Assembly: GCA_964462215.1 (NCBI GenBank) | Contig: CAYWVZ010000002.1 | Span: 2,880-66,879, forward strand | Origin: an uncultured Candidatus Saccharibacteria bacterium | GTDB lineage: Bacteria; Patescibacteriota; Saccharimonadia; Saccharimonadales; JAUPVS01 | Direction: 5' to 3' | Length of the DNA: 64,000 nucleotides | Part shown: piece by piece, positions 1 to 64,000 of the stretch | Layout of the letters: each line of letters begins with the position of its first letter | Numbering within the stretch: position 1 is the stretch's first letter | Translations under genes and position numbers: made by a program | Notes under the pieces: model-generated | The model's database searches: none | Seen by the model: the letters and a program-made list of their open reading frames with translations, nothing else | Told to the model about the DNA's origin: nothing

Positions 1-118
1 CATAAATACTATTGAATGTCAATACTTTTTATCATAAAAGTCCGTAAACACAAGCGCTTTCAGGGGTGACGGCCAAAAGAATAAAGCACTTTTTAATTAT
101 TGAGGAATTTTTGGGGGT

Positions 119-700
119 TTGCGGCGAGGCCGATGCTACACTGTTTATATGAATGAAGACACGGTCACCGACTTGAAGCAATTTATCGCCGCTACGGTGT
201 CGCAGGAGCTGTCGCACCAGCTAACACCTTTCCGGCAGGAAATGCGGCAGGAGATGGCCGGGATGGAGCAAAGGCTTAACGGTAAAATCGACAGCGTAGA
301 CGTTAAGTTAAGTGATAAAATTGACAGTACAAGTGCCAAGTTGAGCGCTAAGATCGACAGAGTTGAGGCTGGGCTAAACGCTAAGATCGACAATGTGGAT
401 ACCAGGTTGAGTGATAAGATCGACGGCGTGGACGCTAAGTTGAGCGCTAAGATTGATGATGTAGACACTAGACTGAGTGCTAAGATTGATGATGTAGACA
501 CTAGACTGAGTGCTAAGATAGACGGGGTGGACGCCAGATTGAGCGACAAGATTGACGGGGTGGACGCTAAGTTGAGCGATAAAATTGACAATCTTTCAGC
601 CTATGTGGGCGAGGCACTGGATGCCACCAATGACGACAATGATAAGCGATTCAAAAACCACGAGCGGCGTATCCGCAAGTTCGAAAAGGTAGCTGCCTAG
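119..700 (+). CDS. Hendecad-repeat protein. About 10 tandem 11-residue repeats K-I-D-x-V-D-x-(K/R)-L-S-x follow a roughly 50-aa N-terminus. Alternative start at 149 (MNEDT).
   Basis: ORF translation shows KIDSVDVKLSD / KIDGVDAKLSA / KIDDVDTRLSA repeats, with a basic C-terminal tail KRFKNHERRIRKFEK. The matching 33-bp DNA tandem repeat includes two identical adjacent units. Confidence 0.6.
   Translation: MRRGRCYTVYMNEDTVTDLKQFIAATVSQELSHQLTPFRQEMRQEMAGMEQRLNGKIDSVDVKLSDKIDSTSAKLSAKIDRVEAGLNAKIDNVDTRLSDKIDGVDAKLSAKIDDVDTRLSAKIDDVDTRLSAKIDGVDARLSDKIDGVDAKLSDKIDNLSAYVGEALDATNDDNDKRFKNHERRIRKFEKVAA
284..595 (+). repeat. Tandem 33-bp coding repeat array of about 9.5 units that encodes the hendecad repeats. 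Units 6 and 7 are identical.
   Basis: Directly visible periodicity aagat(c/t)gac...(g/a)ttgag(c/t)g. The exact duplicate actgagtgctaagattgatgatgtagacactag occurs twice in tandem at about 472-537. Confidence 0.8.
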
Positions 701-2952
701 GCTTTTTTGTTGGCCGGTTTTTTGTCGGCCGTGCCGTTTTTGGCTGCCGGCTTGGCTTGAGGGGCGGCGGCCTGCTTGGCCGTATCTGTTACAAGCAGCT
801 TGCGCTTGGGGAAGCTAAAGCCGAAGGTACTCCCCTTGCCCTCTTCGCTCTTGAAGATGATGGCGCCGCCCTGGGCGATAATCACCTTTTTGGCCATAAA
901 CAGGCCTAAGCCCGTGCCGTCAGGACGGGCCTTGCGGGCATTAGCCGCGCGGTAAAACTTAGTAAACAGATGTGGCTGCTCGTGCTTAGGTACGCCCAAG
1001 CCAGTGTCTACCACTGTAAATTCAATGCTGTCGGGCCTGTCGGCCAGGCTGACGGTGATAGTGCCGCCGCTCGGCGTGTAATAAATGGCATTGTCGACGA
1101 AGTTCATAATTACCTGGCGGGTCTTGGTTTCGTCGAGGTTAAGCAGCGGGAAGCTCTTGGGCTTCTGGTAGGCCAGCTTCAGGCCGCGGCCCTTGGCCGT
1201 CTCGATTAGCTGGTCAATCTCGCTGTCAACCACTTCGGACAGGTTGGTCGGCTTGGCTTCGATAATAAACTTGCCGGTCTTCAGGCGCGAGACGTTCAAG
1301 AGGTCGGCAATCAAAAACACCATGCGCTGCGAGCTAATAAACGACTGGTCGAGCAGTTTGCGCTGCTGCGGCGTGATCTTGCCGGCATCGCCCTCCAGCA
1401 CCATACTGACATAGCCCTTAACAGAGGTCAGCGGCGTCCTGAGTTGGTGCGACGCCATACTGATAAAGTCGTCTTTGGTTTCGTCCAGTTGCTTGAGCTT
1501 CTCGTTAGTCTTGCGCAACTGGCGGGTGGCGGTGTCGACCTTCTCTTGCAAAGTGACGTTGAAGTTCTGGATCTCCTCAAAGCGCTGTGCATTCTGTAAC
1601 GCCACTGCTAGTTCGTTGGTAGCGATATTCAGAAGTTGAACATCTTGGCTATTATAAATATTACCGCTCTTCTTCGGCCCTAAGATTAAATAACCCACAG
1701 TTTTGCTCTTCGTAATAAGCGGTGCAACGACACTAATATCTCCCTGCCTTAGGACTTCGTGTAATATATCTTTGCCCTCCTCGATCTCACTGTAAACCGT
1801 TATTCTTTTTCCTGTGCGGCCTAGCGCTTCTACTAGATCCTTTGGGGTTTGTATTTCCCATTCCTGTCCCATGAAGGTTTCGCGACTCAGATCGCCCTGT
1901 GCGCTATACAGTAAAAAGGTTGCATGGGTTGGCTTTAGTGCTTCTACTAAAATGTCCAGTGCACCCTTCTGTAGCTTACGAGGGCTAACGTTATTCACGA
2001 TAACATTGCTTATCTTATTCAAGACTTTCTGTGCGTCATAAGAATCCTTGTAGAATATCCTTGTAGATACTTTGTTGAAAAACTGCACCAGGGGATGAAA
2101 CGTAATTGAGACCATCAGTAATATAAGAATAAAGAGTACTGTACTGTACGTATTTGCTTGTCGCGTCTGGAATATTGTGTTGCCAAAAACTAAAACGGTT
2201 GTTGATATATATAGAACCGAGAAGAACCCTATCGTAAAAAGATAGCTTGTTGATCGTATGATAGTTGCTCGAATGTCAAAAAGTTTATAACGGGCAATGG
2301 CGTTAAGCGAAAAAGCTACAAAAATCAGTGAAAAGACCGGGCCAAGCCAAACCCACTGAGTTATGCCAAAAATAGGTAAAATCACATTCGTAATAATTGC
2401 TGGTGTGCCCGTTAAACTAGTTCCTAGCCAGAGGTTGCGAGCTTGGTAGTTTTTCTCTTGATTTTTACCTTTGGTATGTTTATTTAGAATCAGTGTACTT
2501 ACTTGGAAGTAGACGACGAAATACAGCGCATAAAAGACATAAAACAGTTTATTGGGATACAGGTTATTAAACAGCTGTTCGTTGAAACTAATCTGATACA
2601 AATTATTCCCTACAAAGAGTATCGCAGCATAAAGCACAAGCAAAAAGACCGGTAGTGAGTATATCGCGCGTGGTTTTCTATTAGTAAACAATAGACAAAA
2701 ATAAAATATGAAAAGGGTGGAAATCATCGGAGCGACTAAGAACAACAAGTACCCTATTGTTACTATTGTGGGGGACTGGGAAAATGACATAATGGCATCT
2801 CCAAGAGCCCATACCACAGCTAAAAGAGAGAAGATTGTAAAATACCTGTAAACAGACTGTTTACGCTGTATGGTCAGTTGGAAAAAAATGATAGCAAATG
2901 CAAGGTCAATCAATGCTGTGCCTAGGAGCACGCTAAGAATAAGTATCTTCAC
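697..2952 (-). CDS. Sensor histidine kinase. The N-terminus is a multi-pass membrane domain of about 7 TM, followed by a central GAF-like region, a HisKA H-box, HATPase_c, and a Lys/Ala-rich C-terminal tail.
   Basis: H-box MASHQLRTPLTSVKGYV. ATPase N/G boxes NFVDNAIYYTPSGG...DTGLGVP...GTGLGLFMAKK. Many hydrophobic segments in the first ~330 aa. Confidence 0.85.
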   Translation of the reverse strand: MKILILSVLLGTALIDLAFAIIFFQLTIQRKQSVYRYFTIFSLLAVVWALGDAIMSFSQSPTIVTIGYLLFLVAPMISTLFIFYFCLLFTNRKPRAIYSLPVFLLVLYAAILFVGNNLYQISFNEQLFNNLYPNKLFYVFYALYFVVYFQVSTLILNKHTKGKNQEKNYQARNLWLGTSLTGTPAIITNVILPIFGITQWVWLGPVFSLIFVAFSLNAIARYKLFDIRATIIRSTSYLFTIGFFSVLYISTTVLVFGNTIFQTRQANTYSTVLFILILLMVSITFHPLVQFFNKVSTRIFYKDSYDAQKVLNKISNVIVNNVSPRKLQKGALDILVEALKPTHATFLLYSAQGDLSRETFMGQEWEIQTPKDLVEALGRTGKRITVYSEIEEGKDILHEVLRQGDISVVAPLITKSKTVGYLILGPKKSGNIYNSQDVQLLNIATNELAVALQNAQRFEEIQNFNVTLQEKVDTATRQLRKTNEKLKQLDETKDDFISMASHQLRTPLTSVKGYVSMVLEGDAGKITPQQRKLLDQSFISSQRMVFLIADLLNVSRLKTGKFIIEAKPTNLSEVVDSEIDQLIETAKGRGLKLAYQKPKSFPLLNLDETKTRQVIMNFVDNAIYYTPSGGTITVSLADRPDSIEFTVVDTGLGVPKHEQPHLFTKFYRAANARKARPDGTGLGLFMAKKVIIAQGGAIIFKSEEGKGSTFGFSFPKRKLLVTDTAKQAAAPQAKPAAKNGTADKKPANKKA

Positions 2953-3025
2953 AGAATAATAATATCACTCTTGTGATGTACAAGCCCACTACAGTGTAGG
3001 GCTACCCCTACATTCTACCCCCGAA

Positions 3026-4468
3026 CTATACTTCCTCAGCTCGCCCGTTTCGTAGTGTTTGTAACGGTGCTGCCGAAAAGCCCATTTCTGCACATAGAGC
3101 GCCTATTTTTCGTACTTTGTCACCTGTTATTTCTTCTGTAACTCGAAGGTCTTCGTTATTACTATAATGGAGCACGGCACCTTCAACGCAACAGCCATAT
3201 GCTTGGCTTAATTTCAAAGGCCCCATGCCTCCGTAATTGAAACGTGTACCGGTCACTGCACCAAAGTCGGTAGGGTCTTCAGCCACGACGCCCACATGAA
3301 GGCCGCCATAAGCCTCAACTTGTTCGCTTGCAATAGCTGCCGGCTGGCTGTCATCTGCGTAGGCTCTTCCAACTAGGTCGCCTTTTTCAAGTCCAATTTT
3401 CTGCAGGTCTACGCCCTTGGTAATAGCCGATACTGTAATTCCTCCAAAGCGGAGTAATGAGGCCGTATCAGGAGAAGCAATAACCCTGTTATTTCCGTAT
3501 CTTTCTCTCAGTGTGTCCGCCTTTTGTTGGAGCACACCCTTGTGTCTATCGAATATGGCGACTTGACTGTCAGGGTGCTGTGCCAAGAGAGTATCGGCTG
3601 CTGCAAAGCCTATGCCGCCGACACCGAGTACGCCAAGGCGATCGACGTATTGATCATCAACCCTTTTCTCCTCTAGCAGTCTGCGTACGACATCTGCAAT
3701 CAACCAGGTGGTACCGCCATGTCCAGTGGTAACCTCAATACCGGGATAAGAATACGCGGCGCCATATCCGGTGTGCTTTGGCAGAAGAGCTGCCAGGCTC
3801 ATCAGTTTTACCCCGAGCCTTTCCTTCGCAAACCACGAAGTTTCTTGAGCTACCTGAAGGCCTATCTCAAAACCATTCTGGCCATTCTTTTTACTGTCCT
3901 TTAGAAGGTTTAGGAATAATGGTGAAAAGATCATGGTGCCGCCGCCGTTTTGGTGATCTTCTCCGTAGTAGTCAAGTACAAACGGGGGGAGTCCCACCAT
4001 TACACGTTGGGCGGATGGACTGTCCACGTACTTCAATAGCGGTATACAGCCGACTGTTTCTTTTCGGTAATCACAAGCGGAGAATTCACTGCCGTAGTCC
4101 GGCTTTCTCTCTACTCTTGTTGCTGCCACAAATGCGAATGAGCCACTCTGACGATAAGGATCTCGTGTACCTTCGTACACGCCAAAAACTTCCTCTATAA
4201 AATCCTGTGATCGGTGAATATCGACAGGATCAACTGGGATACCTTTACTTTCAAGTATGGCGAGTGTTGCTTCAAATTTGCGCTGAAAATAGTCTCGTTC
4301 AAAACCCTTACCCTCGCCAACGCTGGCATCAGAATTCCAGTAGCGGAGCGTGCCTCCGTACTCAGCCATGGCCTGATCTAGCTCTTCTTCAACATTAGCC
4401 CCTGGGGGAAGCTCCCCTTCAGCCATGAAGCTTAAGTGGTTTATGGATTCCTGGTTTGCGAGTGCCAT
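3026..4468 (-). CDS. Hypothetical protein with a Rossmann-type NAD(P)-binding motif (VLGVGGIGFAAA) in the C-terminal half. The family is not recognised.
   Basis: GxGxxG motif followed by an acidic residue (IFDRH). No other recognisable signature. Confidence 0.45.
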   Translation of the reverse strand: MALANQESINHLSFMAEGELPPGANVEEELDQAMAEYGGTLRYWNSDASVGEGKGFERDYFQRKFEATLAILESKGIPVDPVDIHRSQDFIEEVFGVYEGTRDPYRQSGSFAFVAATRVERKPDYGSEFSACDYRKETVGCIPLLKYVDSPSAQRVMVGLPPFVLDYYGEDHQNGGGTMIFSPLFLNLLKDSKKNGQNGFEIGLQVAQETSWFAKERLGVKLMSLAALLPKHTGYGAAYSYPGIEVTTGHGGTTWLIADVVRRLLEEKRVDDQYVDRLGVLGVGGIGFAAADTLLAQHPDSQVAIFDRHKGVLQQKADTLRERYGNNRVIASPDTASLLRFGGITVSAITKGVDLQKIGLEKGDLVGRAYADDSQPAAIASEQVEAYGGLHVGVVAEDPTDFGAVTGTRFNYGGMGPLKLSQAYGCCVEGAVLHYSNNEDLRVTEEITGDKVRKIGALCAEMGFSAAPLQTLRNGRAEEV

Positions 4469-4674
4469 TACTTACCTTTCTTCTCGCTTAAATGTCTGTT
4501 GAAAATAAAAAGCCGCCCGCTCGCCCCTGTTGATATACAAAGGCGACTGGACGGATTTTATCTTCTAAAGTACTGATTGCAATATTACTACAAAAGCGTC
4601 AATATGTCAAGCATTTCCGGAATGGTTTCGCGGGGAGGTTCTCTTCTGCTTGATGCTTGAGTTAGAATATAGTT

Positions 4675-5163
4675 ATGATTCTGTACCACGCTTCGACCGA
4701 CAAACAACTGTCGGTTATCAAGCCGCAGCCAACACTGAGTCACGACAAATACATCGGCGATTTCGTTTTTGCGACAGTGGACAAGAAAATGGCGCTGATG
4801 TACCTGGTGCCAAAAGGTATTCCGACCCTGATGAACCCCAAGGGACGTAACCCAAATATAGTTATGTGTACGACGGTATCAGATTTTGTAGCTAAAGATG
4901 GTGGTGGTGCAATTTATGAACTTCCGGGCAAAGACTTCGTAAGAACCCCACAAGAGGGGCTCAGCGACTATGAGATGGTTAGCCGCAATGCCATAAAACC
5001 ACTAAGAAAAGAGGTGTACGCAAATACGCTGGATGCGCTAGCGGCTGCGAATATAACGATACGATTCACCGATGAGGCAACGTTCAACAAACTGATAAAA
5101 AGTCCTCAACAGGCAAGCATGATAGAGGCGCTCGATGTATATAGACCGGATGGCATCAGTTAG
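4675..5163 (+). CDS. Hypothetical 162-aa protein. The N-terminal LYHAS motif resembles the LYHGT strand of Tpt1/KptA-type ADP-ribosyltransferase-fold proteins. Speculative.
   Basis: MILYHASTDKQ...FVFAT...AIYELPG pattern (His-containing strand 1, S/T strand, late Glu). AT-richer than the flanks. Confidence 0.35.
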   Translation: MILYHASTDKQLSVIKPQPTLSHDKYIGDFVFATVDKKMALMYLVPKGIPTLMNPKGRNPNIVMCTTVSDFVAKDGGGAIYELPGKDFVRTPQEGLSDYEMVSRNAIKPLRKEVYANTLDALAAANITIRFTDEATFNKLIKSPQQASMIEALDVYRPDGIS

Positions 5164-5326
5164 GCCTTCAGTTTTTCAACCAACCTAATACGAAAGCCTC
5201 CGAGAGGTTATCCTAAAAGTGTCCTCAACCTATCTGAACCTGGACAGGTTGCGGAAAAGGCCGGTCTTGGAACCTGATATGGCTCTATATACCGGTCATG
5301 AACCTTTGCGCTATAATTTACGCAGT

Positions 5327-5902
5327 ATGAAGGCTATTTGTTTCGCAACATCGAATTCAGAGAAAATACAAATTGCACAGACCATATGTTCGGAAGCCGG
5401 TTTGGCCATAAAGCCAGTTTCACTTGATGTTGACGAGATTCAGGGCGAAGATCCGGAAGTAATCGTGCGAGACAAAGCACTGCGAGCTTATCAGCAACTC
5501 GGTATGCCTGTAGTGGTGAGCGACGATACCTGGGATATTAGGGCACTCAATGGTTTCCCGGGTGCATACATGAAGTCGATCAACTATTGGTTTAGACCGG
5601 AAGATTTTTTAAGACTAATGCATGGGGTCGAGGATAGGCACATAACCCTTCATCAGTACCTTGCATACACAGACGGAAACGTAACGGAAGTTTTTAAGAA
5701 CGATATTGAAGGGCAGATTATTGACAAGGCTCGTGGCAAAAACGAGAAATCACCAAACATGACAGTCATTGTACTTGATTCTGACAATGGCAAAACTATA
5801 GCTGAGGTTTTCGAACAAGGTGAGATAGCCGTAGTTACTCGCTATAAAAACCGACCAGATGCATGGCATGGATTCGTTGAATGGTATAAAAAAATCCAAT
5901 AG
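5327..5902 (+). CDS. Ham1/ITPase-family non-canonical purine NTP pyrophosphatase (RdgB-like).
   Basis: Motifs ATSNSEK, VVSDDTWDIRALNGFPGAYMKS. Start chosen at internal Met 5327 (MKAICFATSN). Confidence 0.7.
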   Translation: MKAICFATSNSEKIQIAQTICSEAGLAIKPVSLDVDEIQGEDPEVIVRDKALRAYQQLGMPVVVSDDTWDIRALNGFPGAYMKSINYWFRPEDFLRLMHGVEDRHITLHQYLAYTDGNVTEVFKNDIEGQIIDKARGKNEKSPNMTVIVLDSDNGKTIAEVFEQGEIAVVTRYKNRPDAWHGFVEWYKKIQ

Positions 5903-6044
5903 CACAAATACTTACTGGATAGCCTGTAAAATATGTGCTCTTGGCTCAGCTTGCTGGTCGTGGAGCTATTTTTCGCACTGTTCGTATCTGTTACATAAGA
6001 TACATATGCGTGGATTTTGCATTGTGATTTGACACAATAGAGAT

Positions 6045-6212
6045 ATGAATAGTAGCAAAGTTATTAATGTAGATGAAAGCAGCCCGGAGTTCCTGCTTGA
6101 GCTGGAGCGACGCATTAAACTTGCTAAAAATCCTAAAAATCGTATACCGCTTGAGCGAGCCAAGAAAGATATTCTAAAAAAGTACCAGGATCTTGCTGGC
6201 GTAAAAGTATAG
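6045..6212 (+). CDS. Small 55-aa antitoxin-like ORF (charged, helical), followed by a start-less remnant ORF at about 6216-6335.
   Basis: MNSSKVINVDESSPEFLLELERRIKLAKNPKNRIPLERAKKDILKKYQDLAGVKV. Below the 60-aa threshold of the ORF track. Resemblance to type II antitoxins is only general. Confidence 0.3.
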   Translation: MNSSKVINVDESSPEFLLELERRIKLAKNPKNRIPLERAKKDILKKYQDLAGVKV

Positions 6213-6329
6213 CGTTAATCTTACAGAAGATGCCGAGAATGACATTGCCGTGTTTGAAGATAACCCGGATGTGCAGGAGCGGGTACACTCAGGGCTGCAG
6301 TCCATAAATCACTGGTTTACCCCTGTGAT

Positions 6330-6827
6330 ATGATAGTACCTATGCAGAAATTTACTCAGAAATACACAATCATATGTTTATTAGAAGACGCGGAAGAAGG
6401 TTATGAATATCCTTCAGACAATTGGCCGCTACACACTACGCTGGCAGATACATTTGCAATCGATCAGGGCATTGATAAGCTCAAGAATCTTCTCGATGAA
6501 ATAGCTACAAAAGCAAACTCCACTTCAGCGGAAGCTACTCACAATGAGTACTTTGGTCCTGATAATATCAAAGTCACTGTGCTTAAAAAGAATGAAGGAA
6601 TCAGGGGCTTGCATTACGAAATTGTAAATTCTCTTGAACGTTTAGGTGTTACGTTTAATGATCCGCAGTACACGAAAGATGGATTTAAGCCCCATGCAAC
6701 AGCCCAGAAACATGCCGAGGTAAAAGTCGGAGAAAATGTAAATATTAACAATCTTGCAATAGTAGACATGTTCCCGGGCAAAGATGCCTATCAAAGGAAG
6801 ATTCTTAAGAAAGCTAGTCTAGGCTAA
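6330..6827 (+). CDS. 2H phosphoesterase superfamily protein (LigT / 2'-5' RNA ligase / cyclic phosphodiesterase-like).
   Basis: Two H-x-T-x motifs: PLHTTLAD and KPHATAQK. Confidence 0.7.
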   Translation: MIVPMQKFTQKYTIICLLEDAEEGYEYPSDNWPLHTTLADTFAIDQGIDKLKNLLDEIATKANSTSAEATHNEYFGPDNIKVTVLKKNEGIRGLHYEIVNSLERLGVTFNDPQYTKDGFKPHATAQKHAEVKVGENVNINNLAIVDMFPGKDAYQRKILKKASLG

Positions 6828-6881
6828 CTTGTAGAGAATTTTGCTGTTTTTCGGATAGTTTGCTACAACTTAGGCATAGAT

Positions 6882-7265
6882 ATGTCGGATAACACAAAAA
6901 CCATCGCCATCGTCGAAGACGAGCCCGCCATCTGCGAGATGTACCGGTTCCGGTTGGCGGCGGCCGGTTTTACGGTGGTCACAGCCCGTGACGGGCAGCA
7001 GGGGCTAGAGGTATGCCAAAAACACCGGCCGGATTTGATTTTGCTCGACCTGCGCATGCCGGTAATGAGCGGCGATGAGATGCTCGAACAGTTACGCCAG
7101 ACAGATTGGGGAGCTAAGGCACGGGTGGTGATTTTGACTAATATCAGCCGCGATGAGGCGCCGCACGGCTTGCGGCTGCTGCATGTTGACCGCTACGTCG
7201 TCAAAGCCCACCACACCCCCGGCCAAATCACCCAAATCGTCAAAGAAATCTTAAATCTTGCGTAA
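6882..7265 (+). CDS. Single-domain response regulator (CheY-like receiver only).
   Basis: IAIVEDEP...LILLDLRMP...VVILTN...VVKAHHTP. Acidic pocket, phospho-Asp, Thr and Lys are all present. No output domain. Confidence 0.85.
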   Translation: MSDNTKTIAIVEDEPAICEMYRFRLAAAGFTVVTARDGQQGLEVCQKHRPDLILLDLRMPVMSGDEMLEQLRQTDWGAKARVVILTNISRDEAPHGLRLLHVDRYVVKAHHTPGQITQIVKEILNLA

Positions 7266-7316
7266 GTCTTTTAATAATTGTTGCCAGGCCGTTGTATAGG
7301 GGCGTACTATAAAGGC

Positions 7317-7691
7317 ATGGCCGCCCGTATTCTTATCATCGAGGATGACGAAGCTATCGCTCAGATGTACCGCCTCAAGTTTGAGGCCGAGGGCTATGCG
7401 GTAGAGACCGCCCGCAACGGCTTGCTGGGGCTGGAGGCCGCCCAAAAGATCAAACCTCAAGTTATTCTGCTTGACCTGATGATGCCCGAAATGAACGGCG
7501 ACGAAATGTTGGCCAAGCTGCGCGCCACCGATTGGGGCAAAGATATCGAGGCCGTGGTTCTGACCAACATCAGCGAACAAGACATCCCGCAGCACCTGGA
7601 CAAGCTGGGTGTAGCCGCCGTGCTGCAAAAGGCCTATCACACCCCCAGCCAGGTGGTAGAGATCGTCAAAGGCATCCTTCAGGCGTCATAA
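7317..7691 (+). CDS. Single-domain response regulator, paralog 2.
   Basis: ILIIEDDEAIAQMYRLKFE...VILLDLMMPEMNGDEML. Start at internal Met 7317. Confidence 0.85.
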   Translation: MAARILIIEDDEAIAQMYRLKFEAEGYAVETARNGLLGLEAAQKIKPQVILLDLMMPEMNGDEMLAKLRATDWGKDIEAVVLTNISEQDIPQHLDKLGVAAVLQKAYHTPSQVVEIVKGILQAS

Positions 7692-7708
7692 AACAGTTCC
7701 GATACCGT

Positions 7709-8227
7709 TTATACATTGTGTCTTGTAAAGCACTCTTTGGTGTTATCATTATCAGGTTCAAGTATATATACGGTGTCAAAAGTTTCTTTGTCCTTGCGTG
7801 ATTGGTACACAATTCGGTGACGCTCAATCTCCTTAAAAAATGGGGTTGGGTAATCGTTGTTGTCTATAGTTAGAAGCGCAGAGGGCTTGGCAATACTGAA
7901 AGCCGCATTAATGACGTCGCCCGTTGGTATTTTTCTGCCGCGAGTACTTGTGTGATGGGTGTATAGATAGTGGAGTCTTGCTGCAAAATCCATAAGTGGT
8001 TTAGAAAGCGTTACGTATATCATATTTTGTTCAATATATTCCTCAATCTTATCTCTATGCGTTTTGTCTGAGCTGCGGGTGACTTCATACTTAGTAAATC
8101 CTGTCACGACAAATTTATACTGCCGCTCAAGTTCACTAAAAAGACGCACGTAGGCGGCAGTTTGAGTTTCCGTTAACGCATGAGAAATAATATTGGCGTC
8201 AACCAACAGAAGTTGTTGTGTGGCCAT
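7709..8227 (-). CDS. PIN-domain-like protein (VapC-type nuclease fold), stand-alone.
   Basis: N-terminal LLLVDANIISH (first acidic residue). C-terminal LLTIDNNDYP matches the PIN T-x-D-x-x-D motif. No cognate antitoxin ORF found upstream. Confidence 0.45.
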   Translation of the reverse strand: MATQQLLLVDANIISHALTETQTAAYVRLFSELERQYKFVVTGFTKYEVTRSSDKTHRDKIEEYIEQNMIYVTLSKPLMDFAARLHYLYTHHTSTRGRKIPTGDVINAAFSIAKPSALLTIDNNDYPTPFFKEIERHRIVYQSRKDKETFDTVYILEPDNDNTKECFTRHNV

Positions 8228-8431
8228 ACATCTAACTGGTAGCTTTGATCAAGCCTTTAGAAGGACTGGGTCTCGAGGACTTCGGCGCAATTAGTGAATT
8301 TTTGGGGATTGAAACGTCCATGAGCACCATCCTTTCGTTTCAATTCTATAGTAACATAATGTATCTACTTCGGCTTGAGTATAGTTGGTCGCTTGTCATT
8401 CCTTCTCTGTTATCGTACTATTGGTAGTAAT

Positions 8432-8803
8432 ATGGCAACTAAAGTCGCGATTGTTGAGGATGACCAAGCTATTGCCCAAATGTACCGTATCAAGTTCGAG
8501 AGCGAGGACTACGAGGTTGAAACGGCCGAAAACGGCAAACTCGGTTTAGAGCTGGCTGAAAACATGAAGCCGGATATCATCTTGCTTGACCTGATGATGC
8601 CCGAAATGAACGGCGACGAAATGTTAGCCAAACTGCGAGCTACACCGTGGGGTAAACACACCAAGGTGGTCATTTTGACTAACATGGGCGAGCAAGAAAT
8701 CCCCGACGAAGTGAAGAAGTTGGGCGTAGCGGCGGTTATCCTGAAAGCCGACATGACACCGCGCCAGGTAGCCGAGCTGGTCAAAGAGCAGCTGGCTGCT
8801 TAA
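8432..8803 (+). CDS. Single-domain response regulator, paralog 3. Near-identical at DNA level to paralog 2 over the LDLMMPEMNGDEMLAKLRAT segment.
   Basis: VAIVEDDQAIAQMYRIKFE...IILLDLMMPEMNGDEML...VVILTN...ILKADMTP. Confidence 0.85.
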   Translation: MATKVAIVEDDQAIAQMYRIKFESEDYEVETAENGKLGLELAENMKPDIILLDLMMPEMNGDEMLAKLRATPWGKHTKVVILTNMGEQEIPDEVKKLGVAAVILKADMTPRQVAELVKEQLAA

Positions 8804-8821
8804 ACTGTTATAATACGCGGC

Positions 8822-10162
8822 ATGAAGATCGCTATTTTAGGCTATGGCAGCCAGGGGCAGGCGGCGCTGGAGTATTGGAACACGCCGGATAACCAGCTGA
8901 CGGTTTGCGACCAGAATGCCGAACTGCAGTTGCCGGCCGGTGTAGCCAGCCGGTTGGGAGCAGATTACTTGCGCGAGCTCAATGAGTTTGACCTGCTTGT
9001 GCGCACCCCGATTATCCACCCCCGCCAGATTAGCGAGGCTAACCCGGACGCACCGGACATCTTAGCTAAAGTCACCACCGTAACCAATGAGTTTTTCAAG
9101 GTGTGCCCGACCAAACACATCGTTGGCGTCACCGGTACCAAGGGCAAAGGTACGACGTCTACCCTGATTGCTAAGATTTTGGAAGCTGCCGGACACCGTG
9201 TCCATTTGGGCGGTAATATCGGCATACCGCCGTTGGAGCTGCTGCAGAACGAGATACAAGCTGACGACTGGGTGGTGTTGGAGCTGGCTAACTTCCAGTT
9301 GATCGACCTGGCGTTTTCACCGCCCGTGGCAGTATGTGTGGCGGTTGAACCGGAGCACCTGGACTGGCACGCCGACCTTAACGAATACCTGACAGCCAAG
9401 CAGCAGATGTTTATGCACCAGGCAGCGGGCGATTTGGCCGTGTATAATCGGCTCAGCCGGTATTCTGAGCAGGTTGCCGCTGTTTCAAAAGGCACGAAAG
9501 TATCGTACGAAGTGCCGGCAGTCGGCACCGAACCGCACGAAACCACCGGTGCTTACGTTCGCGGTGACACAATCTACATGAATGATGAAGCAGTTTGCCG
9601 AATAGCCGACGTAGCCTTGCCCGGACGGCATAACGTGCAAAATGTTTGTGCTGCCGTGGCTGCAGTATGGGAGACAATCGGCGGTAAGACCGATGTGATC
9701 ACCGAAGTGGTGCGAACCATGAAGAGCCTGCCCCACCGTTTGGAACCAGTGCGCACACTGGACGACGTTACTTATTATGACGATTCGTTGGGCACTACTC
9801 CGGAAACGGCTATTGCCGCCATTGAGGCTTTTGACGAACCCAAAGTACTGCTCTTAGGCGGATCAGATAAAGGAACAAGTTTTGATACGTTAGCTCAAGT
9901 AGTAGCCAAAAATAACATACGGTCTGTAGTTATGATTGAAGGAGACACTGCTCCTAAAATCGTCTCTTCTTTACAAGCGGCAGGTTATGACCGAATCGTA
10001 TCCGGCGGCACGACTATGCGGGCGGTCGTCGAAGCGGCACAAGCCCAGGCTCAAAAGGGTGATGTGGTGCTGCTCTCTCCAGCCTGCGCCAGCTTTGGCC
10101 TATTTAAAGACTATAAAGACCGGGGTGAGCAATTTAAGGCCGCTGTTCAAGCACTCGTTTAA
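8822..10162 (+). CDS. murD: UDP-N-acetylmuramoylalanine--D-glutamate ligase MurD.
   Basis: MKIAILGYGSQG..., GVTGTKGKGTTSTL P-loop, Mur ligase middle/C domains. Confidence 0.9.
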   Translation: MKIAILGYGSQGQAALEYWNTPDNQLTVCDQNAELQLPAGVASRLGADYLRELNEFDLLVRTPIIHPRQISEANPDAPDILAKVTTVTNEFFKVCPTKHIVGVTGTKGKGTTSTLIAKILEAAGHRVHLGGNIGIPPLELLQNEIQADDWVVLELANFQLIDLAFSPPVAVCVAVEPEHLDWHADLNEYLTAKQQMFMHQAAGDLAVYNRLSRYSEQVAAVSKGTKVSYEVPAVGTEPHETTGAYVRGDTIYMNDEAVCRIADVALPGRHNVQNVCAAVAAVWETIGGKTDVITEVVRTMKSLPHRLEPVRTLDDVTYYDDSLGTTPETAIAAIEAFDEPKVLLLGGSDKGTSFDTLAQVVAKNNIRSVVMIEGDTAPKIVSSLQAAGYDRIVSGGTTMRAVVEAAQAQAQKGDVVLLSPACASFGLFKDYKDRGEQFKAAVQALV

Positions 10163-10781
10163 GCTGCGTAATCACCGGTTGTTCGGGCTGTAATACTGTG
10201 GCCCGCCCGGCTGCTACCTGACGAATAATATCTTCAATCCAATGATAGTGGGTACACCCCAATACGATAACGTCGGCACCTGCCTCACAGACCGCATCAA
10301 CACGTTGCCGGATCTGTTCGCGATCAACAGTATTGGTTTCGATCATATATGACCAATCGCTGCAATCCGGTTCAAGCACCTGTATGCCCTTGGCGTAGGT
10401 GTCTTTGAGCCAGGCGTAGCGTTTACTGGCCAGGGTAGTGGGCGTGGCACAAACAGCGATAATGCCTGTTTTAGTTGCCTCGGCGGCCGGCTTAACCATT
10501 GGCTCCATGGCAATAAGCGGTACTGGTACTTTTGCGCGCAATTGGTCAATGAGGGTGGTGCTAACGGTATTACAGGCAATCACGATAACATCACACTTTT
10601 CACTTAACGTGTTAAGTATTGGCAGAACTAATGTATAGAGCTCCTCTGGTGATTTAGTGCCATACGGTACGTGTTTGGTATCGTTGACGAACAATACTTT
10701 TGCGTCAGGCATGGCTTTCTCGATGGCGTTAGCCACCGATTTCCCCCCGATACCAGAGTCAAATACTCCAATAGTGGTCAT
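10134..10781 (-). CDS. murI: Glutamate racemase MurI.
   Basis: IGVFDSGIGG, ACNTVST, LGCTHYH motifs. Start at 10781 with GGAGG RBS. Convergent 29-bp overlap with murD. Confidence 0.9.
   Translation of the reverse strand: MTTIGVFDSGIGGKSVANAIEKAMPDAKVLFVNDTKHVPYGTKSPEELYTLVLPILNTLSEKCDVIVIACNTVSTTLIDQLRAKVPVPLIAMEPMVKPAAEATKTGIIAVCATPTTLASKRYAWLKDTYAKGIQVLEPDCSDWSYMIETNTVDREQIRQRVDAVCEAGADVIVLGCTHYHWIEDIIRQVAAGRATVLQPEQPVITQLKRVLEQRP
10602..10617. repeat. 16-bp palindrome ACTTAACGTGTTAAGT (copy A, inside murI).
   Basis: Read directly from the sequence. The flank ...TATTG is shared with copy D. Confidence 0.9.
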
Positions 10782-11605
10782 AGTTCCTCCTTTTGCCGGG
10801 CGCGGGCTGCCCGGATAACGTTGTCGAACAGGGCGCACACGGTTAGCGGCCCTACACCGCCTTTCTCGGGCGTGATAGTAATGCCGGGCAGCCCGCGCAC
10901 CTCCGGTGCGACGTCGCCAATCAGGCCGTTACTGTCGGTTGCTACCCCAGCGTCAACAATCACAGCCTCAGGTTTGACCATTTGAGCAGTAATCAGGCCA
11001 GGTACACCGGTGGCGCAGACCAGCACGTCGGCCTGACGGGTCAGCGAACTTAAGTTATCAGTATTTTTATCAGCCACCGTCACCTGCAAGCCGGACTTTT
11101 CCCATATATGCGCTAGCGGCCGACCCACTAAACGGCCGTGTCCTACGATAACCAGCTTTTTGCCTCGCAGCTCAATGTTATAGCCGGCCAGCAGCCAGTT
11201 GATAGCCATAGGTGTCGGCGCGTCAAACCGGCTGCCCTTGGCTAAGCCGTCAACGTCTTTGCCGGCCGCTACGGCATTCAGCACCTCTGTAGTTTGCGAC
11301 GGGTCGGGCAGCGGTATTTGCACGATAATTCCGTGTACCGCCGGATTATCGTTCAATTCGGCCAAGGTGGCCAAAACGGCTGTCTGTTTAATCGTGTGGA
11401 CATCCACTTCAATCAAGATGTCTTCGCCGTACTTTTGCTTAAGGCGCATGTAGCTGTCGACCACCGGATCAGGGTTGGTGCGGATGATCGCCAGCCGCGG
11501 TACCACACCGCCAGCCTGACGCAAAGCCCGCACATCGCGGGCCTGCCGTTCTTTGACAAATTCGGCTAGCTCTTTACCGTTTAACAGTTTATGCATCGGG
11601 GTCAT
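10778..11605 (-). CDS. folD: Bifunctional methylenetetrahydrofolate dehydrogenase/cyclohydrolase FolD.
   Basis: Full-length FolD-like sequence (VGxGxxVGxPLA, GGVGPLT). Stop overlaps the murI start (ATGA). Confidence 0.9.
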   Translation of the reverse strand: MTPMHKLLNGKELAEFVKERQARDVRALRQAGGVVPRLAIIRTNPDPVVDSYMRLKQKYGEDILIEVDVHTIKQTAVLATLAELNDNPAVHGIIVQIPLPDPSQTTEVLNAVAAGKDVDGLAKGSRFDAPTPMAINWLLAGYNIELRGKKLVIVGHGRLVGRPLAHIWEKSGLQVTVADKNTDNLSSLTRQADVLVCATGVPGLITAQMVKPEAVIVDAGVATDSNGLIGDVAPEVRGLPGITITPEKGGVGPLTVCALFDNVIRAARARQKEEL

Positions 11606-11672
11606 TGTAGCATGAAAACACCCCGTCTCTATTGAGGTACGGGGTGCTCAAGGTGGCTATGGGCCAGGGTAT

Positions 11673-12176
11673 TTAGGCGGCCGGTGCTACGCTGCCCAGG
11701 TCGGTCTTTTTCTTGGTACCGCTGTACTTAGCGTCACCAAAGCCGAGGATCAAGAGGCCGATAATCGAAAATATGATCAGGCCAAAGATCGCAAACACCG
11801 GACTTTTACCGAAGCGCCTCGCCAGTTCCAGCATAGCTATAATGAACAGGACGAAGTACAGTGCCGAGGCAATCAAGCCCACAATCGGGATCCAGGTTAT
11901 CAAGATCAGCAAAGCCCACCAACCGGGTTTGCCAGAGATTTCAAACAAAGTCCACATGTTGTAAACAGGAATAATCGCCTTCCAGCCTTTTTCGCCGGCT
12001 TTGTCGAAGATTTTCCATGTTGCTACAATGCCAAGAATACCGAAGATAACACCGATGATGACAGCGATAATGACTCCGGCCGCGATACCGCCATTGACAT
12101 CGCCGTTAGTTGTTATGTTGCTACTAGTAAGCGTAGTTGTTGTCTGCGCTATAAGATCGAGCATACTGCCCTCCAT
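11673..12176 (-). CDS. Small multi-pass membrane protein, DUF5684-like.
   Basis: WKIFDKAGEKGWKAIIPVYNMWTLFEISGKPGWWALL signature. Four hydrophobic helices. Confidence 0.55.
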   Translation of the reverse strand: MEGSMLDLIAQTTTTLTSSNITTNGDVNGGIAAGVIIAVIIGVIFGILGIVATWKIFDKAGEKGWKAIIPVYNMWTLFEISGKPGWWALLILITWIPIVGLIASALYFVLFIIAMLELARRFGKSPVFAIFGLIIFSIIGLLILGFGDAKYSGTKKKTDLGSVAPAA

Positions 12177-12317
12177 TTGTTAATGTTAGTTGGAGTATAC
12201 CATAACCAAAATAAAAAATCACAAGCGGTACGAGTAATATTTACACCGACCTCTGTATCTGTTATAATTTGCACGCTTCCCGCGTTAAAGGTCGTATTGT
12301 CAAAAACACGCCGCGAC

Positions 12318-12394
12318 GGGCCATTAGCTCAGCTGGTTAGAGCACCTGCCTCTTAAGCAGGGTGTCCAGGGTTCGAGTCCCTGATGGCCCTCCA
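12318..12394 (+). tRNA. tRNA-Lys (anticodon CTT), 3' CCA encoded.
   Basis: GGGCCATTAGCTCAGCTGGTTAGAGCACCTGCCTCTTAAGCAGGGTGTCCAGGGTTCGAGTCCCTGATGGCCCTCCA. Cloverleaf folds by eye. Anticodon loop CTCTTAA. Confidence 0.85.
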
Positions 12395-12451
12395 ATAAAG
12401 TTCATACTTTAACAGAGACAATTCGTCTCTGTTTTTTGTTATAGTTAGTCT

Positions 12452-13042
12452 ATGAAAAGAATATTATTATTCTCAGTACTCACCGAAAGTAACCGTAGAT
12501 CCGTTTTAGGCCAACTATTCCCCTCAGCCATACAAAATAAAGTATTCTCCTACATGCCAAGTAATGGTGTTAAAGACTCCGGGCCCTATATCGAGCAATG
12601 GCGCGCAATCGCTCAAGAATATGGCGCGGGATTCAATGTAATCGATAACTCTGTATGCGATACCGAGGAACAAAGAAAACTACTATCTTCAAACATTATC
12701 CTCATAAGTGGCGGAAATACTTTTAGCCTTTTGCAAAACTTACGAGAATCTGGCTTAGACAAATCAATTGGAGAGTTTATAGAAAAGACGGACTTTGTAC
12801 TTGCGGGTTTTAGCGCTGGAGCACTTGTATTGACGCCAACTATCAAAATATGTAATCTGCCTAACTTCGATGAAAACCTGGTCAAACTTGAGGACTTTAG
12901 TGGGTTAGATATCGTTGACTTTGAAGTATTCCCGCACTATGACAAGCGTCTACAAAAGGCCACATTAGAGAATTACAGAAAAACTACTGCTAATAGAGTG
13001 AACGAAATTACGGATGAGGATTATATAAGTATAGATCGCTAG
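12452..13042 (+). CDS. Peptidase S51 family (dipeptidase E / cyanophycinase-like).
   Basis: ILISGGNTFSLL and GFSAGALV motifs. Confidence 0.75.
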   Translation: MKRILLFSVLTESNRRSVLGQLFPSAIQNKVFSYMPSNGVKDSGPYIEQWRAIAQEYGAGFNVIDNSVCDTEEQRKLLSSNIILISGGNTFSLLQNLRESGLDKSIGEFIEKTDFVLAGFSAGALVLTPTIKICNLPNFDENLVKLEDFSGLDIVDFEVFPHYDKRLQKATLENYRKTTANRVNEITDEDYISIDR

Positions 13043-13134
13043 ACACTTTTATTTCGGTTGCGATAGCGTGTACTATGGCCCTCCAAATGTAAGCGCTTTA
13101 TTTACCTATCCTTTCCCGTTATAATAGGGTTGTT

Positions 13135-13356
13135 ATGAAGCAGTCAACCTACCAATCAGTCGTGTATCAAGAGGGCGAATACTACGTTGCCCAGTGTCTT
13201 AATGTTGATATTTCGAGCTTTGGCGATAACGAACAAGAAGCGCTCGCCAACCTGCAAGAGGCGCTCGCGTTATACTTGGAAGACGCCCCTAAAACTACTA
13301 AGGCTATTATCGTAGAGCATCCGACCGTTCATACGTTCCGTTTGCAGCATGCCTAA
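13135..13356 (+). CDS. hicB: HicB-like antitoxin (UPF0150 type).
   Basis: Small acidic protein immediately upstream of, and overlapping, the HicA toxin gene. EGEYYVAQCLNVDISSFGDNEQEALANLQEAL. Confidence 0.6.
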   Translation: MKQSTYQSVVYQEGEYYVAQCLNVDISSFGDNEQEALANLQEALALYLEDAPKTTKAIIVEHPTVHTFRLQHA

Positions 13357-13555
13357 ACTGCTCTCCTCAAAACAGGTTATTAGAGTTCTAGAAAAGCATG
13401 GATTCATGTTTGTTTCTCAGCGCGGTAGCCACGCCAAGTATCGCAAGGGCTCAGCAACTGTTATCGTGCCTACACCAAAGAAAGAAATACCACTCGGCAC
13501 GCTGCGCTCTATCATCCGGCAGTCTGGCTTGGACAGTAAAGCTTTCATAAACTAG
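13349..13555 (+). CDS. hicA: HicA mRNA interferase toxin.
   Basis: KQVIRVLEKHGFMFVSQRGSHAKYRK is the YcfA/HicA signature. Confidence 0.8.
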   Translation: MPKLLSSKQVIRVLEKHGFMFVSQRGSHAKYRKGSATVIVPTPKKEIPLGTLRSIIRQSGLDSKAFIN

Positions 13556-13640
13556 TTCCAATAGCTTCCACGATGGCCCTTCAGGCCTAGGCACTTCCGG
13601 GCGCCTTTTTATTATGCTTGTGGTTGCAACTCATTGACGG

Positions 13641-13901
13641 ATGATAGAAAATAGTATGGTGCCTGAACAACCCGTGGCCTTACAGCTCGAATCGTCTATA
13701 CCGCCCGCCTGTTCAGGATGCGAAACGGCAGAGAGAGTCTGCGCCACCATAGCTAAAGAGGTGCTATCCGGTAAAACTGAGTTGGCTCAAGCAAAAACAA
13801 AACTGGAACAAGACTTGCTAAAAAATTGCCCTGGAAAGATTATGCGGCCGGCGGGTTGGGGCCAGGTGGTAATTTCATGCCGTTACGAAGCTGGAACCTA
13901 G
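13641..13901 (+). CDS. Hypothetical 86-aa protein.
   Basis: ORF only. Confidence 0.3.
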   Translation: MIENSMVPEQPVALQLESSIPPACSGCETAERVCATIAKEVLSGKTELAQAKTKLEQDLLKNCPGKIMRPAGWGQVVISCRYEAGT

Positions 13902-13990
13902 CCGCGACCACGCCTACTACAATCCTCTGGGTACCAGCGTCGTAGAAGACTCTCCTGGGAGTCTTTTTTGTTTGGTATAATAATGAGCCC

Positions 13991-14401
13991 ATGCCAGAGA
14001 TAAAAATTGTAGCCAAAGTATTTGTCATCAACCCAAAAGGCCTGATCCTCACTCTTCAGCGCAGTAAAACCGATCACATCAGACCCTTGGAATGGGATCT
14101 GCCGGGCGGCAGCGTAGACTACGGCGAAGACCCCACAGACGCAGTAGTAAGAGAAGCAAAAGAAGAAGCCGATTTGAGCTTAAAGGATGTCCAGATATTC
14201 GCTACCAAAACTACGAATAATGGCAACTACGTTGTCAGGCTGCTCTATTGTGCACACACAAACACCGACTCAGTGACATTGAGCCCTGAGCACGGCGATT
14301 ACAAATGGGTAACGAGACCTGAATTTAACGAGCTGGACATCCCCGACTACTACAAGAACTGTTTGCAGCACTTGCCCGAGCAGCCGCGACAACTCCCATA
14401 G
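13991..14401 (+). CDS. NUDIX hydrolase.
   Basis: Nudix box GGSVDYGEDPTDAVVREAKEEADL. Confidence 0.8.
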   Translation: MPEIKIVAKVFVINPKGLILTLQRSKTDHIRPLEWDLPGGSVDYGEDPTDAVVREAKEEADLSLKDVQIFATKTTNNGNYVVRLLYCAHTNTDSVTLSPEHGDYKWVTRPEFNELDIPDYYKNCLQHLPEQPRQLP

Positions 14402-14482
14402 CAGCCCTGGGGTTCATCAAAGTATTGCCTTTTTGAGATGTGGTATAGTAGAACCATAAGCGTAAATCGTAAAGGAAAGTAT

Positions 14483-15106
14483 ATGAAATTATCACATGAT
14501 CAACGGGGTGGCCTGCCGCCGCTACTCATCATCTTATTAGTATTGTTAATCGCCTTGCTGGGCTTTGCCGGCTGGAAGGTGTGGGACAACAACCGCAACA
14601 ACCAAAAGGTTGCCGAATCGAGCGAAACCGCCGTGGTAGAAGAAGACGTTGCTATCATCCAGCCAGCCAGCGGGCTATATGGCGTAGCCTTACCGGCCGG
14701 GTGGGTCACTAACACCTGTAGCGACGGTGTTGACATCCTCATGCTGGCACCAAATGAAGAATTGTTGGGTGCTTGCAACACCGAATCGTTCGGCACGGTG
14801 TCTATTACCGCTAACGAGGGTGACGGCCGAGAGAGCGAAAGTGTTTTCGTTGACGACCCGATGTTTAGCGACGTTACCTACAACAGCGACATTAACGTTA
14901 ACGGATTGCCGGGCGTAAAAGTTAGCTACACCGTAGCCGAAGAGTCGCTACTGGGCTACCCGCCGGTAGGTACCCACATCATTATGTACCAGCTGTACGA
15001 CAGCACGAACGGACAAACCTACATCGTTGCCTATCGCCAGCTGCCTGACCAGCCGGATAACACCGCTATCTTTACAGAGATTGTTGAATCGTTCGAACTA
15101 GTGTAG
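14483..15106 (+). CDS. Membrane-anchored/secreted hypothetical protein.
   Basis: N-terminal TM LPPLLIILLVLLIALLGFAGW. Start at 14483 with AAAGGAAAG RBS. Confidence 0.45.
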   Translation: MKLSHDQRGGLPPLLIILLVLLIALLGFAGWKVWDNNRNNQKVAESSETAVVEEDVAIIQPASGLYGVALPAGWVTNTCSDGVDILMLAPNEELLGACNTESFGTVSITANEGDGRESESVFVDDPMFSDVTYNSDINVNGLPGVKVSYTVAEESLLGYPPVGTHIIMYQLYDSTNGQTYIVAYRQLPDQPDNTAIFTEIVESFELV

Positions 15107-15110
15107 ACCC

Positions 15111-16478
15111 TTAGGGTCGAGACGACTGGGACTCTTGGCCGGTAGCAGTACCGGCCATTAGTTTTTGGACATAGGCCCGGATGTCGGTGTAATCATCGAT
15201 GCCAGCTGCCGGAACAAGTGCCGATTGGCCGTCACGGGTTCGGTAGCTTTGCAGTAAGTTGACGCCATCGGCATCATTCAAGCTGGCCGATTGGATGTTC
15301 TGCGGACCAATGTCACGGGTAATCGTGGCCAGGCGGCGCATGTTGCCCAGGCTGAGGTCGGTTTGGATGTTGTTGCCCGCCGAATCAAACAAGTTACCCA
15401 CCTTGACAGGGTTAGCGAGCACACCGGCGCTCATGGCCTTTTCGCGCAGGGCCAGCAGCATCATGCGCTGGTTTTGGGTACGGTCAAAATCCGACTGCGG
15501 AAAGCCGAATGAGCCGGGGCCGTCACCGCGGGCCCGCGCCAGATTAAGTGCCGTTTGGCCGTCCAGCTCCTGCGTACCATTGCCGAGACGCAGGCTGGCA
15601 TACGGATCATACAAACCGTAAGGGCTGTCGCTGTCGATAGTCACAGTGATGCCGCCGACGGCATTGACCCCGTCGCGGAACGCCCCGTAATTAACCAAAG
15701 CGTAATAGTCGATTGGTATATCGAGTGTTTCGGAAAGGGTTTTTTGCAACAACCCCATGCCCCCCTCCGGATAGCCCGGTTCGCTAAACCCCTCCTGCTC
15801 ACCGTACGTATAAGCGGCGTTTATTTTAGCGTAGCCGTTTCCGGGGATATCCACATACAGGTCGCGCGGGATACTCAGTATGAATGCCGTATTGTTAGTG
15901 GTGTTAATACTAAGCAGCATAATAGAATCGGTCAGGTCGGCGCCGCCGTGGCCCGGGTCATCGGCCGAATTACCGGCCAACAAGATGTTAACATGGCCGC
16001 GGTCCTCACCCTTAAGCCGGGAGTTGTCGAACAAGCTCCAGAGGTCGGTGCCCAGCCGGTTACTGTTTTGATAGGCTTTCCAGCCCAGCCAGCCGCCAAC
16101 CAGTAACAACAAAATGAGCAGCATAATAGCCGCTTTGCGTAACCAGCGCTTCCAGCGCGGCCAGCTTTTGCGGCGCTCTTTGCGGGCGGCTCGCCGTTCT
16201 TTGCGGGTCATTTTGCTGCCGTCGGGACGGTATTTCTTGCTGTTCAATGGTTTTTCCTTGGTTACGGTCGTTTCGGCTTCGGGGTCAGCCTCAGATTCAG
16301 CCGCCGGCTCAGCGGCCGGTTTGCCGCCAGTTTTGGCCACTGCTGTAGCCGGCGGCTTTCGCCCTTTGCCGGTTCGCAGGTCGGGCAGGCTGCGGCTAAC
16401 TTGGTAGTTGTCCGCCCGTTTATTGGCGTCATCAAGGACCAGATCAACCTTTTTAGGCTTAGGTGGTTTTGGTTGCAT
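15111..16478 (-). CDS. LytR-CpsA-Psr (LCP) family cell-envelope phosphotransferase. The cytoplasmic N-terminus is long, basic and disordered. An alternative start lies at 16568.
   Basis: ILLAGNSADD...DSIMLLSI...SIPRDLYVDIPG core. RKERRAARKERRK followed by a TM segment. Confidence 0.8.
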   Translation of the reverse strand: MQPKPPKPKKVDLVLDDANKRADNYQVSRSLPDLRTGKGRKPPATAVAKTGGKPAAEPAAESEADPEAETTVTKEKPLNSKKYRPDGSKMTRKERRAARKERRKSWPRWKRWLRKAAIMLLILLLLVGGWLGWKAYQNSNRLGTDLWSLFDNSRLKGEDRGHVNILLAGNSADDPGHGGADLTDSIMLLSINTTNNTAFILSIPRDLYVDIPGNGYAKINAAYTYGEQEGFSEPGYPEGGMGLLQKTLSETLDIPIDYYALVNYGAFRDGVNAVGGITVTIDSDSPYGLYDPYASLRLGNGTQELDGQTALNLARARGDGPGSFGFPQSDFDRTQNQRMMLLALREKAMSAGVLANPVKVGNLFDSAGNNIQTDLSLGNMRRLATITRDIGPQNIQSASLNDADGVNLLQSYRTRDGQSALVPAAGIDDYTDIRAYVQKLMAGTATGQESQSSRP

Positions 16479-16995
16479 GTTCCCCACTATTATACCCGCC
16501 TGCGGCCGATTTTCGTTCCCAGATTTCAAAACGGAACGGAATGCCGTTTTCCGACTGCTGCGGACCACGTTTTACGCGCTTAAAAACAGTTTCGAATTCA
16601 GGGAAGAATTTAGTGCAGCGAAAGTTGCCGCCGACACGGGTTAGGTCGAGCTGGTCGGCGTACGACAACAGGTCATGAAAGATGCCGGCACCGCCAATGA
16701 CCCAAATGTCCTGGTTATTCCGACTGGCGGCTTGCAGAAAAGCCGGCGCGTCTTCGAGCGGCTCGAAGCCCGGCTGCCACCGTAGTTTGGTGCCCGGGCG
16801 AACAACCACCAGGTTGCGCCGCTCGCTGAGCGGATGGCTGAACTCCTGGTAGGTCCGAAAACCCATCACCACCGTACCGTGCAGGGTTTTGCGGCGAAAA
16901 CGGGCTATATCGGTAGGTAGTTTGCCGGACCACGGGATACCTTTATCGTTGGCTAAACCTCGGTTGTCGTCTATAGCGGCAATAAATCTGATCAT
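16459..16995 (-). CDS. folA: Dihydrofolate reductase.
   Basis: MIRFIAAIDDNRGLANDKGIPW...TVVMGFRTYQ...WVIGGAGIF. Confidence 0.85.
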   Translation of the reverse strand: MIRFIAAIDDNRGLANDKGIPWSGKLPTDIARFRRKTLHGTVVMGFRTYQEFSHPLSERRNLVVVRPGTKLRWQPGFEPLEDAPAFLQAASRNNQDIWVIGGAGIFHDLLSYADQLDLTRVGGNFRCTKFFPEFETVFKRVKRGPQQSENGIPFRFEIWERKSAAGGYNSGEHATKTT

Positions 16996-17094
16996 ATCGA
17001 GCCCTTCATGATACCACCATATTGTACGCGAAAGGTGGCAATCCGCGCCAAACTTGTATACACTTACGGTAAACGCTAGAGGTTTAAAAAAGAC

Positions 17095-18600
17095 ATGGCA
17101 ACCAAGTTGAGCCGGTCTCGCCGGCGGCTCGTGGATACACTTCGCAATCAGCACCAACGCCTATCGGCCATTCGGCCAAAAGGCGCGGCTGCAGACGCCG
17201 GCGCCGCCGCGCCCCGTAAACTCCATCATCACGTCTGGCGCACGTTACGTTGGATTATCTTAGCGGCTGTCTTGGCGGGTATCGGCGTCAGTTTGTTTAT
17301 CGCCCACTACTCGCTGGTGCCGACTTCTCTGGCTGGCATTGTTGTCCATAACAGTACGTCCGAGGTGGAACTACAGCGGGAACTGGCCGGCAAGCTTAAA
17401 GGCTATACCGTAACTATTGAATACCCCGACCAGACCAGCAAAACCTTTAGTCCGGGCGAACTGGGCATTAGCGTTGATGCCGTCCAGTCTGCCAAGAATG
17501 CCATGGCCGTCAAAAATCCTGCTAACCCGCTCAAACGGTTACGCTGGTGGGGCGGGCGCATCGTACCATTGGTGCTAAAAGTTAACGAGCAAACGCTGCA
17601 TGACTTTATCGCCGCTCACGCTACCCAAGTAATTGCGCCCGCCCAAGACGCTAGTATCGCCATTGACGACGGTGTTGTTACTGTTACGCCCGCCGGGGCC
17701 GGCGAGGCCTATACTCTGCCTTCGGCGGCGCAGACCTTGCAGACAGCCGTTGACCATTTGCGCGGCGGCAAGCTGGCTTTGACCAAACAGCCTTTGGAGC
17801 CGGCCATTACCGAAGATGATGTGGCTGTGGTGGCCGAAAATATCCGGCAAATTCTAAGCCAAAAAGCCAGCTTTACCATCCAGGACCAGGAAATTACGGC
17901 CACGCCGGCAGATATTGGCAGTTGGATTGAGCTATCGCCCTCGCCGCCCAACCACACGATTGACTTCACCGTCAACAGCGGCAAGGTTTTATCGTACATG
18001 AACGCTATTGCCCGACCGTACATCCAGCCGCCGGTTAGCCAGATCGTTATGCCGGCACCCGGCGGCGGTACCACCGTGCTAATTCCCGGCCGCAACGGCG
18101 TTGATATTACCAACAAAGAAGCTGTGGCCGCCGACGTCGCCAAGCAGTTGCTCGACAAGCAGCCGGTGGCCGTTACCTTGCCCGTGCAATACGCTACGTT
18201 CAAAACTATCACGGCCGAACCGCATGACAAATGGATCGTCATCGACACTACGACTAAGCGAATGTACGCCTATGAACAATCCAATCTGGTGCGCACTTTC
18301 TTGATTAGCGCCGGAGCGCCGCAGACACCTACCGTTACCGGCGAGTTCAAAATCTACGCTAAATATCCGGTGCAGGATATGCGCGGCGCCAACGCCGACG
18401 GCAGCCGCTACTTCCAACCGGCCGTCAAATGGGTCAACTACTTTTACCGCGACTATGCTATCCACGGCAACTATTGGCGGCCGCTCAGCTACTTTGGCAA
18501 CGTCAACAGTTCGCACGGTTGCGTTGGTATTCTGGATCCGGAAGCCGAATGGCTGTACGCCTGGGCACCTATCGGCACTACTGTTATCGTCCACCGCTAA
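17095..18600 (+). CDS. L,D-transpeptidase family protein (YkuD catalytic domain) with an N-terminal TM and accessory domains.
   Basis: C-terminal HGNYWRPLSYFGNVNSSHGCVGI (His...SHGC catalytic motif). Confidence 0.85.
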   Translation: MATKLSRSRRRLVDTLRNQHQRLSAIRPKGAAADAGAAAPRKLHHHVWRTLRWIILAAVLAGIGVSLFIAHYSLVPTSLAGIVVHNSTSEVELQRELAGKLKGYTVTIEYPDQTSKTFSPGELGISVDAVQSAKNAMAVKNPANPLKRLRWWGGRIVPLVLKVNEQTLHDFIAAHATQVIAPAQDASIAIDDGVVTVTPAGAGEAYTLPSAAQTLQTAVDHLRGGKLALTKQPLEPAITEDDVAVVAENIRQILSQKASFTIQDQEITATPADIGSWIELSPSPPNHTIDFTVNSGKVLSYMNAIARPYIQPPVSQIVMPAPGGGTTVLIPGRNGVDITNKEAVAADVAKQLLDKQPVAVTLPVQYATFKTITAEPHDKWIVIDTTTKRMYAYEQSNLVRTFLISAGAPQTPTVTGEFKIYAKYPVQDMRGANADGSRYFQPAVKWVNYFYRDYAIHGNYWRPLSYFGNVNSSHGCVGILDPEAEWLYAWAPIGTTVIVHR

Positions 18601-18625
18601 CAAGATTCTGCTGTATACTGGGCGC

Positions 18626-19066
18626 ATGGCACAGGCAGCACGAGCGATTATTATCAACGGTGGCAAGATGCTGGTCATGCACCGCAACAAGCATGGCACG
18701 CAGTACTACACACTGGTCGGCGGCCGCGTTAACACCGGCGAAACAGTCGAGCAAGCGTTGGTGCGCGAAATCAAAGAAGAAACCGGCCTGGACATTACCA
18801 AGGCCCGGCTGGTCTTTACCGAAAAACATCCGGCGCCGTACAACGACCAATTCATCTTTTTGTGCGAAGTGGCTTCGCATGAGTCGGCGGCTATCCAGGA
18901 TTCTTCGGAAGAAGCTTTTTTAAATAAAATGGGCGGTAATATTCACCAGCCAGCGTGGGTCGAAACTAAGTCGTTTGCCCGGCTGCCGTTTAGCACCATG
19001 CAACTGCAAAAGGTTATTGTTGACGCTCTTAAAAACGGCTTCCCGGATCAGCCGGTGGCATTATAA
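18626..19066 (+). CDS. NUDIX hydrolase.
   Basis: GGRVNTGETVEQALVREIKEETGL Nudix box. Start at internal Met 18626. Confidence 0.75.
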   Translation: MAQAARAIIINGGKMLVMHRNKHGTQYYTLVGGRVNTGETVEQALVREIKEETGLDITKARLVFTEKHPAPYNDQFIFLCEVASHESAAIQDSSEEAFLNKMGGNIHQPAWVETKSFARLPFSTMQLQKVIVDALKNGFPDQPVAL

Positions 19067-19820
19067 GTTCGTTTTTGATGCGTTGGCGCAACGGACCCCG
19101 GGACCACTCTTCCGTATCAATGGAATCAGCTAAGTTAGTTTTGCTGGCCGCAGCTACCGACCGCTCAACCATCTTCCTGTCTTTGCGTGTAAGGCGCGGG
19201 GTCAAAGAATGTATGGCGGTCATTTGCTCCTCTGTCGGAGTGTCGGTTGCCAGGAACACCTTATCGGGATAGTCTAGCGTAACCGCGATAACCGTCTTGG
19301 CGAGATGTTGAGTAATGTCTTCCAGCGTGCGAACAAGCGGCCGGTCGGTATGCTCAGCAGGCTCACTGCCAAGTAACTGTACGGCCCGAATTGACCTGAA
19401 TAGACCATTGGTAAGGACAGACCTTGGCTCCAGCGGCACGGCTTCGGGTGATTGTATCCGTATAGGCTGCATAGCCCTCGTTGACTGAAGATGCCCAAGG
19501 CCGGTATGCGCCAAGGCTTCAGAATAAGCCCCTAACCCGTTGCCGGTGCTAGGAAAACCGGGCAATCTTGACTCAAGCACTACCTCTAGATTTTCGGGGC
19601 CATACTCGGGCTGTAAAAAAAGCCTTGAGGCGCCGAATGCAACCCCTGCCACCAGAGCAGCAGCCGGGCCGCGATCGGATTCTTTAATATATTTAATATC
19701 GCTGTCAACGCGTACATGCGGGTACTGATCGGCCAAAAACTCGGGCGTCACTTGCATAACGCCGGCCATGTCATCGGCCATGGTACCAAGCTGCTCCACT
19801 CGTTGTTCAAGACTACCCAT
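19029..19820 (-). CDS. Hypothetical protein (263 aa).
   Basis: ORF only. No recognised motif. Confidence 0.4.
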   Translation of the reverse strand: MGSLEQRVEQLGTMADDMAGVMQVTPEFLADQYPHVRVDSDIKYIKESDRGPAAALVAGVAFGASRLFLQPEYGPENLEVVLESRLPGFPSTGNGLGAYSEALAHTGLGHLQSTRAMQPIRIQSPEAVPLEPRSVLTNGLFRSIRAVQLLGSEPAEHTDRPLVRTLEDITQHLAKTVIAVTLDYPDKVFLATDTPTEEQMTAIHSLTPRLTRKDRKMVERSVAAASKTNLADSIDTEEWSRGPLRQRIKNELIMPPADPGSRF

Positions 19821-19945
19821 ACCAACTCCTGTTTATAGTTATATAATACTATATTCTTACAAAAATACAAAAAACTATCTGCGATGGTACATATCGGTGG
19901 AATGGTGTGCGAACGTGGCCGAAAGCTTATGGTATAGTTGTGTGT

Positions 19946-20755
19946 ATGAATGAAGATAACCAACAGCCCCAACCCACTATAACCCCTAACGAAGTACCGG
20001 CGCCGAGCCCCGCGGCCGATGTTGCCCCTCCTGCCCCGTCTGTAGGCAATGAGCCGCCCCGCTCCCATAAAAAACACACAATGTTGTTAATCGTGCTTCT
20101 TATCGTGCTTATCGGGGCAGCTGTTGCGGTGTTCTTCCTGGTGCGGCCAAAAAACAATGAAACGGCAAACCAAACTTCGACCCAGCAAACCGAAACTTCC
20201 ACGGTGCAACCGAACGGCGACATCACCACGGCATTCACCGCCGGGACCACCACCATTTCTGCTGCCCACCCCGCCGACTGGGAAGTAATTAACGAAGAGA
20301 ATTCGAAAGACGGCCAGGTATTGAGGAGCGTTGCCATCAAGTCGCCCGACGGGCATTACTTACGGTTCGCAACAAACGCCGGTGTCGGCGGCGACTGCCC
20401 GGACAACACCTACTCTTACACGCTTACCCAGAAGCTGCCCACCGCTTCGCCGAACATCTTCTTTACCGAATACACCACGACCGCCCCGGATTACCCAATA
20501 AAGTATTTCGCGATACAGGACTTTAGCAAGAACCAGCCCGGGAACACCACCAAGAATGTGGGGGACACGGCGACCAACGTCTGCACGCTCCCCGCCTACC
20601 CGATCGTCGGCGGACCAGGCTCAGAGAACGGCATATACGTTACGATTTCCAAGACCGCGGAGCGGCGACAGGGGGAACGGCTTACCTACGCCGACATCAG
20701 CAGCGACACCGCATTCCTTAAAATGCTCGAATCGATACAGGTTGTAGTTAACTAA
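19946..20755 (+). CDS. Membrane-anchored extracellular hypothetical protein (N-terminal TM, Thr/Asn-rich).
   Basis: MLLIVLLIVLIGAAVAVFFLV TM after a Pro-rich N-terminus. Confidence 0.45.
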   Translation: MNEDNQQPQPTITPNEVPAPSPAADVAPPAPSVGNEPPRSHKKHTMLLIVLLIVLIGAAVAVFFLVRPKNNETANQTSTQQTETSTVQPNGDITTAFTAGTTTISAAHPADWEVINEENSKDGQVLRSVAIKSPDGHYLRFATNAGVGGDCPDNTYSYTLTQKLPTASPNIFFTEYTTTAPDYPIKYFAIQDFSKNQPGNTTKNVGDTATNVCTLPAYPIVGGPGSENGIYVTISKTAERRQGERLTYADISSDTAFLKMLESIQVVVN

Positions 20756-20851
20756 TACCGATACACGTCCCAAACTGATAGTGCAGTAAGCCAGGGCGCC
20801 GGCGTGTAATTTCGAAAGTCCGAAGTTTTAGTGGTTGAAGCATACGTGAAA

Positions 20852-20928
20852 TGGTACGCCCTGAGGGATTCGAACCCCCGACCTTCTGGTCCGAAGCCAG
20901 ACGCTCTAATCCGCTGAGCTAAGGGCGC
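20852..20928 (-). tRNA. tRNA-Arg (anticodon TCG).
   Basis: Reverse complement GCGCCCTTAGCTCAGCGGATTAGAGCGTCTGGCTTCGGACCAGAAGGTCGGGGGTTCGAATCCCTCAGGGCGTACCA. Anticodon loop CTTCGGA. Confidence 0.8.
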
Positions 20929-20962
20929 ATATCAGGCGCTATTATAACAGATGTGGTGCAGC

Positions 20963-21685
20963 TTAGCGATACTCGGGGTTTTCGAAGTCGAAGCGGGCGC
21001 CGGCGTCCCATTCGGAACGTACGTTGCCATAGGCCGGAATGCCCCCGTTGTCGGCCAGCAGCTTAGACAGGTGCATTAGGTTCCAGGTCATAAAGGTGGT
21101 GTTGCGGTTGGTGAAATCGTTTTGCGGGCCACCGGAACCTTTGTCGAGGTAGCTGGGGCCGGGGCCGGCCTCGCCCACCCACGCCGCGTCAGCCTGCGGC
21201 GGCACCAGATAGCCGATATGCTGCAGGCTATAGAGTACGTTCATGGCGCAGTGTTTGGCGCCGTCTTCGTTGCCGGTAATCAGGCAGCCGCCGACTTTGC
21301 CGTAGTAGGCGTATTGGCCGGCCCCGTTGAGTTCACCGGAGTCGCTGTACAGCCGCTCAATAGTCCGTTTCATAACCGAGCTGTTGTCGCCGAGCCAAAT
21401 CGGTCCGCACAGCACTAAGATGTCGGCCGCCATAACCTTTTTATGCAGCTTGGGCCAGGCGTCGCTCTTCCAGCCATGCTTGGTCATATCCGGGTACACG
21501 CCAGTGGCGATATCTAGGTCAACCGGCCGCACTACCTCAGTTTTGACGCCATGTTTCTTCATAATCCCCCGGCTGATATCAATCAATCCCTGGGTGTTAC
21601 TGGTTTCGGGACTCTTTTTGAGTGTGCAATTAAGAAAGAGTGCGCTCAGTCCGCCAAAATCCCACTTTTTTTGAGTCGATGCCAT
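20963..21685 (-). CDS. Flavodoxin-like fold NAD(P)H-dependent FMN reductase family protein.
   Basis: General similarity to multimeric flavodoxin / FMN reductase (LVLCGPIWLGDNSS). Moderate. Confidence 0.55.
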   Translation of the reverse strand: MASTQKKWDFGGLSALFLNCTLKKSPETSNTQGLIDISRGIMKKHGVKTEVVRPVDLDIATGVYPDMTKHGWKSDAWPKLHKKVMAADILVLCGPIWLGDNSSVMKRTIERLYSDSGELNGAGQYAYYGKVGGCLITGNEDGAKHCAMNVLYSLQHIGYLVPPQADAAWVGEAGPGPSYLDKGSGGPQNDFTNRNTTFMTWNLMHLSKLLADNGGIPAYGNVRSEWDAGARFDFENPEYR

Positions 21686-21694
21686 GTTACCCCC

Positions 21695-22318
21695 TTAGAT
21701 TAATGTTTTCCAGTAGTACCAGAAGTGGTTAAGGATCAGGCCAATAATAATCACGAACCACACAACCAGGATGTCGCCGTGGTGGCGCTGCAGGAACGCC
21801 ACAAAATTGCGGCAGCCTGCCGGTACCGGAATGACACCGGTGCGCAAGTTGTAAAGCGTGGTATACCAAAAGATTGGAATAGTTACCGCCCAGACCACCA
21901 TACAATACGGGCAGAGCGCGCCGATGACGTAGACACTTTGGTAGAACAGCCAGTGGATGAATACAACGCCCAGGAATGTACCGAGCTGCAGGCCCCACCA
22001 AAACCAGCGCTTGAGGTTTTGTGCGCCGGCCAATAGCGTCATACCGACGCACAGCACAACTGCGAAGCTGGCAACACCAATCAGCGGGTTTGGAAAACCG
22101 AACAGGCCGGCCTGCCAGGTGCTCATGACCGTACCGCAGCTAATCAGTGGGTTAATGTCACAACTAAGGGCGTGGCTGGGGTTCGTGAGCAGGTGGAACT
22201 TTTCGATAGTGAGCGCAAAAGCTGCCACAAAGCCAACCGCTCCGCCAATAGTCAGAATCCACGGAAATGTTTGGGCTAACGTTAAGCCCGATGAGGACGT
22301 TTTCTTCTTACCCATCAT
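21695..22318 (-). CDS. Vitamin K epoxide reductase (VKOR) family membrane protein.
   Basis: Loop Cys pair ALSCDINPLISCG and TM CXXC (LCPYCMVVW). Confidence 0.75.
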   Translation of the reverse strand: MMGKKKTSSSGLTLAQTFPWILTIGGAVGFVAAFALTIEKFHLLTNPSHALSCDINPLISCGTVMSTWQAGLFGFPNPLIGVASFAVVLCVGMTLLAGAQNLKRWFWWGLQLGTFLGVVFIHWLFYQSVYVIGALCPYCMVVWAVTIPIFWYTTLYNLRTGVIPVPAGCRNFVAFLQRHHGDILVVWFVIIIGLILNHFWYYWKTLI

Positions 22319-22342
22319 TACCAGTATAGCACCCGCTCGTCG

Positions 22343-22828
22343 TTACTTAACGACCGATAAGTTGCGGGCAGACTTGTGTTTAGTGGTTCCGGCAACCCGC
22401 TTTACGGGAATACCGGGCTTTGTAGCCCGGCGACGCAGGACATAGCGGGTTAGCGATGCCCCAACAACAGCAAGCGTTACTCCAAGGGCCATACCTTCGG
22501 CGTACTCTACTAGAGTACATTCTTCCGGCTTTTGTTCCTCCAGCGCCACCATCGCCTCTTGGTAGCCATCGGTTACAGCATCAACCGCCTGATATGTCTG
22601 GACGAAGTTTTCTTCCAGCGGGTTCATATTTTCCAGTACCGCCTCGGCACCGCGTACCTGCAGGCCAATATCTTTAATCTGTCCGTCAAGAGAGTCCCTG
22701 AGGTTAACCACCGCAAAACGATCGTACAGTGACGTACCGACCCAACCAAGGAATCCGCCGGCCACGGCTATGCCGATTGTGTCGGCTGTCCGGGGTATAG
22801 AGGGTTGTTCGGGGTTTTCGTAATTCAT
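22343..22828 (-). CDS. Hypothetical membrane protein.
   Basis: ORF with two hydrophobic segments. Start 22828 (MNYENP). Confidence 0.4.
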   Translation of the reverse strand: MNYENPEQPSIPRTADTIGIAVAGGFLGWVGTSLYDRFAVVNLRDSLDGQIKDIGLQVRGAEAVLENMNPLEENFVQTYQAVDAVTDGYQEAMVALEEQKPEECTLVEYAEGMALGVTLAVVGASLTRYVLRRRATKPGIPVKRVAGTTKHKSARNLSVVK

Positions 22829-22859
22829 ATGCTCCCTGACAGGACCTGTCGCCCGCGGC

Positions 22860-23456
22860 CTAACTATCATCACTCGTGGGTTGGTTTTGACGCGAAGGCG
22901 GCAGGGATTTTGGGGCCGGTTCGGTGTGGGCTAGAGTTTGCTGCAGCACGTTGAGGACGCTTTTGGCATGGTCGCGGCTCATACCGACGCGGGCTACTAT
23001 TGACGGCTGGCCACCGGAATTGCCGGTATTGCCCGGGTTCTGTAAAAAGTTCATCACCACGCCGTGATTGTTGATGGTCACGTTGACCATATCGGTGTAC
23101 ATAACCCTGTTGTCGTGCTGCATAACCATGACTAGCGGCTTCATGGAGTTGGTTTCGTCAATCGGCAAAGGGTTATTAGCGTTAACGTTGGCGCCCGGCA
23201 AACGTTGCTGGTCATATCCGGCCAGCTCCCACAGCTGCAGGGCCTCTTCGTCTTGCGGGTCAAAATAGCTGATTAGCAGTAGCAGAACATCTTCGGCTGG
23301 ACGATGTTCGCCCTGTTCGATACGCACCAGCAGGTCGGGGTCAATTTCAACGGCGCCCGATACCTCTACGACGCTCTCGTGCAGTTTCTCGCGCAGCGAC
23401 TTCAAACGATGTCCTAGGTTTTTATATGGTCGGTTGTGTTTTGCTGGCTCACTCAT
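22860..23456 (-). CDS. XRE-family helix-turn-helix transcriptional regulator.
   Basis: LGHRLKSLREKLHESVVEVSGAVEIDPDLLVRIEQGE. Confidence 0.6.
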   Translation of the reverse strand: MSEPAKHNRPYKNLGHRLKSLREKLHESVVEVSGAVEIDPDLLVRIEQGEHRPAEDVLLLLISYFDPQDEEALQLWELAGYDQQRLPGANVNANNPLPIDETNSMKPLVMVMQHDNRVMYTDMVNVTINNHGVVMNFLQNPGNTGNSGGQPSIVARVGMSRDHAKSVLNVLQQTLAHTEPAPKSLPPSRQNQPTSDDS

Positions 23457-23523
23457 ACGCTACATCCATGGTACGCTGCCCGGCCTAGGCAATGCAAGCA
23501 AAAGCGTATACTATTTTAGGCAG

Positions 23524-24564
23524 ATGAAGATTTCCATTTCCGAAAATGTTTCGTTGAAGCAGTATTCCACCATGCGATTGGGCGGTTTGGCCCGGTATAT
23601 GGCGACGGTGAGGAGTGCCGACGAGGCCGCGGAAGCCGTGGCGTGGGCACGACAGCGCGAGTTGCCGTTTGTGGTAATCGGCGGCGGCAGCAACGTCATC
23701 TGGACCGATGCCGGCTTCCGCGGCCTCGTCATCGTCAACCGGATTGCCGGCTTCTCTACAGAACCGCTGGACGAACATGATGCGCTGTTCACCTTTGGCG
23801 CCGGTGAAGACTGGGATGAGCTGGTGCAGCGTACGGTAAGCATGGACTATAGCGGCCTGGAACTGCTGTCATGGATCCCTGGCCGAGCCGGCGCCACGCC
23901 CGTCCAAAACGTCGGCGCTTACGGCTACGAGATTGCCGACGTGCTGGTGTCGGTCGACGCCATTGACACGCATCAGGACGATCAAATGGTCACTATTGCC
24001 ACTGCTGACTGCGGCTTCGGCTATCGCAGCAGCCGCTTCAATGGCGTCGACCGCGGGCGTTTCTTCATCCTGGCCATAACCGTCAGGCTCAGCAAACACC
24101 ATCTCAAACCGCCTTTCTACTCCTCTATCCAAGATTACTTGCAGGAGCGCGGCATCACCGACTACACGCCGGCCGTTATGCGCGAAGCCGTCATCACAGT
24201 GCGTAAAAAGAAGCTGCCCGACCCCGACGAAGTCGCCAACAACGGCTCATTTTTCGCCAACCCCATAGTCAACCACACGCAGTTCGCGGACCTGCAAGAA
24301 CGCTACCCGGACATCGTGCATTGGCCGCTCGACGAGGGCCGGGTCAAACTATCCGCGGCCTGGCTGATCGACCAGGCCGGCTTCCACGACTATCACGACG
24401 CCGAAACCGGCATGGCCACCTGGAATAAGCAGCCGTTGGTACTGATTAACGAACACGCCCGTTCCAGCGGGGATCTGATGAAGTTTAAGGCCAAAATAGT
24501 CGACACCGTACAAGATAAGTTCGGTATAGCCCTCCATCAAGAACCGGAACTCATCGAAGCCTAA
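23524..24564 (+). CDS. murB: UDP-N-acetylenolpyruvoylglucosamine reductase MurB.
   Basis: FAD-binding LGGLARY...VIGGGSNV and MurB C-domain. Confidence 0.9.
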   Translation: MKISISENVSLKQYSTMRLGGLARYMATVRSADEAAEAVAWARQRELPFVVIGGGSNVIWTDAGFRGLVIVNRIAGFSTEPLDEHDALFTFGAGEDWDELVQRTVSMDYSGLELLSWIPGRAGATPVQNVGAYGYEIADVLVSVDAIDTHQDDQMVTIATADCGFGYRSSRFNGVDRGRFFILAITVRLSKHHLKPPFYSSIQDYLQERGITDYTPAVMREAVITVRKKKLPDPDEVANNGSFFANPIVNHTQFADLQERYPDIVHWPLDEGRVKLSAAWLIDQAGFHDYHDAETGMATWNKQPLVLINEHARSSGDLMKFKAKIVDTVQDKFGIALHQEPELIEA

Positions 24565-24590
24565 ACCTACTCTATAGCCCTGCTCTTAAC

Positions 24591-24600
24591 ACTTAACATG

Positions 24601-24606
<6 letters not shown>
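24591..24606. repeat. Perfect 16-bp palindrome ACTTAACATGTTAAGT (copy B, at the glyA stop / murB-glyA convergent junction).
   Basis: Read directly from the sequence. Preceded by a partial extra half-site CTTAAC. Confidence 0.9.
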
Positions 24607-25878
<1,272 letters not shown>

Positions 25879-25974
25879 GTGCGGGCTCCCTCTGCAACCC
25901 CTATTGTAAACGACTCGCGAAGCAAACCAAAAAAGTACTTTAAAAATATCGCCTGTGGTATATAATGGTCGGGT

Positions 25975-27498
25975 ATGTTGACAACCAACCAGAAAATTGG
26001 CCAACTTATTTACCAGATACGACAAGAGAGAGGGCTAACTCAGGCCGAGTTTGCCCGCCGCTTGAGTACCAGCCAGTCGGCCGTCAACCGGATTGAACAC
26101 GGCAAGCAAAACCTGAGCCTGGAAACACTGGGGCGCATCAGCGAAGTTTTACAGAAACCACTGATTACCATCAGTGAGGGTGCCGTAAACCTGAACATCG
26201 AGGGCGGACACGAACTGCACGGCACGATTACTCTTAAGACCAGTAAGAATGCCGCCGTGGCCCTGATTTGCGCCAGTTTGCTCAATAAGGGCACCACGAC
26301 ACTTAAGAATATCGCCCGGATCGAAGAAGTTAACCGCTTGGTTGAAGTGTTGAACAGCATTGGCGTACACACACGTTGGCTGGCCGGCAACGACCTCGAG
26401 ATTAAGCCGCCGGCCGAGCTCGACCTGGATAAAATGAATAAGACCGCCGCCCGCAAGACGCGCAGCGTGATTATGTTCATCGGTTCCCTGATGCACCTGA
26501 CGAATGATTTTAAAATCCCCTATGCGGGCGGCTGCGAGCTTGGCCGGCGGACAGTGGCACCGCATCTCTATGCCCTGCAGGAGTTCGGCGTTGAAGTCTT
26601 TACCCGCACTGGGCATTACCATGTTACGGTCAACAAGCAGGTACCCAAACGCCCCGTCGTCCTTTACGAATCGGGCGATACTACCACCGAGAATATTCTG
26701 CTGGCAGCCGCCCGTACCGAGGGCGAAACAGTCATCAAAATGGCCAGCGCCAATTACATGGTGCAGGATCTCTGTTTCTTCCTGCAAAAATTAGGCATCA
26801 AGATCAGTGGCATCGGCACCAGCACCTTAACTGTGCACGGCGTAGCGAATATCAAGAAAAATATCAGTTACACGCCCGGCGAAGACCCGGTCGAAGCCAT
26901 GACGTTCATCGCGGCTGCCATAACGACCAACTCTAAGATTACAATCAAGCGCGCACCTATCGAGTTTCTGGAGCTGGAACTGCTCAAGCTTGAAAAAATG
27001 GGTCTTGATTACACCATAACCGAGCCGTACAAAGCCGCCAACGGGCATACCGACCTGGTCGACCTAACCATCAAGAAGCACAACGGTCAGCTCACAGCAC
27101 CGGTGGAAAAGATTCACCCCAACGTCTTCCCCGGCCTAAACATCGACCATCTGCCGTATTTCGTACCCATCGCCGCCGTGGCCCGCGGCCGCACGCTTAT
27201 CCATGACTGGATTTATGAAGACCGGGCATTGATGTACACCGAGATGAAGAAGATCGGCGTCAATATCGAAATGGCCGACACCCACCGCGTGTATGTCACC
27301 GGCCCGACCACGTTCAGAACCGCCGACCTGGTGGCGCCGAGCGGTATCCGGCCGGCCGTTATGTTACTGATCGGCATGTTGGCCGCCCCCGGCACTTCCA
27401 TGCTGCGCAATGTCTACACCATCAACCGCGGCTACGAAGACCTGGCCGAGCGCCTTAATTCGCTCGGCGCCAAGATCACCGTCATTCACGAACTATAA
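25975..27498 (+). CDS. murA: UDP-N-acetylglucosamine 1-carboxyvinyltransferase MurA, with an N-terminal XRE-type HTH domain of about 70 aa fused in frame.
   Basis: HTH: IRQERGLTQAEFARRLSTSQSAVNRIEHGKQNLS. The MurA core starts at LNIEGGHELHGTITLKTSKNAAV with catalytic Cys in YAGGCELGRR. No alternative start lies between the domains. Confidence 0.85.
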   Translation: MLTTNQKIGQLIYQIRQERGLTQAEFARRLSTSQSAVNRIEHGKQNLSLETLGRISEVLQKPLITISEGAVNLNIEGGHELHGTITLKTSKNAAVALICASLLNKGTTTLKNIARIEEVNRLVEVLNSIGVHTRWLAGNDLEIKPPAELDLDKMNKTAARKTRSVIMFIGSLMHLTNDFKIPYAGGCELGRRTVAPHLYALQEFGVEVFTRTGHYHVTVNKQVPKRPVVLYESGDTTTENILLAAARTEGETVIKMASANYMVQDLCFFLQKLGIKISGIGTSTLTVHGVANIKKNISYTPGEDPVEAMTFIAAAITTNSKITIKRAPIEFLELELLKLEKMGLDYTITEPYKAANGHTDLVDLTIKKHNGQLTAPVEKIHPNVFPGLNIDHLPYFVPIAAVARGRTLIHDWIYEDRALMYTEMKKIGVNIEMADTHRVYVTGPTTFRTADLVAPSGIRPAVMLLIGMLAAPGTSMLRNVYTINRGYEDLAERLNSLGAKITVIHEL

Positions 27499-27519
27499 CG
27501 CAAGAAATTACAGCTCGTC

Positions 27520-29325
27520 TTACAATTTGTAGAATTCGGCGGCGTCTAGGTAGGCAGTGATGCCGGAGCCAGGTACCGTAATGATTTGCAATCGCACTTT
27601 AGTAACCTGGCTAGAGGTCGGCTGATAACCATAAGATACCAGACGACTGCCAAGTTCGGTTAAACCGCCTTTGTACTGCCCGGATATCCAGTTGCCGTTG
27701 GCATCGTATTCATCAATGTAGAAGCCGATTTCATCGCCCGCGCGGCTGGTTACCGTAAAGTGGTTGTTCCACGAGTATGACTGGCCGTGCTGGACGTCAA
27801 CTAGCGGTGAAAAGAAGTGGCCATTACCGCCGGATCGTGGAGCTGTCAGTTTTACCCTGCCCTGTCCGTCAACTTGTTCAGATACAATATTATTGGCATC
27901 ATCGGTTGTCCAGCCGCCCTCAAAACCATTGTCGAATGAACTGCCCAAGATTAGGACAGCCTCCGGCTTGGGCGGCTCGACTGGGTCGGTCGGCTCAATT
28001 GGTGCATCGACAGATGTGACCGGGAACCATTGCGGATTATCGAAGTAGGCCACGACCTGGCTGTTAGCGGCAGCTATGACCTGCAAGCTGGCCGTTGCCA
28101 CGTTGTTGCTGGAAGGCGTGTAGGTAAAATTCACGCTTTCGGCAAAGACTTCCCACTCGCCAATTTTGTATTGGCCGGATATCCAGTTGCCGTTGGCGTC
28201 GTATTCGTCAATGTAAAAGCCGATTTCGTCACGGGCGATAGATTCGATATTCAAGAAGCTCTTGAGCAGGTATTCGGTGCCGGCATTGACCGGTACTTTT
28301 GGTGAGAACAGATGGGCGTTAGAGGTTGTGGTAGAAACCAGTTTAACGGCATTTTGAGCATCAGGGTAGCTGCCGCGGTTACCGCTGTCGGCCGTGATAA
28401 CGTCGGGTCGGTCGGTTGTCCAGCCATCGCTGATGCCGTTATTGAACGTGCTGTTCGGCAGCAAGTTAGTGTCGCTGGCTGCCAACGCGTCGCTAATGTT
28501 TACCCCTTTGATGCCACGTTGTTTAGCGTAGGCGGCAATTTCATTCAAGGTAGCTTTGCTATATTCGTAATCAGCGATCTGGCCGTCCGGTACATCGCGA
28601 ATATCGTGGAATACCAACACCAGCCATTGGCCGTTTTGGGCAGCCGTGTCGATGTACTGCTTGACCGTGTCGGCACTAACGCCGGCTTGGACCTGCTGCA
28701 CCCGTAGTAAGTAGTCGCTGTAAGGCCAGGTATTGTAGCCGGTATCGGCAAAGCCGCGGTGAGAAGTATAGTGCTTGGCCACCTCTGCCAAAACGGCCGG
28801 GCTGTAGTCACCGAATGGGCTGGCAAAAGCCTTGGCGTCAATTCCATGGGCTGCCAGGTCAGCCTTGCTCTGTGCCAGTTCCCAGGCAATTTGTTCCTGG
28901 GTCAGCATGGCGGGCTGGTCTTGGGCGTCGGTAGAAGCCATGTAGGGATGGGTTACGGTATGCGAGCCGATTTCCCAACCGTAGGTGTCCTTTAGCTCAA
29001 CAACCTGGGCCCAGGTCAGGTACGGAGCGCTCGTGTCGCGGCATTGGGTTCCTTCAATGCAGCCGGTGTTAACATAATTTACACCAGTGTAGCCGTGTTG
29101 GGCCAGAACCGGCGCGGCATGTTCTAGGGAGCTGGCGTAACCGTCGTCAAAGGTAAAAGAGATTTTGGCGTCGCTTGACAGCGTAATATCGTCGGGGGCA
29201 GCCACAACATGGTAAAAGCCGACAAAAACAGCTACAGCCACCACAGCTGTCAGTGATAGCTTAGCGATTATGCCCTTAAATCCGCGCTTCTTCCTCACTT
29301 TTGCAGCTTGCCGCTTTCTGCCCAC
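27520..29325 (-). CDS. Polysaccharide deacetylase (NodB/CE4 domain) with two tandem C-terminal repeat domains of about 160 aa, probably carbohydrate-binding. It has an N-terminal membrane anchor.
   Basis: FTFDDGYASS NodB motif. Repeated DEIGFYIDEYDANGNWISGQYK blocks. Confidence 0.8.
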   Translation of the reverse strand: MGRKRQAAKVRKKRGFKGIIAKLSLTAVVAVAVFVGFYHVVAAPDDITLSSDAKISFTFDDGYASSLEHAAPVLAQHGYTGVNYVNTGCIEGTQCRDTSAPYLTWAQVVELKDTYGWEIGSHTVTHPYMASTDAQDQPAMLTQEQIAWELAQSKADLAAHGIDAKAFASPFGDYSPAVLAEVAKHYTSHRGFADTGYNTWPYSDYLLRVQQVQAGVSADTVKQYIDTAAQNGQWLVLVFHDIRDVPDGQIADYEYSKATLNEIAAYAKQRGIKGVNISDALAASDTNLLPNSTFNNGISDGWTTDRPDVITADSGNRGSYPDAQNAVKLVSTTTSNAHLFSPKVPVNAGTEYLLKSFLNIESIARDEIGFYIDEYDANGNWISGQYKIGEWEVFAESVNFTYTPSSNNVATASLQVIAAANSQVVAYFDNPQWFPVTSVDAPIEPTDPVEPPKPEAVLILGSSFDNGFEGGWTTDDANNIVSEQVDGQGRVKLTAPRSGGNGHFFSPLVDVQHGQSYSWNNHFTVTSRAGDEIGFYIDEYDANGNWISGQYKGGLTELGSRLVSYGYQPTSSQVTKVRLQIITVPGSGITAYLDAAEFYKL

Positions 29326-29476
29326 CGGTAACCATTAGATTTAAATATGATACAACAGACTTGTAGATATATCAATTAAATAACAAGATAAGCTTAATCA
29401 TTATGAAATAAAGTTTACAGCTGTGCATTTTATGTGAGATAATATGCGTGTTACTAACTATAGTTAGGAGTTTGGG
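29326..29476. promoter_or_regulatory. AT-rich divergent intergenic region between the polysaccharide deacetylase (-) and the small-membrane-protein/GT2 operon (+). Presumed bidirectional promoter region.
   Basis: About 150 bp of roughly 25% GC flanked by divergent starts. TATAAT/TTGACA-like hexamers are plentiful and not individually assignable. Confidence 0.4.
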
Positions 29477-29659
29477 ATGTCCGGTGGCGGTGGAGTCTTC
29501 TTAAGTATCGCAACCATAGTGGTCGGCGTCGTGTCATTACCGAACGCCAGTTCAAATATTTTGTTAACCTGCCTTTCGGCATTGTGCGCGGTCGCTGGCG
29601 CACTGATTCTTATTACAACCCTGGTACGGTTCGTTGCTAAGAAGTTTTATCGAATGTAG
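29477..29659 (+). CDS. Small two-TM membrane protein (60 aa) immediately upstream of the GT2 synthase. Possible IcaD/PgaD-like accessory subunit.
   Basis: Hydrophobic ORF. The position is the only functional evidence. Confidence 0.35.
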   Translation: MSGGGGVFLSIATIVVGVVSLPNASSNILLTCLSALCAVAGALILITTLVRFVAKKFYRM

Positions 29660-29674
29660 TCCCTAGATAATCAA

Positions 29675-30946
29675 GTGGAAGATGTCTTATTTTATCTGTT
29701 GGTCACCGTTGGGTTTATTAACCTGGTCCACTTCGGCTTGTACTTGGTTGGTGCCAATATCTACGATATCCAGCAGTTCCGCCGGCAAGCCCGGCAAACT
29801 AAAGGGGAGCAGGAAAGAGCCCTGGTAACAGTACTGGTACCCGCCCATAACGAAGAGTTAAGTATTATCCGTTGCCTGGATTCTATCCGCAAGAGCACTT
29901 ATCGCAAACTGCAAATCCTGGTAGTCGACGATGCCTCGACCGACCGCACCGGCCAACTGGTACGCTGGTATATTGCCGCCCACCCTTACCGTAATATTGA
30001 GTTGTTGAGGCTGCCGAAAAATCTGGGCAAGGCTGCTGCGCTAAACTATGCCCTAAGTCATGCTACCAGGGGCGAGTTCACGATGACCCTGGATGCCGAC
30101 TCAATCTTGGGTAAAGAAGCTGTGGCTAACGCCATGGCTTACTTCCGCGACCCGACGGTGGTAGGAGTAGCTGCCAACGTACGAGTTATGCACCAGCGCT
30201 CGGCGCTCGGCTTGCTGCAGCGTTTCGAGCACATGATCGGTTACCGTTCCAAAAAACTGTACACCCTGATCAACAGCGAGTTCATCGTCGGCGGCGTAGC
30301 CTCCACCTACCGCTACGAAACGCTGCAGCGACTAGGTTGGTATGACACCGACACGCAGACCGAAGACATCGGCTTGAGTCTCAAGATTAGCGCCAGCGGC
30401 AACCGCGCTAACAAATTGGTGTATGCCGCCGACGTGGTCGCCATGACCGAGGGTGTACAAACTTTCAAGGCATTGTTCCGCCAACGTTACCGCTGGAAAT
30501 TAGGTATGATGCAAAACCTGTTCAAGTACCGCCAAATATTCTTGAGCACCAAACCCATCTACAGCCGCAGCCTGACATTTTACCGCATCCCCATGGCTGT
30601 TCTGGGCGAGTTCATCCTGCTGCTGGAGCCGATTATCCTAGGCTACGTTATCTACCTCAGCATTAGCCACCACCAACCGGGCTTTATTATCGGTGCCTAC
30701 ATTACTATTATGCTGTACTTGGTTTGGACTGTCTGGCACGACGAGCACTTGGGTCTTTGGGGTCGTTTGTCGTTATCGATGTACATGCCGCTGATGTACT
30801 TTATTTTCTATATTATGAACATCGTACAGTTCGTGGCGGTTATCCGCTGTTTGCTTAGCCCTAACCGTATGATGCTCAAAACCCGCAGTGAGGGTACCTG
30901 GGTATCGCCCAAACGCAGCGGCAGCCCGGCCGAAGCTAAAATCTAA
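29675..30946 (+). CDS. Family 2 glycosyltransferase, processive membrane-embedded polysaccharide synthase (PgaC/IcaA/cellulose-synthase-like).
   Basis: VLVPAHNEE...DDASTD...DADS...QRYRW (Q-x-x-R-W) and C-terminal TM helices. Confidence 0.85.
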   Translation: MEDVLFYLLVTVGFINLVHFGLYLVGANIYDIQQFRRQARQTKGEQERALVTVLVPAHNEELSIIRCLDSIRKSTYRKLQILVVDDASTDRTGQLVRWYIAAHPYRNIELLRLPKNLGKAAALNYALSHATRGEFTMTLDADSILGKEAVANAMAYFRDPTVVGVAANVRVMHQRSALGLLQRFEHMIGYRSKKLYTLINSEFIVGGVASTYRYETLQRLGWYDTDTQTEDIGLSLKISASGNRANKLVYAADVVAMTEGVQTFKALFRQRYRWKLGMMQNLFKYRQIFLSTKPIYSRSLTFYRIPMAVLGEFILLLEPIILGYVIYLSISHHQPGFIIGAYITIMLYLVWTVWHDEHLGLWGRLSLSMYMPLMYFIFYIMNIVQFVAVIRCLLSPNRMMLKTRSEGTWVSPKRSGSPAEAKI

Positions 30947-30963
30947 ATTAACAAATATGTGCT

Positions 30964-31041
30964 TGGGGCGAGTGATGGGGATTGAACCCACTACCTCCGG
31001 AACCACAACCCGGCGCTCTAACCAAATGAGCTACACTCGCC
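30964..31041 (-). tRNA. tRNA-His (anticodon GTG) with encoded G-1 and 3' CCA.
   Basis: Reverse complement GGCGAGTGTAGCTCATTTGGTTAGAGCGCCGGGTTGTGGTTCCGGAGGTAGTGGGTTCAATCCCCATCACTCGCCCCA. Confidence 0.8.
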
Positions 31042-31091
31042 GTAAACAGGGGTGATTATACCCTAGGGCGACACAAAAAACAACGGCTATC

Positions 31092-31655
31092 TTAGGCTGT
31101 GATGTCGAGTTGTTGCTGTGGCCGTCTGATTTCGACGACACATTCGCCGGCGGTGCCAGCGTGGCCATCAATAGAAAACCCGGCGCTTAGATCACAATCA
31201 ATTCTGGGGCAAAAATTACCGGCACTGTACTTATCGGCATGCCCCGAGCACGTGTCCATAATGGCTTTGTATAATGTTCGCCGCTCTTCACGATCTTTGG
31301 AGTCATCGCCGGATTCTTCGAACTTCTCTTTCAAACAATAGTCTGATGCTACACATTCGCCGGTTACAGTCCTGCCAGTTTTTATATCATCAATGACAGA
31401 TACGGCACAGTTTCCGATGGTGCAAAGCATTTTGGCACGTGTGGGTGACCAACCCTCCATCGGCCAGCTATTCTTGGTGTCATACGTCTTGAGATCCTCT
31501 AGTATATCTACCTGCTTTTGCTCCAAGGCGACGTCCTCAACCTCTGCGCCCAAAACTCCCATCAAGCAAATACGATCACCATCTTTTCGGCCGCTAAGCC
31601 TATTGGACTCGAACCTCTTCAGACTCTTTTCAGTTGCCGACTCATTCATACTCAC
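31092..31655 (-). CDS. Cysteine-rich hypothetical protein (187 aa), possibly a degenerate YfcE/calcineurin-like phosphoesterase fold.
   Basis: GNCA, DTCSGHADKY and IDGHAGTAGE segments loosely resemble the GNCD / THGH / GHTH motifs. The first metal-binding motif is absent. Confidence 0.35.
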   Translation of the reverse strand: MSMNESATEKSLKRFESNRLSGRKDGDRICLMGVLGAEVEDVALEQKQVDILEDLKTYDTKNSWPMEGWSPTRAKMLCTIGNCAVSVIDDIKTGRTVTGECVASDYCLKEKFEESGDDSKDREERRTLYKAIMDTCSGHADKYSAGNFCPRIDCDLSAGFSIDGHAGTAGECVVEIRRPQQQLDITA

Positions 31656-31723
31656 TCACAGATACTAGACGGCCGCCTTAGTTATTGCAAGCACTAGCGT
31701 GATAAGGAGTTGTGTGTTTGGTG

Positions 31724-31800
31724 TGGCGCCCCGGGAGGGATTCGAACCCCCGACCTTGAGCTTAGAAGTCTCCTGCTCTATCCAACTGAGCTACCAGGGC
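31724..31800 (-). tRNA. tRNA-Arg (anticodon TCT), with an atypical anticodon stem.
   Basis: Reverse complement GCCCTGGTAGCTCAGTTGGATAGAGCAGGAGACTTCTAAGCTCAAGGTCGGGGGTTCGAATCCCTCCCGGGGCGCCA. Acceptor, D and T arms are clean. The anticodon stem has only 3 Watson-Crick pairs, flanked by purine-purine mismatches. Confidence 0.6.
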
Positions 31801-31851
31801 ACGCCGATACCACCGGATATGGTACTAGGGTTGATTATAGCGAAAAACTGT

Positions 31852-32097
31852 TCAGCGTACGAATCTGACCTTGACCTTGGGTGCCGCTTTTTCTGCCCAA
31901 TCCTGCAACCGCCCGACTTGATCGCCCATAGCCAGCTGTTCATGCTCATATGTTTCTTGGCGCTTAACTAGTGGGTCGAGTAAGCCGATTATCCTGTCGA
32001 GATCAGCTTTATCGGCCTTGGTTTCTAAGACTTTTTCGATGTGATCAAAACGCACGTTCATGTGCTTGAAAAGTCTTGTGAATTCATCGCCGCTCAT
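31852..32097 (-). CDS. Hypothetical 81-aa charged/helical protein.
   Basis: ORF between two tRNAs. Confidence 0.3.
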   Translation of the reverse strand: MSGDEFTRLFKHMNVRFDHIEKVLETKADKADLDRIIGLLDPLVKRQETYEHEQLAMGDQVGRLQDWAEKAAPKVKVRFVR

Positions 32098-32176
32098 GGC
32101 TTCATTCTAACAAGCCGGGTGGCTGAAGGTCTAGAAACTTAAGGGGAATTTAATAGTTTTATTTGCAACGATTGTG

Positions 32177-32251
32177 TGGTGCGGGATACCGGAGTCGAAC
32201 CGGTGTCCTCAGTTTGGAAAACTGATATATTAACCGCTATACGAATCCCGC
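32177..32251 (-). tRNA. tRNA-Trp (anticodon CCA).
   Basis: Reverse complement GCGGGATTCGTATAGCGGTTAATATATCAGTTTTCCAAAACTGAGGACACCGGTTCGACTCCGGTATCCCGCACCA. Confidence 0.85.
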
Positions 32252-32280
32252 CTGGCCGTGCCTATTATACCAGAGACAGG

Positions 32281-34707
32281 TTACTGTCGATCGCTGAGGA
32301 TCTGCTCCAGTTCCGGCGCGTCGAGCTGCAGCGTTTGGCCGGGCATGATGCTGTCACCGAGCAAACGTTGCGCCACCACATTTTCGACCGAGCGCTGCAC
32401 CGTGCGGCGCAGCGGCCGCGCGCCCAGGCGCGGGTCGTAGCCTTTGTTGACCAACAACTCTTTGGCCGCCGGCGTCAGCTCAACGCTTATCTTGCGCGCG
32501 GCCAGCGTCTTATTAACACCGGCCATCAGCAAGTCAACCACCTGCAATAACTCTTCTTTGGTGAGCGGACGGAACAGGATAATCTCGTCAAAGCGGTTCA
32601 AAAATTCTGGGCGGAAGATATTGGCGTTAATCAGCTCGTTGACAAACTCTTCTTCGAATTGTTCCAGCTGCTCGCCCCGTTCGATGTGCGCACGGATACG
32701 GTCGGCGCCAGCGTTGCTGGTGGCGATAATAATAGCGTCGCGGAAACTAATTGGTTTGTTTTTGGCATCACGTAACATGCCTTCGTCGAGCATTTGCAGC
32801 AGCAGGTTCAGCACGTTCGGGTGGGCTTTTTCGATTTCATCAAGCAGCACCACGCTAAAAGGTTGTTTGGCAATCTGCGCACACAAACTATACGGGTCGA
32901 TGGCACCGACGGCCAGCAGCCGGTTGGTGTCGTCGGCGTGCGAATATTCGTTGAGGTCAATCCGCACAATCCGGTTTTCGCCGCCAAAGTACACATCCGC
33001 CAAGGCTTTTGACAGTTCGGTTTTACCAACGCCGGTTGGCCCCAAGAACAGGAACGTGCCGATCGGCTTGTTCTCGTTTCGTACGCCGGTGCGAGCCCGG
33101 CGCAGGGCATCGCTGACCAGCTTAACGGCACGGGTCTGGTTGATCATTCGCTCGTGAATGCGCGCCTCCAGGTTAAGCAAGGTGTCTTTATCTTCCGCTG
33201 TGCTGGCAGTCTGGACTTTGATATCAAACGACTTTTCGACAGCTTGCTGTACCGACCGAGCGGTTACAAAGTGCTCTTCTTCAGGGAAGCCGGCCGCCGC
33301 TTCAAGTAATTTGATAGCTTTACCCGGAAAGGCCTGTTCATGGATAAACCGTTCAGCCAGCTTGTAGGCCTCTTTGATAGCTTGGTGCATCAACACCACC
33401 TGATGTTTGCCCTCGATCAGCAAGGTTTGGTCTTCGATAACCTGCACGGTCTCGTCGAAATCCAAAGGGCTGACCACTACACGGTTGAGCGGCTGGACCA
33501 AGCCGGGGTTAGTTTGGCTTAGCCGTAGCCACTCCTGGTCGTCCAAGGCTAAGATAACCTTAAGGGCGCCGCCCTCCAACACCGGCAGCAAAATGTTCGA
33601 CAGGTCGACCGAGCCGGTGCCGTCACGCAAAAACAGTTGGGCTTCGTCCAAAAAGACGATGACATTTTTAGCAGCAATCGCTTCGTTAAATATATGGATT
33701 AGCAACTCTTCCAGCTGGCCGCGGCCTTTGGCGTTGGCAATCAGGTGGGCGGCATCTAGTTCAATCACTTGTTGGTAACGCAGCGATGCCGGTACGTTTT
33801 TTGGTTCTTCTAGAAGCTTTTGGGCAATGGCATACACTAGACTAGTCTTGCCCACCCCGACCTCGCCCACCAGCGCCGCATTACGCCGGCCGGGCTGGCC
33901 CAATAAGTGCACCACTTGGTCAATGACCGGCAAGCGGCTGGCCACCGGCCGCCACAGCAGGCCGCCGCGCTGGATAGTGTCGGTCATGTTGTGGCCGACG
34001 TGGTTCAGCAGCGGTGCCCAGCCAAAGCTCAAGTCCCGCCCGATGCCGCCGTTACCATGCCGCTCCGCAAAACGTTCGCGCGTCTGTTGAATGTGGTGCC
34101 ACCAGCCAACACCAGCGATAATATCGTCACTGTCCAACTGGAACTGGGCTAGCACCATGTCTCGGTTGGGGATAGTAAAGATGAGCGCGGCCACCAGCAC
34201 GGCCGAATCCACCTGCCGGCTGCCGGTGTGGGCGGCAATATCTAAGGCCTGTTGCCAAACAACCGGCGTCTGGGAGGTTTCCGCCGAAGCGGTAGTCTGC
34301 AAAAAGTCCGAACCAAGGGCAAAGCGGGCTCCGAAGAAGTAGGCGCCCTGTTCGTGCTCGACCAGCTTGGCCAGGTCTTTGGGCAACATGTCTTTATGTA
34401 GTTTGGCCAGCAGGTGACGACTCAAAACGGCACTCATGTCGGTGGCTGCGGTAATCTCTTGGGTTGGCGGCAAACCCTTTAGTTCTCCGTAATACCAAAA
34501 CAGCACTAATGCTACTACACCAGCTACCACCAACAGCAGGTGAGCCAGCATCTGGTGCTCGATAAACGCGCCCCAAACCCAACCGGTCAACGAAGCTACA
34601 ACCAACAACCAGCCCAGCCAGCGCATGGCCTTGCTGTCGAACAAACGGGCAAACCGGGCTTTGGCAGCCCGCGGGCTATTGAGGTGCAAGGTTAGGCCAT
34701 CGTTCAT
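32281..34707 (-). CDS. Membrane-anchored Clp/Hsp100-family double-AAA+ ATPase. Architecture: 2 TM, a Clp_N-like repeat, D1, a short linker, D2. No long M-domain and no IGF/IGL ClpP-docking loop were seen.
   Basis: D1 Walker A GEVGVGKTS / B VIVFLDEAQ. D2 Walker A GPTGVGKTE / B VVLLDEIEKAHP. Sensor GARPLRR. N-terminal hydrophobic helices WLGWLLVVASLTGWVWGAF and LLLVVAGVVALVLFWYY. Start at 34707 (MNDGLT) with AGGAGT RBS. Confidence 0.8.
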   Translation of the reverse strand: MNDGLTLHLNSPRAAKARFARLFDSKAMRWLGWLLVVASLTGWVWGAFIEHQMLAHLLLVVAGVVALVLFWYYGELKGLPPTQEITAATDMSAVLSRHLLAKLHKDMLPKDLAKLVEHEQGAYFFGARFALGSDFLQTTASAETSQTPVVWQQALDIAAHTGSRQVDSAVLVAALIFTIPNRDMVLAQFQLDSDDIIAGVGWWHHIQQTRERFAERHGNGGIGRDLSFGWAPLLNHVGHNMTDTIQRGGLLWRPVASRLPVIDQVVHLLGQPGRRNAALVGEVGVGKTSLVYAIAQKLLEEPKNVPASLRYQQVIELDAAHLIANAKGRGQLEELLIHIFNEAIAAKNVIVFLDEAQLFLRDGTGSVDLSNILLPVLEGGALKVILALDDQEWLRLSQTNPGLVQPLNRVVVSPLDFDETVQVIEDQTLLIEGKHQVVLMHQAIKEAYKLAERFIHEQAFPGKAIKLLEAAAGFPEEEHFVTARSVQQAVEKSFDIKVQTASTAEDKDTLLNLEARIHERMINQTRAVKLVSDALRRARTGVRNENKPIGTFLFLGPTGVGKTELSKALADVYFGGENRIVRIDLNEYSHADDTNRLLAVGAIDPYSLCAQIAKQPFSVVLLDEIEKAHPNVLNLLLQMLDEGMLRDAKNKPISFRDAIIIATSNAGADRIRAHIERGEQLEQFEEEFVNELINANIFRPEFLNRFDEIILFRPLTKEELLQVVDLLMAGVNKTLAARKISVELTPAAKELLVNKGYDPRLGARPLRRTVQRSVENVVAQRLLGDSIMPGQTLQLDAPELEQILSDRQ

Positions 34708-35078
34708 CGCCCGACTCCTATCGCCATCAGGATTAAGGCAACCGGCAAAGCTAGAGGAATCAACGGCCACAACACTACAAAGATAACACCGGTAACCAAT
34801 ACGAAGAGGCTGCAAACCAAGCCGGCTATAATGATAAAACTGCGGGCGAAGAAGCCGACGAAGCGCGAGACCAGGTTATCGATAAACGTCCGCATGCGCA
34901 TATCAAGTGAACCGCGGCCCTGGCTTTGGGTCTGCTTAAACGGCGCGAATAGTGTTCGCAATAACGCTCCCATCGAAAAGGTTTCGTTGCACCACAGCAA
35001 GCGCTGCCCCAGGCCGCGCTTGAGCGCCCATTGCCAGCCAGCACCATACCACCAGCGTAAGCATAACCATATCACCAT
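34704..35078 (-). CDS. Small membrane protein (124 aa), translationally coupled (ATGA overlap) to the Clp-like ATPase.
   Basis: C-terminal TM pair IIIAGLVCSLFVLVTGVIFVVLWPLIPLALPVALILMAIG. Confidence 0.4.
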   Translation of the reverse strand: MVIWLCLRWWYGAGWQWALKRGLGQRLLWCNETFSMGALLRTLFAPFKQTQSQGRGSLDMRMRTFIDNLVSRFVGFFARSFIIIAGLVCSLFVLVTGVIFVVLWPLIPLALPVALILMAIGVGR

Positions 35079-35171
35079 AAGCAGTATTGTATCAGACTAT
35101 CTCTGTTATACGGAATGGTGGAAATCAGTGGCGCCAGCGAGGTATAATAAGTGGTACATAAAGGAGGTACC

Positions 35172-35594
35172 ATGGATACAACAGATTACGGCCAACAGCC
35201 ATATGTAGTAAACATTGAAGAACTAACTAAACAGAATGACAATTTCCGGGTAGCCAAGTGGACTGGGAAGAACTTGCAAATGACCGTCATGTCGATTGAG
35301 GTCGGCGGTGAGGTCGGGCTGGAAGTTCACGATGACCACGACCAGTTCCTGCGCATCGAAGCCGGCGAAGCCAAGGTGGTCATGGGCCCCGCCGAAGACA
35401 ATCTCACTTTCGAGAAAGAGGCCGAGGATGACTTTGCCATTTTTGTTCCGGCCGGTACCTGGCACAACATTATTAACGTTGGCAACGAGCCGCTCAAGCT
35501 CTACTCGATCTACGCACCAGCCGAACACGCCAAAGGAACTATCCACAAGACCTACGAAGAAGCCATGGCGGCCGAAGCCGAACACCACAGCTAA
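35172..35594 (+). CDS. Cupin-domain protein.
   Basis: Two-His cupin motifs GLEVHDDHDQFL...GTWHNIINVGNEP. Strong GGAGG RBS. Confidence 0.65.
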   Translation: MDTTDYGQQPYVVNIEELTKQNDNFRVAKWTGKNLQMTVMSIEVGGEVGLEVHDDHDQFLRIEAGEAKVVMGPAEDNLTFEKEAEDDFAIFVPAGTWHNIINVGNEPLKLYSIYAPAEHAKGTIHKTYEEAMAAEAEHHS

Positions 35595-35634
35595 CGCGTG
35601 GCATCGTAACTACCTTTAGGCTAGAATAAAGCAT

Positions 35635-37515
35635 ATGCGTTCTTTCTTTGTTGTTGTTGCCCGCTTTGTCAAAAATTATGGCTGGCTGAACGGCGCCCTG
35701 GCGGTAGCTGTGGTAGCAGCTGTCTTGTCATTGACCGGCAAGGCTGGTTTGGCGCAGTGGATCTTGGCTATCGGCACAACCGTTTGTGCCCTGCCGATTG
35801 TCTGGGATATTATCCAATCTATCCGGTACGGCAAGTACGGAGTAGATATTTTAGCGCTTACCGCCGTGGTGGCCTCTGTTCTGTTGCGGCAGTACTGGGC
35901 CGGCATCATTATTGTGATAATGTTTCTGGGCGGCAGAGCGTTAGAAGATTACGCTCAGCGGCGAGCCAAAGCCGAATTGACCGACTTGCTGAAGCGGGCA
36001 CCAAAGAAGGCCCGGCTGCTCAAGGGCGGTAAAACCGTCGATATTTTGGCCAGTGCCGTTAAAGTCCGCGACAAATTATTAATTAAGCCGGGCGAACTGA
36101 TACCGGTAGATGCGGTTATTGTGGACGGCGAAGCCAGTATTGACGAATCCAGCCTGACCGGCGAAAGCCTGCCGGTCGAGAAAAAGGCCGGCGACGAGCT
36201 GCTGAGCGGCTCGGTGAACTTAGACGGTGTCTTGACGGTCAAGGCCCTGCGGGTCGCCGCCGACAGCCAGTACGAACAGATTATCAAGTTGGTCCGTAAC
36301 GCTACCTCGCACCAGTCGCCGTTTGTACGCCTGGCCGACCGCTACAGTATTCCTTTTACAATTACCGCGTACGTTATTGCCGTCAGTGTATGGATTGTAT
36401 CGGGTGACCCGATGCGCTTTTTGGAAGTCATCGTGGTAGCCACGCCATGTCCGCTATTGCTGGCTGCGCCTATTGCACTGGTTTCCGGTATGAGCCGGGC
36501 AGCCAGACACGGGATTATTGTCAAGAGCGGTTCGGCTTTGGAAAAGCTGGCCGAGACCCACACCATGGCCTTTGATAAAACCGGCACCTTGACTATGGGA
36601 AAGCCGGTGGTTGGTGGCATCAAGACGTTTAACGATTTTTCTAAAGACGAGGTGCTGGCTTTAGCGGCCAGTGTAGAGCAGAACTCCAACCATACACTGG
36701 CACGAACCATGGTGGCAGCTGCGGCCGGCCGGGAACTGAAGTTAATAAAAGTCAAAGACGTCCGTGAGCAGGCCGGCTCCGGCGTCAGCGGCACCGTCAA
36801 GCACCGCCGCGTATTAGTTGGCAACGCCACCTTGCTGGCCGGAGCCGGCGTCAGCCTGCCGGCACGCGTCAGCCGGGCCGCAGCTGCCACCACAGCCCTC
36901 ATTGCCATTGACGGAAAACTGGCTGGAGCCATCCATTTTAGCGACGAACCGCGCCCCGAAAGCAAAGCTACACTGCGACGCCTTAAAGAGCTTGGCATCC
37001 GCCATATCTTAATGATTACCGGCGACAATAAAGCTAGCGCCCAAATAATCGCCAAGAAGGTCGGCATTACGGAAGTCCAGGCCGACTGCCTGCCGGCCGA
37101 TAAACTTCACGCTGTCGAGGATATCAAGCACCGGCCGGTGGCCTTTGTTGGGGACGGCGTCAACGACGCGCCGGTCCTGACTACCGCCGACGTCGGCATC
37201 GCCCTGGGCGCCAAGGGTTCGGCGGCCGCCAGCGAATCGGCCGACGTCGTTATTATGCTCGACGACCTTGGCCACGTCGCCACAGCCGTAGACATTGCCA
37301 AGCGCACTTTCTTCATTGCCAAGCAAAGTATTTTCGTCGGCATTTTTATAAGCCTGGGCCTGATGCTCGTTTTTGCCACCGGCCGTTTCTCGCCGGTTTC
37401 CGGCGCCTTGATCCAAGAGCTCGTGGACGTTATTGTTATCGTCAACGCGCTGCGTGCGCTTGGCTCATGGCATAAACGACAGCCGGTAAACAGCGCCGCC
37501 GAGGCCGCTGCCTAA
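35635..37515 (+). CDS. P1B-type heavy-metal translocating P-type ATPase. No N-terminal metal-binding domain. The TM6 motif is CPL.
   Basis: DKTGTLT, TGES, GDGVNDAP, and TPCPLLLAAP in TM6. Confidence 0.85.
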   Translation: MRSFFVVVARFVKNYGWLNGALAVAVVAAVLSLTGKAGLAQWILAIGTTVCALPIVWDIIQSIRYGKYGVDILALTAVVASVLLRQYWAGIIIVIMFLGGRALEDYAQRRAKAELTDLLKRAPKKARLLKGGKTVDILASAVKVRDKLLIKPGELIPVDAVIVDGEASIDESSLTGESLPVEKKAGDELLSGSVNLDGVLTVKALRVAADSQYEQIIKLVRNATSHQSPFVRLADRYSIPFTITAYVIAVSVWIVSGDPMRFLEVIVVATPCPLLLAAPIALVSGMSRAARHGIIVKSGSALEKLAETHTMAFDKTGTLTMGKPVVGGIKTFNDFSKDEVLALAASVEQNSNHTLARTMVAAAAGRELKLIKVKDVREQAGSGVSGTVKHRRVLVGNATLLAGAGVSLPARVSRAAAATTALIAIDGKLAGAIHFSDEPRPESKATLRRLKELGIRHILMITGDNKASAQIIAKKVGITEVQADCLPADKLHAVEDIKHRPVAFVGDGVNDAPVLTTADVGIALGAKGSAAASESADVVIMLDDLGHVATAVDIAKRTFFIAKQSIFVGIFISLGLMLVFATGRFSPVSGALIQELVDVIVIVNALRALGSWHKRQPVNSAAEAAA

Positions 37516-37538
37516 TACTAGAAAACTCCAGCCTGGCA

Positions 37539-38186
37539 CTAGCTAATATGCGCCACTTGCAGAATGGCAATCACTAAAATCGGTACGAAGATATTATCGG
37601 TGCCGGCGATAGCTACGTTTTCAACCAGAGTGGCAGCCAGCGGCAGCCATATCAGCAGCGGCAATAGCGGCCAGCTTAGGCCGTTGTGACTTAACAGCAC
37701 CGTTCCTAAAATAATGCCGGTTGATATCGCTAAAAACGTCGTCGTACCGGCCAGCGTCTTGGTGTAGTTGCGGATACTGTAACGGTGATGCTTACCGTAC
37801 CGGCCGCTGCCGACTACCGCTGCAAAGCCGTCGGCCAATGATAAATGCAAAATAGCCGCTGTAAAGATTAGCGGCGGCGGCGCAATCAGTGCGCTAACAC
37901 CGATGCCGATCGGAAAGAACAGCTCCCCCCATGTTTTACGCGTGACGCCATGCACAGCCCGAAAGATATTCTTTTGCCGCGACAGCAGTACCACCGCGAT
38001 AAAGGCCAGGCTCATCAGCTGGATCTGCCGCCAACTCAAAAAAAATGGCCAAAAGGCCACGAATGTTCCAACACTGATATGGATAAACTTGCGGGCCGTT
38101 TCGCCGCGCATACGTTTGGTGTGCCACAACACCTCGGCGACAGCCAACAAGACAAAGACCACAGCAACAGCTATGAGCAGATTCAT
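37539..38186 (-). CDS. Polytopic membrane protein of the CTP-transferase / dolichol-kinase-like superfamily. Tentative.
   Basis: ADGFAAVVGSGRYGKHH resembles the CdsA / phytol-kinase active-site segment. Start trimmed to 38186 to avoid overlapping the tRNA. Confidence 0.45.
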   Translation of the reverse strand: MNLLIAVAVVFVLLAVAEVLWHTKRMRGETARKFIHISVGTFVAFWPFFLSWRQIQLMSLAFIAVVLLSRQKNIFRAVHGVTRKTWGELFFPIGIGVSALIAPPPLIFTAAILHLSLADGFAAVVGSGRYGKHHRYSIRNYTKTLAGTTTFLAISTGIILGTVLLSHNGLSWPLLPLLIWLPLAATLVENVAIAGTDNIFVPILVIAILQVAHIS

Positions 38187-38227
38187 GACCCTATTGTACG
38201 CCACTTTTGTTGATGATACATGGTAAA

Positions 38228-38303
38228 TGGTCAGGGTGAGAGGACTTGAACCTCCGACCTCAGCGTCCCGAACGCTGCGCGCTACCAACTGCGCCACACC
38301 CTG
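38228..38303 (-). tRNA. tRNA-Pro (anticodon CGG).
   Basis: Reverse complement CAGGGTGTGGCGCAGTTGGTAGCGCGCAGCGTTCGGGACGCTGAGGTCGGAGGTTCAAGTCCTCTCACCCTGACCA. Confidence 0.85.
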
Positions 38304-38336
38304 ATATTCCTATTTTAGCAAACTTCAGGTATACAC

Positions 38337-38960
38337 CTAACAGGCGCACAGAAACTGTCGATCCCACATAAGATAGGGGATATATTTGTCATCGTCTGAC
38401 TGGATATCGCTATTTAGGGCCTGCCGGATGCTTTTAGCAAACGCCGCCCTACCCTTGGCTACCGCCTCTTTGGCAGAATGCCCCTTGCTGAGCGCACCGA
38501 TAATCTGGTTTGACGGCTCTAAGAATAATGCTGCGGTGCTGTCCTCGGTGGGGTGAGTGGTTTTGCCGGGTTGCGACACCAGGATAAAATCTTCTGAATA
38601 GCCCACGTAGCCTTTAGCGCCGGCTTTAACCGCCTGTACGCCAAGGTTCTGTGCCGATTTACATGATAAAGCGTAGACCATGGCATCTTTCAGGATTTTG
38701 GCCGACTTAAAGTCGACCAATACTCTGTGGTCATGTCCGGCAACGCTATTTTCGTTGCCATGGCCATTAATGAAGATTACTTCTGGTTTCATTTTTTGGA
38801 CAAGGCTTTGAAACTTTTGCTTATTAACATTGGTTTCTTTGAGGGTGTATACTTCGTGTCCGCGGCTTTTTGCCTGCTCGATGAAAGTGCTGGCCCACGC
38901 CGTCAGGTAGCGGGTCATACGGTCATAGTCCGGACAGGTCACCAGTACGCTACTCTGCAT
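38337..38960 (-). CDS. Hypothetical 207-aa protein with a putative clan-CD (caspase/gingipain-like) His-Gly ... Ser-Cys dyad.
   Basis: Hydrophobic strand plus GHG (EVIFINGHGNE, His67) and hydrophobic strand plus SC (MVYALSCKSA, Cys100). The 33-residue spacing is as in gingipain. Confidence 0.35.
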   Translation of the reverse strand: MQSSVLVTCPDYDRMTRYLTAWASTFIEQAKSRGHEVYTLKETNVNKQKFQSLVQKMKPEVIFINGHGNENSVAGHDHRVLVDFKSAKILKDAMVYALSCKSAQNLGVQAVKAGAKGYVGYSEDFILVSQPGKTTHPTEDSTAALFLEPSNQIIGALSKGHSAKEAVAKGRAAFAKSIRQALNSDIQSDDDKYIPYLMWDRQFLCAC

Positions 38961-39168
38961 AATCGTATAATGAACCGTCCTTCAGTGCCTGGAAAAAGGC
39001 ACGTTCAATTTCTATCATTTGTTTACCAATAGCATCACCCGACTCAACGTGTTTCAATAAATCGATTTTTGACAGTTCCCCGCTGCCGCCAATCGAGATG
39101 GTTGTGCCGTCGGGCATGGCTTGAATTCTGGCGTACACCAATTTCTGAAAGTCGCTGCTACTACTCAC
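38950..39168 (-). CDS. Hypothetical small protein (72 aa).
   Basis: ORF. Abuts the upstream 77-aa ORF stop-to-start. Confidence 0.3.
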   Translation of the reverse strand: MSSSSDFQKLVYARIQAMPDGTTISIGGSGELSKIDLLKHVESGDAIGKQMIEIERAFFQALKDGSLYDYAE

Positions 39169-39402
39169 TTAGATTACCTCCATTTCAATAAGTTTCTTCA
39201 TAATACGCTTGCCGAGCTCCGATTCTTCCTTAAGTTCCAGATATACGGCGTTCCAGGTCATTGGCTCGTCGTCAATGACCACAACAATCTGGTCTTTGAG
39301 GCGCGAGGGCAGGTTAGCGTAAATTTTAAGAAAACGGGATATATCCATTGGTTCTATAGTACTATAGCTGCTCATTTTAGGCACGGAAATTATATTAGTC
39401 AC
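39169..39402 (-). CDS. Hypothetical small protein (77 aa).
   Basis: ORF. Confidence 0.3.
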   Translation of the reverse strand: MTNIISVPKMSSYSTIEPMDISRFLKIYANLPSRLKDQIVVVIDDEPMTWNAVYLELKEESELGKRIMKKLIEMEVI

Positions 39403-39404
39403 CC

Positions 39405-40982
39405 CTAGCCTTCGACGACTTCGTCCAGCTCGGTGTCTTGGCTACTGTCGGGCAGCCAGACGTATGCCACAATCGCCGAGATGCCGATGATGATCGAACC
39501 GACAATCAGCGAGAAGCGGAAACCGCCCATCCAGGCCACGCGCGCAGCTTGCGCCAGGTTCGCGCCCAAAGCTTCCGGCAGCTTGCCGGCCACCGCTAAC
39601 GCGCCCGCCAGTGAGCCTTCGGCGACCACTTTAACGGCGTCAGGCGCGCCGGCCAAGGCCGGCGCGATCTTAGCGGAATAATGCGAGGCCAGCAAGCTGC
39701 CGAGGATCGCTACTCCTAGCGATCCGCCCAGTTCACGCGTAGTGTCATTCATGGCTGAGCCCATACCGGCCCGCGCCCGCGGCACGGCAGACATAAGCAG
39801 GTCTGTGGTTGGCGACATGGCAATACCCATGCCGGCCGCGGCAATACACATAGCGGTAACAAGCCGCAGGTACATCGGCTCCACCCCCATAGTTGCCAGC
39901 ACCAACACACCGATGCCTAGCAACAGCATGCCGCCCGTCACCACCAACCGCTTACCGAACCGTTTAACCAGCTTCGGCGACATAACAGAGGCTATCACAA
40001 TCACAAATGAAAGCGGCAGCATGCGAACCGCCGACTCAAGCGGCGAGTAGTCGTACACAAACTGCATGAGCTGGCTCATATTAAAGAACATTCCCATCAG
40101 CGCAAAGAACACCAGTATAAGTACGGCCGAGCTAATACCAAAGGCCGGTATCTTGAACAGGCGCACATCCAGCATGGGGTGTTTGTTTCGCAACTCCCAC
40201 CAGACAAAAACACCCAGAACCAGCAAGCCAAGTCCGGCAACTCCTATGGTTGCCAGCGAAAGCCAGCCGTGTGTCGGCGCCTCGATAATCGCATACACTA
40301 AAGACACCAACCCTATGACGGACAGGCCCGAGCCGACCAGGTCAAGTTTGGTGTGGTTGGGGTCGCTGGTGCGCGGCAGCAAGTACACTCCCGCGACTAA
40401 AGCCGCCAGGATAATTGGCAAGTTAATCAAAAAAACGCTGTGCCACGAACTATGCTCGAGTACAAATCCCGACACAAGCGGCCCCAGCGCAGTACCGGCG
40501 CCGCTGATTCCGGCCCAGATAGCGATTGCTTTGGCTCGCTCTTTGTTGGGAAAGACATTAGTCAGAATCGAAAGCGTAGCCGGCATGATCATCGCCCCGG
40601 CCAACCCCATTACCGCCCGGGCAGCAATCAATTGGTTGGCGGTTTGCACGCCAAACGCCGCATAGGCTGAAGCACCCGCGAACAATACCAGGCCAAGTTG
40701 CAATATTCCCTTGCGGCCAAAACGGTCACCCAAACTACCGGCCAAAAAGAGGAAGCCGGCAAACACCAATGAGTAGGCATCCACCAGCCATTGCAGCTGC
40801 GCGTTAGTGGCTCCGAGTTCAGAGCTCAAGCGGGGCAAGGCAACGTTCAGCGACGTGTTGCCGACCATCACAATCAGCAGCGATAAGCAAAGCACGCCAA
40901 GCGTGTACCAACGCCGCCGATAGACTTCTTCCGAAACGTGTATTTTTCTCTTTGGCAAGATCCGTTTTAATTTTTCTTTCAC
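39405..40982 (-). CDS. MFS transporter, DHA2 (EmrB/QacA) 14-TM drug:H+ antiporter family.
   Basis: 14 hydrophobic segments. GDRFGRK motif after TM2. Confidence 0.85.
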   Translation of the reverse strand: MKEKLKRILPKRKIHVSEEVYRRRWYTLGVLCLSLLIVMVGNTSLNVALPRLSSELGATNAQLQWLVDAYSLVFAGFLFLAGSLGDRFGRKGILQLGLVLFAGASAYAAFGVQTANQLIAARAVMGLAGAMIMPATLSILTNVFPNKERAKAIAIWAGISGAGTALGPLVSGFVLEHSSWHSVFLINLPIILAALVAGVYLLPRTSDPNHTKLDLVGSGLSVIGLVSLVYAIIEAPTHGWLSLATIGVAGLGLLVLGVFVWWELRNKHPMLDVRLFKIPAFGISSAVLILVFFALMGMFFNMSQLMQFVYDYSPLESAVRMLPLSFVIVIASVMSPKLVKRFGKRLVVTGGMLLLGIGVLVLATMGVEPMYLRLVTAMCIAAAGMGIAMSPTTDLLMSAVPRARAGMGSAMNDTTRELGGSLGVAILGSLLASHYSAKIAPALAGAPDAVKVVAEGSLAGALAVAGKLPEALGANLAQAARVAWMGGFRFSLIVGSIIIGISAIVAYVWLPDSSQDTELDEVVEG

Positions 40983-41419
40983 GATTTCCTTTCCCGGTTT
41001 TGTACCGATTGGCTAACCTTTTTTAATAGCATGGTGAGGGTCTTAAGCTCCTGGTCGTCAAGCACCGAAAGCACCTGTGTAATTTTTACGAGCTTGTGCT
41101 GCTTCATGGTGCGCACATTTTTTTGGCCGGCCGGCGAAAGCCGCAGCTTGGTGACCCGCTTGTCGGTTGGATCGGCTTCTCGTTCCACCAACCCGAGCCG
41201 CACCAAAGCCTCTACCAACTGCGTAGCGGCGCCAGGCGTTACAGTGAGTGATTGCGCAAGGTTGCTGACCGTTATCTTTTTATCGTGCCATATACAAAAG
41301 AGCGCTTCCGCCTGGGCGGGCGGCAACCCGTGGACATGGCCTGGCTTGTTCCGCACAATACCTTTGCGGAAATTGATAAAGCAAAACATAATTTCATTGA
41401 TGCTATCTGCCCGTGACAT
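40979..41419 (-). CDS. MarR-family transcriptional regulator, 4-bp overlap with the downstream MFS gene.
   Basis: Winged HTH LAQSLTVTPGAATQLVEALVRLGLVEREADPTDKR. Confidence 0.8.
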   Translation of the reverse strand: MSRADSINEIMFCFINFRKGIVRNKPGHVHGLPPAQAEALFCIWHDKKITVSNLAQSLTVTPGAATQLVEALVRLGLVEREADPTDKRVTKLRLSPAGQKNVRTMKQHKLVKITQVLSVLDDQELKTLTMLLKKVSQSVQNRERKS

Positions 41420-41514
41420 GCGAGTATCTAACTTTCGATTATTTTAGAATCTAAACTAGATGATACGGATTCTGCGCAACCATGTCAAGCACCAAAAAGA
41501 CCCTGAGTTCTTTG

Positions 41515-41591
41515 TGGTCGGGGTGAAAGGACTCGAACCTTCGACCTCGCGGTCCCAAACCGCGCGCGCTAGCCAACTGCGCCACACCCCG
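41515..41591 (-). tRNA. tRNA-Pro (anticodon TGG).
   Basis: Reverse complement CGGGGTGTGGCGCAGTTGGCTAGCGCGCGCGGTTTGGGACCGCGAGGTCGAAGGTTCGAGTCCTTTCACCCCGACCA. Confidence 0.85.
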
Positions 41592-41670
41592 GTGTTTTCA
41601 TAGGCAGGTACAAGAGGCGATTATAGCTGGTTTAGCCAAAAATTGCCAGATGTGACATAATTATAGTAGC

Positions 41671-41830
41671 TATGAAATATGTGTCGATTTTCTTCACCAT
41701 TCTGCTGATCTGGATAGCCGTTATCCTGATGGCCCTGACGCGCGACAACCCCACCGAAATCTTCCAGCTCTTCTTGGCGGTTATTGGCTCAACGGTGGTA
41801 CTCTTTTTGATCGGCTTTGCCAGGAAATAG
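41671..41830 (+). CDS. Small 52-aa two-TM membrane ORF, 2 nt upstream of ubiB.
   Basis: MKYVSIFFTILLIWIAVILMALTRDNPTEIFQLFLAVIGSTVVLFLIGFARK. Not in the ORF track because it is under 60 aa. Confidence 0.3.
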
Positions 41831-41832
41831 CC

Positions 41833-43404
41833 ATGAAGCAGCAATCTATCGCCGCGATCAAACGCTACCGCACGCGGCGGTTGGCGTCACTGGCTACACG
41901 CTGTTACTATTTGCGGCGCCGGGGCAAAAACCAAGAGATGGCGACTTTGCTGTGTGACGAGTTCGTGGCTTTGGGCGGCGTATACATTAAGTTTTTGCAG
42001 GGTATTTTGCTGCGCAGCCGGTTTTTGCGACAGTGGCAGAGCAACGACCGGCTGAAGATTTTCGAAAACTTAGAGAGTGAGCCGCTCGACGTAGTTAAGA
42101 TTTTGCAGCACGAGTTGCCAGCCGACAAGTTGGCGCAGATCGCCGTGGTGCAGCCACAGCCATTTGCCGCCGGCAGCTTCGGCCAGGTCTATTATGCCCA
42201 ACTAGCCAGCGGCCAGCCGGTGATTATTAAGGTGCTGCGACCAATGGTGCGCGAACTGCTGAAATACGACCTGCGGCTGCTGGGCACCTTCAGTAAAAGT
42301 TTCTTCGCCAAACTGTCCAAGAACATGAATTTAAAAATCGACGAAGCCCTTAAAGAGTTCCGTATAGCGACGCTGCGCGAGACCGATTACCGCCACGAAG
42401 CGGCTTTTGCCAACGACATGTACCAAGCCTACAAAGGCCACCCTAACTTTGTTATCCCGCAAACCTATCTGGAATTATGCACCGATAACATTATCGTGCA
42501 GGATTACGTCGACGGCATATCGGTAGCGCAGCTGATCAAACTCAAGGAACAGGGCGTTGATCCGGTGGCTTACGTGCAGGAGATGCTCGGCTCGGACCTG
42601 GATACCCAGCTTAGCATTTTGGGATACGAATCAATTTTGGGCATTTTTCACCTTGGTAAAATCCAGGGCGACCCGCACCCGGGCAATGTACGGCTATTGC
42701 CCGAAAACCACGTCGGGCTGATCGACTTCGGCATCAGCGCCCAGGCACCGCCCGAAAAAGGCGCCCTGTACGGTATGCTCGAAGCCTACGACCGCATCTT
42801 CAAAGGTTCACAAACCGCTGTCGACTTGTTCGAGCAAGGCCTGCGCTTTTTCGTCAGCGACCTGTACCGTTCGCTGAAAAAGCTGGCTACCATTGCCGGC
42901 AAAGGTACCGACCGCGATTACCTCAGCGAAGTTAGCGGTATGGCCGCCCAAACCTTCAGCGATGTGACCGGCACCGATATTATCGCCGCCGATTTTACCA
43001 AAGACCAAAGCGCGCTCATGATCATCAATGAGGTCGTCAACAAGGGCAACCGCTTCGGCCTAATTATGCGGTTGGAAGCCAGCGACATCTTGCGCACCGT
43101 CCAAACCTACACCGCGTTGGTTAGCAGCCTGGACCGTTACCAGCCGGTGGTAGCACCGATGATGAACCAGGTGGTCGCCGACATTAAACGGCTGCACCCG
43201 GAAGTCCTGACTGACACCGATGACCAGATTGCCGTTGGCGATGCCATCGATATTATAGTAGAGTGGTTAGAGCGAGTGGCTGAGCGGGATCCGGCATTGT
43301 TTAAACAATTGATGGAAAAGATCCGCTTGGGCCGCGACCCGCTGGAAGGCATGGGCATAAAAGGCGTGAAAGAAACCGTTGTCAAGGAGACGACCAATGC
43401 TTAA
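41833..43404 (+). CDS. ABC1/UbiB-family atypical protein kinase.
   Basis: FAAGSFGQVYYAQL...IIKVLRP ABC1 signature. Confidence 0.8.
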   Translation: MKQQSIAAIKRYRTRRLASLATRCYYLRRRGKNQEMATLLCDEFVALGGVYIKFLQGILLRSRFLRQWQSNDRLKIFENLESEPLDVVKILQHELPADKLAQIAVVQPQPFAAGSFGQVYYAQLASGQPVIIKVLRPMVRELLKYDLRLLGTFSKSFFAKLSKNMNLKIDEALKEFRIATLRETDYRHEAAFANDMYQAYKGHPNFVIPQTYLELCTDNIIVQDYVDGISVAQLIKLKEQGVDPVAYVQEMLGSDLDTQLSILGYESILGIFHLGKIQGDPHPGNVRLLPENHVGLIDFGISAQAPPEKGALYGMLEAYDRIFKGSQTAVDLFEQGLRFFVSDLYRSLKKLATIAGKGTDRDYLSEVSGMAAQTFSDVTGTDIIAADFTKDQSALMIINEVVNKGNRFGLIMRLEASDILRTVQTYTALVSSLDRYQPVVAPMMNQVVADIKRLHPEVLTDTDDQIAVGDAIDIIVEWLERVAERDPALFKQLMEKIRLGRDPLEGMGIKGVKETVVKETTNA

Positions 43405-43585
43405 AGAATTTATTCTGTTTATTAAATACCCGTATACCGCCGGTATTATTGCCATTATCTGGCTGGGCAGTGCCGTCCTTATCGCTATTAACCACGGCCT
43501 GCCGATTATTACCATCGTCATTATCGACATGGTTGTCAGTATTATTATCGCCGCCGTCGGCTTCAACGGCAAAAAAGAAATCTAG
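43397..43585 (+). CDS. Small two-TM membrane protein (62 aa) overlapping the ubiB stop.
   Basis: Hydrophobic ORF. ATG at 43397. Confidence 0.35.
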   Translation: MLKEFILFIKYPYTAGIIAIIWLGSAVLIAINHGLPIITIVIIDMVVSIIIAAVGFNGKKEI

Positions 43586-43603
43586 CCAGGCGACAGCCCG
43601 GGC

Positions 43604-44407
43604 TCAGGCCTCAACAATCCGGCGGATATACTCTGCCGAAACTGCCAGGCCGGTTTGTTCGTCAATATGTGCCAACACGGCGTTCAGTTGCAGGGGGCCT
43701 TTGGTTTCGAGCTCATTTTGGTTTTTGGTGCCGTCACGCCAGCGCGGAATGACCGATTCAAAAGCCACGCCCAAGCTGGAATATAGCACACCGCACATGC
43801 CAACATCGCTGATGTAGGCCGTGCCCTTCGGCAGCACCATGACATCGGCCGTCGGTACGTGCCAATGGTCGCCCACCGCCAAACTAACCCTGCCATCCAG
43901 GTAGTGGCCAAGCATTACTTTCTCGCTGCTGTAATCTCCGTGAAAGTTAACCACTGCGGCAACTTTTTTATCATTTTTGGTTTCTTCCAAAATAGCGTCA
44001 ATCACTTGCAACGGGTTGTCGACGGGCTTGTCGGCATCCTTGCCAACGATAGCGCCAAGCAGACTGACTATAAGTACCGGCCCTTTGCTGGTTTTGACGT
44101 ATTTGTACTGACGGCCTGGTGTACCGGCCGGATAGTTAGCCGGCCGCAGCACTGCTTGTTGGGGGTCGTTCAGGTCGTCGTAGATGCCTTGGTTGTACAG
44201 CGTATGGTTGCCGCCGCTGCAGGCATCGACGCCCATTTTCTTGAGCCGCATGAAATCCGCCTTACTCAGGCCCTTGCCGTTGGTTACGTTTTCGGCTTGA
44301 GCAATCACTACATCTACGCTGTATTCACGCTTAATCTCCGGCAGGAGTTTTTCGACTACCTGCAAGCCCGGCTCGGCCATGATGTCGCCAAGATACAGAA
44401 TGTTCAT
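43604..44407 (-). CDS. ymdB: YmdB-family metallophosphoesterase (2',3'-cNMP phosphodiesterase).
   Basis: MNILYLGDIMAEPG...GNH...NFHGD. Follows rny as in Firmicutes. Confidence 0.85.
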   Translation of the reverse strand: MNILYLGDIMAEPGLQVVEKLLPEIKREYSVDVVIAQAENVTNGKGLSKADFMRLKKMGVDACSGGNHTLYNQGIYDDLNDPQQAVLRPANYPAGTPGRQYKYVKTSKGPVLIVSLLGAIVGKDADKPVDNPLQVIDAILEETKNDKKVAAVVNFHGDYSSEKVMLGHYLDGRVSLAVGDHWHVPTADVMVLPKGTAYISDVGMCGVLYSSLGVAFESVIPRWRDGTKNQNELETKGPLQLNAVLAHIDEQTGLAVSAEYIRRIVEA

Positions 44408-45045
44408 AGTTCGACCGTTAGGGCTTGGCCGTTAACGGGCTTTAAAAACCTGATGTTCTTACCGGTATAGAACTGTTCCAAACGATCGTACATGGTGGCG
44501 CGCCACTGGTCGTTCCACATCCAGTCGTGGATTGGAATAATTATTTCCGCGCCGGATTGCTCGCCGGTTGCAACCGCATCGACAGCCGCTTCCCACGGCC
44601 CGGCCAGCGGCAAAAACAAGATCGGTCGGCTGTCGCTAAACGTAATGCTGTCGCCCGGATGGGTTATATTTTTGTAGTTGATCCGCACATTTTGGCAAGG
44701 AGGATTACCGGCCAACGGCGCCATACTGGCATGGTTGAGCGGCACTAATGTCACCTGTTCATCTGACTCAGGGTAGACATGTTGAGCACCCAGCGCGGTC
44801 AGCTTTTTGCAGACTTCCGGCGTGCTCATAAACCGCGCGTCCGGAAAGCGGCGGATCAGTTCTGTTACAAACGGTTCATAGAAGTGGTCAAAATGTTCGT
44901 GGGTGATAAGTACGTAGTCGAGTTTGGGCCACGCCTCTATATGTACCAGCCCTGACTCCCACGCAAACTGGCCCGGGTCGAACAGGGCAACGTTAGCCTC
45001 GTCTTCGACCAGCACGCAAGCATGCATGAACTTTGTCAGCTTCAT
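44404..45045 (-). CDS. MBL-fold metallo-hydrolase.
   Basis: HEHFDH motif. Start at internal Met 45045. Confidence 0.7.
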   Translation of the reverse strand: MKLTKFMHACVLVEDEANVALFDPGQFAWESGLVHIEAWPKLDYVLITHEHFDHFYEPFVTELIRRFPDARFMSTPEVCKKLTALGAQHVYPESDEQVTLVPLNHASMAPLAGNPPCQNVRINYKNITHPGDSITFSDSRPILFLPLAGPWEAAVDAVATGEQSGAEIIIPIHDWMWNDQWRATMYDRLEQFYTGKNIRFLKPVNGQALTVEL

Positions 45046-45079
45046 ACTTCTATTATAGCCCACGCGGGCGGCGATTGGG

Positions 45080-46594
45080 TTACTTGGCGAATTCGATAGC
45101 GCGGGTTTCGCGAATGACGTTGACCTTGATAGTCCCAGGGTACTGCATGCTGGCCTCAATTTTGGTGGCGATGTCGCGCGCCAGCTTAATGGCGCTGAGG
45201 TCGTCGATCTGGCCGGGTTTTACAAACACGCGGACTTCGCGGCCGGCGCTAATGGCGTAGGATTTTTCGATACCATTAAAGCCGTTAGCGACGTTTTCCA
45301 GGTCACGCATACGTTCGACAAAGTTCTCGGCGCTGATATTACGGGCACCCGGACGGGCGGCACTGACAGCGTCGACCACGCGGACAATTAAGGCTTCGGT
45401 GGTGGTGGCTTCCATATCGTCGTGATGCGCTTCGGCAGCGTGGGCAACCGGCTCCGGTACGCCGTATTTGCGCGCCATTTCGCCACTGATGTGGTGGTGC
45501 TTGCCTTCCATCTTGTGCGTTAGCGCTTTACCCATATCGTGGATCAGCGCGGCGTACTTGGCAGTCTTGACGTCAGCACCAAGTTCTTCGGCAATAATAC
45601 CGGCCATGTGGGCCATTTCGGTACTGTGTTTGAGGACGTTCTGGCCGTAGCTGGTACGAAACTTCAACTCACCAAGCAGCTCCAAAACCTCTTTGGGAAT
45701 ACCGATAACGCCGACTTCGCGGGCAGCGTCCTCACCGGCCCGCAAAACTTCTTTGTGGACGTTCTTTTGGGCCTTTTCAACGACTTCTTCAATACGGCCC
45801 GGGTGGACACGGCCGTCTTTGAGCAGCATCTCTAATGCCTGGCGCGCAACTTCACGCCGTACCGGATCAAAGCTGCTAAGTACCACGTAACCAGGTGTGT
45901 CATCAACCATGATATCTACGCCGGTAGCCCGTTGCAGCGCTTGGATGTTACGGCCTTCTTTACCGATAATCCGGCCTTTCATTTCTTCGTCTTCCAATTT
46001 GACGCTGGTAATGGTACGTTCGGCTGTCACTTCGCTGGCCATACGTTCCATAGCCTGCGTGATAACCAGGGCGGCGGTTTCTTCGGCACTGTCTTGAGCC
46101 TCTTTTTGGAGCTTGGCTACCAGGCCGGTCAGGTCGTTTTTAATGTCACGCTCGGTCATTTGCATCAGCTTGTCGGCAGCATCGGCCTTGCTGAGTTTGG
46201 CGATTTTCTCTAGCTTTTCTTGCTGCTTGCCGCGGATCTCGCGGATTTCGTTCTTAAGCTGTTCGACTTCGTCTTCGGCCTTGCGCATTGATTCGCTGCG
46301 CTTGTCCAAGCCGTCGAGTTTTTTGTCCAGAGCCTCTTCACGGTCCAGCAAACGCTGCTCAATAGTCTTGAGTTCTTTGCGGCGGGTCTGCTCGTCTTTG
46401 CGAGCTTCTTCGGCTACCGCGGCCGCCTCTTCGCGGGCTTGAGCCAGTTGTTTTTCGGCGTCTTTTTTAGCAGCTTTGAGTTCTTTGCTGGCGGCATCCT
46501 TAGTGGCGCCCATCCGTTGCCGCGTCACGGCCGTACTGGCACCAAAGCCAACAGCCAGTCCAGCCACAGCCAATACTATGGTAATTGGATCCAT
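45080..46594 (-). CDS. rny: Ribonuclease Y.
   Basis: N-terminal TM, coiled-coil, KH (IIGKEGRNIQ), and HD domain (HSTEMAHMAGIIA...HDMGK). Confidence 0.9.
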   Translation of the reverse strand: MDPITIVLAVAGLAVGFGASTAVTRQRMGATKDAASKELKAAKKDAEKQLAQAREEAAAVAEEARKDEQTRRKELKTIEQRLLDREEALDKKLDGLDKRSESMRKAEDEVEQLKNEIREIRGKQQEKLEKIAKLSKADAADKLMQMTERDIKNDLTGLVAKLQKEAQDSAEETAALVITQAMERMASEVTAERTITSVKLEDEEMKGRIIGKEGRNIQALQRATGVDIMVDDTPGYVVLSSFDPVRREVARQALEMLLKDGRVHPGRIEEVVEKAQKNVHKEVLRAGEDAAREVGVIGIPKEVLELLGELKFRTSYGQNVLKHSTEMAHMAGIIAEELGADVKTAKYAALIHDMGKALTHKMEGKHHHISGEMARKYGVPEPVAHAAEAHHDDMEATTTEALIVRVVDAVSAARPGARNISAENFVERMRDLENVANGFNGIEKSYAISAGREVRVFVKPGQIDDLSAIKLARDIATKIEASMQYPGTIKVNVIRETRAIEFAK

Positions 46595-46770
46595 ATCTGT
46601 TTCCTTTCATGTGCTTGCAGAAGGGTAGCGGCGAGCGATCACTCTCACTTCATTAGCCCGCACGAGCAGCCACATCTGAAAAATCAATTAATAATAGCGG
46701 GTTGGATTTCGTCCCAAAACGTCAAATCCTGCCCTAACTATACGCCGGCGGGCAGGCGGAGGTCAATAAT

Positions 46771-47706
46771 TTAGTCGCGTACCGCAAATACAATCAGCCG
46801 TTGCTGATAGTCATCGCCCTGTAACGACCCTGTGCAGGTCATGAGGTTTAATCCGGCTTTGCCGGGAACGGCCGAAACCAGTGCGGCAGCCATGTCGACA
46901 TCGTCTTTGTCGTACGCCTGGCTTTTAACTACTTTGTATGTAAACGTGCGGCCGTCACCCTGTTCCACTTCTACGGTGTCACCCGCTACTAATTGCTTAA
47001 GATTATGGAACGCACCCGGCCTGGTGGGGCCAGAAACGTGCGCATCCAGCAATACCGCGCCGCCCGGATCACTGGGCTTATTGCTATTTTCATACCAACC
47101 GACGTCAAAGATATTGCTGGGAGCATTCAGTTGGCCATTTTGCTTGACACCCATCCGCAGGACGCGGGAGTTAACGTTAAGCTTGGGAACACGAACATAA
47201 CGGGGAAGATCGGGAGCTACCTGGTAGCTGGAAATATCACCGCTCGATGGTTCGGCTTCGTCGGGATTTTCGTCAGTGTGAACAGTCTCTCCATTCTGAG
47301 CATGCACGGTATTTATCTGCTGGTTCGTCTTGAGCGCCATGAGGCTCACAACTAGTCCGATCAGGAATAAAACGACCGCCATACCAGTTAGGGCTGACCG
47401 CTTGAATGAAAGCTGCGGCAGCCGGAAGCGACGTTCGCGACGAGATGCTTTGGCAACCGGCCTGTCTATAAAGCTTGGTATGGTGAATACCCTGGCTTCT
47501 ACCTGGTCCTGTTCGGGTTCAGCCTCGGTTGCTGTTTGGTCGAATTTCTCTAGAGACACTTCGGAGTCTGGCACTAAGTCCGTCAATATCCGGCGAGGGG
47601 TCGGGTTAGCCCGTTTAACTGCACTAGTCGGCCGAGGCTCACGCGCCTTCAAACGACCCTTGAACGCGGAGTCATATAAGCCAGTTGGTCGTTTTCTTTC
47701 TTCCAT
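46771..47706 (-). CDS. Sortase-family transpeptidase (class E/F-like) with a long N-terminal region and a TM anchor. Alternative start 47796.
   Basis: LLDAHVSGP (His) and LNLMTCTG (TLxTC) catalytic motifs. Downstream of, and overlapping, its candidate substrate gene. Confidence 0.75.
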   Translation of the reverse strand: MEERKRPTGLYDSAFKGRLKAREPRPTSAVKRANPTPRRILTDLVPDSEVSLEKFDQTATEAEPEQDQVEARVFTIPSFIDRPVAKASRRERRFRLPQLSFKRSALTGMAVVLFLIGLVVSLMALKTNQQINTVHAQNGETVHTDENPDEAEPSSGDISSYQVAPDLPRYVRVPKLNVNSRVLRMGVKQNGQLNAPSNIFDVGWYENSNKPSDPGGAVLLDAHVSGPTRPGAFHNLKQLVAGDTVEVEQGDGRTFTYKVVKSQAYDKDDVDMAAALVSAVPGKAGLNLMTCTGSLQGDDYQQRLIVFAVRD

Positions 47707-47761
47707 ATTGTTTGTGTTTAGTTTTGTGTGGGTTGGTCGCCAGGCATTACCGCCGGCGCGG

Positions 47762-49468
47762 TTATTTTTTGAGCAACAGTTTTTGCTTGCGGGCAATCAG
47801 GTAGATGCCGCCAGCCAGTACGCTGGTGGTAGCAAAGGTCAGGATAGGGTTGTTTTTGAACAATCCGACACCGGTATCAGGAGCAGCCGGAACGCTGATG
47901 ACTGTTAGTACAACGTCATTACCGTCACCGCCGGCGTAGTTGATCCGGAAGACCACACCGTCAATACTGAATGTAGCACCCTCCGGCAGGTCTTTGAATG
48001 TGCCGTCTACTGGGTCGGAGCCATCATTATCGATGATGATGAACTGTTCGCCGCCCTTTGGTCGGAAGCCGTCCCAGAAAGAGGTATTGAGTGTGCCGTT
48101 GCCTAGTGTCACCGTGCCGATGACTTTAATCTGATCATATTGGCCGGGCTCGGCGCCGCCGATTTCAAAGTCGTATGTACCGCCCTCTTCAAAGAGCAGG
48201 TTCCCGACCGTTAAGATACCGGGGCTTTCGCCGGGAGCGATAACGCCACCCGACACAACCTTTACTGGGTTGTTAATTGTGCCTATGCCCGAAAGAATAC
48301 CGGCTACTGTTAGCTGACTGGGGTTTGTTCCCTCGCAAGTGACATTAACAATATATCGGTTATTACGATCTATATAGGCTGAGAGCCCGACGAAGCTGGA
48401 GCAATAGCTGCTTTTATTACTATCGTCAATCACGCGTGTTCTGAGCGGACTCGTGACAACCGCCCCTCCCGGCAACGTCACCGAACCAGAAGCTGATAGA
48501 CCTGACAACACGGTAATGTGTTCACCACCGGAAACGTTGCCGCCAAACACCAGGTTCGCCCAATAATAATTCGCTTCTACGGTTTGAGTTATGTTCATAG
48601 TTCCGCTGAAAGTAGCGGTGGTGGGACTCGTCTTCTCAGGACAACCAACCGCATCATGCTGGAAAGCGCTAATAGTCCCGCCATTTACGGTAATCTGACC
48701 ATCAAAGTCAAGATTCTCACCATAATTAGTTATGAGTGAGAGATATCCTCCGCTCTGAAGCGTAATGCTACTGGCGTGACGGGCAGCATCAGTACTATTT
48801 GGGGATATTGTAAGGTAGCCATAATTAATAATTACTATTGCTCCACTGAAGCTCGAGCTATCCCCCCGAAAGGGGTAAGGTAGTATCGAACCACCATTAC
48901 ATCCACCACCAGCACCCCCAACTTGTATGCCACCTATAGTTACCTGGCCAGAGCCCGAGACTCCGCCGTCAAAGTACGTGTTCCCAAGCGTAACGTTATA
49001 GGCAGCAATAGTTAAGGAGGATAGTGAGTGTACTCTCTGAAAATCCATACTACCGGCCAGCGTAATTGGTGCATCTATTGTTAGAAGTACTACTTCTGAC
49101 GTTATGTCGCCTGAGGTTTTGATGGCATTACCGCCGATTGTAGTGCTGCCATAGCATCCAGCGGGCCGTGTTCCGGTAACTGAGATTCCAGCGAGAGTCA
49201 CGCTGGCAAAGTTTAGATCGTTATTTAAAGTAATGTCCGTCAAGCCAGAACAGCCACTGGCGAGTACAGGCACAGGAAGCACAATGCTGTCACCGTTCCC
49301 CGGAGCAACATCGCCTGCCCAGTTTTCGGCAGTTGCGAGGTTATTATTCCCACCACCACCGGTCCAGGTCCTCTCTTCGGCAAGGGCCGTGCCAGAGGTA
49401 ATACCCAATACTACAACCAGGCTTGCAACAAAGGCAAAACCGGCAACTAACAACTTTAGTCGTTTCAT
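47762..49468 (-). CDS. Large secreted surface protein with beta-helix-like Gly/Thr/Asn-rich repeats. It has an N-terminal signal peptide and a C-terminal tripartite sorting signal (APDTG, hydrophobic segment, RKQKLLLKK).
   Basis: MKRLKLLVAGFAFVASLVVVLGITSGTALA signal peptide. C-terminus ...VPAAPDTGVGLFKNNPILTFATTSVLAGGIYLIARKQKLLLKK. Confidence 0.7.
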   Translation of the reverse strand: MKRLKLLVAGFAFVASLVVVLGITSGTALAEERTWTGGGGNNNLATAENWAGDVAPGNGDSIVLPVPVLASGCSGLTDITLNNDLNFASVTLAGISVTGTRPAGCYGSTTIGGNAIKTSGDITSEVVLLTIDAPITLAGSMDFQRVHSLSSLTIAAYNVTLGNTYFDGGVSGSGQVTIGGIQVGGAGGGCNGGSILPYPFRGDSSSFSGAIVIINYGYLTISPNSTDAARHASSITLQSGGYLSLITNYGENLDFDGQITVNGGTISAFQHDAVGCPEKTSPTTATFSGTMNITQTVEANYYWANLVFGGNVSGGEHITVLSGLSASGSVTLPGGAVVTSPLRTRVIDDSNKSSYCSSFVGLSAYIDRNNRYIVNVTCEGTNPSQLTVAGILSGIGTINNPVKVVSGGVIAPGESPGILTVGNLLFEEGGTYDFEIGGAEPGQYDQIKVIGTVTLGNGTLNTSFWDGFRPKGGEQFIIIDNDGSDPVDGTFKDLPEGATFSIDGVVFRINYAGGDGNDVVLTVISVPAAPDTGVGLFKNNPILTFATTSVLAGGIYLIARKQKLLLKK

Positions 49469-49636
49469 TTTTTGTCCCTCTTTTTGTTGTTTAAAGTACG
49501 CTAACTTGAGCTTATGCTTAATCTGTTAATTTGTCAAGTAGTTTGTTGTATATTGTTGACTTCATCACAACACTATATGTAGGCGGTGGCGCATCGTAAT
49601 TCGCTCACCTTAACCAGAAAAGCGTACACTATAGTA

Positions 49637-50266
49637 ATGCCTCATAAGAATCTATCCCACACCGACCTTAGTATTGTTTCTTCGATTTTGAACAAGTTCC
49701 AAAAGAACTACCGGCGCCACGACATCAACACTCTAACAATAGAGCAATTGCGGTCATTTTTAAGCAATGAGGAATGGGCCTTTCTGAAGAAAACTACCCG
49801 CTTGGACACAACGGCGCCCAATGATTTAAACGAGCAAGAGCTTATCGCCCCCTATCGTTTTTCGCTATACGGACGACGCTTTGTACGTGTATATCCACCG
49901 ATCTGGGACGCGTTTTGTGCTTTGGAGCGACAGGTTGAAGACGCAACTGGTCAAAAACTATATATCATATCTGGGTATCGCTCGTCTGCATATCAGGCGA
50001 TTATTAAGCTACGGGGTGTATATCAAGAGAATCAACCGCCGCTGGTTGAGCTACCGAACAAATCCGAACACGGCCGTTTGCCGTGGCATGCCATCGATAT
50101 AAGCGAGCAAAGAAATCGGTTCCGATTGTCCAAGAACGTGGCCCGTGTTGTGGCTCGTCAAGCACCAAAAATCGGTTTTACCGTTAGTTACCCCGAAGGC
50201 AACGGGACAGGTATTCAACCCGAGCCATGGCACCTTAGGTATAAAAATAGGAGCGGCACCACATAG
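49637..50266 (+). CDS. Peptidase M15 (VanY / D-Ala-D-Ala carboxypeptidase-like) family protein.
   Basis: YIISGYRSSAYQ, SEHGRLPWHAIDI (H-x-D and S-x-H-x-x-G-x-A-x-D type zinc motifs). Confidence 0.7.
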   Translation: MPHKNLSHTDLSIVSSILNKFQKNYRRHDINTLTIEQLRSFLSNEEWAFLKKTTRLDTTAPNDLNEQELIAPYRFSLYGRRFVRVYPPIWDAFCALERQVEDATGQKLYIISGYRSSAYQAIIKLRGVYQENQPPLVELPNKSEHGRLPWHAIDISEQRNRFRLSKNVARVVARQAPKIGFTVSYPEGNGTGIQPEPWHLRYKNRSGTT

Positions 50267-50378
50267 ATGCCCCTCCTACGCTTAAAACTACTTTAGCTAT
50301 TTAGCGACGGCGTCTTTTTGCTGGTTGGTAGTAGCCCATTTTGAACCTTTTCTTTTATCTGATAATATCCTTATAATA

Positions 50379-50726
50379 ATGAATAAATCCGATATGTCAA
50401 AGCTCCACCGGTTCTTTAATTTTTGTTTGTACTGGTTCCATATACTGTTTATGACCGCGTTTTTCTTTAGCGGATTTTTTCTGCCGCTTTCGTGGGTGGT
50501 CCTCATTTACGTGCTGCTAGAACTGCAACTAATTATTTTCGACGGCTGCTCGCTTACCAAATTGCAGCAAAAGGTTAACAGCCTGGCAACTGATCAAGAC
50601 TTTATCCCCGTCCTAATGAAACGCTTTTTTAGAGTAAAAATAACCGACAAACAACATGAGCTCATTAGTTATGTAATTATGGCTTTCCCGGTATTTGTTG
50701 GCATTATTCGGGCGTGGATCGATTGA
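50379..50726 (+). CDS. Hypothetical membrane protein.
   Basis: Hydrophobic ORF. Start ambiguous (50325 or 50379). Confidence 0.35.
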   Translation: MNKSDMSKLHRFFNFCLYWFHILFMTAFFFSGFFLPLSWVVLIYVLLELQLIIFDGCSLTKLQQKVNSLATDQDFIPVLMKRFFRVKITDKQHELISYVIMAFPVFVGIIRAWID

Positions 50727-51633
50727 GGGTCTGCCAGGCCTTGAGCGTGTAATAGGTGTCAACGATAAGTTCGCGGTAAAAGTCTCCGTCATTGTAGTCG
50801 AATGCCACGGCCCGCACCAGCATGTATTCGGTAGGCTCTTTGGCTTTATGAACAGTGTATGACCCTAGTATTACATCTTGGGCGAGCAGTACGCTTTTAA
50901 TGTCGCTTAGCTGGTTTTTGCTTGTTACCTGCATAATGCCGGTGGTATTAACGAAGCCAAAACGAAAGAAAAGTCGCTCAAAAAAGCGGAACACCAGAGG
51001 GCGATTCAAGTCTTCGGTAATAAGAATAGCAAAGAAAAGATCTTGCAGCTGCGCGTCCTTTTTGAAGGTCTTATTTAGGTGCGAGGTGTACCGCTCTTGG
51101 TATTTTTGGTAAAGCCTTACGACATGTTTTCGCTGGGCCTCGAAATCATAAAACCGAAACGGTGCAAATTCGCGCATGTAATAGAGTAGTAGAAGCACCC
51201 CGCATGTCCAGAGCACGGCACTCAAAGTTTCTTGGGAGGGTATGAGCGCTGGACCAATATACATAACGAGCCGCACCATGGCCACGCTTAGTCCAATCGA
51301 AACCGCACTGCTTACCAGCCAAGCCGGCCGATAAACATACAGTAAACGACTGGACAAAGTGACGGCCAAAACCTGAAAAACAAACAGGAAGACAGCTATA
51401 AGCCACAGATCGGGTATGAGCCAGCCCTTGTCAAAAATTGTTGCTACCACAGCAGTAATAAATATGAAGAGCGGCGCTACGAAAGTGTTAAAGAAATAAT
51501 TGAAACGTAGTTGCCAGCTTGCGACTAAACTTTCGACCGAAATAATCCCGCTAGAGAAATAGCCGTAAACAGTAATCAATCCCAGTAGCAGCCCCGTCAA
51601 GAGTACTGTCAGTGCAATATGCCATAAATCCAT
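50704..51633 (-). CDS. Hypothetical polytopic membrane protein (309 aa).
   Basis: At least 6 TM segments. No motif recognised. Confidence 0.4.
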   Translation of the reverse strand: MDLWHIALTVLLTGLLLGLITVYGYFSSGIISVESLVASWQLRFNYFFNTFVAPLFIFITAVVATIFDKGWLIPDLWLIAVFLFVFQVLAVTLSSRLLYVYRPAWLVSSAVSIGLSVAMVRLVMYIGPALIPSQETLSAVLWTCGVLLLLYYMREFAPFRFYDFEAQRKHVVRLYQKYQERYTSHLNKTFKKDAQLQDLFFAILITEDLNRPLVFRFFERLFFRFGFVNTTGIMQVTSKNQLSDIKSVLLAQDVILGSYTVHKAKEPTEYMLVRAVAFDYNDGDFYRELIVDTYYTLKAWQTLNRSTPE

Positions 51634-51675
51634 TTCTATAAGTTATACCACAAGTGCGCAAGAAAGCAGCTGCAG

Positions 51676-52881
51676 CTATTCGTAGCGTAGAGCATCAATC
51701 GGTTTTTTACGAGCCGCTTTAAGAGCCGGCGCGATACCGAAGACTAACCCAACGACTATGGTCACGCCAATCGCAACCAGAAAGGCTTGAAGCGTGAAGC
51801 GTGGCTGGATGTCCGCGTAATTCGTTACCCCGAAACTCAATAGATAGGCGGCAACAATACCCAGAATTCCGCCAAACATAGTCAATACTAGAGCCTCGCT
51901 CAAAAATTGTCCCAGAATAGTTCGGCTACTCGCACCGATTGATTTGCGTATGCCTATCTCTCGCGTTCGCTCCGTTACTGTTGTAAGCATAATATTCATA
52001 ATCCCAATGCCCCCTACCAGCAACGAAACAGCCGCTATAGCCACAATAAAGTTGGTTATGATCGAGAGAATCTGGCTAAAGCTTTCGGCCACATCCTCGG
52101 AAGTGAAAACACTAAAATCTTCTTTATTATTATGATTTTCCTTAATGGCGTTGGTGATAGCAATCTTAGCTTGAGATAATTGTTGGCTATCGGTGACTCG
52201 CGTGCTGATTTCGTCTACGATCATAGTGTTATTGTTGTAGGATTTGCCCTCCGCCCAGGGAATATAAATGGCCGTATCAAGCTGTGCCCCCGGACCGATG
52301 CTTGTTCCCTGGCTCAATTTTTCAAAGACGCCAACAACTTTAAATTTCTGCTCAACTGTTCTGGTGTTACCTATTTCATCGACAGTTTTCTGGCTAAGCG
52401 TGATTTCTTTATCGATAGGATTCTGATCTTTAAAAAGACCGTTCGCCACATCGGCGCCAATGACGGCCACCTTCGCTTCTTCATCACTGAAGTAGCGGCC
52501 AGCACTAAGCTTTTGCGTAATAATCTGACTAATGTCGGGTTTTGAAGCGTTAACAATCGCACTGCTGAATTCCTGCCCGTCGAAACTAGGAGTTGCTCGC
52601 ACATACATGACTGGCGCCACAGCCTTGGCATAACCTGTCTTCCTAATGGCTTCTATGTCAGATTCTCGCAAGGGTTCACCTTGCGGCAAGGAAGCGATAG
52701 TTACTAAGTCTACACCAAGGGCATCGACTTCATTTTTAACTTGATAGCGAAGTCCATTGCCTATGGCGATGACCGTTACTACCGAGCCGATACCGATGAT
52801 GATACCTAGCATAGTCAGGGCGGACCGTAATTTATTACGTTTAATACTGATGAGCGCCATTTTGATATTTTGCCAAATCAT
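51676..52881 (-). CDS. ABC transporter permease, MacB/FtsX type.
   Basis: N-terminal TM, large periplasmic domain, and C-terminal FtsX 3-TM domain. Confidence 0.8.
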   Translation of the reverse strand: MIWQNIKMALISIKRNKLRSALTMLGIIIGIGSVVTVIAIGNGLRYQVKNEVDALGVDLVTIASLPQGEPLRESDIEAIRKTGYAKAVAPVMYVRATPSFDGQEFSSAIVNASKPDISQIITQKLSAGRYFSDEEAKVAVIGADVANGLFKDQNPIDKEITLSQKTVDEIGNTRTVEQKFKVVGVFEKLSQGTSIGPGAQLDTAIYIPWAEGKSYNNNTMIVDEISTRVTDSQQLSQAKIAITNAIKENHNNKEDFSVFTSEDVAESFSQILSIITNFIVAIAAVSLLVGGIGIMNIMLTTVTERTREIGIRKSIGASSRTILGQFLSEALVLTMFGGILGIVAAYLLSFGVTNYADIQPRFTLQAFLVAIGVTIVVGLVFGIAPALKAARKKPIDALRYE

Positions 52882-53567
52882 CGTAGTCCCCCGGCTTGCT
52901 GGCCAACAATAATACCGTCCTGGACTGTGATAATCCTATTGGTCTGCAATGCCAGATTAAGATCGTGGGTAACCATGATGATAGTCACCCCCTGGGCATG
53001 CAGATACTGGAGGGTCTGCATGATAGCTTGACCAGTTTGAGTATCAAGATTACCAGTTGGTTCGTCGGCTAGTAGTAGCCGTGGATTATTGGCAAGGGCA
53101 CGGGCAATAGCTACCCTCTGCATTTGTCCGCCCGAAAGTTCATTTGGCTTATTTTTTAGTTTATCGCCCAGACCAACCATTTGTAGCAAGGCTTCGGCAC
53201 GCGGTCTGCGAGCCGATTTTCTGGAATGTGCATATATCATTGGTAGCTCAACATTCTCCAAAGCACTTAAGCCACCAATCAGGTTGAAGTTCTGGAATAT
53301 GAATCCCATATGCATTAGCCGGAGTTCAGCGAGGTGAGAATCGTGGGTATAATTAACCGGAGCGTCTTCCAACGCATAAGTCCCAGCCGAAGGTTCGTCA
53401 AGTAAACCAATGATGTTCATGAGCGTTGTCTTACCCGAACCGCTTGGACCGGTTATAGCAATAAATTCGCCCGGCTCAACAGCCAATGAAATCCCCTTTA
53501 GGACAGGAGTTTCCGCTGCACCTTCCCCTAGCGTCTTATAGACCCCATTTACTGCTATAATACTCAT
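52878..53567 (-). CDS. ABC transporter ATP-binding protein (MacB/LolD-like).
   Basis: GPSGSGKTTL, LSGGQMQRVAIARAL, LLADEPTGNLD. Confidence 0.9.
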   Translation of the reverse strand: MSIIAVNGVYKTLGEGAAETPVLKGISLAVEPGEFIAITGPSGSGKTTLMNIIGLLDEPSAGTYALEDAPVNYTHDSHLAELRLMHMGFIFQNFNLIGGLSALENVELPMIYAHSRKSARRPRAEALLQMVGLGDKLKNKPNELSGGQMQRVAIARALANNPRLLLADEPTGNLDTQTGQAIMQTLQYLHAQGVTIIMVTHDLNLALQTNRIITVQDGIIVGQQAGGLR

Positions 53568-53609
53568 GCTTATTACTTAGCATACAGAGATGCTGCTATA
53601 AAAACCAGG

Positions 53610-55376
53610 TTATGAAGGTGTTTTTTGGGGAACGTGTAGGTTTTGTCGATATTTCTCAAGTCCACCAAAATCACTAATAGGGCAGACGGCCTTGTCTTGA
53701 ACAACATAAATATTGGGAATTTTTTCCAGGAGACTTAGTTCGTGCGTAATAAGTAGAACTGTTTTACCTTTTAAATATTGCAAAAGGTTGTTTTCCAGAA
53801 TTTCGGCGGCCTTTTTGTCTAGGGCGGAGGTTGGCTCATCGAGTAATATAATCGGCGCTCGTTTGTAGACTGCCCGTGCCATAGCTAAACGCTGTTTTTG
53901 CCCACCACTTAACTTGTTATTATCAACTAACTGCTCGTACTTCTCGGTTTCCGCCTCAACTACACCTGCCACATTGCCAATATACGCGGCTCCCATAACA
54001 TCGGGTAAGTTGTTGGGGGTATTGGGACTGGCCAGGGCAATGTTATCCTTGAAACTTAAATTAAAGATATCGGGCTCCTGCTCCACGAGCGCTATATGCT
54101 CACGCAGAAAAGCTAGGTCATATTCAACTATGTCGTGGCCATCGATCTTAACCCAGCCCTTGTCCGGAGTGGCAAACCGTAGCAGTAAATTAAATAGCGT
54201 TGACTTACCGGCACCGCTCGGGCCTACGAACGCCGTAATACTGCCAGCCGGTAATGTCAGGTTGATATCTTCGAGCACCGGCTTATCGCCGACTCGATAG
54301 GTAACATTTTGAAAAGCAACATCACCGCGTATAGAAACGTCTTTGAGAGTGCCAGAACTAAGATGCAGCAAACCGGCATTTTGCAAACTACCATGAACTT
54401 GCCGGAGACCTGCCGAGCTTTCTTTCATGGAACCGATACTAGCCACCATTCCTACCAACGGATCAAATAAAATATTCATGTAAGCAATGAACAGTAATAG
54501 ATCACCGAAGGTAATGGCGCCGGCGAGGGCACGATTACCACCTACGATTAAGGCAATGGCGCTGGAAAGTAAAATGATTGTTTCATTGCTTAGGCTAAAA
54601 ACTCCCGCGCTTAGTAGCTGTGAATTGGCTTTCTTATTACGAAACCTAACTGCCTTATTTAAAATATCCAAGCGTATATTCTCTTTGGCAAAGGCTTGGA
54701 TGGTACGCAATTTACCTAACGTTTCATTAACGATATTATAGATTTCGGAATGAGCCAGTTCGGTTTCATTAGCTTTCTTTAACAAGATGCGGCCGAATAT
54801 TACTACACTACCCATGAGCAGTGGTATGGTTGCAAAAGTGATAAGTGTAACCCATAAATCAATCGTTGATAAGATTACCAGGATCCCGCCAATCATTAAA
54901 ACCGACTGGATTATTGTAATTAGATCGGTAAGAAAATAGGTTGATATCTGTTGGCTCTGATTGGTTATTTGGTAGAGATAAGCCCCATTATCTTTACGAT
55001 CTGGGTGATTGTAGGGGATCGAGCTAATTGCACTGAATGCCTCATCCATACTTCTTCTATCGACTACCTGGTGCATGCGACGAATGATCAGGCTCTGGAA
55101 TAGTGTAAAAACCCCCTTAACAAACCCTATCGCGAAAAACGCTACAACCGCCGCCAGTAATAATGAGTGTTTATTGTCAGCATTTAGCCCAAGGAAATTA
55201 GGGACTGGACTCGAGCCGAATACACTATCCGCTAAAAACTTTATTGGAAGTGGATTAGCCAGTGCAAGCAAAATAGCAACAGTGCTTAGTATAAAAGCCG
55301 CCAGAATTAGATACCAGTAACGATGCCCATAGCTGTGGAGCCATTTTTTGTATGCGGATTGGTCTTGATATTCCAT
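53610..55376 (-). CDS. ABC exporter, fused permease and ATPase (type I exporter, MsbA/bacteriocin-exporter-like).
   Basis: 6 TM followed by GPSGAGKSTL, LSGGQKQRLAMARAV, LLDEPTSALD. Confidence 0.85.
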   Translation of the reverse strand: MEYQDQSAYKKWLHSYGHRYWYLILAAFILSTVAILLALANPLPIKFLADSVFGSSPVPNFLGLNADNKHSLLLAAVVAFFAIGFVKGVFTLFQSLIIRRMHQVVDRRSMDEAFSAISSIPYNHPDRKDNGAYLYQITNQSQQISTYFLTDLITIIQSVLMIGGILVILSTIDLWVTLITFATIPLLMGSVVIFGRILLKKANETELAHSEIYNIVNETLGKLRTIQAFAKENIRLDILNKAVRFRNKKANSQLLSAGVFSLSNETIILLSSAIALIVGGNRALAGAITFGDLLLFIAYMNILFDPLVGMVASIGSMKESSAGLRQVHGSLQNAGLLHLSSGTLKDVSIRGDVAFQNVTYRVGDKPVLEDINLTLPAGSITAFVGPSGAGKSTLFNLLLRFATPDKGWVKIDGHDIVEYDLAFLREHIALVEQEPDIFNLSFKDNIALASPNTPNNLPDVMGAAYIGNVAGVVEAETEKYEQLVDNNKLSGGQKQRLAMARAVYKRAPIILLDEPTSALDKKAAEILENNLLQYLKGKTVLLITHELSLLEKIPNIYVVQDKAVCPISDFGGLEKYRQNLHVPQKTPS

Positions 55377-55443
55377 GTCCTACCTAAACTCTTGACTGGA
55401 TAGTGCTTATGCTGACTGTACTGCTTTATGCAGTTAGCGTCAA

Positions 55444-55836
55444 TTATTTACGCTGTTTGGTGATATGCACCGGCGCGCCGTATTCGGGTAAGACGGTGGT
55501 GTCATTGTCGCCATTTTGCAATCGAGCCAGGCCGTCCTTGGCCCAGTTTTTGCCGGTTACGCCGACTACCGGGACTTGCAGACCATAGGCCAGAGCATTA
55601 GCGGCGCTGATACCAATCCGTAAGCCAGTAAAACTACCTGGCCCCTGAAACACGATAATCCCTCCTAGAGCTTGCCAGTCGGCTCCGGCCTGCTGCAGCA
55701 ATTCTTCAATCTTATTATGAATAGTCTCGGCCAGTTGCCGGTGCGCCTGCCATGTTTCGTGAGCCACGGGCTGGCCGTTGCGGTACAGGCCCACCTGGGC
55801 TTCGGGTTTATCGGTACGAATGGTTAAGACCAGCAT
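55444..55836 (-). CDS. tsaB: TsaB (YeaZ) threonylcarbamoyl-adenosine biosynthesis subunit, short form (130 aa).
   Basis: MLVLTIRTD...GIIVFQGPGSFTGLRIGISAANALAY. Confidence 0.7.
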   Translation of the reverse strand: MLVLTIRTDKPEAQVGLYRNGQPVAHETWQAHRQLAETIHNKIEELLQQAGADWQALGGIIVFQGPGSFTGLRIGISAANALAYGLQVPVVGVTGKNWAKDGLARLQNGDNDTTVLPEYGAPVHITKQRK

Positions 55837-56307
55837 TTATTGCTCGGTTCCTTCTACTAAGTAGGCCAAAGAAGTAGGAGCGGCTAATACTAGCAGCCGG
55901 CCAATGTCATCTGTCTTTGTAATGTGTACGCCCAAGCGTTCCGGCGGCAGGATGTCTTGGACGACATCGCCCCATTCTACTACTGTTACGATGCCTGGTT
56001 CGCCCATGGCTTCGCCTAATTCATGCGCCGTTACACCGCCTTCGTGCAAGCGATAGAAGTCAAAATGATGCAGTTCCAGCGGGCCGGCTTTGTAGACCTT
56101 GCTGACGGTAAACGTCGGGCTGGTTACCCGGTCGGCGCTGCCCATGCCGCGGGCCAAACCACGGACGAACGTGGTTTTGCCGCCGCCTAAGTCACTGACC
56201 AGCTCAATAACTTCACCGCCCCTTAGGCGCGAACCGACACGTTCACCTATGGCTTCGGTAGCTTCGGGGCTGTTAGTGGTGAATTGGACTCTCTGTCGGC
56301 GTGACAT
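55837..56307 (-). CDS. tsaE: TsaE (YjeE) ATPase.
   Basis: LVSDLGGGKTTFVRGLARG P-loop. Start trimmed to 56307. Confidence 0.8.
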   Translation of the reverse strand: MSRRQRVQFTTNSPEATEAIGERVGSRLRGGEVIELVSDLGGGKTTFVRGLARGMGSADRVTSPTFTVSKVYKAGPLELHHFDFYRLHEGGVTAHELGEAMGEPGIVTVVEWGDVVQDILPPERLGVHITKTDDIGRLLVLAAPTSLAYLVEGTEQ

Positions 56308-56411
56308 AACCCCCCAATGGTAGCGCGCCGGCTGTGGTAACCGCAAGCTTTAGCGGCGTGACCATTGAGCGAGTGCACGGCAAGCACCAGGTGCGGTATA
56401 CTAAAAAGGTT

Positions 56412-56954
56412 ATGTTACAGCTGAGTAGTGCCCTTGTAAACCGGCCGATTATGAGCCTGCGCACCGGCGGCGAGATCGCCGTTGCTTTGAGTCCGATTAT
56501 CAACCCCAATAACTTGAAGATTGAGGGCTGGTACTGCCAAGACCGCTTCGATAAAAAGGCCAGGCTGGTACTGCTGCCGCAAGACGTGCGCGACATCCTG
56601 CCTCAAGGTATTGTGGTTAACGACCACGACGTACTGTCCGAACCAGCCGAATTAATTCGGCTTAAGCCGGTAATGGATCTGCGGTTTGAACTGATTGGCA
56701 AACCAGTCGTTACCACCGGCAAGAGCCGTTTGGGCAAAGTCAGTGACTATGCCGTTGAGGTTGAAACGCTGTATATTCAAAAGTTCTACGTAGCCCAACC
56801 GCTAATCAAGAGTTTGAGCGGCGGCAGCTTGAGTGTTAGCCGCGACCAAATCGTTGAAATCACCAGCCGCAAGATTGTTATTCAGGAACCACTGCAGCCG
56901 CAACCGGTACAAAACCGGGTTACAGCGCCAGTGCCAGCACCGGCCACACAATAA
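56412..56954 (+). CDS. Tandem PRC-barrel-like protein. Tentative.
   Basis: Two repeats of a small beta-barrel pattern (LVNRPIMSLRTGGEIAV... / LIGKPVVTTGKSRLGKV...). Confidence 0.4.
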   Translation: MLQLSSALVNRPIMSLRTGGEIAVALSPIINPNNLKIEGWYCQDRFDKKARLVLLPQDVRDILPQGIVVNDHDVLSEPAELIRLKPVMDLRFELIGKPVVTTGKSRLGKVSDYAVEVETLYIQKFYVAQPLIKSLSGGSLSVSRDQIVEITSRKIVIQEPLQPQPVQNRVTAPVPAPATQ

Positions 56955-56966
56955 GCATCGTTTTAC

Positions 56967-57587
56967 TTAGCTTTGATCTTGCAATGCGGTTTTAATGTCG
57001 TCGTAGCGGAATCCTTGGCGCAACAGGTAGGCAATGAGTTTTTGATCATCCTGATAGCGCGGCTGAGAACGTTTTTTGGCGGCTAGTTGGCGAATGGTTT
57101 CGGTTTCGCCGGCGCCCTCGTTTTGATTGGCGTTATCTTGCGCCAACACCTGGGTGATTACCTCCTCGTCAACACGTTTTTGCAGGAGTTCCTGGCGCAG
57201 CCGGCGCAGGGAAGTGGGCTTGAGCTGGCGCCGGCTGCGCACCCACGCCTCGGCAAAGGCCGCATCATCCACGTAACCCTTAATACTTAACGTGTTAAGT
57301 ATTGCGTCGATAGTGGGGGAGTCGTACTGTTTGCGGCGCAGGTAATCTTCGACCTCCCACCGGCTGCGCGGCCGCCGAGCCAGATAATCTAGCGCCCGCA
57401 TATAGGCTTTGTCAGCTACAGCCACTCGTTTGAGCTCCTCTAGCTCGGCGGCCGTGTACTCCCGGCCAATCCGTAAACCGCTGCGTAAAAGCTCCGCTTC
57501 GCCCAAACTAAAAACATAAGCCCCGTCAATATACACAGAGTAGCGGCCGGCCCGCTTAACCTGCTGCTTAATATCCGTGACTTTCAT
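56967..57587 (-). CDS. recX: RecX recombination regulator.
   Basis: RecX three-repeat helical pattern (YALRYLARRPRSRWEV..., DDAAFAEAWVRSR). Start MKVTD at 57587 overlaps the yoeB stop (ATGA). Confidence 0.85.
   Translation of the reverse strand: MKVTDIKQQVKRAGRYSVYIDGAYVFSLGEAELLRSGLRIGREYTAAELEELKRVAVADKAYMRALDYLARRPRSRWEVEDYLRRKQYDSPTIDAILNTLSIKGYVDDAAFAEAWVRSRRQLKPTSLRRLRQELLQKRVDEEVITQVLAQDNANQNEGAGETETIRQLAAKKRSQPRYQDDQKLIAYLLRQGFRYDDIKTALQDQS
57285..57300. repeat. 16-bp palindrome ACTTAACGTGTTAAGT (copy D, inside recX).
   Basis: Read directly from the sequence. Confidence 0.9.
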
Positions 57588-57853
57588 TCGGCGTAATGGT
57601 ACCGGCATGCAATCACGCAAACCGCCTCTTGATTAACTGCGTAAACCAACCGGTGTTCACTGGTTATACGGCGCGACCACAGGCCAGTCAGGTTTTCTTT
57701 GAGCGGCTCCGGTTTGCCGGTGCCGGCAAAGGGGTCTTTCTGTGTTTCAATGATTAGCCGAGTTATCTTTTGGGCCGTTTTCTTGTCGGTCTTTTGCCAA
57801 AACGTATAGTCACTCCAACCGGTTGCCGTAAAGTGGACGGAGCGCTTAGCCAT
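57584..57853 (-). CDS. yoeB: YoeB/Txe toxin (type II TA).
   Basis: FTATGWSDYTFWQKTDKKTAQKITRLIIETQKDPF...LWSRRITSEHRLVY. Confidence 0.85.
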   Translation of the reverse strand: MAKRSVHFTATGWSDYTFWQKTDKKTAQKITRLIIETQKDPFAGTGKPEPLKENLTGLWSRRITSEHRLVYAVNQEAVCVIACRYHYAE

Positions 57854-57855
57854 AG

Positions 57856-58113
57856 CTACATTAATTCACTGACAGGTTTCTGGATAGTTTTGCCGGCACG
57901 TAGCTGTACTAGACCCGTCTCAAGGTGCTTACGCATGGCCGGACTCTGATTAAGGTACTCTGTTTCAGTCAGGGCATTGTATTCGTCGAGTGGAATAACT
58001 ACCACCGACACGCTGTCGGTCCGGGTAACAATTAGCGGCTCCTGGTCTTGGTCAACCGCATCAATGTACTGTTTTAACGACTTACGAAAATCTGATACTG
58101 AGGCAACTTTCAT
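57856..58113 (-). CDS. yefM: YefM/Phd antitoxin.
   Basis: MKVASVSDFRKSLKQYIDAV...EPLIVTR...VVVIPLDEYNALTET. Confidence 0.85.
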   Translation of the reverse strand: MKVASVSDFRKSLKQYIDAVDQDQEPLIVTRTDSVSVVVIPLDEYNALTETEYLNQSPAMRKHLETGLVQLRAGKTIQKPVSELM

Positions 58114-58167
58114 AGTATCTCCTTGTACATAACATTGTACATTAGTACGTACGTAGCAGCAAGCCTA

Positions 58168-59223
58168 TTACTCCTCTGTTTTGGCCGCAGCACGCACTTG
58201 TTTAGAGATTTTATCAAGCACTTTGGGGTTGGCTTCAAGATATTCTTTGGCAGCTTCGCGGCCTTGGGCGATTTTTTCGTCGCCGTACGCGAACCAGGCA
58301 CCGGATTTATCGATAATTTCGTCGGCTACCGCCAGATCGAGCACATCGCCGCTAACGCTAATCCCCTTGTTGTACATAATATCGAATTCGGCCTGACGGA
58401 ACGGCGGCGCGATTTTGTTCTTGACCACTTTTACCCGAACCCGGCTGCCGATGATTTCTTCGCCTTGTTTGATCTGCGAGATGCGGCGGATATCCATACG
58501 TACTGAGGCATAGAACTTGAGAGCGTTACCGCCAGTGGTGGTTTCGGGGTTGCCAAACATCACGCCGATCTTCATGCGGATCTGGTTAATAAAGATAACC
58601 GTGGCTTTGGACTTGTTAATAACACCGGTTAGCTTACGCAGAGCCTGACTCATAAGGCGGGCTTGCAAGCCCATGTGCGAATCACCCATGTCGCCTTCGA
58701 TCTCGGCACGCGGTACCAAAGCGGCTACCGAGTCAATGACGATCAGGTCGACGGCATTACTGCGCACTAGGGTTTCGACAATTTCCAATGCTTGTTCGCC
58801 GCTGTCCGGCTGACTCAGCAAAAGGTTGGCCGTATCTACACCGATACGCTGGGCGTAGGCCGGATCCAGCGCGTGTTCGGCATCAATAAAAGCTGCCGTG
58901 CCGCCCTGTTTTTGGACCTCGGCAATGGCGTGCAGTGTTAGCGTTGTCTTACCGCTGGATTCGGGGCCGTAGACTTCGACCACGCGGCCCTTTGGGATAC
59001 CGCCGCCTAAGGCTATGTCCAAAGAGATACTGCCGGTCGGGATACATTCCACCTGTACCTTGTACGCTTCGCCCAACTTCATAATCGAACCTTTGCCAAA
59101 CTGTTTTTCGATAGTCTCTAGAGCCAGCCCCAGGGCTTTGGTTTTACCCTCGGTTTGGGCGTTGTCGGCCTTTGGTTTGGGTGCATTGTCTTTTGTTGCC
59201 ACAGGTTCCTCCACGTGTGTCAT
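58168..59223 (-). CDS. recA: Recombinase RecA.
   Basis: [10 protein letters not shown] Walker A, full-length RecA. Start at MTHVEEP (59223). Confidence 0.95.
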
Positions 59224-59350
59224 TAGTACCCACCAGTATAGACGGCGGCGCGTACCCTGACAACGACAAGTTGACTCCACCCCTGTTTGATTTCCTAATT
59301 TTTAATTAAGTGTTTAGATTTTTAGGGGCTTTTTTGGCAGCCCGGCAAAT

Positions 59351-59884
59351 ATGCTACAATTACCAACAGAGACAATGCTTATGCTCACACGATTATTTGC
59401 CCGACGTCTGCCATCACAAAAAGGTTTTACCGTGCCAGAATTGCTGCTGATGGTGCTGGTGATTATCATTTTGGCCAGTTTGGTGTTGGTGAATTATCAG
59501 GCGGCCGCGGCCAAACGGCGCGACACCCAGCGTATTAACGATATTAACTCTATCTACAGTAAACTGGAGACATATTACAACGAGAAAGATGCCTATCCGG
59601 CGACGTTTTCGGCCGAGGATTTGTTTAACATTGACCCGAATAGCCTGAAAGACCCCGAGGGCCGGACTATCGACATCCACGTTCCGGTAGCCGGTGCGAC
59701 TGCCGCCCAAGCTGTTGCCAGCCCCACGGCCACCAGTCCGTCAGATTATCTGTATGTGCCCTACCCGACCGGCTGTACTAACGAAGCCAACAACTGTACC
59801 GGCTTTATTCTCAAAAGCTATATCGAAAAACCGACCAGCACCACGCCGAACCCCTACATTAAAGTCGGCCTGAACAATAATTAA
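59351..59884 (+). CDS. Type IV pilin / pseudopilin-like protein (prepilin N-terminal cleavage/methylation domain).
   Basis: ...KGFTVPELLLMVLVIIILASLVL N-terminal motif (G|FT-x-x-E-L hydrophobic helix). Confidence 0.65.
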   Translation: MLQLPTETMLMLTRLFARRLPSQKGFTVPELLLMVLVIIILASLVLVNYQAAAAKRRDTQRINDINSIYSKLETYYNEKDAYPATFSAEDLFNIDPNSLKDPEGRTIDIHVPVAGATAAQAVASPTATSPSDYLYVPYPTGCTNEANNCTGFILKSYIEKPTSTTPNPYIKVGLNNN

Positions 59885-60477
59885 GACTGATTGTGGGCTG
59901 GCGGCGGCTGAACGGCCGGAATGGTTGCGTTGGCGGCATCCGGCAGGTGCAGGAATTTCTGGCGGGCATCCAGAAGGATCTTGCCATAGTAATTAGGGTT
60001 CGGGCAGTAGATAAAGCGAAAGTTGTTCTGCTCGCCGGCGGTTTCTACGCGCAGCGTACCGTAACCGAACAGGTGGGCAAAGATACCATGCTGGTCGGCC
60101 GTGACATCTTCGACATTAGCCATCGACAACTCCGAGACCTGGCGGCTAAACAGGCCGCGCTGCAACACCTGGGTGATGTTTTTGTCGCTGATAATCAGCC
60201 GGTTCTGCCAATAGACTTGGGTTGCCACCACTAGTATTAACAAGCCCAGTATCACTACCAGAAAGGTGCCGACACCGACGTAAACACCAGTATCGCCGGC
60301 CAGACCGTCACCAGTCAAGCCGGGCAGCAGGAACACCGTTAGCCCGACGGCCGCTATCAAGCCTATAAACACCTCTACATAGATGACTACCAGGCCGAAG
60401 ATGTGACGGCGAACGTTGGCCAATAACCGTTCGTCTCTATTGATGCCTTCGATGCCGCTGTTGGGTCGGGGATGCAT
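59881..60477 (-). CDS. Bacterial PH-domain (bPH_2/YdbS-like) membrane protein.
   Basis: Two TM segments followed by a PH-like domain (NITQVLQRGLFSRQVSELSMANVEDV...GTLRVETAG). Confidence 0.55.
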   Translation of the reverse strand: MHPRPNSGIEGINRDERLLANVRRHIFGLVVIYVEVFIGLIAAVGLTVFLLPGLTGDGLAGDTGVYVGVGTFLVVILGLLILVVATQVYWQNRLIISDKNITQVLQRGLFSRQVSELSMANVEDVTADQHGIFAHLFGYGTLRVETAGEQNNFRFIYCPNPNYYGKILLDARQKFLHLPDAANATIPAVQPPPAHNQS

Positions 60478-60496
60478 AGCCGTATTATAGCAAGCT

Positions 60497-61507
60497 TTAC
60501 AGTAGTGTTTGGTTTTTACCGAGGTGTTTGTAGGCTTTGTGGGTAACTTTTCGGCCGCGCGGCGTCCGCTCCAGCAAGCCAATCTGCAAGAGATACGGCT
60601 CGTGAAAATCTTCAATGGTAGAACGCTCCTCGGCAGTTAGCGCGGCCAGCGTTTCCACGCCCACCGGCCCGCCGTTATAGTTGTCAATGATAGCCATCAG
60701 CAGCATGCGGTCGGCCGGATCCAGGCCGAGCTCGTCAATTTCCAGCAAACCGAGCGCCTTGCGGCTGATGACCGTGTCGATAATGCCATCGCCATTAACG
60801 TCGGCGTAATCACGTACCCGTTTGAGCAGACGGTTGGCAATCCGCGGCGTCAACCGGGCCCGTTTGGCCAATTCGTGGGCAGCTCCTTGGTCAATCGGTA
60901 CGCTTAAAATCTTGGCAGCCCGCTCGATGATCTGCTGGACTTCTTCTGGCTTATAAAACTCCAGGCGGTGAATCATGCCAAAACGGTCGCGCAGCGGCGC
61001 CGCCAGGGCACCCGTCCGCGTGGTAGCACCGATAATCGTGAACTTGGGCAGATCCAGGCGCAAGCTGCGCGCACTCGGCCCTTTGCCGAGCATGATATCC
61101 AGCTTAAAATCTTCCATGGCGCTATATAACACCTCTTCGACGCTGCGGTTCAGGCGATGGATTTCATCAATGAAAAGGATATCGCCGTCTTGTAGGTTAG
61201 TCAGCAGACTAGCCAGGTCGCCGGCCCGCTCAATGGCCGGCCCGCTGGTGACCCGGATTTGCGCACCCATTTCGTGGGCAATAACTGTGGCCATGGTAGT
61301 TTTGCCCAAACCCGGCGGGCCGTACAGCAAGATGTGGTCAAGCGGCTCGCCGCGTTTCTGGGCGGCCCTTATAGCCAACTGTAAATTCTGCTTGAGCCGT
61401 TGTTGACCGATGTAGTTCTTGAAGTCCTGCGGCCGCAAGGTAATTTCCAGCTCGACTTCGGCCGGATCGTCATCGCTGGTAGTGGTAATAATTCGCTCAA
61501 TCGCCAT
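60497..61507 (-). CDS. ruvB: Holliday junction helicase RuvB.
   Basis: [18 protein letters not shown]. Confidence 0.95.
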
Positions 61508-62091
61508 TACTGGGTTCCTTTGAGGGCTTGTGTAATACGTTGTTCGGTTGGCAGAGCGGCATCGACGCCGTCCAAGGCTTTGGCGGCGTCGGCAAGCGTG
61601 TAGCCCAGGCTAACCAGGCCGGCTACCGCTTCGTCTTTGACGAGCAGTCCTTCGGACTGGAGCAGGCCAGCGGCGCCCAAATCCACGCCGGCCAGACCCA
61701 CTTTGTCTTTGAGGTCGACAACCACGCGCTCAGCCACCCGCTTGCCAACGCCGCTGGCCTGCTGAATAAATTTGACATCGCCGGCGGCGATGGCCGTTTT
61801 AACCTCTTCGGCCGAGCCAATACTTAACATGTTAAGTGCCATGCGGGGTCCGACGCCGTTGACTGTCAATAGCAGCTCGAACAAAACCTTAGTCGGCCGG
61901 CTGGCAAACCCGAACAGGTCGTGCGAAGCTTCGCGGATGTACTCATATATATAGACCTTGGTGGTTTCGCCTACCGTCAAGCGGCTAAAATCCTCGGCCG
62001 TTACGAACAGGCCGTAGCCGACGCCGCTAACGTCCAGCACGACTATATCGTCCAATTTCTCACCGATTATTCCCTCAAGCGTAGCAATCAT
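61507..62091 (-). CDS. ruvA: Holliday junction DNA-binding protein RuvA.
   Basis: MIATLEGII...GVGYGLFV..., HhH motifs [12 protein letters not shown]. Confidence 0.9.
61822..61837. repeat. Perfect 16-bp palindrome ACTTAACATGTTAAGT (copy E, inside ruvA).
   Basis: Read directly from the sequence. Confidence 0.9.
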
Positions 62092-62100
62092 ACGGGTATA

Positions 62101-62574
62101 TTATCGCATACTCATGCTGCAACAGATAGCTGCCGCCAGCGCGTCGGCGGCATCATCGGGCTTGGGCACTTCTTTCAGCCCCAATAATACCCGTACCATC
62201 TCTTGTATTTGCTTCTTGTCGGCACGGCCATAACCGGTCAAGGTCTGTTTAATCTGTAGCGGTGTAAATTCGTGCAGCTCCAGCCCGTGTTGCTTGCCGC
62301 AGAGCAGTACCACGCCGCGAGCTTGCGACACAGTCATAGCAGTGGTTACATTCTGCGCAAAAAACAGTTTTTCAACTGACATTACGGTTGGTTTGCAGGC
62401 CGTAATAACCTCGTGTAATTCGTCATAAATAGTTTGCAGGCGGTCACTGTCCGGCTGTTTGGCGGGCGTACGGATCACACCGGCGTCAACCAGTTTCGCC
62501 TGGCCGTTGGCGGCGACGTCAATCACTCCGAACCCCAAGATGCCCGTACCCGGATCAATGCCAAGAATCCTCAT
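62101..62574 (-). CDS. ruvC: Holliday junction resolvase RuvC.
   Basis: MRILGIDPGT...GYGRADKKQ...DDAADALAAAIC. Confidence 0.9.
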   Translation of the reverse strand: MRILGIDPGTGILGFGVIDVAANGQAKLVDAGVIRTPAKQPDSDRLQTIYDELHEVITACKPTVMSVEKLFFAQNVTTAMTVSQARGVVLLCGKQHGLELHEFTPLQIKQTLTGYGRADKKQIQEMVRVLLGLKEVPKPDDAADALAAAICCSMSMR

Positions 62575-62612
62575 GATGTTAGCGTACCATACCGTAAGGT
62601 GTTTTTGTTACA

Positions 62613-63689
62613 ATGAAGACCATGACTGCCGAACAGCACTGGAAAGCGACACGGGCTCAGGTCGATCAGCGACTGCAGTCGTACCTTAAGGCCCAGCAAA
62701 AACAGGCCGCTGCCCGGAACCCTGCCGAACAACGCCTCTGGCAACTGCTGACTGAAGTAGTTTTGCGCGGCGGCAAACGATTGCGGCCATATCTGGTGAT
62801 ATGGGCTTACGAAGTCTGCGGCGGCACCACTAAACCGGCCGGCATTGACGCAGCCATTGCCTGGGAACTGCTCCACCAAGGCCTGCTTATTCATGACGAT
62901 ATTATTGACCACGACTATATCCGCCATGGCCACCCCAATGTTGCCGGCAAATTAAGAAGCTACTATTCAAAAGATCTGAATGAGGCCGACCGCAACCATT
63001 ACGCCGATAGCGGCGCCTTGCTAGCAGGAGATTTGGCTTTGTCGAGCGCGTATCAGTTACTGTTGGGCGCTGGCTTTCCAGCCGACCGCACCGCGCACGC
63101 CTGCCGGATCTTGGGTGAAAGTACCGCCACGGTTATCGGCGGTGAGCTGCTTGATACCGAAGCCGTCCTGGAGCCTTTCGGCACTACGAATTACTTACTA
63201 ATAGCCGAGCGTAAAACCGCCAGCTATAGTTTTGTCGGTCCGCTGCAGTGCGGGGCCGCCTTGGCCGGGGCGAACGCCTCAACCCTTGCCAAGCTGGCCG
63301 AGCTAGGCAATGCCCTGGGCATCGCTTTCCAGCTGGCTGATGACCTGCTTGGCCTATTTGGTGATCCGGCCGTTACCGGCAAACCGAACGATAGCGATAT
63401 ACGCGAAGGCAAACGGACCCTGTTGCTGCAGTACACGCTAGAAGCGGCCAGCCCTAAAGAAGTAACCTTCATTAAACAGGTAGCGGGTAAGACTACAGCC
63501 ACCGCCAGTGAGATTAACCGTTTTCGCACACTGGTTGAGAAAACCGGCGCCCGGGCCAAGGTCGAACAGCAAGTGAATGATTATCTTGACCAGGCTGACG
63601 CCGCGGTTGGCAGGCTTGCTATGCCCGACCCGACCCACCAAGACCGTTACGATTTTTGGGCCAGTAAGCTTCGGCAACGAAAATTATAG
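62613..63689 (+). CDS. Polyprenyl diphosphate synthase (trans-isoprenyl diphosphate synthase family).
   Basis: FARM LLIHDDIIDHD and SARM FQLADDLLGLFGD. Confidence 0.85.
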   Translation: MKTMTAEQHWKATRAQVDQRLQSYLKAQQKQAAARNPAEQRLWQLLTEVVLRGGKRLRPYLVIWAYEVCGGTTKPAGIDAAIAWELLHQGLLIHDDIIDHDYIRHGHPNVAGKLRSYYSKDLNEADRNHYADSGALLAGDLALSSAYQLLLGAGFPADRTAHACRILGESTATVIGGELLDTEAVLEPFGTTNYLLIAERKTASYSFVGPLQCGAALAGANASTLAKLAELGNALGIAFQLADDLLGLFGDPAVTGKPNDSDIREGKRTLLLQYTLEAASPKEVTFIKQVAGKTTATASEINRFRTLVEKTGARAKVEQQVNDYLDQADAAVGRLAMPDPTHQDRYDFWASKLRQRKL

Positions 63690-63713
63690 ACAACACTCTC
63701 ACTCCAGCAGCGT

Positions 63714-63742
63714 TACCGGCAGCGTTACCGGTAGGGTTTTTT
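63714..63742 (+). terminator. Candidate intrinsic terminator (TACCGG / CCGGTA stem followed by a T6 tract) after the polyprenyl synthase gene.
   Basis: ttaccggcagcgttaccggtagggttttttgc has a 6-bp stem, 8-nt loop and T-tract. It also lies at the end of a convergent partial ORF. Confidence 0.35.
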
Positions 63743-64000
63743 GCTCTTGTTTCTTCCCCTGTCTGTAACTGCGTGACGTAACCGGCGTAGGCCGTTACGA
63801 GCGTCGTTGCGGTATTCATAGGCTATGTATCCGAAAATCAGTACCAGCACGCCTAATAAGATTTTGTAATTCTGGTTGGTCTTGGCCGCCTGTGTGTCAG
63901 CATTGTTGCTGGTACGGGCAGCAGCTACCTTACGGCAGCGGTTGGTTTGGGGGTTGCGCTCCTGGCCGGGTTCACACGGCTTGGGTGTAGCCGCGGACGA
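63725..64000 (-). CDS. Partial ORF (C-terminal 91 codons; the N-terminus lies beyond the window end). The C-terminal TM helix is followed by a basic tail.
   Basis: Reverse translation ...KTNQNYKILLGVLVLIFGYIAYEYRNDARNGLRRLRH...KSKKPYR*. Open to the window edge. Confidence 0.3.
   Translation of the reverse strand, partial: SSAATPKPCEPGQERNPQTNRCRKVAAARTSNNADTQAAKTNQNYKILLGVLVLIFGYIAYEYRNDARNGLRRLRHAVTDRGRNKSKKPYR

Follow-up and report, generated by a model that had tools for sequence, protein, structure and literature searches.

The window analysed here, i.e., a stretch of 64,000 nucleotides from a Candidatus Saccharibacteria (Patescibacteria) chromosome, contains two small ORFs that are each enclosed by tRNA genes. 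In the order of transcription, the locus consists of the gene for a Clp/ClpB-like double AAA+ ATPase (32281–34815), tRNA-Gly(TCC) (32177–32251), an 81-aa ORF (p81; 31852–32097), tRNA-Arg(TCT) (31724–31800), a 187-aa ORF (p187; 31092–31655, bounded by the tRNA-His promoter) and tRNA-His(GTG) (30964–31041, including the encoded G–1 at 31041), all on the minus strand. The ATPase is recognised by the Pfam families AAA_2, ClpB_D2-small, AAA and AAA_lid_9, its matches to the NCBIfam ClpB/ClpA models staying under the equivalog cut-offs. A first-pass annotation of this DNA had described two ORFs between three minus-strand tRNAs with a Clp-like gene downstream; coordinates and strand hold and the Clp-like gene is present, but one of the tRNAs had been misnamed, and in transcription order the ATPase gene lies upstream of the cluster. 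Finally, a 3.4-kb block (27520–30946) begins 17 nt past the 3′ end of tRNA-His and comprises a polysaccharide deacetylase gene (601 aa, minus strand) and a GT2 glycosyltransferase gene (423 aa, plus strand), both recognised by Pfam, with an AT-rich divergent intergenic region between them.

All three tRNA genes score above the gathering threshold that defines Rfam RF00005 membership (29 bits), with 64.5 bits for tRNA-Gly, 60.4 bits for tRNA-Arg and 61.8 bits for tRNA-His, and ARAGORN assigns them the anticodons TCC, TCT and GTG, respectively; all three are intact and functional. The misnamed gene is the one at 32177–32251, which had been taken for tRNA-Trp and is tRNA-Gly(TCC) according to both ARAGORN and its anticodon loop (UU-UCC-AA, without the Trp anticodon CCA). 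ARAGORN likewise calls the syntenic tRNA Gly(TCC) in every relative with the cluster (n=11).

The unusual anticodon stem of tRNA-Arg(TCT) had earlier been read as a sign of a degenerate gene, possibly the remnant of an attachment site. The two non-Watson–Crick pairs on which that reading was built, G27·A43 and A31·G39, are real, and cmscan flags exactly these. The gene itself nevertheless scores as a normal tRNA with both ARAGORN and Rfam, is full length and shows covariation, with compensatory changes in the three inner anticodon-stem pairs and in two T-stem pairs. In an alignment of 11 tRNA-Arg sequences, position 27:43 is non-Watson–Crick in 11/11 and 31:39 in 7/11, while the acceptor, D and T stems are paired in 100% of cells; overall, 92% of cells are paired, vs. 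at most 50% with slid partners. As judged from this alignment, the odd anticodon stem is the normal form of tRNA-Arg(UCU) in the lineage, and the pseudo-tRNA reading falls away. Across 50 window genes, AGA and AGG make up 5.9% and 6.5% of the arginine codons (together 12%), and the 64-kb window holds a single Arg(TCT) tRNA gene. At position 73, the window tRNA carries a G directly before CACCA, whereas an A is found in 10/10 relatives, so that the tRNA-Arg 3′ end there reads CACCA; G73 could be the scar of a recombination inside this 3′ end.

The genomic context was compared across 22 Saccharibacteria loci encoding orthologues of the ATPase (41–74% identity), with all 22 loci deriving from Saccharibacteria or Patescibacteria MAGs. 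In half of them (11/22) a tRNA-Gly gene lies 3′ of the ATPase gene, mostly directly but up to ca. 0.9 kb away in L007, L009 and L010, and the ATPase gene is thus a conserved anchor directly upstream of the tRNA cluster. In four close relatives (L001, L002, L004 and L005), the cluster is a compact Gly-Arg-His array without any ORF, with gaps of 6–11 bp between Gly and Arg and of about 46–60 bp between Arg and His, and a Gly-Arg spacing of 0–19 bp recurs in the more distant L007, L009 and L011. When aligned, the tRNAs and their promoters are conserved and both ORF segments appear as pure gaps in the relatives. The two ORFs of the window are therefore insertions. This bears out the earlier expectation that they are variably present.

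The two insertions differ in their distribution. A p81 homologue (55% identity) occupies the same position in L003, the sister of the window (92.5% bootstrap over 2031 columns), whose ATPase is 72% identical to that of the window. Since p81 is common to the window and its sister genome, the insertion events are old. p187, for its part, is found at none of the 22 related loci, and its insertion is bounded by the CCA of tRNA-Arg and by a CGTTGT shared with L001. The comparison draws on only about 11 informative related genomes, and denser sampling could make p187 older than it now appears.

Several promoter-like elements accompany these genes. An extended –10 box (TGgTATAAT; 32264–32272, minus strand) precedes tRNA-Gly, and TCTGnTATAATA is invariant at this position in the window, L001, L002, L004 and L005, pointing to a native promoter. 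A second candidate native promoter precedes tRNA-His, with TATAATCACCCCT as its putative –10 region (31048–31060, minus strand); GGTATAATCACCnCTGTT is conserved 5′ of tRNA-His in L001, L004, L005 and L011, and L003 has a variant. Moreover, a –10-like box, TATAATCAACCCT (31827–31839, minus strand), lies 33 nt 5′ of tRNA-Arg. The window has just one other copy of this motif, in the native tRNA-His promoter. L003 carries a GCTATAAT box at the same place before tRNA-Arg, and no such box is present where Arg directly follows Gly. The TATAATCAACCCT box would thus provide tRNA-Arg with a promoter of its own after its separation from tRNA-Gly.

Both ORFs also appear to have promoters of their own. For p81, a consensus scan returned TAGACC and TAGAAT separated by 18 nt, with a TG upstream (32104–32133, minus strand). 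As this putative promoter ends 6 nt before the ATG, a leaderless mRNA is predicted, and the p81 homologues in L036 and L038 show the same layout (i.e., TATAAT, 6–7 nt, ATG). For p187, motif comparison suggested GCTAGTGCTTGCAA as –35 region, a 17-nt spacer and TAGTAT as –10 box (31662–31698, minus strand). The start codon lies 6–12 nt past this –10 box, so that the mRNA would have little or no leader. All p187 homologues except one carry the upstream motif GCTnnTGCTTGC at 43–62 nt from their start codons, and it was considered as a signal specific to the cassette or as an operator in common with an XRE-family gene. This idea was rejected, since GCTnnTGCTTGC precedes many unrelated Saccharibacteria genes at the same distance, which marks it as a promoter form in general use in the lineage.

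With the protein of the window counted, a profile search with p81 recovered 45 sequences at E ≤ 0.01, in which residues D41, E53 and W67 are invariant. The protein has no assignment in Pfam, PHROG or PADLOC, and its family profile returned only coiled-coil noise against PDB sequences. p81 is predicted to form a coiled coil and belongs to a family of similarly small proteins (about 80 aa) that extends across the Patescibacteria, and no gene partner is conserved across seven p81 contexts.

p187 has 11 close homologues, and a set of 1.84 billion proteins yielded 44 cluster representatives of its family. Translation of p187 probably starts at the ATG at 31649 (giving 185 aa, as in NCBI protein P0001), where the N-termini of the homologues align. 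The protein contains nine cysteines, rather than the roughly 12 previously counted, and eight of these (C30, C78, C83, C101, C107, C149, C154 and C172) are conserved family-wide. They include a duplicated C-x4-C-x17-C unit, although the internal repeat is weakly supported by hhalign (P = 8e-4, probability 25%). Structure prediction depended on alignment depth, with a pLDDT of 44 from 12 sequences and a confident AF2 model from 48 sequences (pLDDT 88.7, pTM 0.80). Neither PDB nor BFVD contains a structure that matches the predicted fold, and the family profile has no hit at E ≤ 10 against PDB sequences. The family has a median pI of 4.7 and lacks hydrophobic segments and signal peptides. These features suggest a soluble acidic protein with two putative Cys4 metal sites (Zn or Fe-S), which would be formed by the duplicated unit together with C30 and C107.

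Earlier similarity claims for p187 fared less well. The proposed relationship to YfcE-type phosphoesterases found no Pfam, NCBIfam or PDB-sequence match, nor any Metallophos match among 48 family members, and no profile signal backs the proposed nuclease function; Cys-based metal binding remains plausible. No gene partner is conserved across nine p187 contexts. Its closest homologue (P0002, 68% identity) lies ca. 26 nt past the CCA of a tRNA, the readable part of which (3′ anticodon arm and variable region) matches tRNA-Arg(TCT). The position of P0002 could mean site-specific targeting rather than mere tolerance of insertions.

The 3.4-kb deacetylase and GT2 block is a third lineage-specific segment. 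It has no homologue in any related locus and follows tRNA-His in the window only; in L001–L005, tRNA-His is directly followed by an orthologue (68–86% identity) of the HTH-fused EPSP_synthase-family protein encoded at 25975–27498 in the window. The same spacers also hold other DNA in other relatives. In L003, 3 kb separate Gly from Arg; in L007, a closed chromosome (OZ246406.1), Arg and His are 6 kb apart; L008 combines a 1.5-kb Gly-Arg spacer with a TIR-like effector after Arg (PADLOC E = 1e-17), and L010 and L011 carry other small genes at cluster spacers. Moreover, in both L007 and L011 the last 22 nt of tRNA-Arg, from the T-loop to CCA, recur without a mismatch ca. 165 nt downstream, and the general notion that tRNA 3′ ends serve as integration targets thereby holds for the lineage. 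Saccharibacteria genomes are reported to carry integrated prophages (PMC10746230), while the literature offered nothing specific on tRNA islands or synteny in this group. As a separate observation, a small structured element with a ca. 120-nt core and three covarying hairpins was found in four copies (two in L007 and one each in L011 and L012), three of which terminate with a duplicate of the adjacent tRNA's 3′ end.

No comparable traces of integration were found in the window itself. A scan of 19 ORFs in the interval from 19 to 41.5 kb revealed no integrase or recombinase; the ORFs at 21695–22318 and 35635–37515, outside this set, are both conserved core genes. A targeted search of the window for copies of the 22-nt tRNA ends with up to four mismatches returned none, and a general repeat search revealed only generic D-arm and T-arm similarity between tRNAs, so that the direct repeats of tRNA 3′ ends once suspected to flank the ORFs are lacking. 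An 11-nt T-arm-like stretch within the p187 coding region (GGTTCGAGTCC, 31605–31615) was considered as an att remnant and rejected on account of its short length, the low conservation of the coding sequence around it and the lack of any continuation into an acceptor stem. Neither p187 nor p81 has a match in PHROGs, IMG/VR, INPHARED or PLSDB or a PADLOC family at E ≤ 0.1, and no GIY-YIG, HNH or LAGLIDADG domain is detectable by profile in either.

The composition of both ORFs is that of their surroundings. Their GC contents (0.491 and 0.484, against 0.518 ± 0.048 for 50 window genes) correspond to z-scores of –0.57 and –0.72, with GC3 z-scores of –0.72 and –0.50; there is thus no compositional anomaly relative to these genes, and the lower GC content ascribed to them earlier is marginal only, within 1 SD. 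Against their nearest homologues, p187 and p81 show a dN of 0.2–0.4 and a saturated dS, and because synonymous sites are saturated no dN/dS ratio is given. With no integrase among the scanned ORFs and no att repeats, PADLOC, phage or plasmid matches or compositional anomaly, the claim that the two ORFs are mobile or defence cargo finds no support.

Taken together, these data support the variable presence of the two ORFs and leave a mobile, defence or pseudo-tRNA reading unsupported. The p81 and p187 insertions are likely to reflect an ordinary hotspot of gene gain beside tRNAs, in which long-resident accessory genes sit next to normal tRNAs; since all three tRNAs are normal, an ordinary hotspot is indicated instead of an active mobile or defence island. 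The ancestral locus would have consisted of the gene for the membrane-associated ATPase followed by a compact Gly(UCC)-Arg(UCU)-His(GUG) cluster, with one promoter before Gly and a second before His, and each of the three tRNA 3′ flanks would then have acquired lineage-specific DNA in the lineage of the window. Specifically, the 81-aa gene would have been gained once after tRNA-Gly, in the ancestor that the window shares with L003, bringing along a new TATAAT box that may now serve tRNA-Arg. The 187-aa gene would have been gained after tRNA-Arg, where among the sampled genomes it is present in the window alone, and the deacetylase and GT2 block after tRNA-His. Both small genes would form single-gene transcription units with Saccharibacteria-type promoters, (near-)leaderless starts and a host-like composition.

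Such tRNA flanks may have become hotspots because, in genomes as compact as these, they belong to the few sites at which an insertion does no damage and because the tRNAs act as recombination anchors. The att-type repeats in relatives suggest that the phylum has active tRNA-targeting integrases, and tRNA genes, being nearly invariant, may also act as homology arms with DNA from related cells. For the events in the window, integrase-independent recombination or illegitimate insertion may well be the explanation, at a little short of an even chance, with integrase-mediated insertion whose traces have since eroded as a more tentative one.

Two further readings, which we jointly consider unlikely, would give the locus more novelty. 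In the first, p187 may be a new metal-binding fold limited to Saccharibacteria and other Patescibacteria, carried by a wandering single-gene cassette that may prefer tRNA 3′ flanks and may have a role in conflict or host interaction, e.g., as an acidic anti-defence protein or an epibiont effector. In the second, the structured element seen in relatives may be a new tRNA-linked RNA or miniature integrative element, hitherto undescribed, that drives gene gain at tRNA flanks.

It is also rather doubtful that the locus is a recent or still active mobile micro-island with defence or anti-defence cargo and with tRNA-Arg(TCT) as its degenerate att remnant. Such an island would fit the variable presence of the ORFs, the att-type repeats and TIR-like effector that relatives carry at this tRNA, and the neighbourhoods of single homologues, with one p187 homologue adjoining a SMODS+SLATT pair and one p81 homologue lying amid GIY-YIG, LAGLIDADG and IS200-type genes. 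The acidity of the p187 family and a genomic context that differs in every genome examined would fit as well. However, the window shows neither att repeats nor a recombinase among the scanned ORFs, the two genes have a host-like composition, a saturated dS and no match in PADLOC, PHROGs, IMG/VR, INPHARED or PLSDB, and p81 is vertically shared with the sister genome. Moreover, tRNA-Arg shows both conservation and covariation, with mismatches that recur throughout the lineage, and neither p187 nor p81 keeps a gene partner across its contexts.

That the ORFs were instead ancestral residents of the cluster, with the compact relatives arising by streamlining deletions, is improbable. p81 does occupy one and the same site in two genomes as divergent as 72% identity in the ATPase, the nearest p187 homologue follows a tRNA that resembles tRNA-Arg(TCT) in its readable 3′ part, and Saccharibacteria genomes are reduced. 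Nevertheless, the compact Gly-Arg arrangement is found both in the clade of L001, L002, L004 and L005 and in L007, L009 and L011, so that several independent and precise deletions, each restoring a spacing of 0–19 bp, would have been needed. In addition, p187 homologues lie in unrelated contexts in every other genome, and the L045 tRNA has an acceptor stem unlike the one that is invariant elsewhere in the lineage. Finally, although both ORFs are short and lack a Pfam assignment, the notion that they are open frames arising by chance in enlarged, non-coding spacers between tRNAs appears effectively refuted by family conservation (i.e., 44 cluster representatives, eight (near-)invariant cysteines and a confident structure prediction for p187, and 45 proteins with invariant residues for p81), with a dN far under the saturated dS and canonical predicted promoters before both ORFs.

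The preferred reading, i.e., a gene-gain hotspot, can be set against known systems. As in tRNA-associated islands, where the attB site of a tyrosine integrase lies in the 3′ part of a tRNA gene, the cargo in the window lies directly 3′ of tRNAs and varies among relatives, and the classic duplication of a tRNA 3′ end is seen in relatives, one of which has TIR-like cargo. Unlike such islands, the window has no integrase, flanking direct repeats or compositional contrast, and the small inserts are single genes of 0.4–0.7 kb with host-type promoters, at least one of them old and vertically inherited. T4-like phages harbour free-standing homing-endonuclease genes between tRNA genes, such as segB in the T4 tRNA region. 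These are likewise single small ORFs with their own promoters in the spacers of tRNA clusters and are variably present, but the window is from a bacterial chromosome, and its two inserted ORFs have no detectable GIY-YIG, HNH or LAGLIDADG domain and no match in the phage collections.

Bacterial genomics also recognises hotspots of gene gain between core genes that are filled by recombination at conserved flanks. The locus resembles these in its conserved flanks (the ATPase, the tRNAs and a MurA-like gene), variable content and host-like composition, and differs from the usual case in its unusually small units and in the clustering of three neighbouring micro-sites in a span of 1.3 kb; for the window, flank recombination would be a putative mechanism. 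At the protein level, p187 has paired cysteines (C-x4-C, C-x5-C and C-x4-C) at predicted β-hairpin ends, as in Cys4 zinc-ribbon or knuckle proteins, but the spacing in the latter is usually C-x2-C instead of C-x4-C, and p187 shows no sequence or fold similarity to any solved structure. With YfcE/calcineurin-like metallophosphoesterases it has nothing detectable in common.

For annotation, these results correct the third tRNA from Trp to Gly and establish tRNA-Arg as functional. In the tRNA-Arg(UCU) of these bacteria a purine-purine mismatch at 27:43 is normal, often joined by one at 31:39, and tRNA scanners and pseudogene calls should allow for this. Two uncharacterised protein families have been defined, and that of p187 combines eight conserved cysteines with a confidently predicted fold that has no known relative. 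The likeliest route to novelty is offered by the structured element of the relatives with its terminal copy of an adjacent tRNA 3′ end. That compact genomes take up accessory genes at tRNA flanks is already known, and the locus is a clear small-scale example of it: a hotspot seen at single-nucleotide resolution in a lineage of uncultivated epibionts, where three adjacent tRNA 3′ flanks have each received different DNA.

The three tRNA genes at the centre of the window all lie on the minus strand and were called by ARAGORN as tRNA-His(GTG) (30964–31040), tRNA-Arg(TCT) (31724–31800), and tRNA-Gly(TCC) (32177–32251). As the first-pass annotation had described, two small ORFs, i.e., p187 (187 aa; 31092–31655) and p81 (81 aa; 31852–32097), are each sandwiched between these tRNAs on the same strand, with a Clp/ClpB-like double AAA+ ATPase gene (32281–34815) directly upstream of tRNA-Gly. 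Because of the ARAGORN call and the Rfam tRNA scores of the three genes (60–65 bits; threshold 29), the third tRNA is Gly and not Trp as previously read, and its anticodon loop is UU-UCC-AA. The lower GC content reported for the two ORFs is only marginal, as both values (0.49 and 0.48) lie within one standard deviation of the mean of fifty window genes (0.518 ± 0.048), and so does their GC3.

With the ATPase as query and one genome per species, 22 loci were retrieved, all from Candidatus Saccharibacteria or Patescibacteria MAGs (41–74% identity). In the closest relatives (loci L001, L002, L004, and L005), Gly(TCC), Arg(TCT), and His(GTG) come in this order after the ATPase gene, with gaps of 6–11 bp (Gly–Arg) and ca. 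46–60 bp (Arg–His) and no ORF between the tRNAs, so that both ORFs are variably present among relatives, as had been anticipated. In a five-way alignment of the window with these four loci, the tRNAs were nearly identical, the boxes TGnTATAAT before Gly and GGTATAATCACC before His were conserved, and both ORF segments appeared as pure insertions, that of p187 being bounded by the tRNA-Arg CCA on one side and, on the other, by the CGTTGT found next to tRNA-Arg in L001. Since the more distant loci L007, L009, and L011 also keep Gly and Arg 0–19 bp apart, the compact Gly-Arg-His cluster is ancestral and the window arrangement derived.

Two non-standard anticodon-stem pairs of tRNA-Arg(TCT), flagged by cmscan, are exactly those that had raised the possibility of a degenerate or pseudo-tRNA. 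When 11 orthologues (the window and ten relatives) were aligned and their pairs tallied on the cloverleaf, 100% of the cells in the acceptor, D, and T stems were paired, and 92% overall (vs. at most 50% with the 3′ partners slid), with compensatory double changes in two T-stem pairs and three inner anticodon-stem pairs. Position 27:43 was non-Watson-Crick in all 11 (G·A, A·A, A·G, or A·C), and 31:39 was A·G in seven and G–C in four. Because the stems pair and covary and the 27:43 mismatch is shared by every orthologue, the odd anticodon stem is that of the lineage's normal tRNA-Arg(UCU) and no sign of decay. AGA and AGG make up 12% of the Arg codons in window genes. At its 3′ end (31724–31728), the window tRNA-Arg has G as discriminator base 73, with CACCA immediately behind it, whereas the ten relatives in the alignment all have A73 and end in (C/T)ACCA. 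G73 may have arisen by plain substitution, or it could be a small scar that recombination left in this part of the tRNA.

Further downstream, starting 17 nt after tRNA-His, divergent genes for a GT2 glycosyltransferase and a 601-aa polysaccharide deacetylase carrying repeats at its C-terminus (27520–30946) flank an AT-rich region (GC 0.40 at about 29250–29700) and are missing from all related loci. In L001–L005, tRNA-His is directly followed by the orthologue of window 25975–27498, which encodes an HTH-fused, MurA-like EPSP_synthase-family protein. The deacetylase/GT2 block, probably accessory cell-envelope glycan genes, is a third lineage-specific insertion at the cluster, so that all three tRNA 3′ flanks carry lineage-specific DNA in the window. 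Relatives carry other genes at the cluster spacers. In L003, 3 kb separate Gly from Arg and contain, besides a p81 homologue, a beta-lactamase-like gene, a gene of 170 aa, and an ORF of coiled-coil repeats; in L007, Arg and His stand 6 kb apart, with housekeeping genes in between; in L008, the Gly–Arg spacer encodes a 454-aa membrane protein, and Arg is followed by the gene of a TIR-like effector; other small genes are present in L010 and L011. The L008 effector (306 aa; 5366–6286, directly after tRNA-Arg(TCT); PADLOC PDC-S35/TIR, E = 1e-17) is defence-type cargo at the site that in the window holds p187.

A second wedge in the window (38228–41591) comprises lineage-specific genes between tRNA-Pro(TGG) and tRNA-Pro(CGG), i.e., MarR (40979–41419), an MFS transporter (39405–40982), and an uncharacterised 207-aa ORF (38337–38960), none of which has a homologue in related loci; the two tRNA-Pro genes are adjacent in L010. 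A lineage-specific FMN reductase gene also adjoins tRNA-Arg(TCG) in the window.

Inspection of the upstream regions revealed promoter-like sequences close to both starts. Upstream of p81, TAGACC-18-TAGAAT with an upstream TG ends 6 nt before the ATG, and the homologues at loci L036 and L038 have a like layout (TATAAT box, 6–7 nt, ATG). Upstream of p187, GCTAGTGCTTGCAA, a 17-nt spacer, and TAGTAT end 6 nt before a GTG and 12 nt before an ATG. The motif GCTnnTGCTTGC lies 43–62 nt ahead of the start codons of all p187 homologues but one, and because it also precedes many unrelated genes, it is likely a general promoter form of these bacteria. The same layout recurs at many loci (GCTnnTGCTTGC(A/G)A, 17-nt spacer, TAnnAT box, start codon 6–12 nt on); such sites occur in the window at 31687–31698 and 23494–23505, and the GCTnnTGCTTGC site before the XRE-family HTH plus DUF3467 gene (22860–23456) is conserved in L001–L005. 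This recurrence would imply widespread leaderless or near-leaderless mRNAs, and both p187 and p81 have the look of autonomous units whose mRNA leader would be very short or absent. The tRNA-Arg gene, in turn, seems to have gained its own TATAAT box, TATAATCAACCCT, a 13-mer whose only other window occurrence is the native His promoter.

The p187 family comprises 11 close homologues next to the window's own database entry, and 44 cluster representatives among 1.84 billion proteins, with no match in Pfam, NCBIfam, PHROG, or PADLOC, none among PDB sequences up to E = 10, and no detectable trace of the phosphoesterase likeness suggested earlier. The window protein has nine Cys (not about 12), and eight are conserved over 48 members (C30, C78, C83, C101, C107, C149, C154, and C172). 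The identical spacing of C78-x4-C83-x17-C101 and C149-x4-C154-x17-C172, together with a weak profile alignment of both units (hhalign P = 8e-4), points to duplication within the protein. Family members are acidic (median pI 4.7) and lack hydrophobic segments, and an AlphaFold2 model (48-sequence alignment; pLDDT 88.7, pTM 0.80) places two beta-rich Cys-bearing units after an N-terminal helical part. The protein is probably soluble, with two putative Cys4 metal sites. Its genomic context changes from genome to genome (e.g., behind SMODS+SLATT, behind a peptidase S51 gene close to a tRNA cluster, or in the vicinity of a zeta toxin), with no conserved gene partner across the nine contexts examined. 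The SMODS nucleotidyltransferase and SLATT pair (a CBASS-like conflict system; L023:3349–4816, a Saccharibacteria contig), directly upstream of family member P0003, is the only defence-type neighbour among them.

The p81 family consists of ~80-aa proteins across Patescibacteria (45 by profile search) with invariant D41, E53, and W67 and only weak coiled-coil-type matches. Three Saccharibacteria-type members have a tRNA 50–64 nt downstream (Arg in the window and L003, Glu in L036); other members are not placed upstream of a tRNA. On the Patescibacteria contig L040, an IS200-type Y1 transposase adjoins the p81 homologue, and the spaces between tRNA-Met, tRNA-Met, and tRNA-Asp are occupied by endonuclease genes of the GIY-YIG and LAGLIDADG types (2128–3361). 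Neither the p187 nor the p81 family was found in IMG/VR, INPHARED, or PLSDB.

As to the age of the gains, a tree of four concatenated proteins (2031 columns) joined the window and L003 as sisters (92.5% bootstrap; 72% ATPase identity). Because the L003 p81 homologue (55% identity) has the same position and orientation, and likewise has a GCTATAAT box between itself and tRNA-Arg, p81 was gained only once, along with the new promoter of tRNA-Arg, before both lineages diverged. In contrast to p81, p187 occurs in none of the 22 related loci. Compared with their nearest homologues, both genes show dN of 0.2–0.4 and saturated synonymous sites. The window yielded no tRNA-end repeats in repeat searches, no recombinase among 19 ORFs scanned (19 to 41.5 kb), and no compositional anomaly. 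We conclude that p187 and p81 are old gene gains whose mechanism left no decisive trace.

Involvement of the tRNA 3′ end itself is hinted at by the G73-CACCA end and by L045 (positions 1–110), the contig with the p187 homologue closest to the window's (P0002; 68% identity), which starts within the 3′ half of a tRNA. In its readable part, the variable region and the 3′ strand of the anticodon stem agree with tRNA-Arg(TCT), and the acceptor stem deviates (CAGGCGC against CCGGGGC). The p187 promoter begins 26 nt after the CCA of this tRNA (25 nt in the window), which could reflect a preference of the gene for tRNA 3′ flanks. For the window inserts, recombination without an integrase, or insertion where the site tolerates it, with the conserved tRNAs possibly serving as homology arms, would be the leading candidate, at slightly below even chances. 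Integrase-mediated integration of the window inserts, followed by erosion, would be somewhat less probable; the classic footprint of tRNA-gene integration, a 3′-end duplication, is seen in L007 and L011, where 22 nt of the tRNA-Arg 3′ end recur without mismatch ~165 nt beyond the gene. The mobile, defence, or anti-defence islet with a pseudo-tRNA, as proposed by the first-pass annotation, is not supported.

Beside tRNA genes of three distant Saccharibacteria genomes, a conserved structured element with a ~120-nt core was observed (L007:13100–13245(+), L007:2735–2878(+), L011:13736–13879(−), and L012:7538–7631(+)), which does not occur in the window. At the end of three of these four elements, 20–22 nt of the neighbouring tRNA 3′ end are exactly duplicated (Arg(TCT) in L007 and L011, Pro(TGG) in L007). 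The element forms three hairpins with fully compensatory changes between copies, conserves GCAAG and GGAGGTGA-TCGAAT, and matches nothing in Rfam, nor is its core found in exact form in IMG/VR. Candidate readings are a new RNA linked to tRNA genes and the arm of a miniature tRNA-targeting integrative element.

With these corrections, the original observation is real. Functional tRNAs here adjoin a site of old gene gains that is static today, a kind of feature already known. What remains novel are the two uncharacterised protein families, the p187 fold above all, and the structured tRNA-linked element seen in relatives only.

What the first reader, a model, noticed from the sequence alone, without database searches (positions are those of the whole stretch)
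32281..35078. Membrane-anchored double-ring Clp/Hsp100-like AAA+ unfoldase translationally coupled to a small membrane protein
- The 808-aa protein has two complete AAA+ modules with Walker A/B motifs and an arginine sensor GARPLRR. It has a Clp_N-like helical repeat.
- Unlike ClpB/ClpC/ClpA, it begins with two transmembrane helices.
- It has only a short D1-D2 linker and no long coiled-coil M-domain.
- No IGF/IGL ClpP-docking tripeptide is visible in D2.
- Its start overlaps (ATGA) the stop of an upstream 124-aa protein that ends in two TM helices.
- A membrane-tethered, ClpP-independent Hsp100 paired with a dedicated small membrane partner is not a standard annotated architecture.
- It could be a membrane-protein extraction or quality-control machine, or an envelope/secretion-associated disaggregase.
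- It lies immediately next to the tRNA micro-islet.
Basis: partly seen in the sequence, partly recalled or inferred. Interest (0 to 1): 0.6.

Follow-up and report, generated by a model that had tools for sequence, protein, structure and literature searches.

The report
Membrane-anchored Clp-like ATPase with small partner
This is a two-gene module found across Saccharibacteria: a small membrane protein coupled to a membrane-anchored, ClpP-independent relative of the Clp/Hsp100 chaperones that has lost the substrate-gripping tyrosines, so databases that call it "ClpC" are probably wrong about how it works.

Summary
On the minus strand, a 124-aa membrane protein gene (35078-34704) overlaps by ATGA an 808-aa double-AAA+ gene (34707-32281).

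**Architecture of the large protein**
- Basic N-tail, TM hairpin, divergent Clp_N-like domain, D1, then D2 with the ClpB D2-small domain.
- No M-domain and no ClpP-docking loop.

**New findings**
- The organism is a Saccharibacterium.
- The pair is conserved: in 80/80 species genomes examined, the large ORF starts -16 to +3 nt from the small gene's stop.
- Natural fusions exist in which the small protein's hairpin replaces the ATPase's own.
- D2 is catalytically intact, but its GYVG pore loop is 5 residues shorter and has no conserved aromatic.
- D1 lacks the pore-loop Tyr. Across the family its Walker B Glu and Arg fingers are not conserved.
- Southlakia epibionticum appears to carry this pair (SEML1_0700/0701, both Tn-seq NE/NE/GD) beside a canonical ClpC and ClpP.

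**Reading**
It is most likely a dedicated, D2-driven membrane AAA+ machine with an obligate small subunit. It is not ClpC or ClpB, and in most members probably not a classical threading unfoldase. Its substrate is unknown. I rate it a new variant of a known kind, interest about 0.6.

The parts
34704..35078 (-). Small partner gene (124 aa). It has a basic, Trp-rich cytoplasmic N-region and a C-terminal TM hairpin. It belongs to a family of 'hypothetical proteins' of about 120 aa.
   Evidence: ORF. No hit in Pfam, NCBIfam or PADLOC. At least 2496 relatives at 90% clustering. AF2 pLDDT 89. No PDB fold match.
35034..35054 (-). Invariant WWYGxGW motif of the small protein (residues 9-15).
   Evidence: W9, W10, Y11, G14 and W15 are invariant in 51 sequences.
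34929..34979 (-). Conserved FS..L.RTLFAP(F/W)KQ motif of the small protein (residues 34-50). It runs from the end of the helical part into a loop.
   Evidence: S35, T42 and P46 are invariant; F34, L39 and F44 are nearly so. AF2 loop 42-57. This peptide pattern was used for the genome scan.
34713..34841 (-). TM hairpin of the small protein (residues about 80-122), with an invariant WPxxP turn (W104, P105, P108).
   Evidence: Hydropathy 2.83. Conservation. The turn is uncharged and the N-region has net charge +6.
34704..34707 (-). ATGA start/stop overlap (translational coupling). GGAG lies at 34715-34718.
   Evidence: Sequence. In 80/80 genomes the large ORF starts -16..+3 nt from the small gene's stop, and in 43 the overlap is 4 nt.
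32281..34707 (-). Membrane-anchored Clp/Hsp100-derived double AAA+ ATPase (808 aa plus stop).
34627..34707 (-). Basic cytoplasmic N-tail (residues 1-27) with the conserved S-x-R-A-x-K-A-R motif.
   Evidence: Conservation. Mean 5.2 K+R and net +3.5. AF2 helix 12-22.
34489..34620 (-). N-terminal TM hairpin (TM1 about 30-49, three-residue loop, TM2 about 53-73, conserved W71).
   Evidence: In fusion P0369 the partner's hairpin replaces it.
34063..34455 (-). Divergent Clp_N-like helical domain (residues about 85-215).
   Evidence: Not found by Pfam. Profile hits to ClpA, Hsp104 and ClpB NTDs at E = 0.008-0.03. Foldseek top hits are almost only Clp N-domains, probability up to 0.99, TM-score 0.44-0.51.
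34000..34053 (-). Family-specific GGIGRD(W/L)xxG(Y/W)(T/A)PxL motif between the N-domain and D1 (residues 219-236). It is the most conserved stretch of the N-terminal half.
   Evidence: mean column identity 0.72.
33178..33921 (-). D1 AAA+ module plus lid (residues 263-510). In this protein Walker A (GEVGVGKT, 33844-33867) and Walker B (DE) are intact, but the pore loop is KGRG (33712-33738), with no Tyr, and sensor-1 and the Arg fingers are not conserved. D1 is degenerate across the family.
   Evidence: Walker B Glu in 23/77 members, pore-loop aromatic in 2/77.
32572..33072 (-). D2 AAA+ module (residues 546-712), catalytically intact. Walker A GPTGVGKT (33019-33042), Walker B LLDEIE, sensor-1 TSN and Arg finger in FLNRFDE.
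   Evidence: Walker A identical in 76/77.
32890..32916 (-). Shortened D2 pore loop (residues 598-606, LAVGAIDPY). The canonical (G/S)PPGY is deleted. The family consensus is acidic, [LI]-A-D-G-A-x-[DE]-P-x.
   Evidence: Alignment to ClpC. Family alignments.
32632..32709 (-). Region where ClpA, ClpC and ClpX carry the ClpP-docking IGL/VGF/IGF loop (residues 667-692). Here it has ClpB-like length and no such tripeptide.
   Evidence: Alignment to T. thermophilus ClpB has only a 2-residue gap. 0/77 members have [ILMV]G[FLM] here.
32323..32571 (-). ClpB_D2-small domain (residues 713-795), including sensor-2 GARPLRR (32404-32424).

Best explanation
**What it is.** The two genes encode the subunits of a Saccharibacteria-wide membrane AAA+ machine. 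It derives from the class-I Clp/Hsp100 family but is no longer ClpA, ClpB or ClpC.

**Shown**
- The large subunit has a basic cytoplasmic tail, a TM hairpin, a divergent Clp_N-like domain, a conserved GGIGRD linker motif, D1 and D2.
- It lacks an M-domain and a ClpP-docking loop.
- D2 keeps every catalytic motif. D1 is degenerate across the family and has no pore-loop aromatic.
- The D2 GYVG loop is replaced by a shorter, acidic, poorly conserved loop.
- The small gene always sits directly upstream with overlapping or abutting start and stop codons.
- In some lineages the two are fused in one polypeptide.

**Inferred**
- The small protein is a stoichiometric subunit. Its TM hairpin packs with the ATPase's hairpin, and its basic Trp-rich cytoplasmic domain sits next to the N-domain. 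A hexamer would then carry about 24 TM helices under a double ring on the cytoplasmic face.
- D1 serves as a nucleotide-binding scaffold, and D2 alone hydrolyses ATP.
- Output does not go to ClpP, and there is no DnaK-coupled disaggregation.
- ATP-driven movements of D2 are used to remodel or release a membrane-associated client, or the membrane part of the complex itself.
- In most members this happens without classical Tyr-mediated hand-over-hand threading.

The client is unknown. The module is accessory rather than essential under laboratory co-culture.
For: **Architecture**
- Domain content.
- TM hairpin: hydropathy, AF2 helices and charge bias.
- Clp_N-like fold.

**Motif census**
- D2 Walker A identical in 76/77; Walker B and sensor-2 conserved.
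- D1 Walker B Glu in 23/77.
- D1 pore aromatic in 2/77.
- D2 pore loop is 9 residues instead of 14 in 71/77, with an aromatic in only 19/77.
- IGF-like motif in 0/77.

**Partner**
- 6 loci found by protein look-up and 80/80 species genomes show gene coupling.
- Pairwise identities of the two proteins correlate at r = 0.83.
- Fusions: P0344 (an uninterrupted ORF in L090), and P0346/P0369, in which the ATPase's own hairpin is replaced.
- The module is also present, unannotated, in a distant clade (L089, ORF 288-695 overlapping the ATPase start).

**A separate paralogue.** Southlakia epibionticum has a canonical ClpC (SEML1_0512, double Clp-N plus UVR) and ClpP (SEML1_0493). It also has SEML1_0700/0701, with the Pfam coordinates and gene arrangement of this module. 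Both are called NE, NE, GD in Tn-seq (PMC10633639 Tables S1/S2).

**Precedent.** Clp-related membrane-associated ATPases without aromatic pore loops are known: the Torsins (PMC5425593).
Against: - There is no direct evidence that the two proteins bind.
- No substrate or biochemical activity is known.
- The window's own clade has a Tyr (DPY, 19/77) in the shortened D2 loop that might still grip substrate.
- Distant relatives P0344 and P0368 keep canonical-like aromatic D2 loops (GGPGF, GSPAGY). The ancestral machine therefore probably threaded, and threading may persist.
- The semi-conserved acidic loop shows some constraint, so the loop is not functionless.
- TM topology rests on hydropathy and the positive-inside rule only.
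- Membership of SEML1_0700/0701 is inferred from table entries, not from sequence.
Confidence: 0.55

Rival explanations
1. It is a genuine threading unfoldase or extractase at the membrane. A hexamer would pull membrane or membrane-proximal proteins through its axial channel for quality control, like FtsH without a protease domain or like Msp1. The small protein would act as adaptor or substrate-entry subunit, and the divergent loops would still grip substrate.
For: - It descends from Clp/Hsp100, D2 is fully active, and a Clp_N-like substrate/adaptor domain is retained.
- Distant members keep aromatic D2 loops.
- The window's clade has Tyr606 in the shortened loop.
- The mild fitness defect fits a quality-control role.
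Against: - The canonical D2 pore-loop Tyr is deleted, and 58/77 members have no aromatic in the loop.
- The D1 pore loop has no aromatic in 75/77.
- The loop is among the least conserved parts of D2: 0.49 against 0.67-0.83 in its flanks.
- Aromatic pore loops are described as conserved and critical for processive unfolding in Clp/HSP100 (PMC5425593).
Confidence: 0.25
2. It is a motor of a translocation or secretion device, comparable to PTEX HSP101-EXP2. The 24-helix TM assembly would form a conduit, and the AAA+ ring would feed or extract macromolecules across the membrane of the epibiont.
For: - The TM hairpins of both subunits are conserved, with an invariant WPxxP turn.
- The module is restricted to a lineage with an epibiotic lifestyle.
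- The Hsp101 N-domain is among the fold hits.
Against: - Feeding a pore needs threading loops, and these are lost.
- The periplasmic loops are only about 3-7 residues.
- No secretion genes are conserved nearby.
- The Tn-seq phenotype is mild, unlike the essential T4SS and T4P genes of the same organism (table, PMC10633639).
Confidence: 0.08
3. It is an ordinary ClpC/ClpB-type chaperone, as annotated in databases, working with ClpP or DnaK. The N-terminal hydrophobic segments would be incidental.
For: [quoted passage not shown] The best PDB sequence hits are ClpB and ClpC.
Against: - All NCBIfam equivalog scores are far below their cut-offs: ClpB 427 vs 1232, ClpA 369 vs 993.
- There is no M-domain, no ClpP loop and no Pfam Clp_N.
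- The pore-loop tyrosines are missing.
- A true ClpC and ClpP coexist with what appears to be this paralogue in S. epibionticum.
Confidence: 0.02
4. It is an anti-phage defence or mobile-element cargo pair: a Clp-like ATPase plus a membrane effector.
For: PADLOC models DolB and PDC-M37B match the D2 region (E = 8e-31 and 5e-26). A small membrane protein could be an abortive-infection effector.
Against: - The hits cover only the generic D2 region, and the small protein matches nothing.
- The pair was found in at least 518 species genomes of one class, in the variable, ordinary housekeeping neighbourhoods seen at the six loci inspected. That pattern fits a vertically inherited gene pair, not an island.
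- The identities of the two proteins co-vary across the genomes.
Confidence: 0.02
5. The small protein is not a subunit. It would be the dedicated substrate or regulated target of the ATPase, for example a membrane factor that is extracted or inactivated on demand.
For: Its cytoplasmic domain is basic (net +6) and the D2 loop consensus is acidic. The conserved loop motif FAP(F/W)KQ could be a recognition tag.
Against: Translational coupling in 80/80 genomes implies co-synthesis at a fixed ratio. Stable natural fusions, in which the small protein's hairpin serves as the ATPase's only anchor, point to a permanent structural partnership.
Confidence: 0.06

Closest known systems
ClpB (Hsp100 disaggregase)
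   Same: - Two AAA+ rings.
- D2 plus D2-small is most similar to ClpB: best PDB and NCBIfam hits, and a D2 region without a ClpP loop that is colinear with T. thermophilus ClpB.
   Different: - No coiled-coil M-domain.
- No pore-loop tyrosines.
- D1 degenerate.
- N-terminal TM hairpin.
- Obligate small membrane partner.
- TIGR03346 score of 427 against a cut-off of 1232.
ClpA
   Same: N-domain, D1 and D2 are colinear without an M-domain. The alignment is a single HMMER stretch (233-796 to ClpA 168-736). The family profile's best N-domain hit is the ClpA NTD.
   Different: No IGL ClpP-docking loop, no pore-loop Tyr, membrane anchored. TIGR02639 score of 369 against a cut-off of 993.
ClpC (the database annotation)
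   Same: Clp_N-like fold at the N-terminus of D1. General class-I architecture.
   Different: - About 61 residues (the UVR/M-domain) are missing.
- No VGF loop.
- Pfam Clp_N is not detected.
- A true ClpC coexists with what appears to be this paralogue in S. epibionticum.
FtsH
   Same: A bacterial AAA+ hexamer anchored by two N-terminal TM helices per protomer, with the ATPase on the cytoplasmic face.
   Different: FtsH has one AAA ring, a periplasmic domain between its TM helices, an aromatic pore loop and a fused M41 protease. None of these is present here (no HExxH).
Torsin with LAP1/LULL1 (eukaryotic ER and nuclear envelope)
   Same: A Clp/HSP100-related ATPase that lacks aromatic pore loops, is membrane-associated through an N-terminal hydrophobic segment, and works with membrane-protein cofactors (PMC5425593).
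   Different: Torsin has a single ring, lacks its own Arg finger (the cofactor supplies it) and is luminal. Here the D2 Arg finger and sensor-2 are intact, there are two rings, and the small partner has no AAA-like fold.
PTEX HSP101-EXP2, Msp1/ATAD1 and Bcs1 (membrane-associated AAA+ translocases or extractases)
   Same: AAA+ rings operating at a membrane. HSP101 is a class-I Hsp100 docked on a membrane pore.
   Different: - From established knowledge: HSP101 and Msp1 use aromatic pore loops.
- HSP101 itself has no TM helices.
- Msp1 and Bcs1 have a single ring with one TM helix.

Membership tests
Clp/Hsp100 class I (double-ring AAA+) | Two AAA+ modules (D1 AAA, D2 AAA_2) plus a C-terminal D2-small domain. 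| tested here: met
   Pfam AAA 7.6e-19, AAA_lid_9 5.8e-9, AAA_2 4.9e-45, ClpB_D2-small 6.1e-23.
Clp/Hsp100 class I (double-ring AAA+) | Conserved aromatic (Tyr) pore loops: KYRG in D1 and GYVG in D2. | tested here: not met
   D1 has KGRG. In D2, (S/A)PPGY is deleted. Family census: D1 aromatic in 2/77, D2 aromatic in 19/77.
Clp/Hsp100 class I (double-ring AAA+) | N-terminal double Clp_N repeat. | tested here: inconclusive
   Pfam Clp_N is not detected. The profile hits the second repeat of ClpA, ClpB and Hsp104 NTDs at E = 0.008-0.03. Foldseek top hits are all Clp NTDs, but with E = 0.1-2 and TM-score 0.44-0.51.
ClpB | Long coiled-coil M-domain inserted in the D1 small domain. | tested here: not met
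   ClpB, ClpK, ClpG and ClpV models match in two separate stretches, whereas ClpA matches in one. No sequence is left between the lid (to 508) and D2 (from about 515).
ClpB | Score at or above the NCBIfam equivalog cut-off (TIGR03346). | tested here: not met
   426.7 bits against a cut-off of 1232.1.
ClpC | UVR-type half M-domain between D1 and D2. | tested here: not met
   The alignment offset to B. subtilis ClpC changes by about 61 residues between D1 and D2.
ClpA/ClpC/ClpX (ClpP partners) | Hydrophobic-Gly-hydrophobic (IGL/VGF/IGF) ClpP-docking loop in the last AAA+ module. | tested here: not met
   The region 667-692 aligns to ClpB with a 2-residue gap. 0/77 members carry [ILMV]G[FLM] there.
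ClpA/ClpC/ClpX (ClpP partners) | clpP in the genome or nearby. | tested here: inconclusive
   There is no ClpP Ser-motif ORF in the 64-kb window. A Saccharibacterium does encode ClpP elsewhere (SEML1_0493). The rest of this genome was not available.
ClpA | Score at or above the NCBIfam equivalog cut-off (TIGR02639). | tested here: not met
   368.9 bits against a cut-off of 993.15.
ClpV (T6SS TssH) | Equivalog score and a T6SS gene neighbourhood. | tested here: not met
   302 bits against a cut-off of 885. Neighbours are cupin, P-type ATPase, GT2 and tRNAs.
ClpK/ClpG | Score at or above the NCBIfam cut-off (1900). | tested here: not met
   335 and 325 bits.
FtsH | Single AAA module fused to an M41 zinc protease (HExxH). 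| tested here: not met
   No Peptidase_M41 hit. No HExGH in long ORFs of the window.
Torsin-like | Missing Arg finger, which is supplied by a cofactor. | tested here: not met
   The D2 FLNRFDE Arg and sensor-2 GARPxRR are conserved.
Dodola (DolB) and PDC-M37 defence ATPases | Full-length match plus the cognate partner gene. | tested here: not met
   The match covers only residues 447-675 (D2). The small protein has no PADLOC hit.
The new TM-Clp plus small-partner module (as defined here) | Small WWYGxGW / FAP(F/W)KQ / WPxxP protein encoded immediately upstream of, or fused to, a TM-anchored ATPase carrying the GGIGRD motif. | tested here: met
   Window. 80/80 genome loci. L001-L008. L089. Fusions.

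The most novel reading that the evidence does not exclude
The module is a bacterial, Torsin-like non-threading Hsp100.
- The D2 ring, with short acidic loops instead of GYVG, does not translocate polypeptides.
- Instead it cyclically grips and moves the basic cytoplasmic elements of its own membrane base: the R-A-x-K-A-R tail and the Trp/Arg-rich domain of the small subunit.
- This would drive conformational changes in a 24-helix membrane assembly, acting as an ATP-powered gate or membrane/envelope remodeller specific to the epibiotic Saccharibacteria.
- That would be a new mode of action for the Clp/Hsp100 family and a new kind of membrane machine.
Probability: 0.18. Interest if true: 0.8.

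Novelty: new variant of a known kind. Interest (0 to 1): 0.6.

Why it matters
- **For AAA+ biology.** Clp/Hsp100 proteins are the textbook threading motors. This family has lost both pore-loop tyrosines, the M-domain and the ClpP loop, while keeping a fully active D2 and being anchored in the membrane with an obligate small partner. It is a natural experiment on what else this scaffold can do.
- **For Saccharibacteria.** These are ultrasmall epibionts of the candidate phyla radiation with very reduced genomes. Keeping a 930-codon module in addition to ClpC and ClpP implies a lineage-specific need at the membrane.
[quoted passage not shown] Both families deserve their own models.
- **For testing.** The apparent orthologous pair (SEML1_0700/0701) lies in a genetically tractable organism, tolerates insertions and shows a matching late growth defect. 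The hypothesis can therefore be tested directly.

Tried and rejected
**Calls that failed or gave nothing**
- The look-up of encoding contigs for the window protein itself: not on record.
- The search for related loci with the N-domain alignment: no stretch conserved enough. The small-protein alignment was used instead.
- Promoter and terminator scan: no excess over shuffles, uninformative.

**Attempts to model the complex**
- Mixed unpaired alignments were badly misaligned by MAFFT, so they were not submitted.

**Searches without informative hits**
- Fold search of the small protein: no meaningful PDB match, best E = 2.8.
- PADLOC: only generic D2-level hits, so the defence reading was rejected.
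- Literature searches for a membrane-anchored Hsp100, or for Saccharibacteria with ClpC: no description of this family.

**Readings considered and rejected**
- The longer 844-aa TTG start at 34815. Homologues start at the ATG position with the conserved tail, and the 4-nt overlap is conserved.
- The tRNA adjacency as functional. The neighbourhood is not conserved.
- The 'Limnocylindria' (L029) and 'Nomurabacteria' (L083, P0369) labels as evidence for spread outside Saccharibacteria. Their ATPases share motif signatures with loci labelled Saccharibacteria (L046 and L038-L042), and P0369's 90% cluster-mate is labelled Saccharibacteria.

Full report
**1. What is in the window**

On the minus strand, an ORF of 124 aa (35078..34704) is followed by one of 808 aa counted from the ATG at 34707 (to 32281, stop included). 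The ATG of the second gene (34707-34705) overlaps the TGA of the first (34706-34704). A GGAG lies 8-11 nt upstream of that ATG. tRNA-Gly follows 29 nt downstream, then two short unannotatable ORFs interleaved with tRNA-Arg and tRNA-His.

Homologues are named Candidatus Saccharibacteria or Saccharimonadales, so the window comes from a Saccharibacterium (TM7, Patescibacteria).

**2. Anatomy of the large protein**

- **Domains.** Pfam finds D1 (AAA, 279-382), AAA_lid_9 (418-508), D2 (AAA_2, 547-709) and ClpB_D2-small (715-794). It finds no Clp_N.
- **Family models.** All NCBIfam Clp equivalogs score far below their cut-offs: ClpB 427/1232, ClpA 369/993, ClpV 302/885, ClpK and ClpG about 330/1900.
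- **No M-domain.** ClpA aligns in a single colinear stretch (233-796 to 168-736). ClpB and ClpC align in two. Against B. subtilis ClpC the alignment offset shifts by about 61 residues between D1 and D2, which is the missing M-domain.
- **No ClpP loop.** The segment between TSNAG and FRPEFLNR aligns to T. thermophilus ClpB with only a 2-residue gap. No ClpP-docking loop is inserted.

The N-terminal 262 residues were searched exhaustively against 1.84 billion representatives. They match only about 141 clusters. Almost every match sits at the N-terminus of the hit, and the full-length hits are about 790-900 aa proteins. No canonical Clp protein is matched.

An AF2 model of this region is confident (pLDDT 88, residues 11-210 above 96). 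It shows a short helix (12-22), two helices of about 24 residues (26-49 and 53-76), and a helical domain (97-215).

- **Hydropathy.** Peaks of 1.75 and 2.6 coincide with the two long helices. They recur in every representative.
- **Charges.** The tail carries 5.2 K+R (net +3.5). The inter-helix loop is about 7 residues and uncharged. This fits an N-in hairpin that returns the chain to the cytoplasm.
- **Fold.** Foldseek against PDB returns almost only Clp N-domains: ClpC, ClpC1, ClpC2, ClpB, ClpV, Hsp101, Hsp104 and ClpA. Probability reaches 0.99, TM-score to target is 0.44-0.51, and E-values are weak at 0.1-2.
- **Sequence profile.** A family profile finds the second Clp_N repeat of ClpA, Hsp104 and ClpB at E = 0.008-0.03.

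The domain is therefore a strongly diverged Clp_N. Between it and D1 lies a family-specific motif, GGIGRD(W/L)xxG(Y/W)(T/A)PxL. It is the best conserved part of the N-terminal half.

**3. Catalytic and pore motifs**

- **D2.** In alignments of 42 diverse representatives and of 77 species-level genome copies, D2 is essentially invariant. This covers Walker A GPTGVGKT (76/77), Walker B LLDEIE, sensor-1 TSN, the Arg in FLNRFDE and sensor-2 GARPxRR.
- **D1 in this protein.** D1 has GEVGVGKT and FLDE. Where ClpC has ATT (sensor-1) and ERRF (Arg fingers), it has ALD and VQPL. Its pore loop reads KGRG instead of KYRG.
- **D1 in the family.** The Walker B second residue is Glu in only 23/77 members (Asp 29, Asn 19). 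Walker A is non-canonical in 7/77. The pore loop holds an aromatic in 2/77.
- **D2 pore loop.** This was the most unexpected result. Where ClpC has RLVGSPPGYVGYDEGGQL, this protein has RLLA-----VGAIDPYSL, a five-residue deletion that removes the canonical Tyr. The loop is this short in 71/77 genomes.
- **Loop composition.** Its consensus is acidic and only semi-conserved: [LI]-A-D-G-A-x-[DE]-P-x, mean identity 0.49 against 0.67-0.83 in the flanks. An aromatic occurs only in the window's own clade (DPY, 19/77).
- **ClpP-loop region.** No member has an IGF-like tripeptide there.

Aromatic pore loops are regarded as conserved and critical for processive unfolding by Clp/HSP100 proteins (PMC5425593).

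**4. The small protein and its linkage**

The small protein matches nothing in Pfam, NCBIfam or PADLOC. It has at least 2496 relatives at 90% clustering. Those listed are about 120 aa long and are either unnamed or called 'hypothetical'.

- **Invariant residues.** They define WWYGxGW, FS..L.RT.F.P, SR..G...R and a WPxxP hairpin turn.
- **Model.** AF2 (pLDDT 89) gives three short helices, a loop carrying FAP(F/W)KQ, and a long helical hairpin. No PDB fold matches it.
- **Topology.** The N-region is strongly basic (net +6), and the hairpin turn is uncharged.

Linkage to the ATPase gene is strict.

- In six loci reached by exact-protein look-up, the small gene lies directly upstream with a 4-nt overlap, and nothing else in the neighbourhood is conserved.
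- A scan of one genome per species with a single peptide pattern found 518 genomes. Nearly all are labelled Saccharibacteria, Saccharimonadales or Saccharimonadia, and they include Nanosyncoccus and the complete TM7-H1 chromosome.
- In all 80 loci returned, a long ORF starts -16 to +3 nt from the small gene's stop. This ORF is 780-850 aa where it is complete and unbroken. The overlap is 4 nt in 43 loci and 1 nt in 9.
- Pairwise identities of the two proteins correlate at r = 0.83.
- P0344 (897 aa) is a fusion of the two proteins and is an uninterrupted ORF in L090.
- P0346 and its full-length cluster-mate P0369 (854 aa, NCBI MCB9834491.1) join the whole small protein directly to the Clp_N-like domain. 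The partner's hairpin replaces the ATPase's own.
- The distant relative P0368 keeps a GSPAGY D2 loop. An unannotated 135-aa ORF with the same motifs overlaps its start by 4 nt (L089).

The two-gene module therefore predates the pore-loop deletion. D1 is already degenerate in that clade (GKR, FIDG).

**5. Outside evidence**

Tables S1 and S2 of Wang et al. 2023 (PMC10633639) cover Southlakia epibionticum ML1.

- **Canonical Clp proteins.** The tables list ClpC (SEML1_0512: two Clp_N, UVR, D1, D2) and ClpP (SEML1_0493).
- **Candidate module.** Separately they list SEML1_0700, an 'AAA family ATPase'. Its Pfam coordinates are AAA 276-381, lid 415-471, AAA_2 544-706 and D2-small 713-792, with no Clp_N. 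Its start overlaps the 127-aa hypothetical SEML1_0701.
- **Tn-seq.** Both genes carry many insertions and receive identical calls: NE, NE, GD. Normalised reads fall from 4124 to 2517 to 1638 for SEML1_0700, and from 258 to 157 to 51 for SEML1_0701.

I infer these are orthologues from coordinates and arrangement. The sequences were not compared. The main text of the paper does not discuss them. Literature searches found no description of a TM-anchored Hsp100.

**6. Interpretation**

Shown:
- The module is a conserved, translationally coupled and sometimes fused gene pair across Saccharibacteria.
- Its ATPase is a Clp/Hsp100 derivative with a TM hairpin, a live D2 and a degenerate D1.
- It has no M-domain, no ClpP loop and no conserved pore-loop aromatics.
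- It appears to coexist with a canonical ClpC and ClpP in S. epibionticum (inferred from the published tables, section 5).

Inferred:
- The small protein is a stoichiometric membrane subunit, so a hexamer would have about 24 TM helices.
- D1 is a scaffold and D2 the only motor.
- The output is neither ClpP degradation nor DnaK-coupled disaggregation.
- In most members the work is done without classical Tyr-mediated threading, by remodelling a membrane-proximal client or the membrane base itself.

The closest functional analogy is Torsin with its membrane cofactors. Here, however, the Arg finger is intact and the partner is unrelated.

The main rival is that it still threads, as a membrane-protein extractase. 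Support for this comes from the aromatic loops of the basal clade, from Tyr606 in this clade, and from the retained Clp_N-like domain.

The readings as ordinary ClpC, secretion motor, dedicated substrate or defence system are less likely, for the reasons given under rivals.

**7. Limits**

- Taxon labels are record titles.
- The count of 518 genomes is a lower bound from one peptide pattern.
- Start codons were chosen as those nearest the stop.
- No formal phylogeny was built against reference Clp families.

**8. Verdict**

The architectural interpretation is supported, and the 'unfoldase/disaggregase' label is doubtful. This is an uncharacterised, mis-annotated variant of the Clp/Hsp100 kind, together with a new small membrane-protein family. 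It can be tested in a tractable organism. Interest is about 0.6.

Noticed in passing
window 30964-32251 (- strand): tRNA-His, tRNA-Arg(tct) and tRNA-Gly(tcc) are interleaved with two ORFs without any Pfam hit. One is 187 aa and Cys-rich (31092-31655). The other is 81 aa (31852-32097). The arrangement is not conserved next to the module in other genomes.
   Followed up: partly
window 27520-29325 (-), 29477-29659 (+), 29675-30946 (+): An envelope polysaccharide cluster. It holds a 601-aa polysaccharide deacetylase with two C-terminal internal repeats (...DEIGFYIDEYDANGNWISGQYK... occurs twice), a 60-aa hydrophobic ORF, and a family-2 glycosyltransferase with C-terminal TM segments.
   Followed up: partly
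window 35151-37515 (+): A cupin_2 protein (147 aa) followed by a 626-aa P-type (E1-E2) ATPase, transcribed divergently from the small partner gene.
   Followed up: partly
window 37539-38960 (-): Two ORFs without Pfam hits. One is a multi-TM protein of about 227 aa whose listed ORF start overlaps tRNA-Pro(cgg), so the true start is probably internal. The other is a 207-aa protein containing a GYVG tetrapeptide, unrelated to AAA+.
   Followed up: no
L089:288-695: The small partner gene is not called in this public assembly, although it overlaps the ATPase start by 4 nt. The family is likely under-annotated. SEML1_0701 is also flagged as not belonging to a 'core family' while its partner is.
   Followed up: yes
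L065:3354-5790: In this Saccharibacteria MAG the ATPase gene is split into two frames, 330 aa then 600 aa, near the D1 Walker A. This is either a pseudogene or an assembly frameshift.
   Followed up: partly
L029 (DATHJH010000042.1), L083 (JAITKW010000051.1), P0369 (MCB9834491.1): These records are labelled Limnocylindria (Chloroflexota) or Nomurabacteria. Their ATPases carry motif signatures of clades labelled Saccharibacteria (like L046 and L038-L042). This suggests binning or labelling errors rather than spread outside the class.
   Followed up: partly
L001:5069-5608, L002:4990-5571, L003:801-1382: In one subclade a VIT1-family (iron/manganese transporter-like) gene and a gene of about 213 aa of unknown function lie immediately upstream of the small partner gene. 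They are absent from the window and from the more distant loci.
   Followed up: no
L047, L029, L064 (ATPase ORFs of 832-935 aa); SEML1_0700 (860 aa): Some members carry low-complexity Pro/Gln/Ser-rich extensions at the C-terminus (L029, L064), or possibly at the N-terminus (L047, where the start codon is uncertain).
   Followed up: no
window 61321 (-), 53450-54224 (-): The only other P-loop ORFs in the window are a 370-aa ORF with GPPGLGKT and two ORFs with GPSG(A/S)GK(S/T), probably ABC-type. No clpP-like Ser motif or FtsH HExGH motif occurs in any long ORF.
   Followed up: partly
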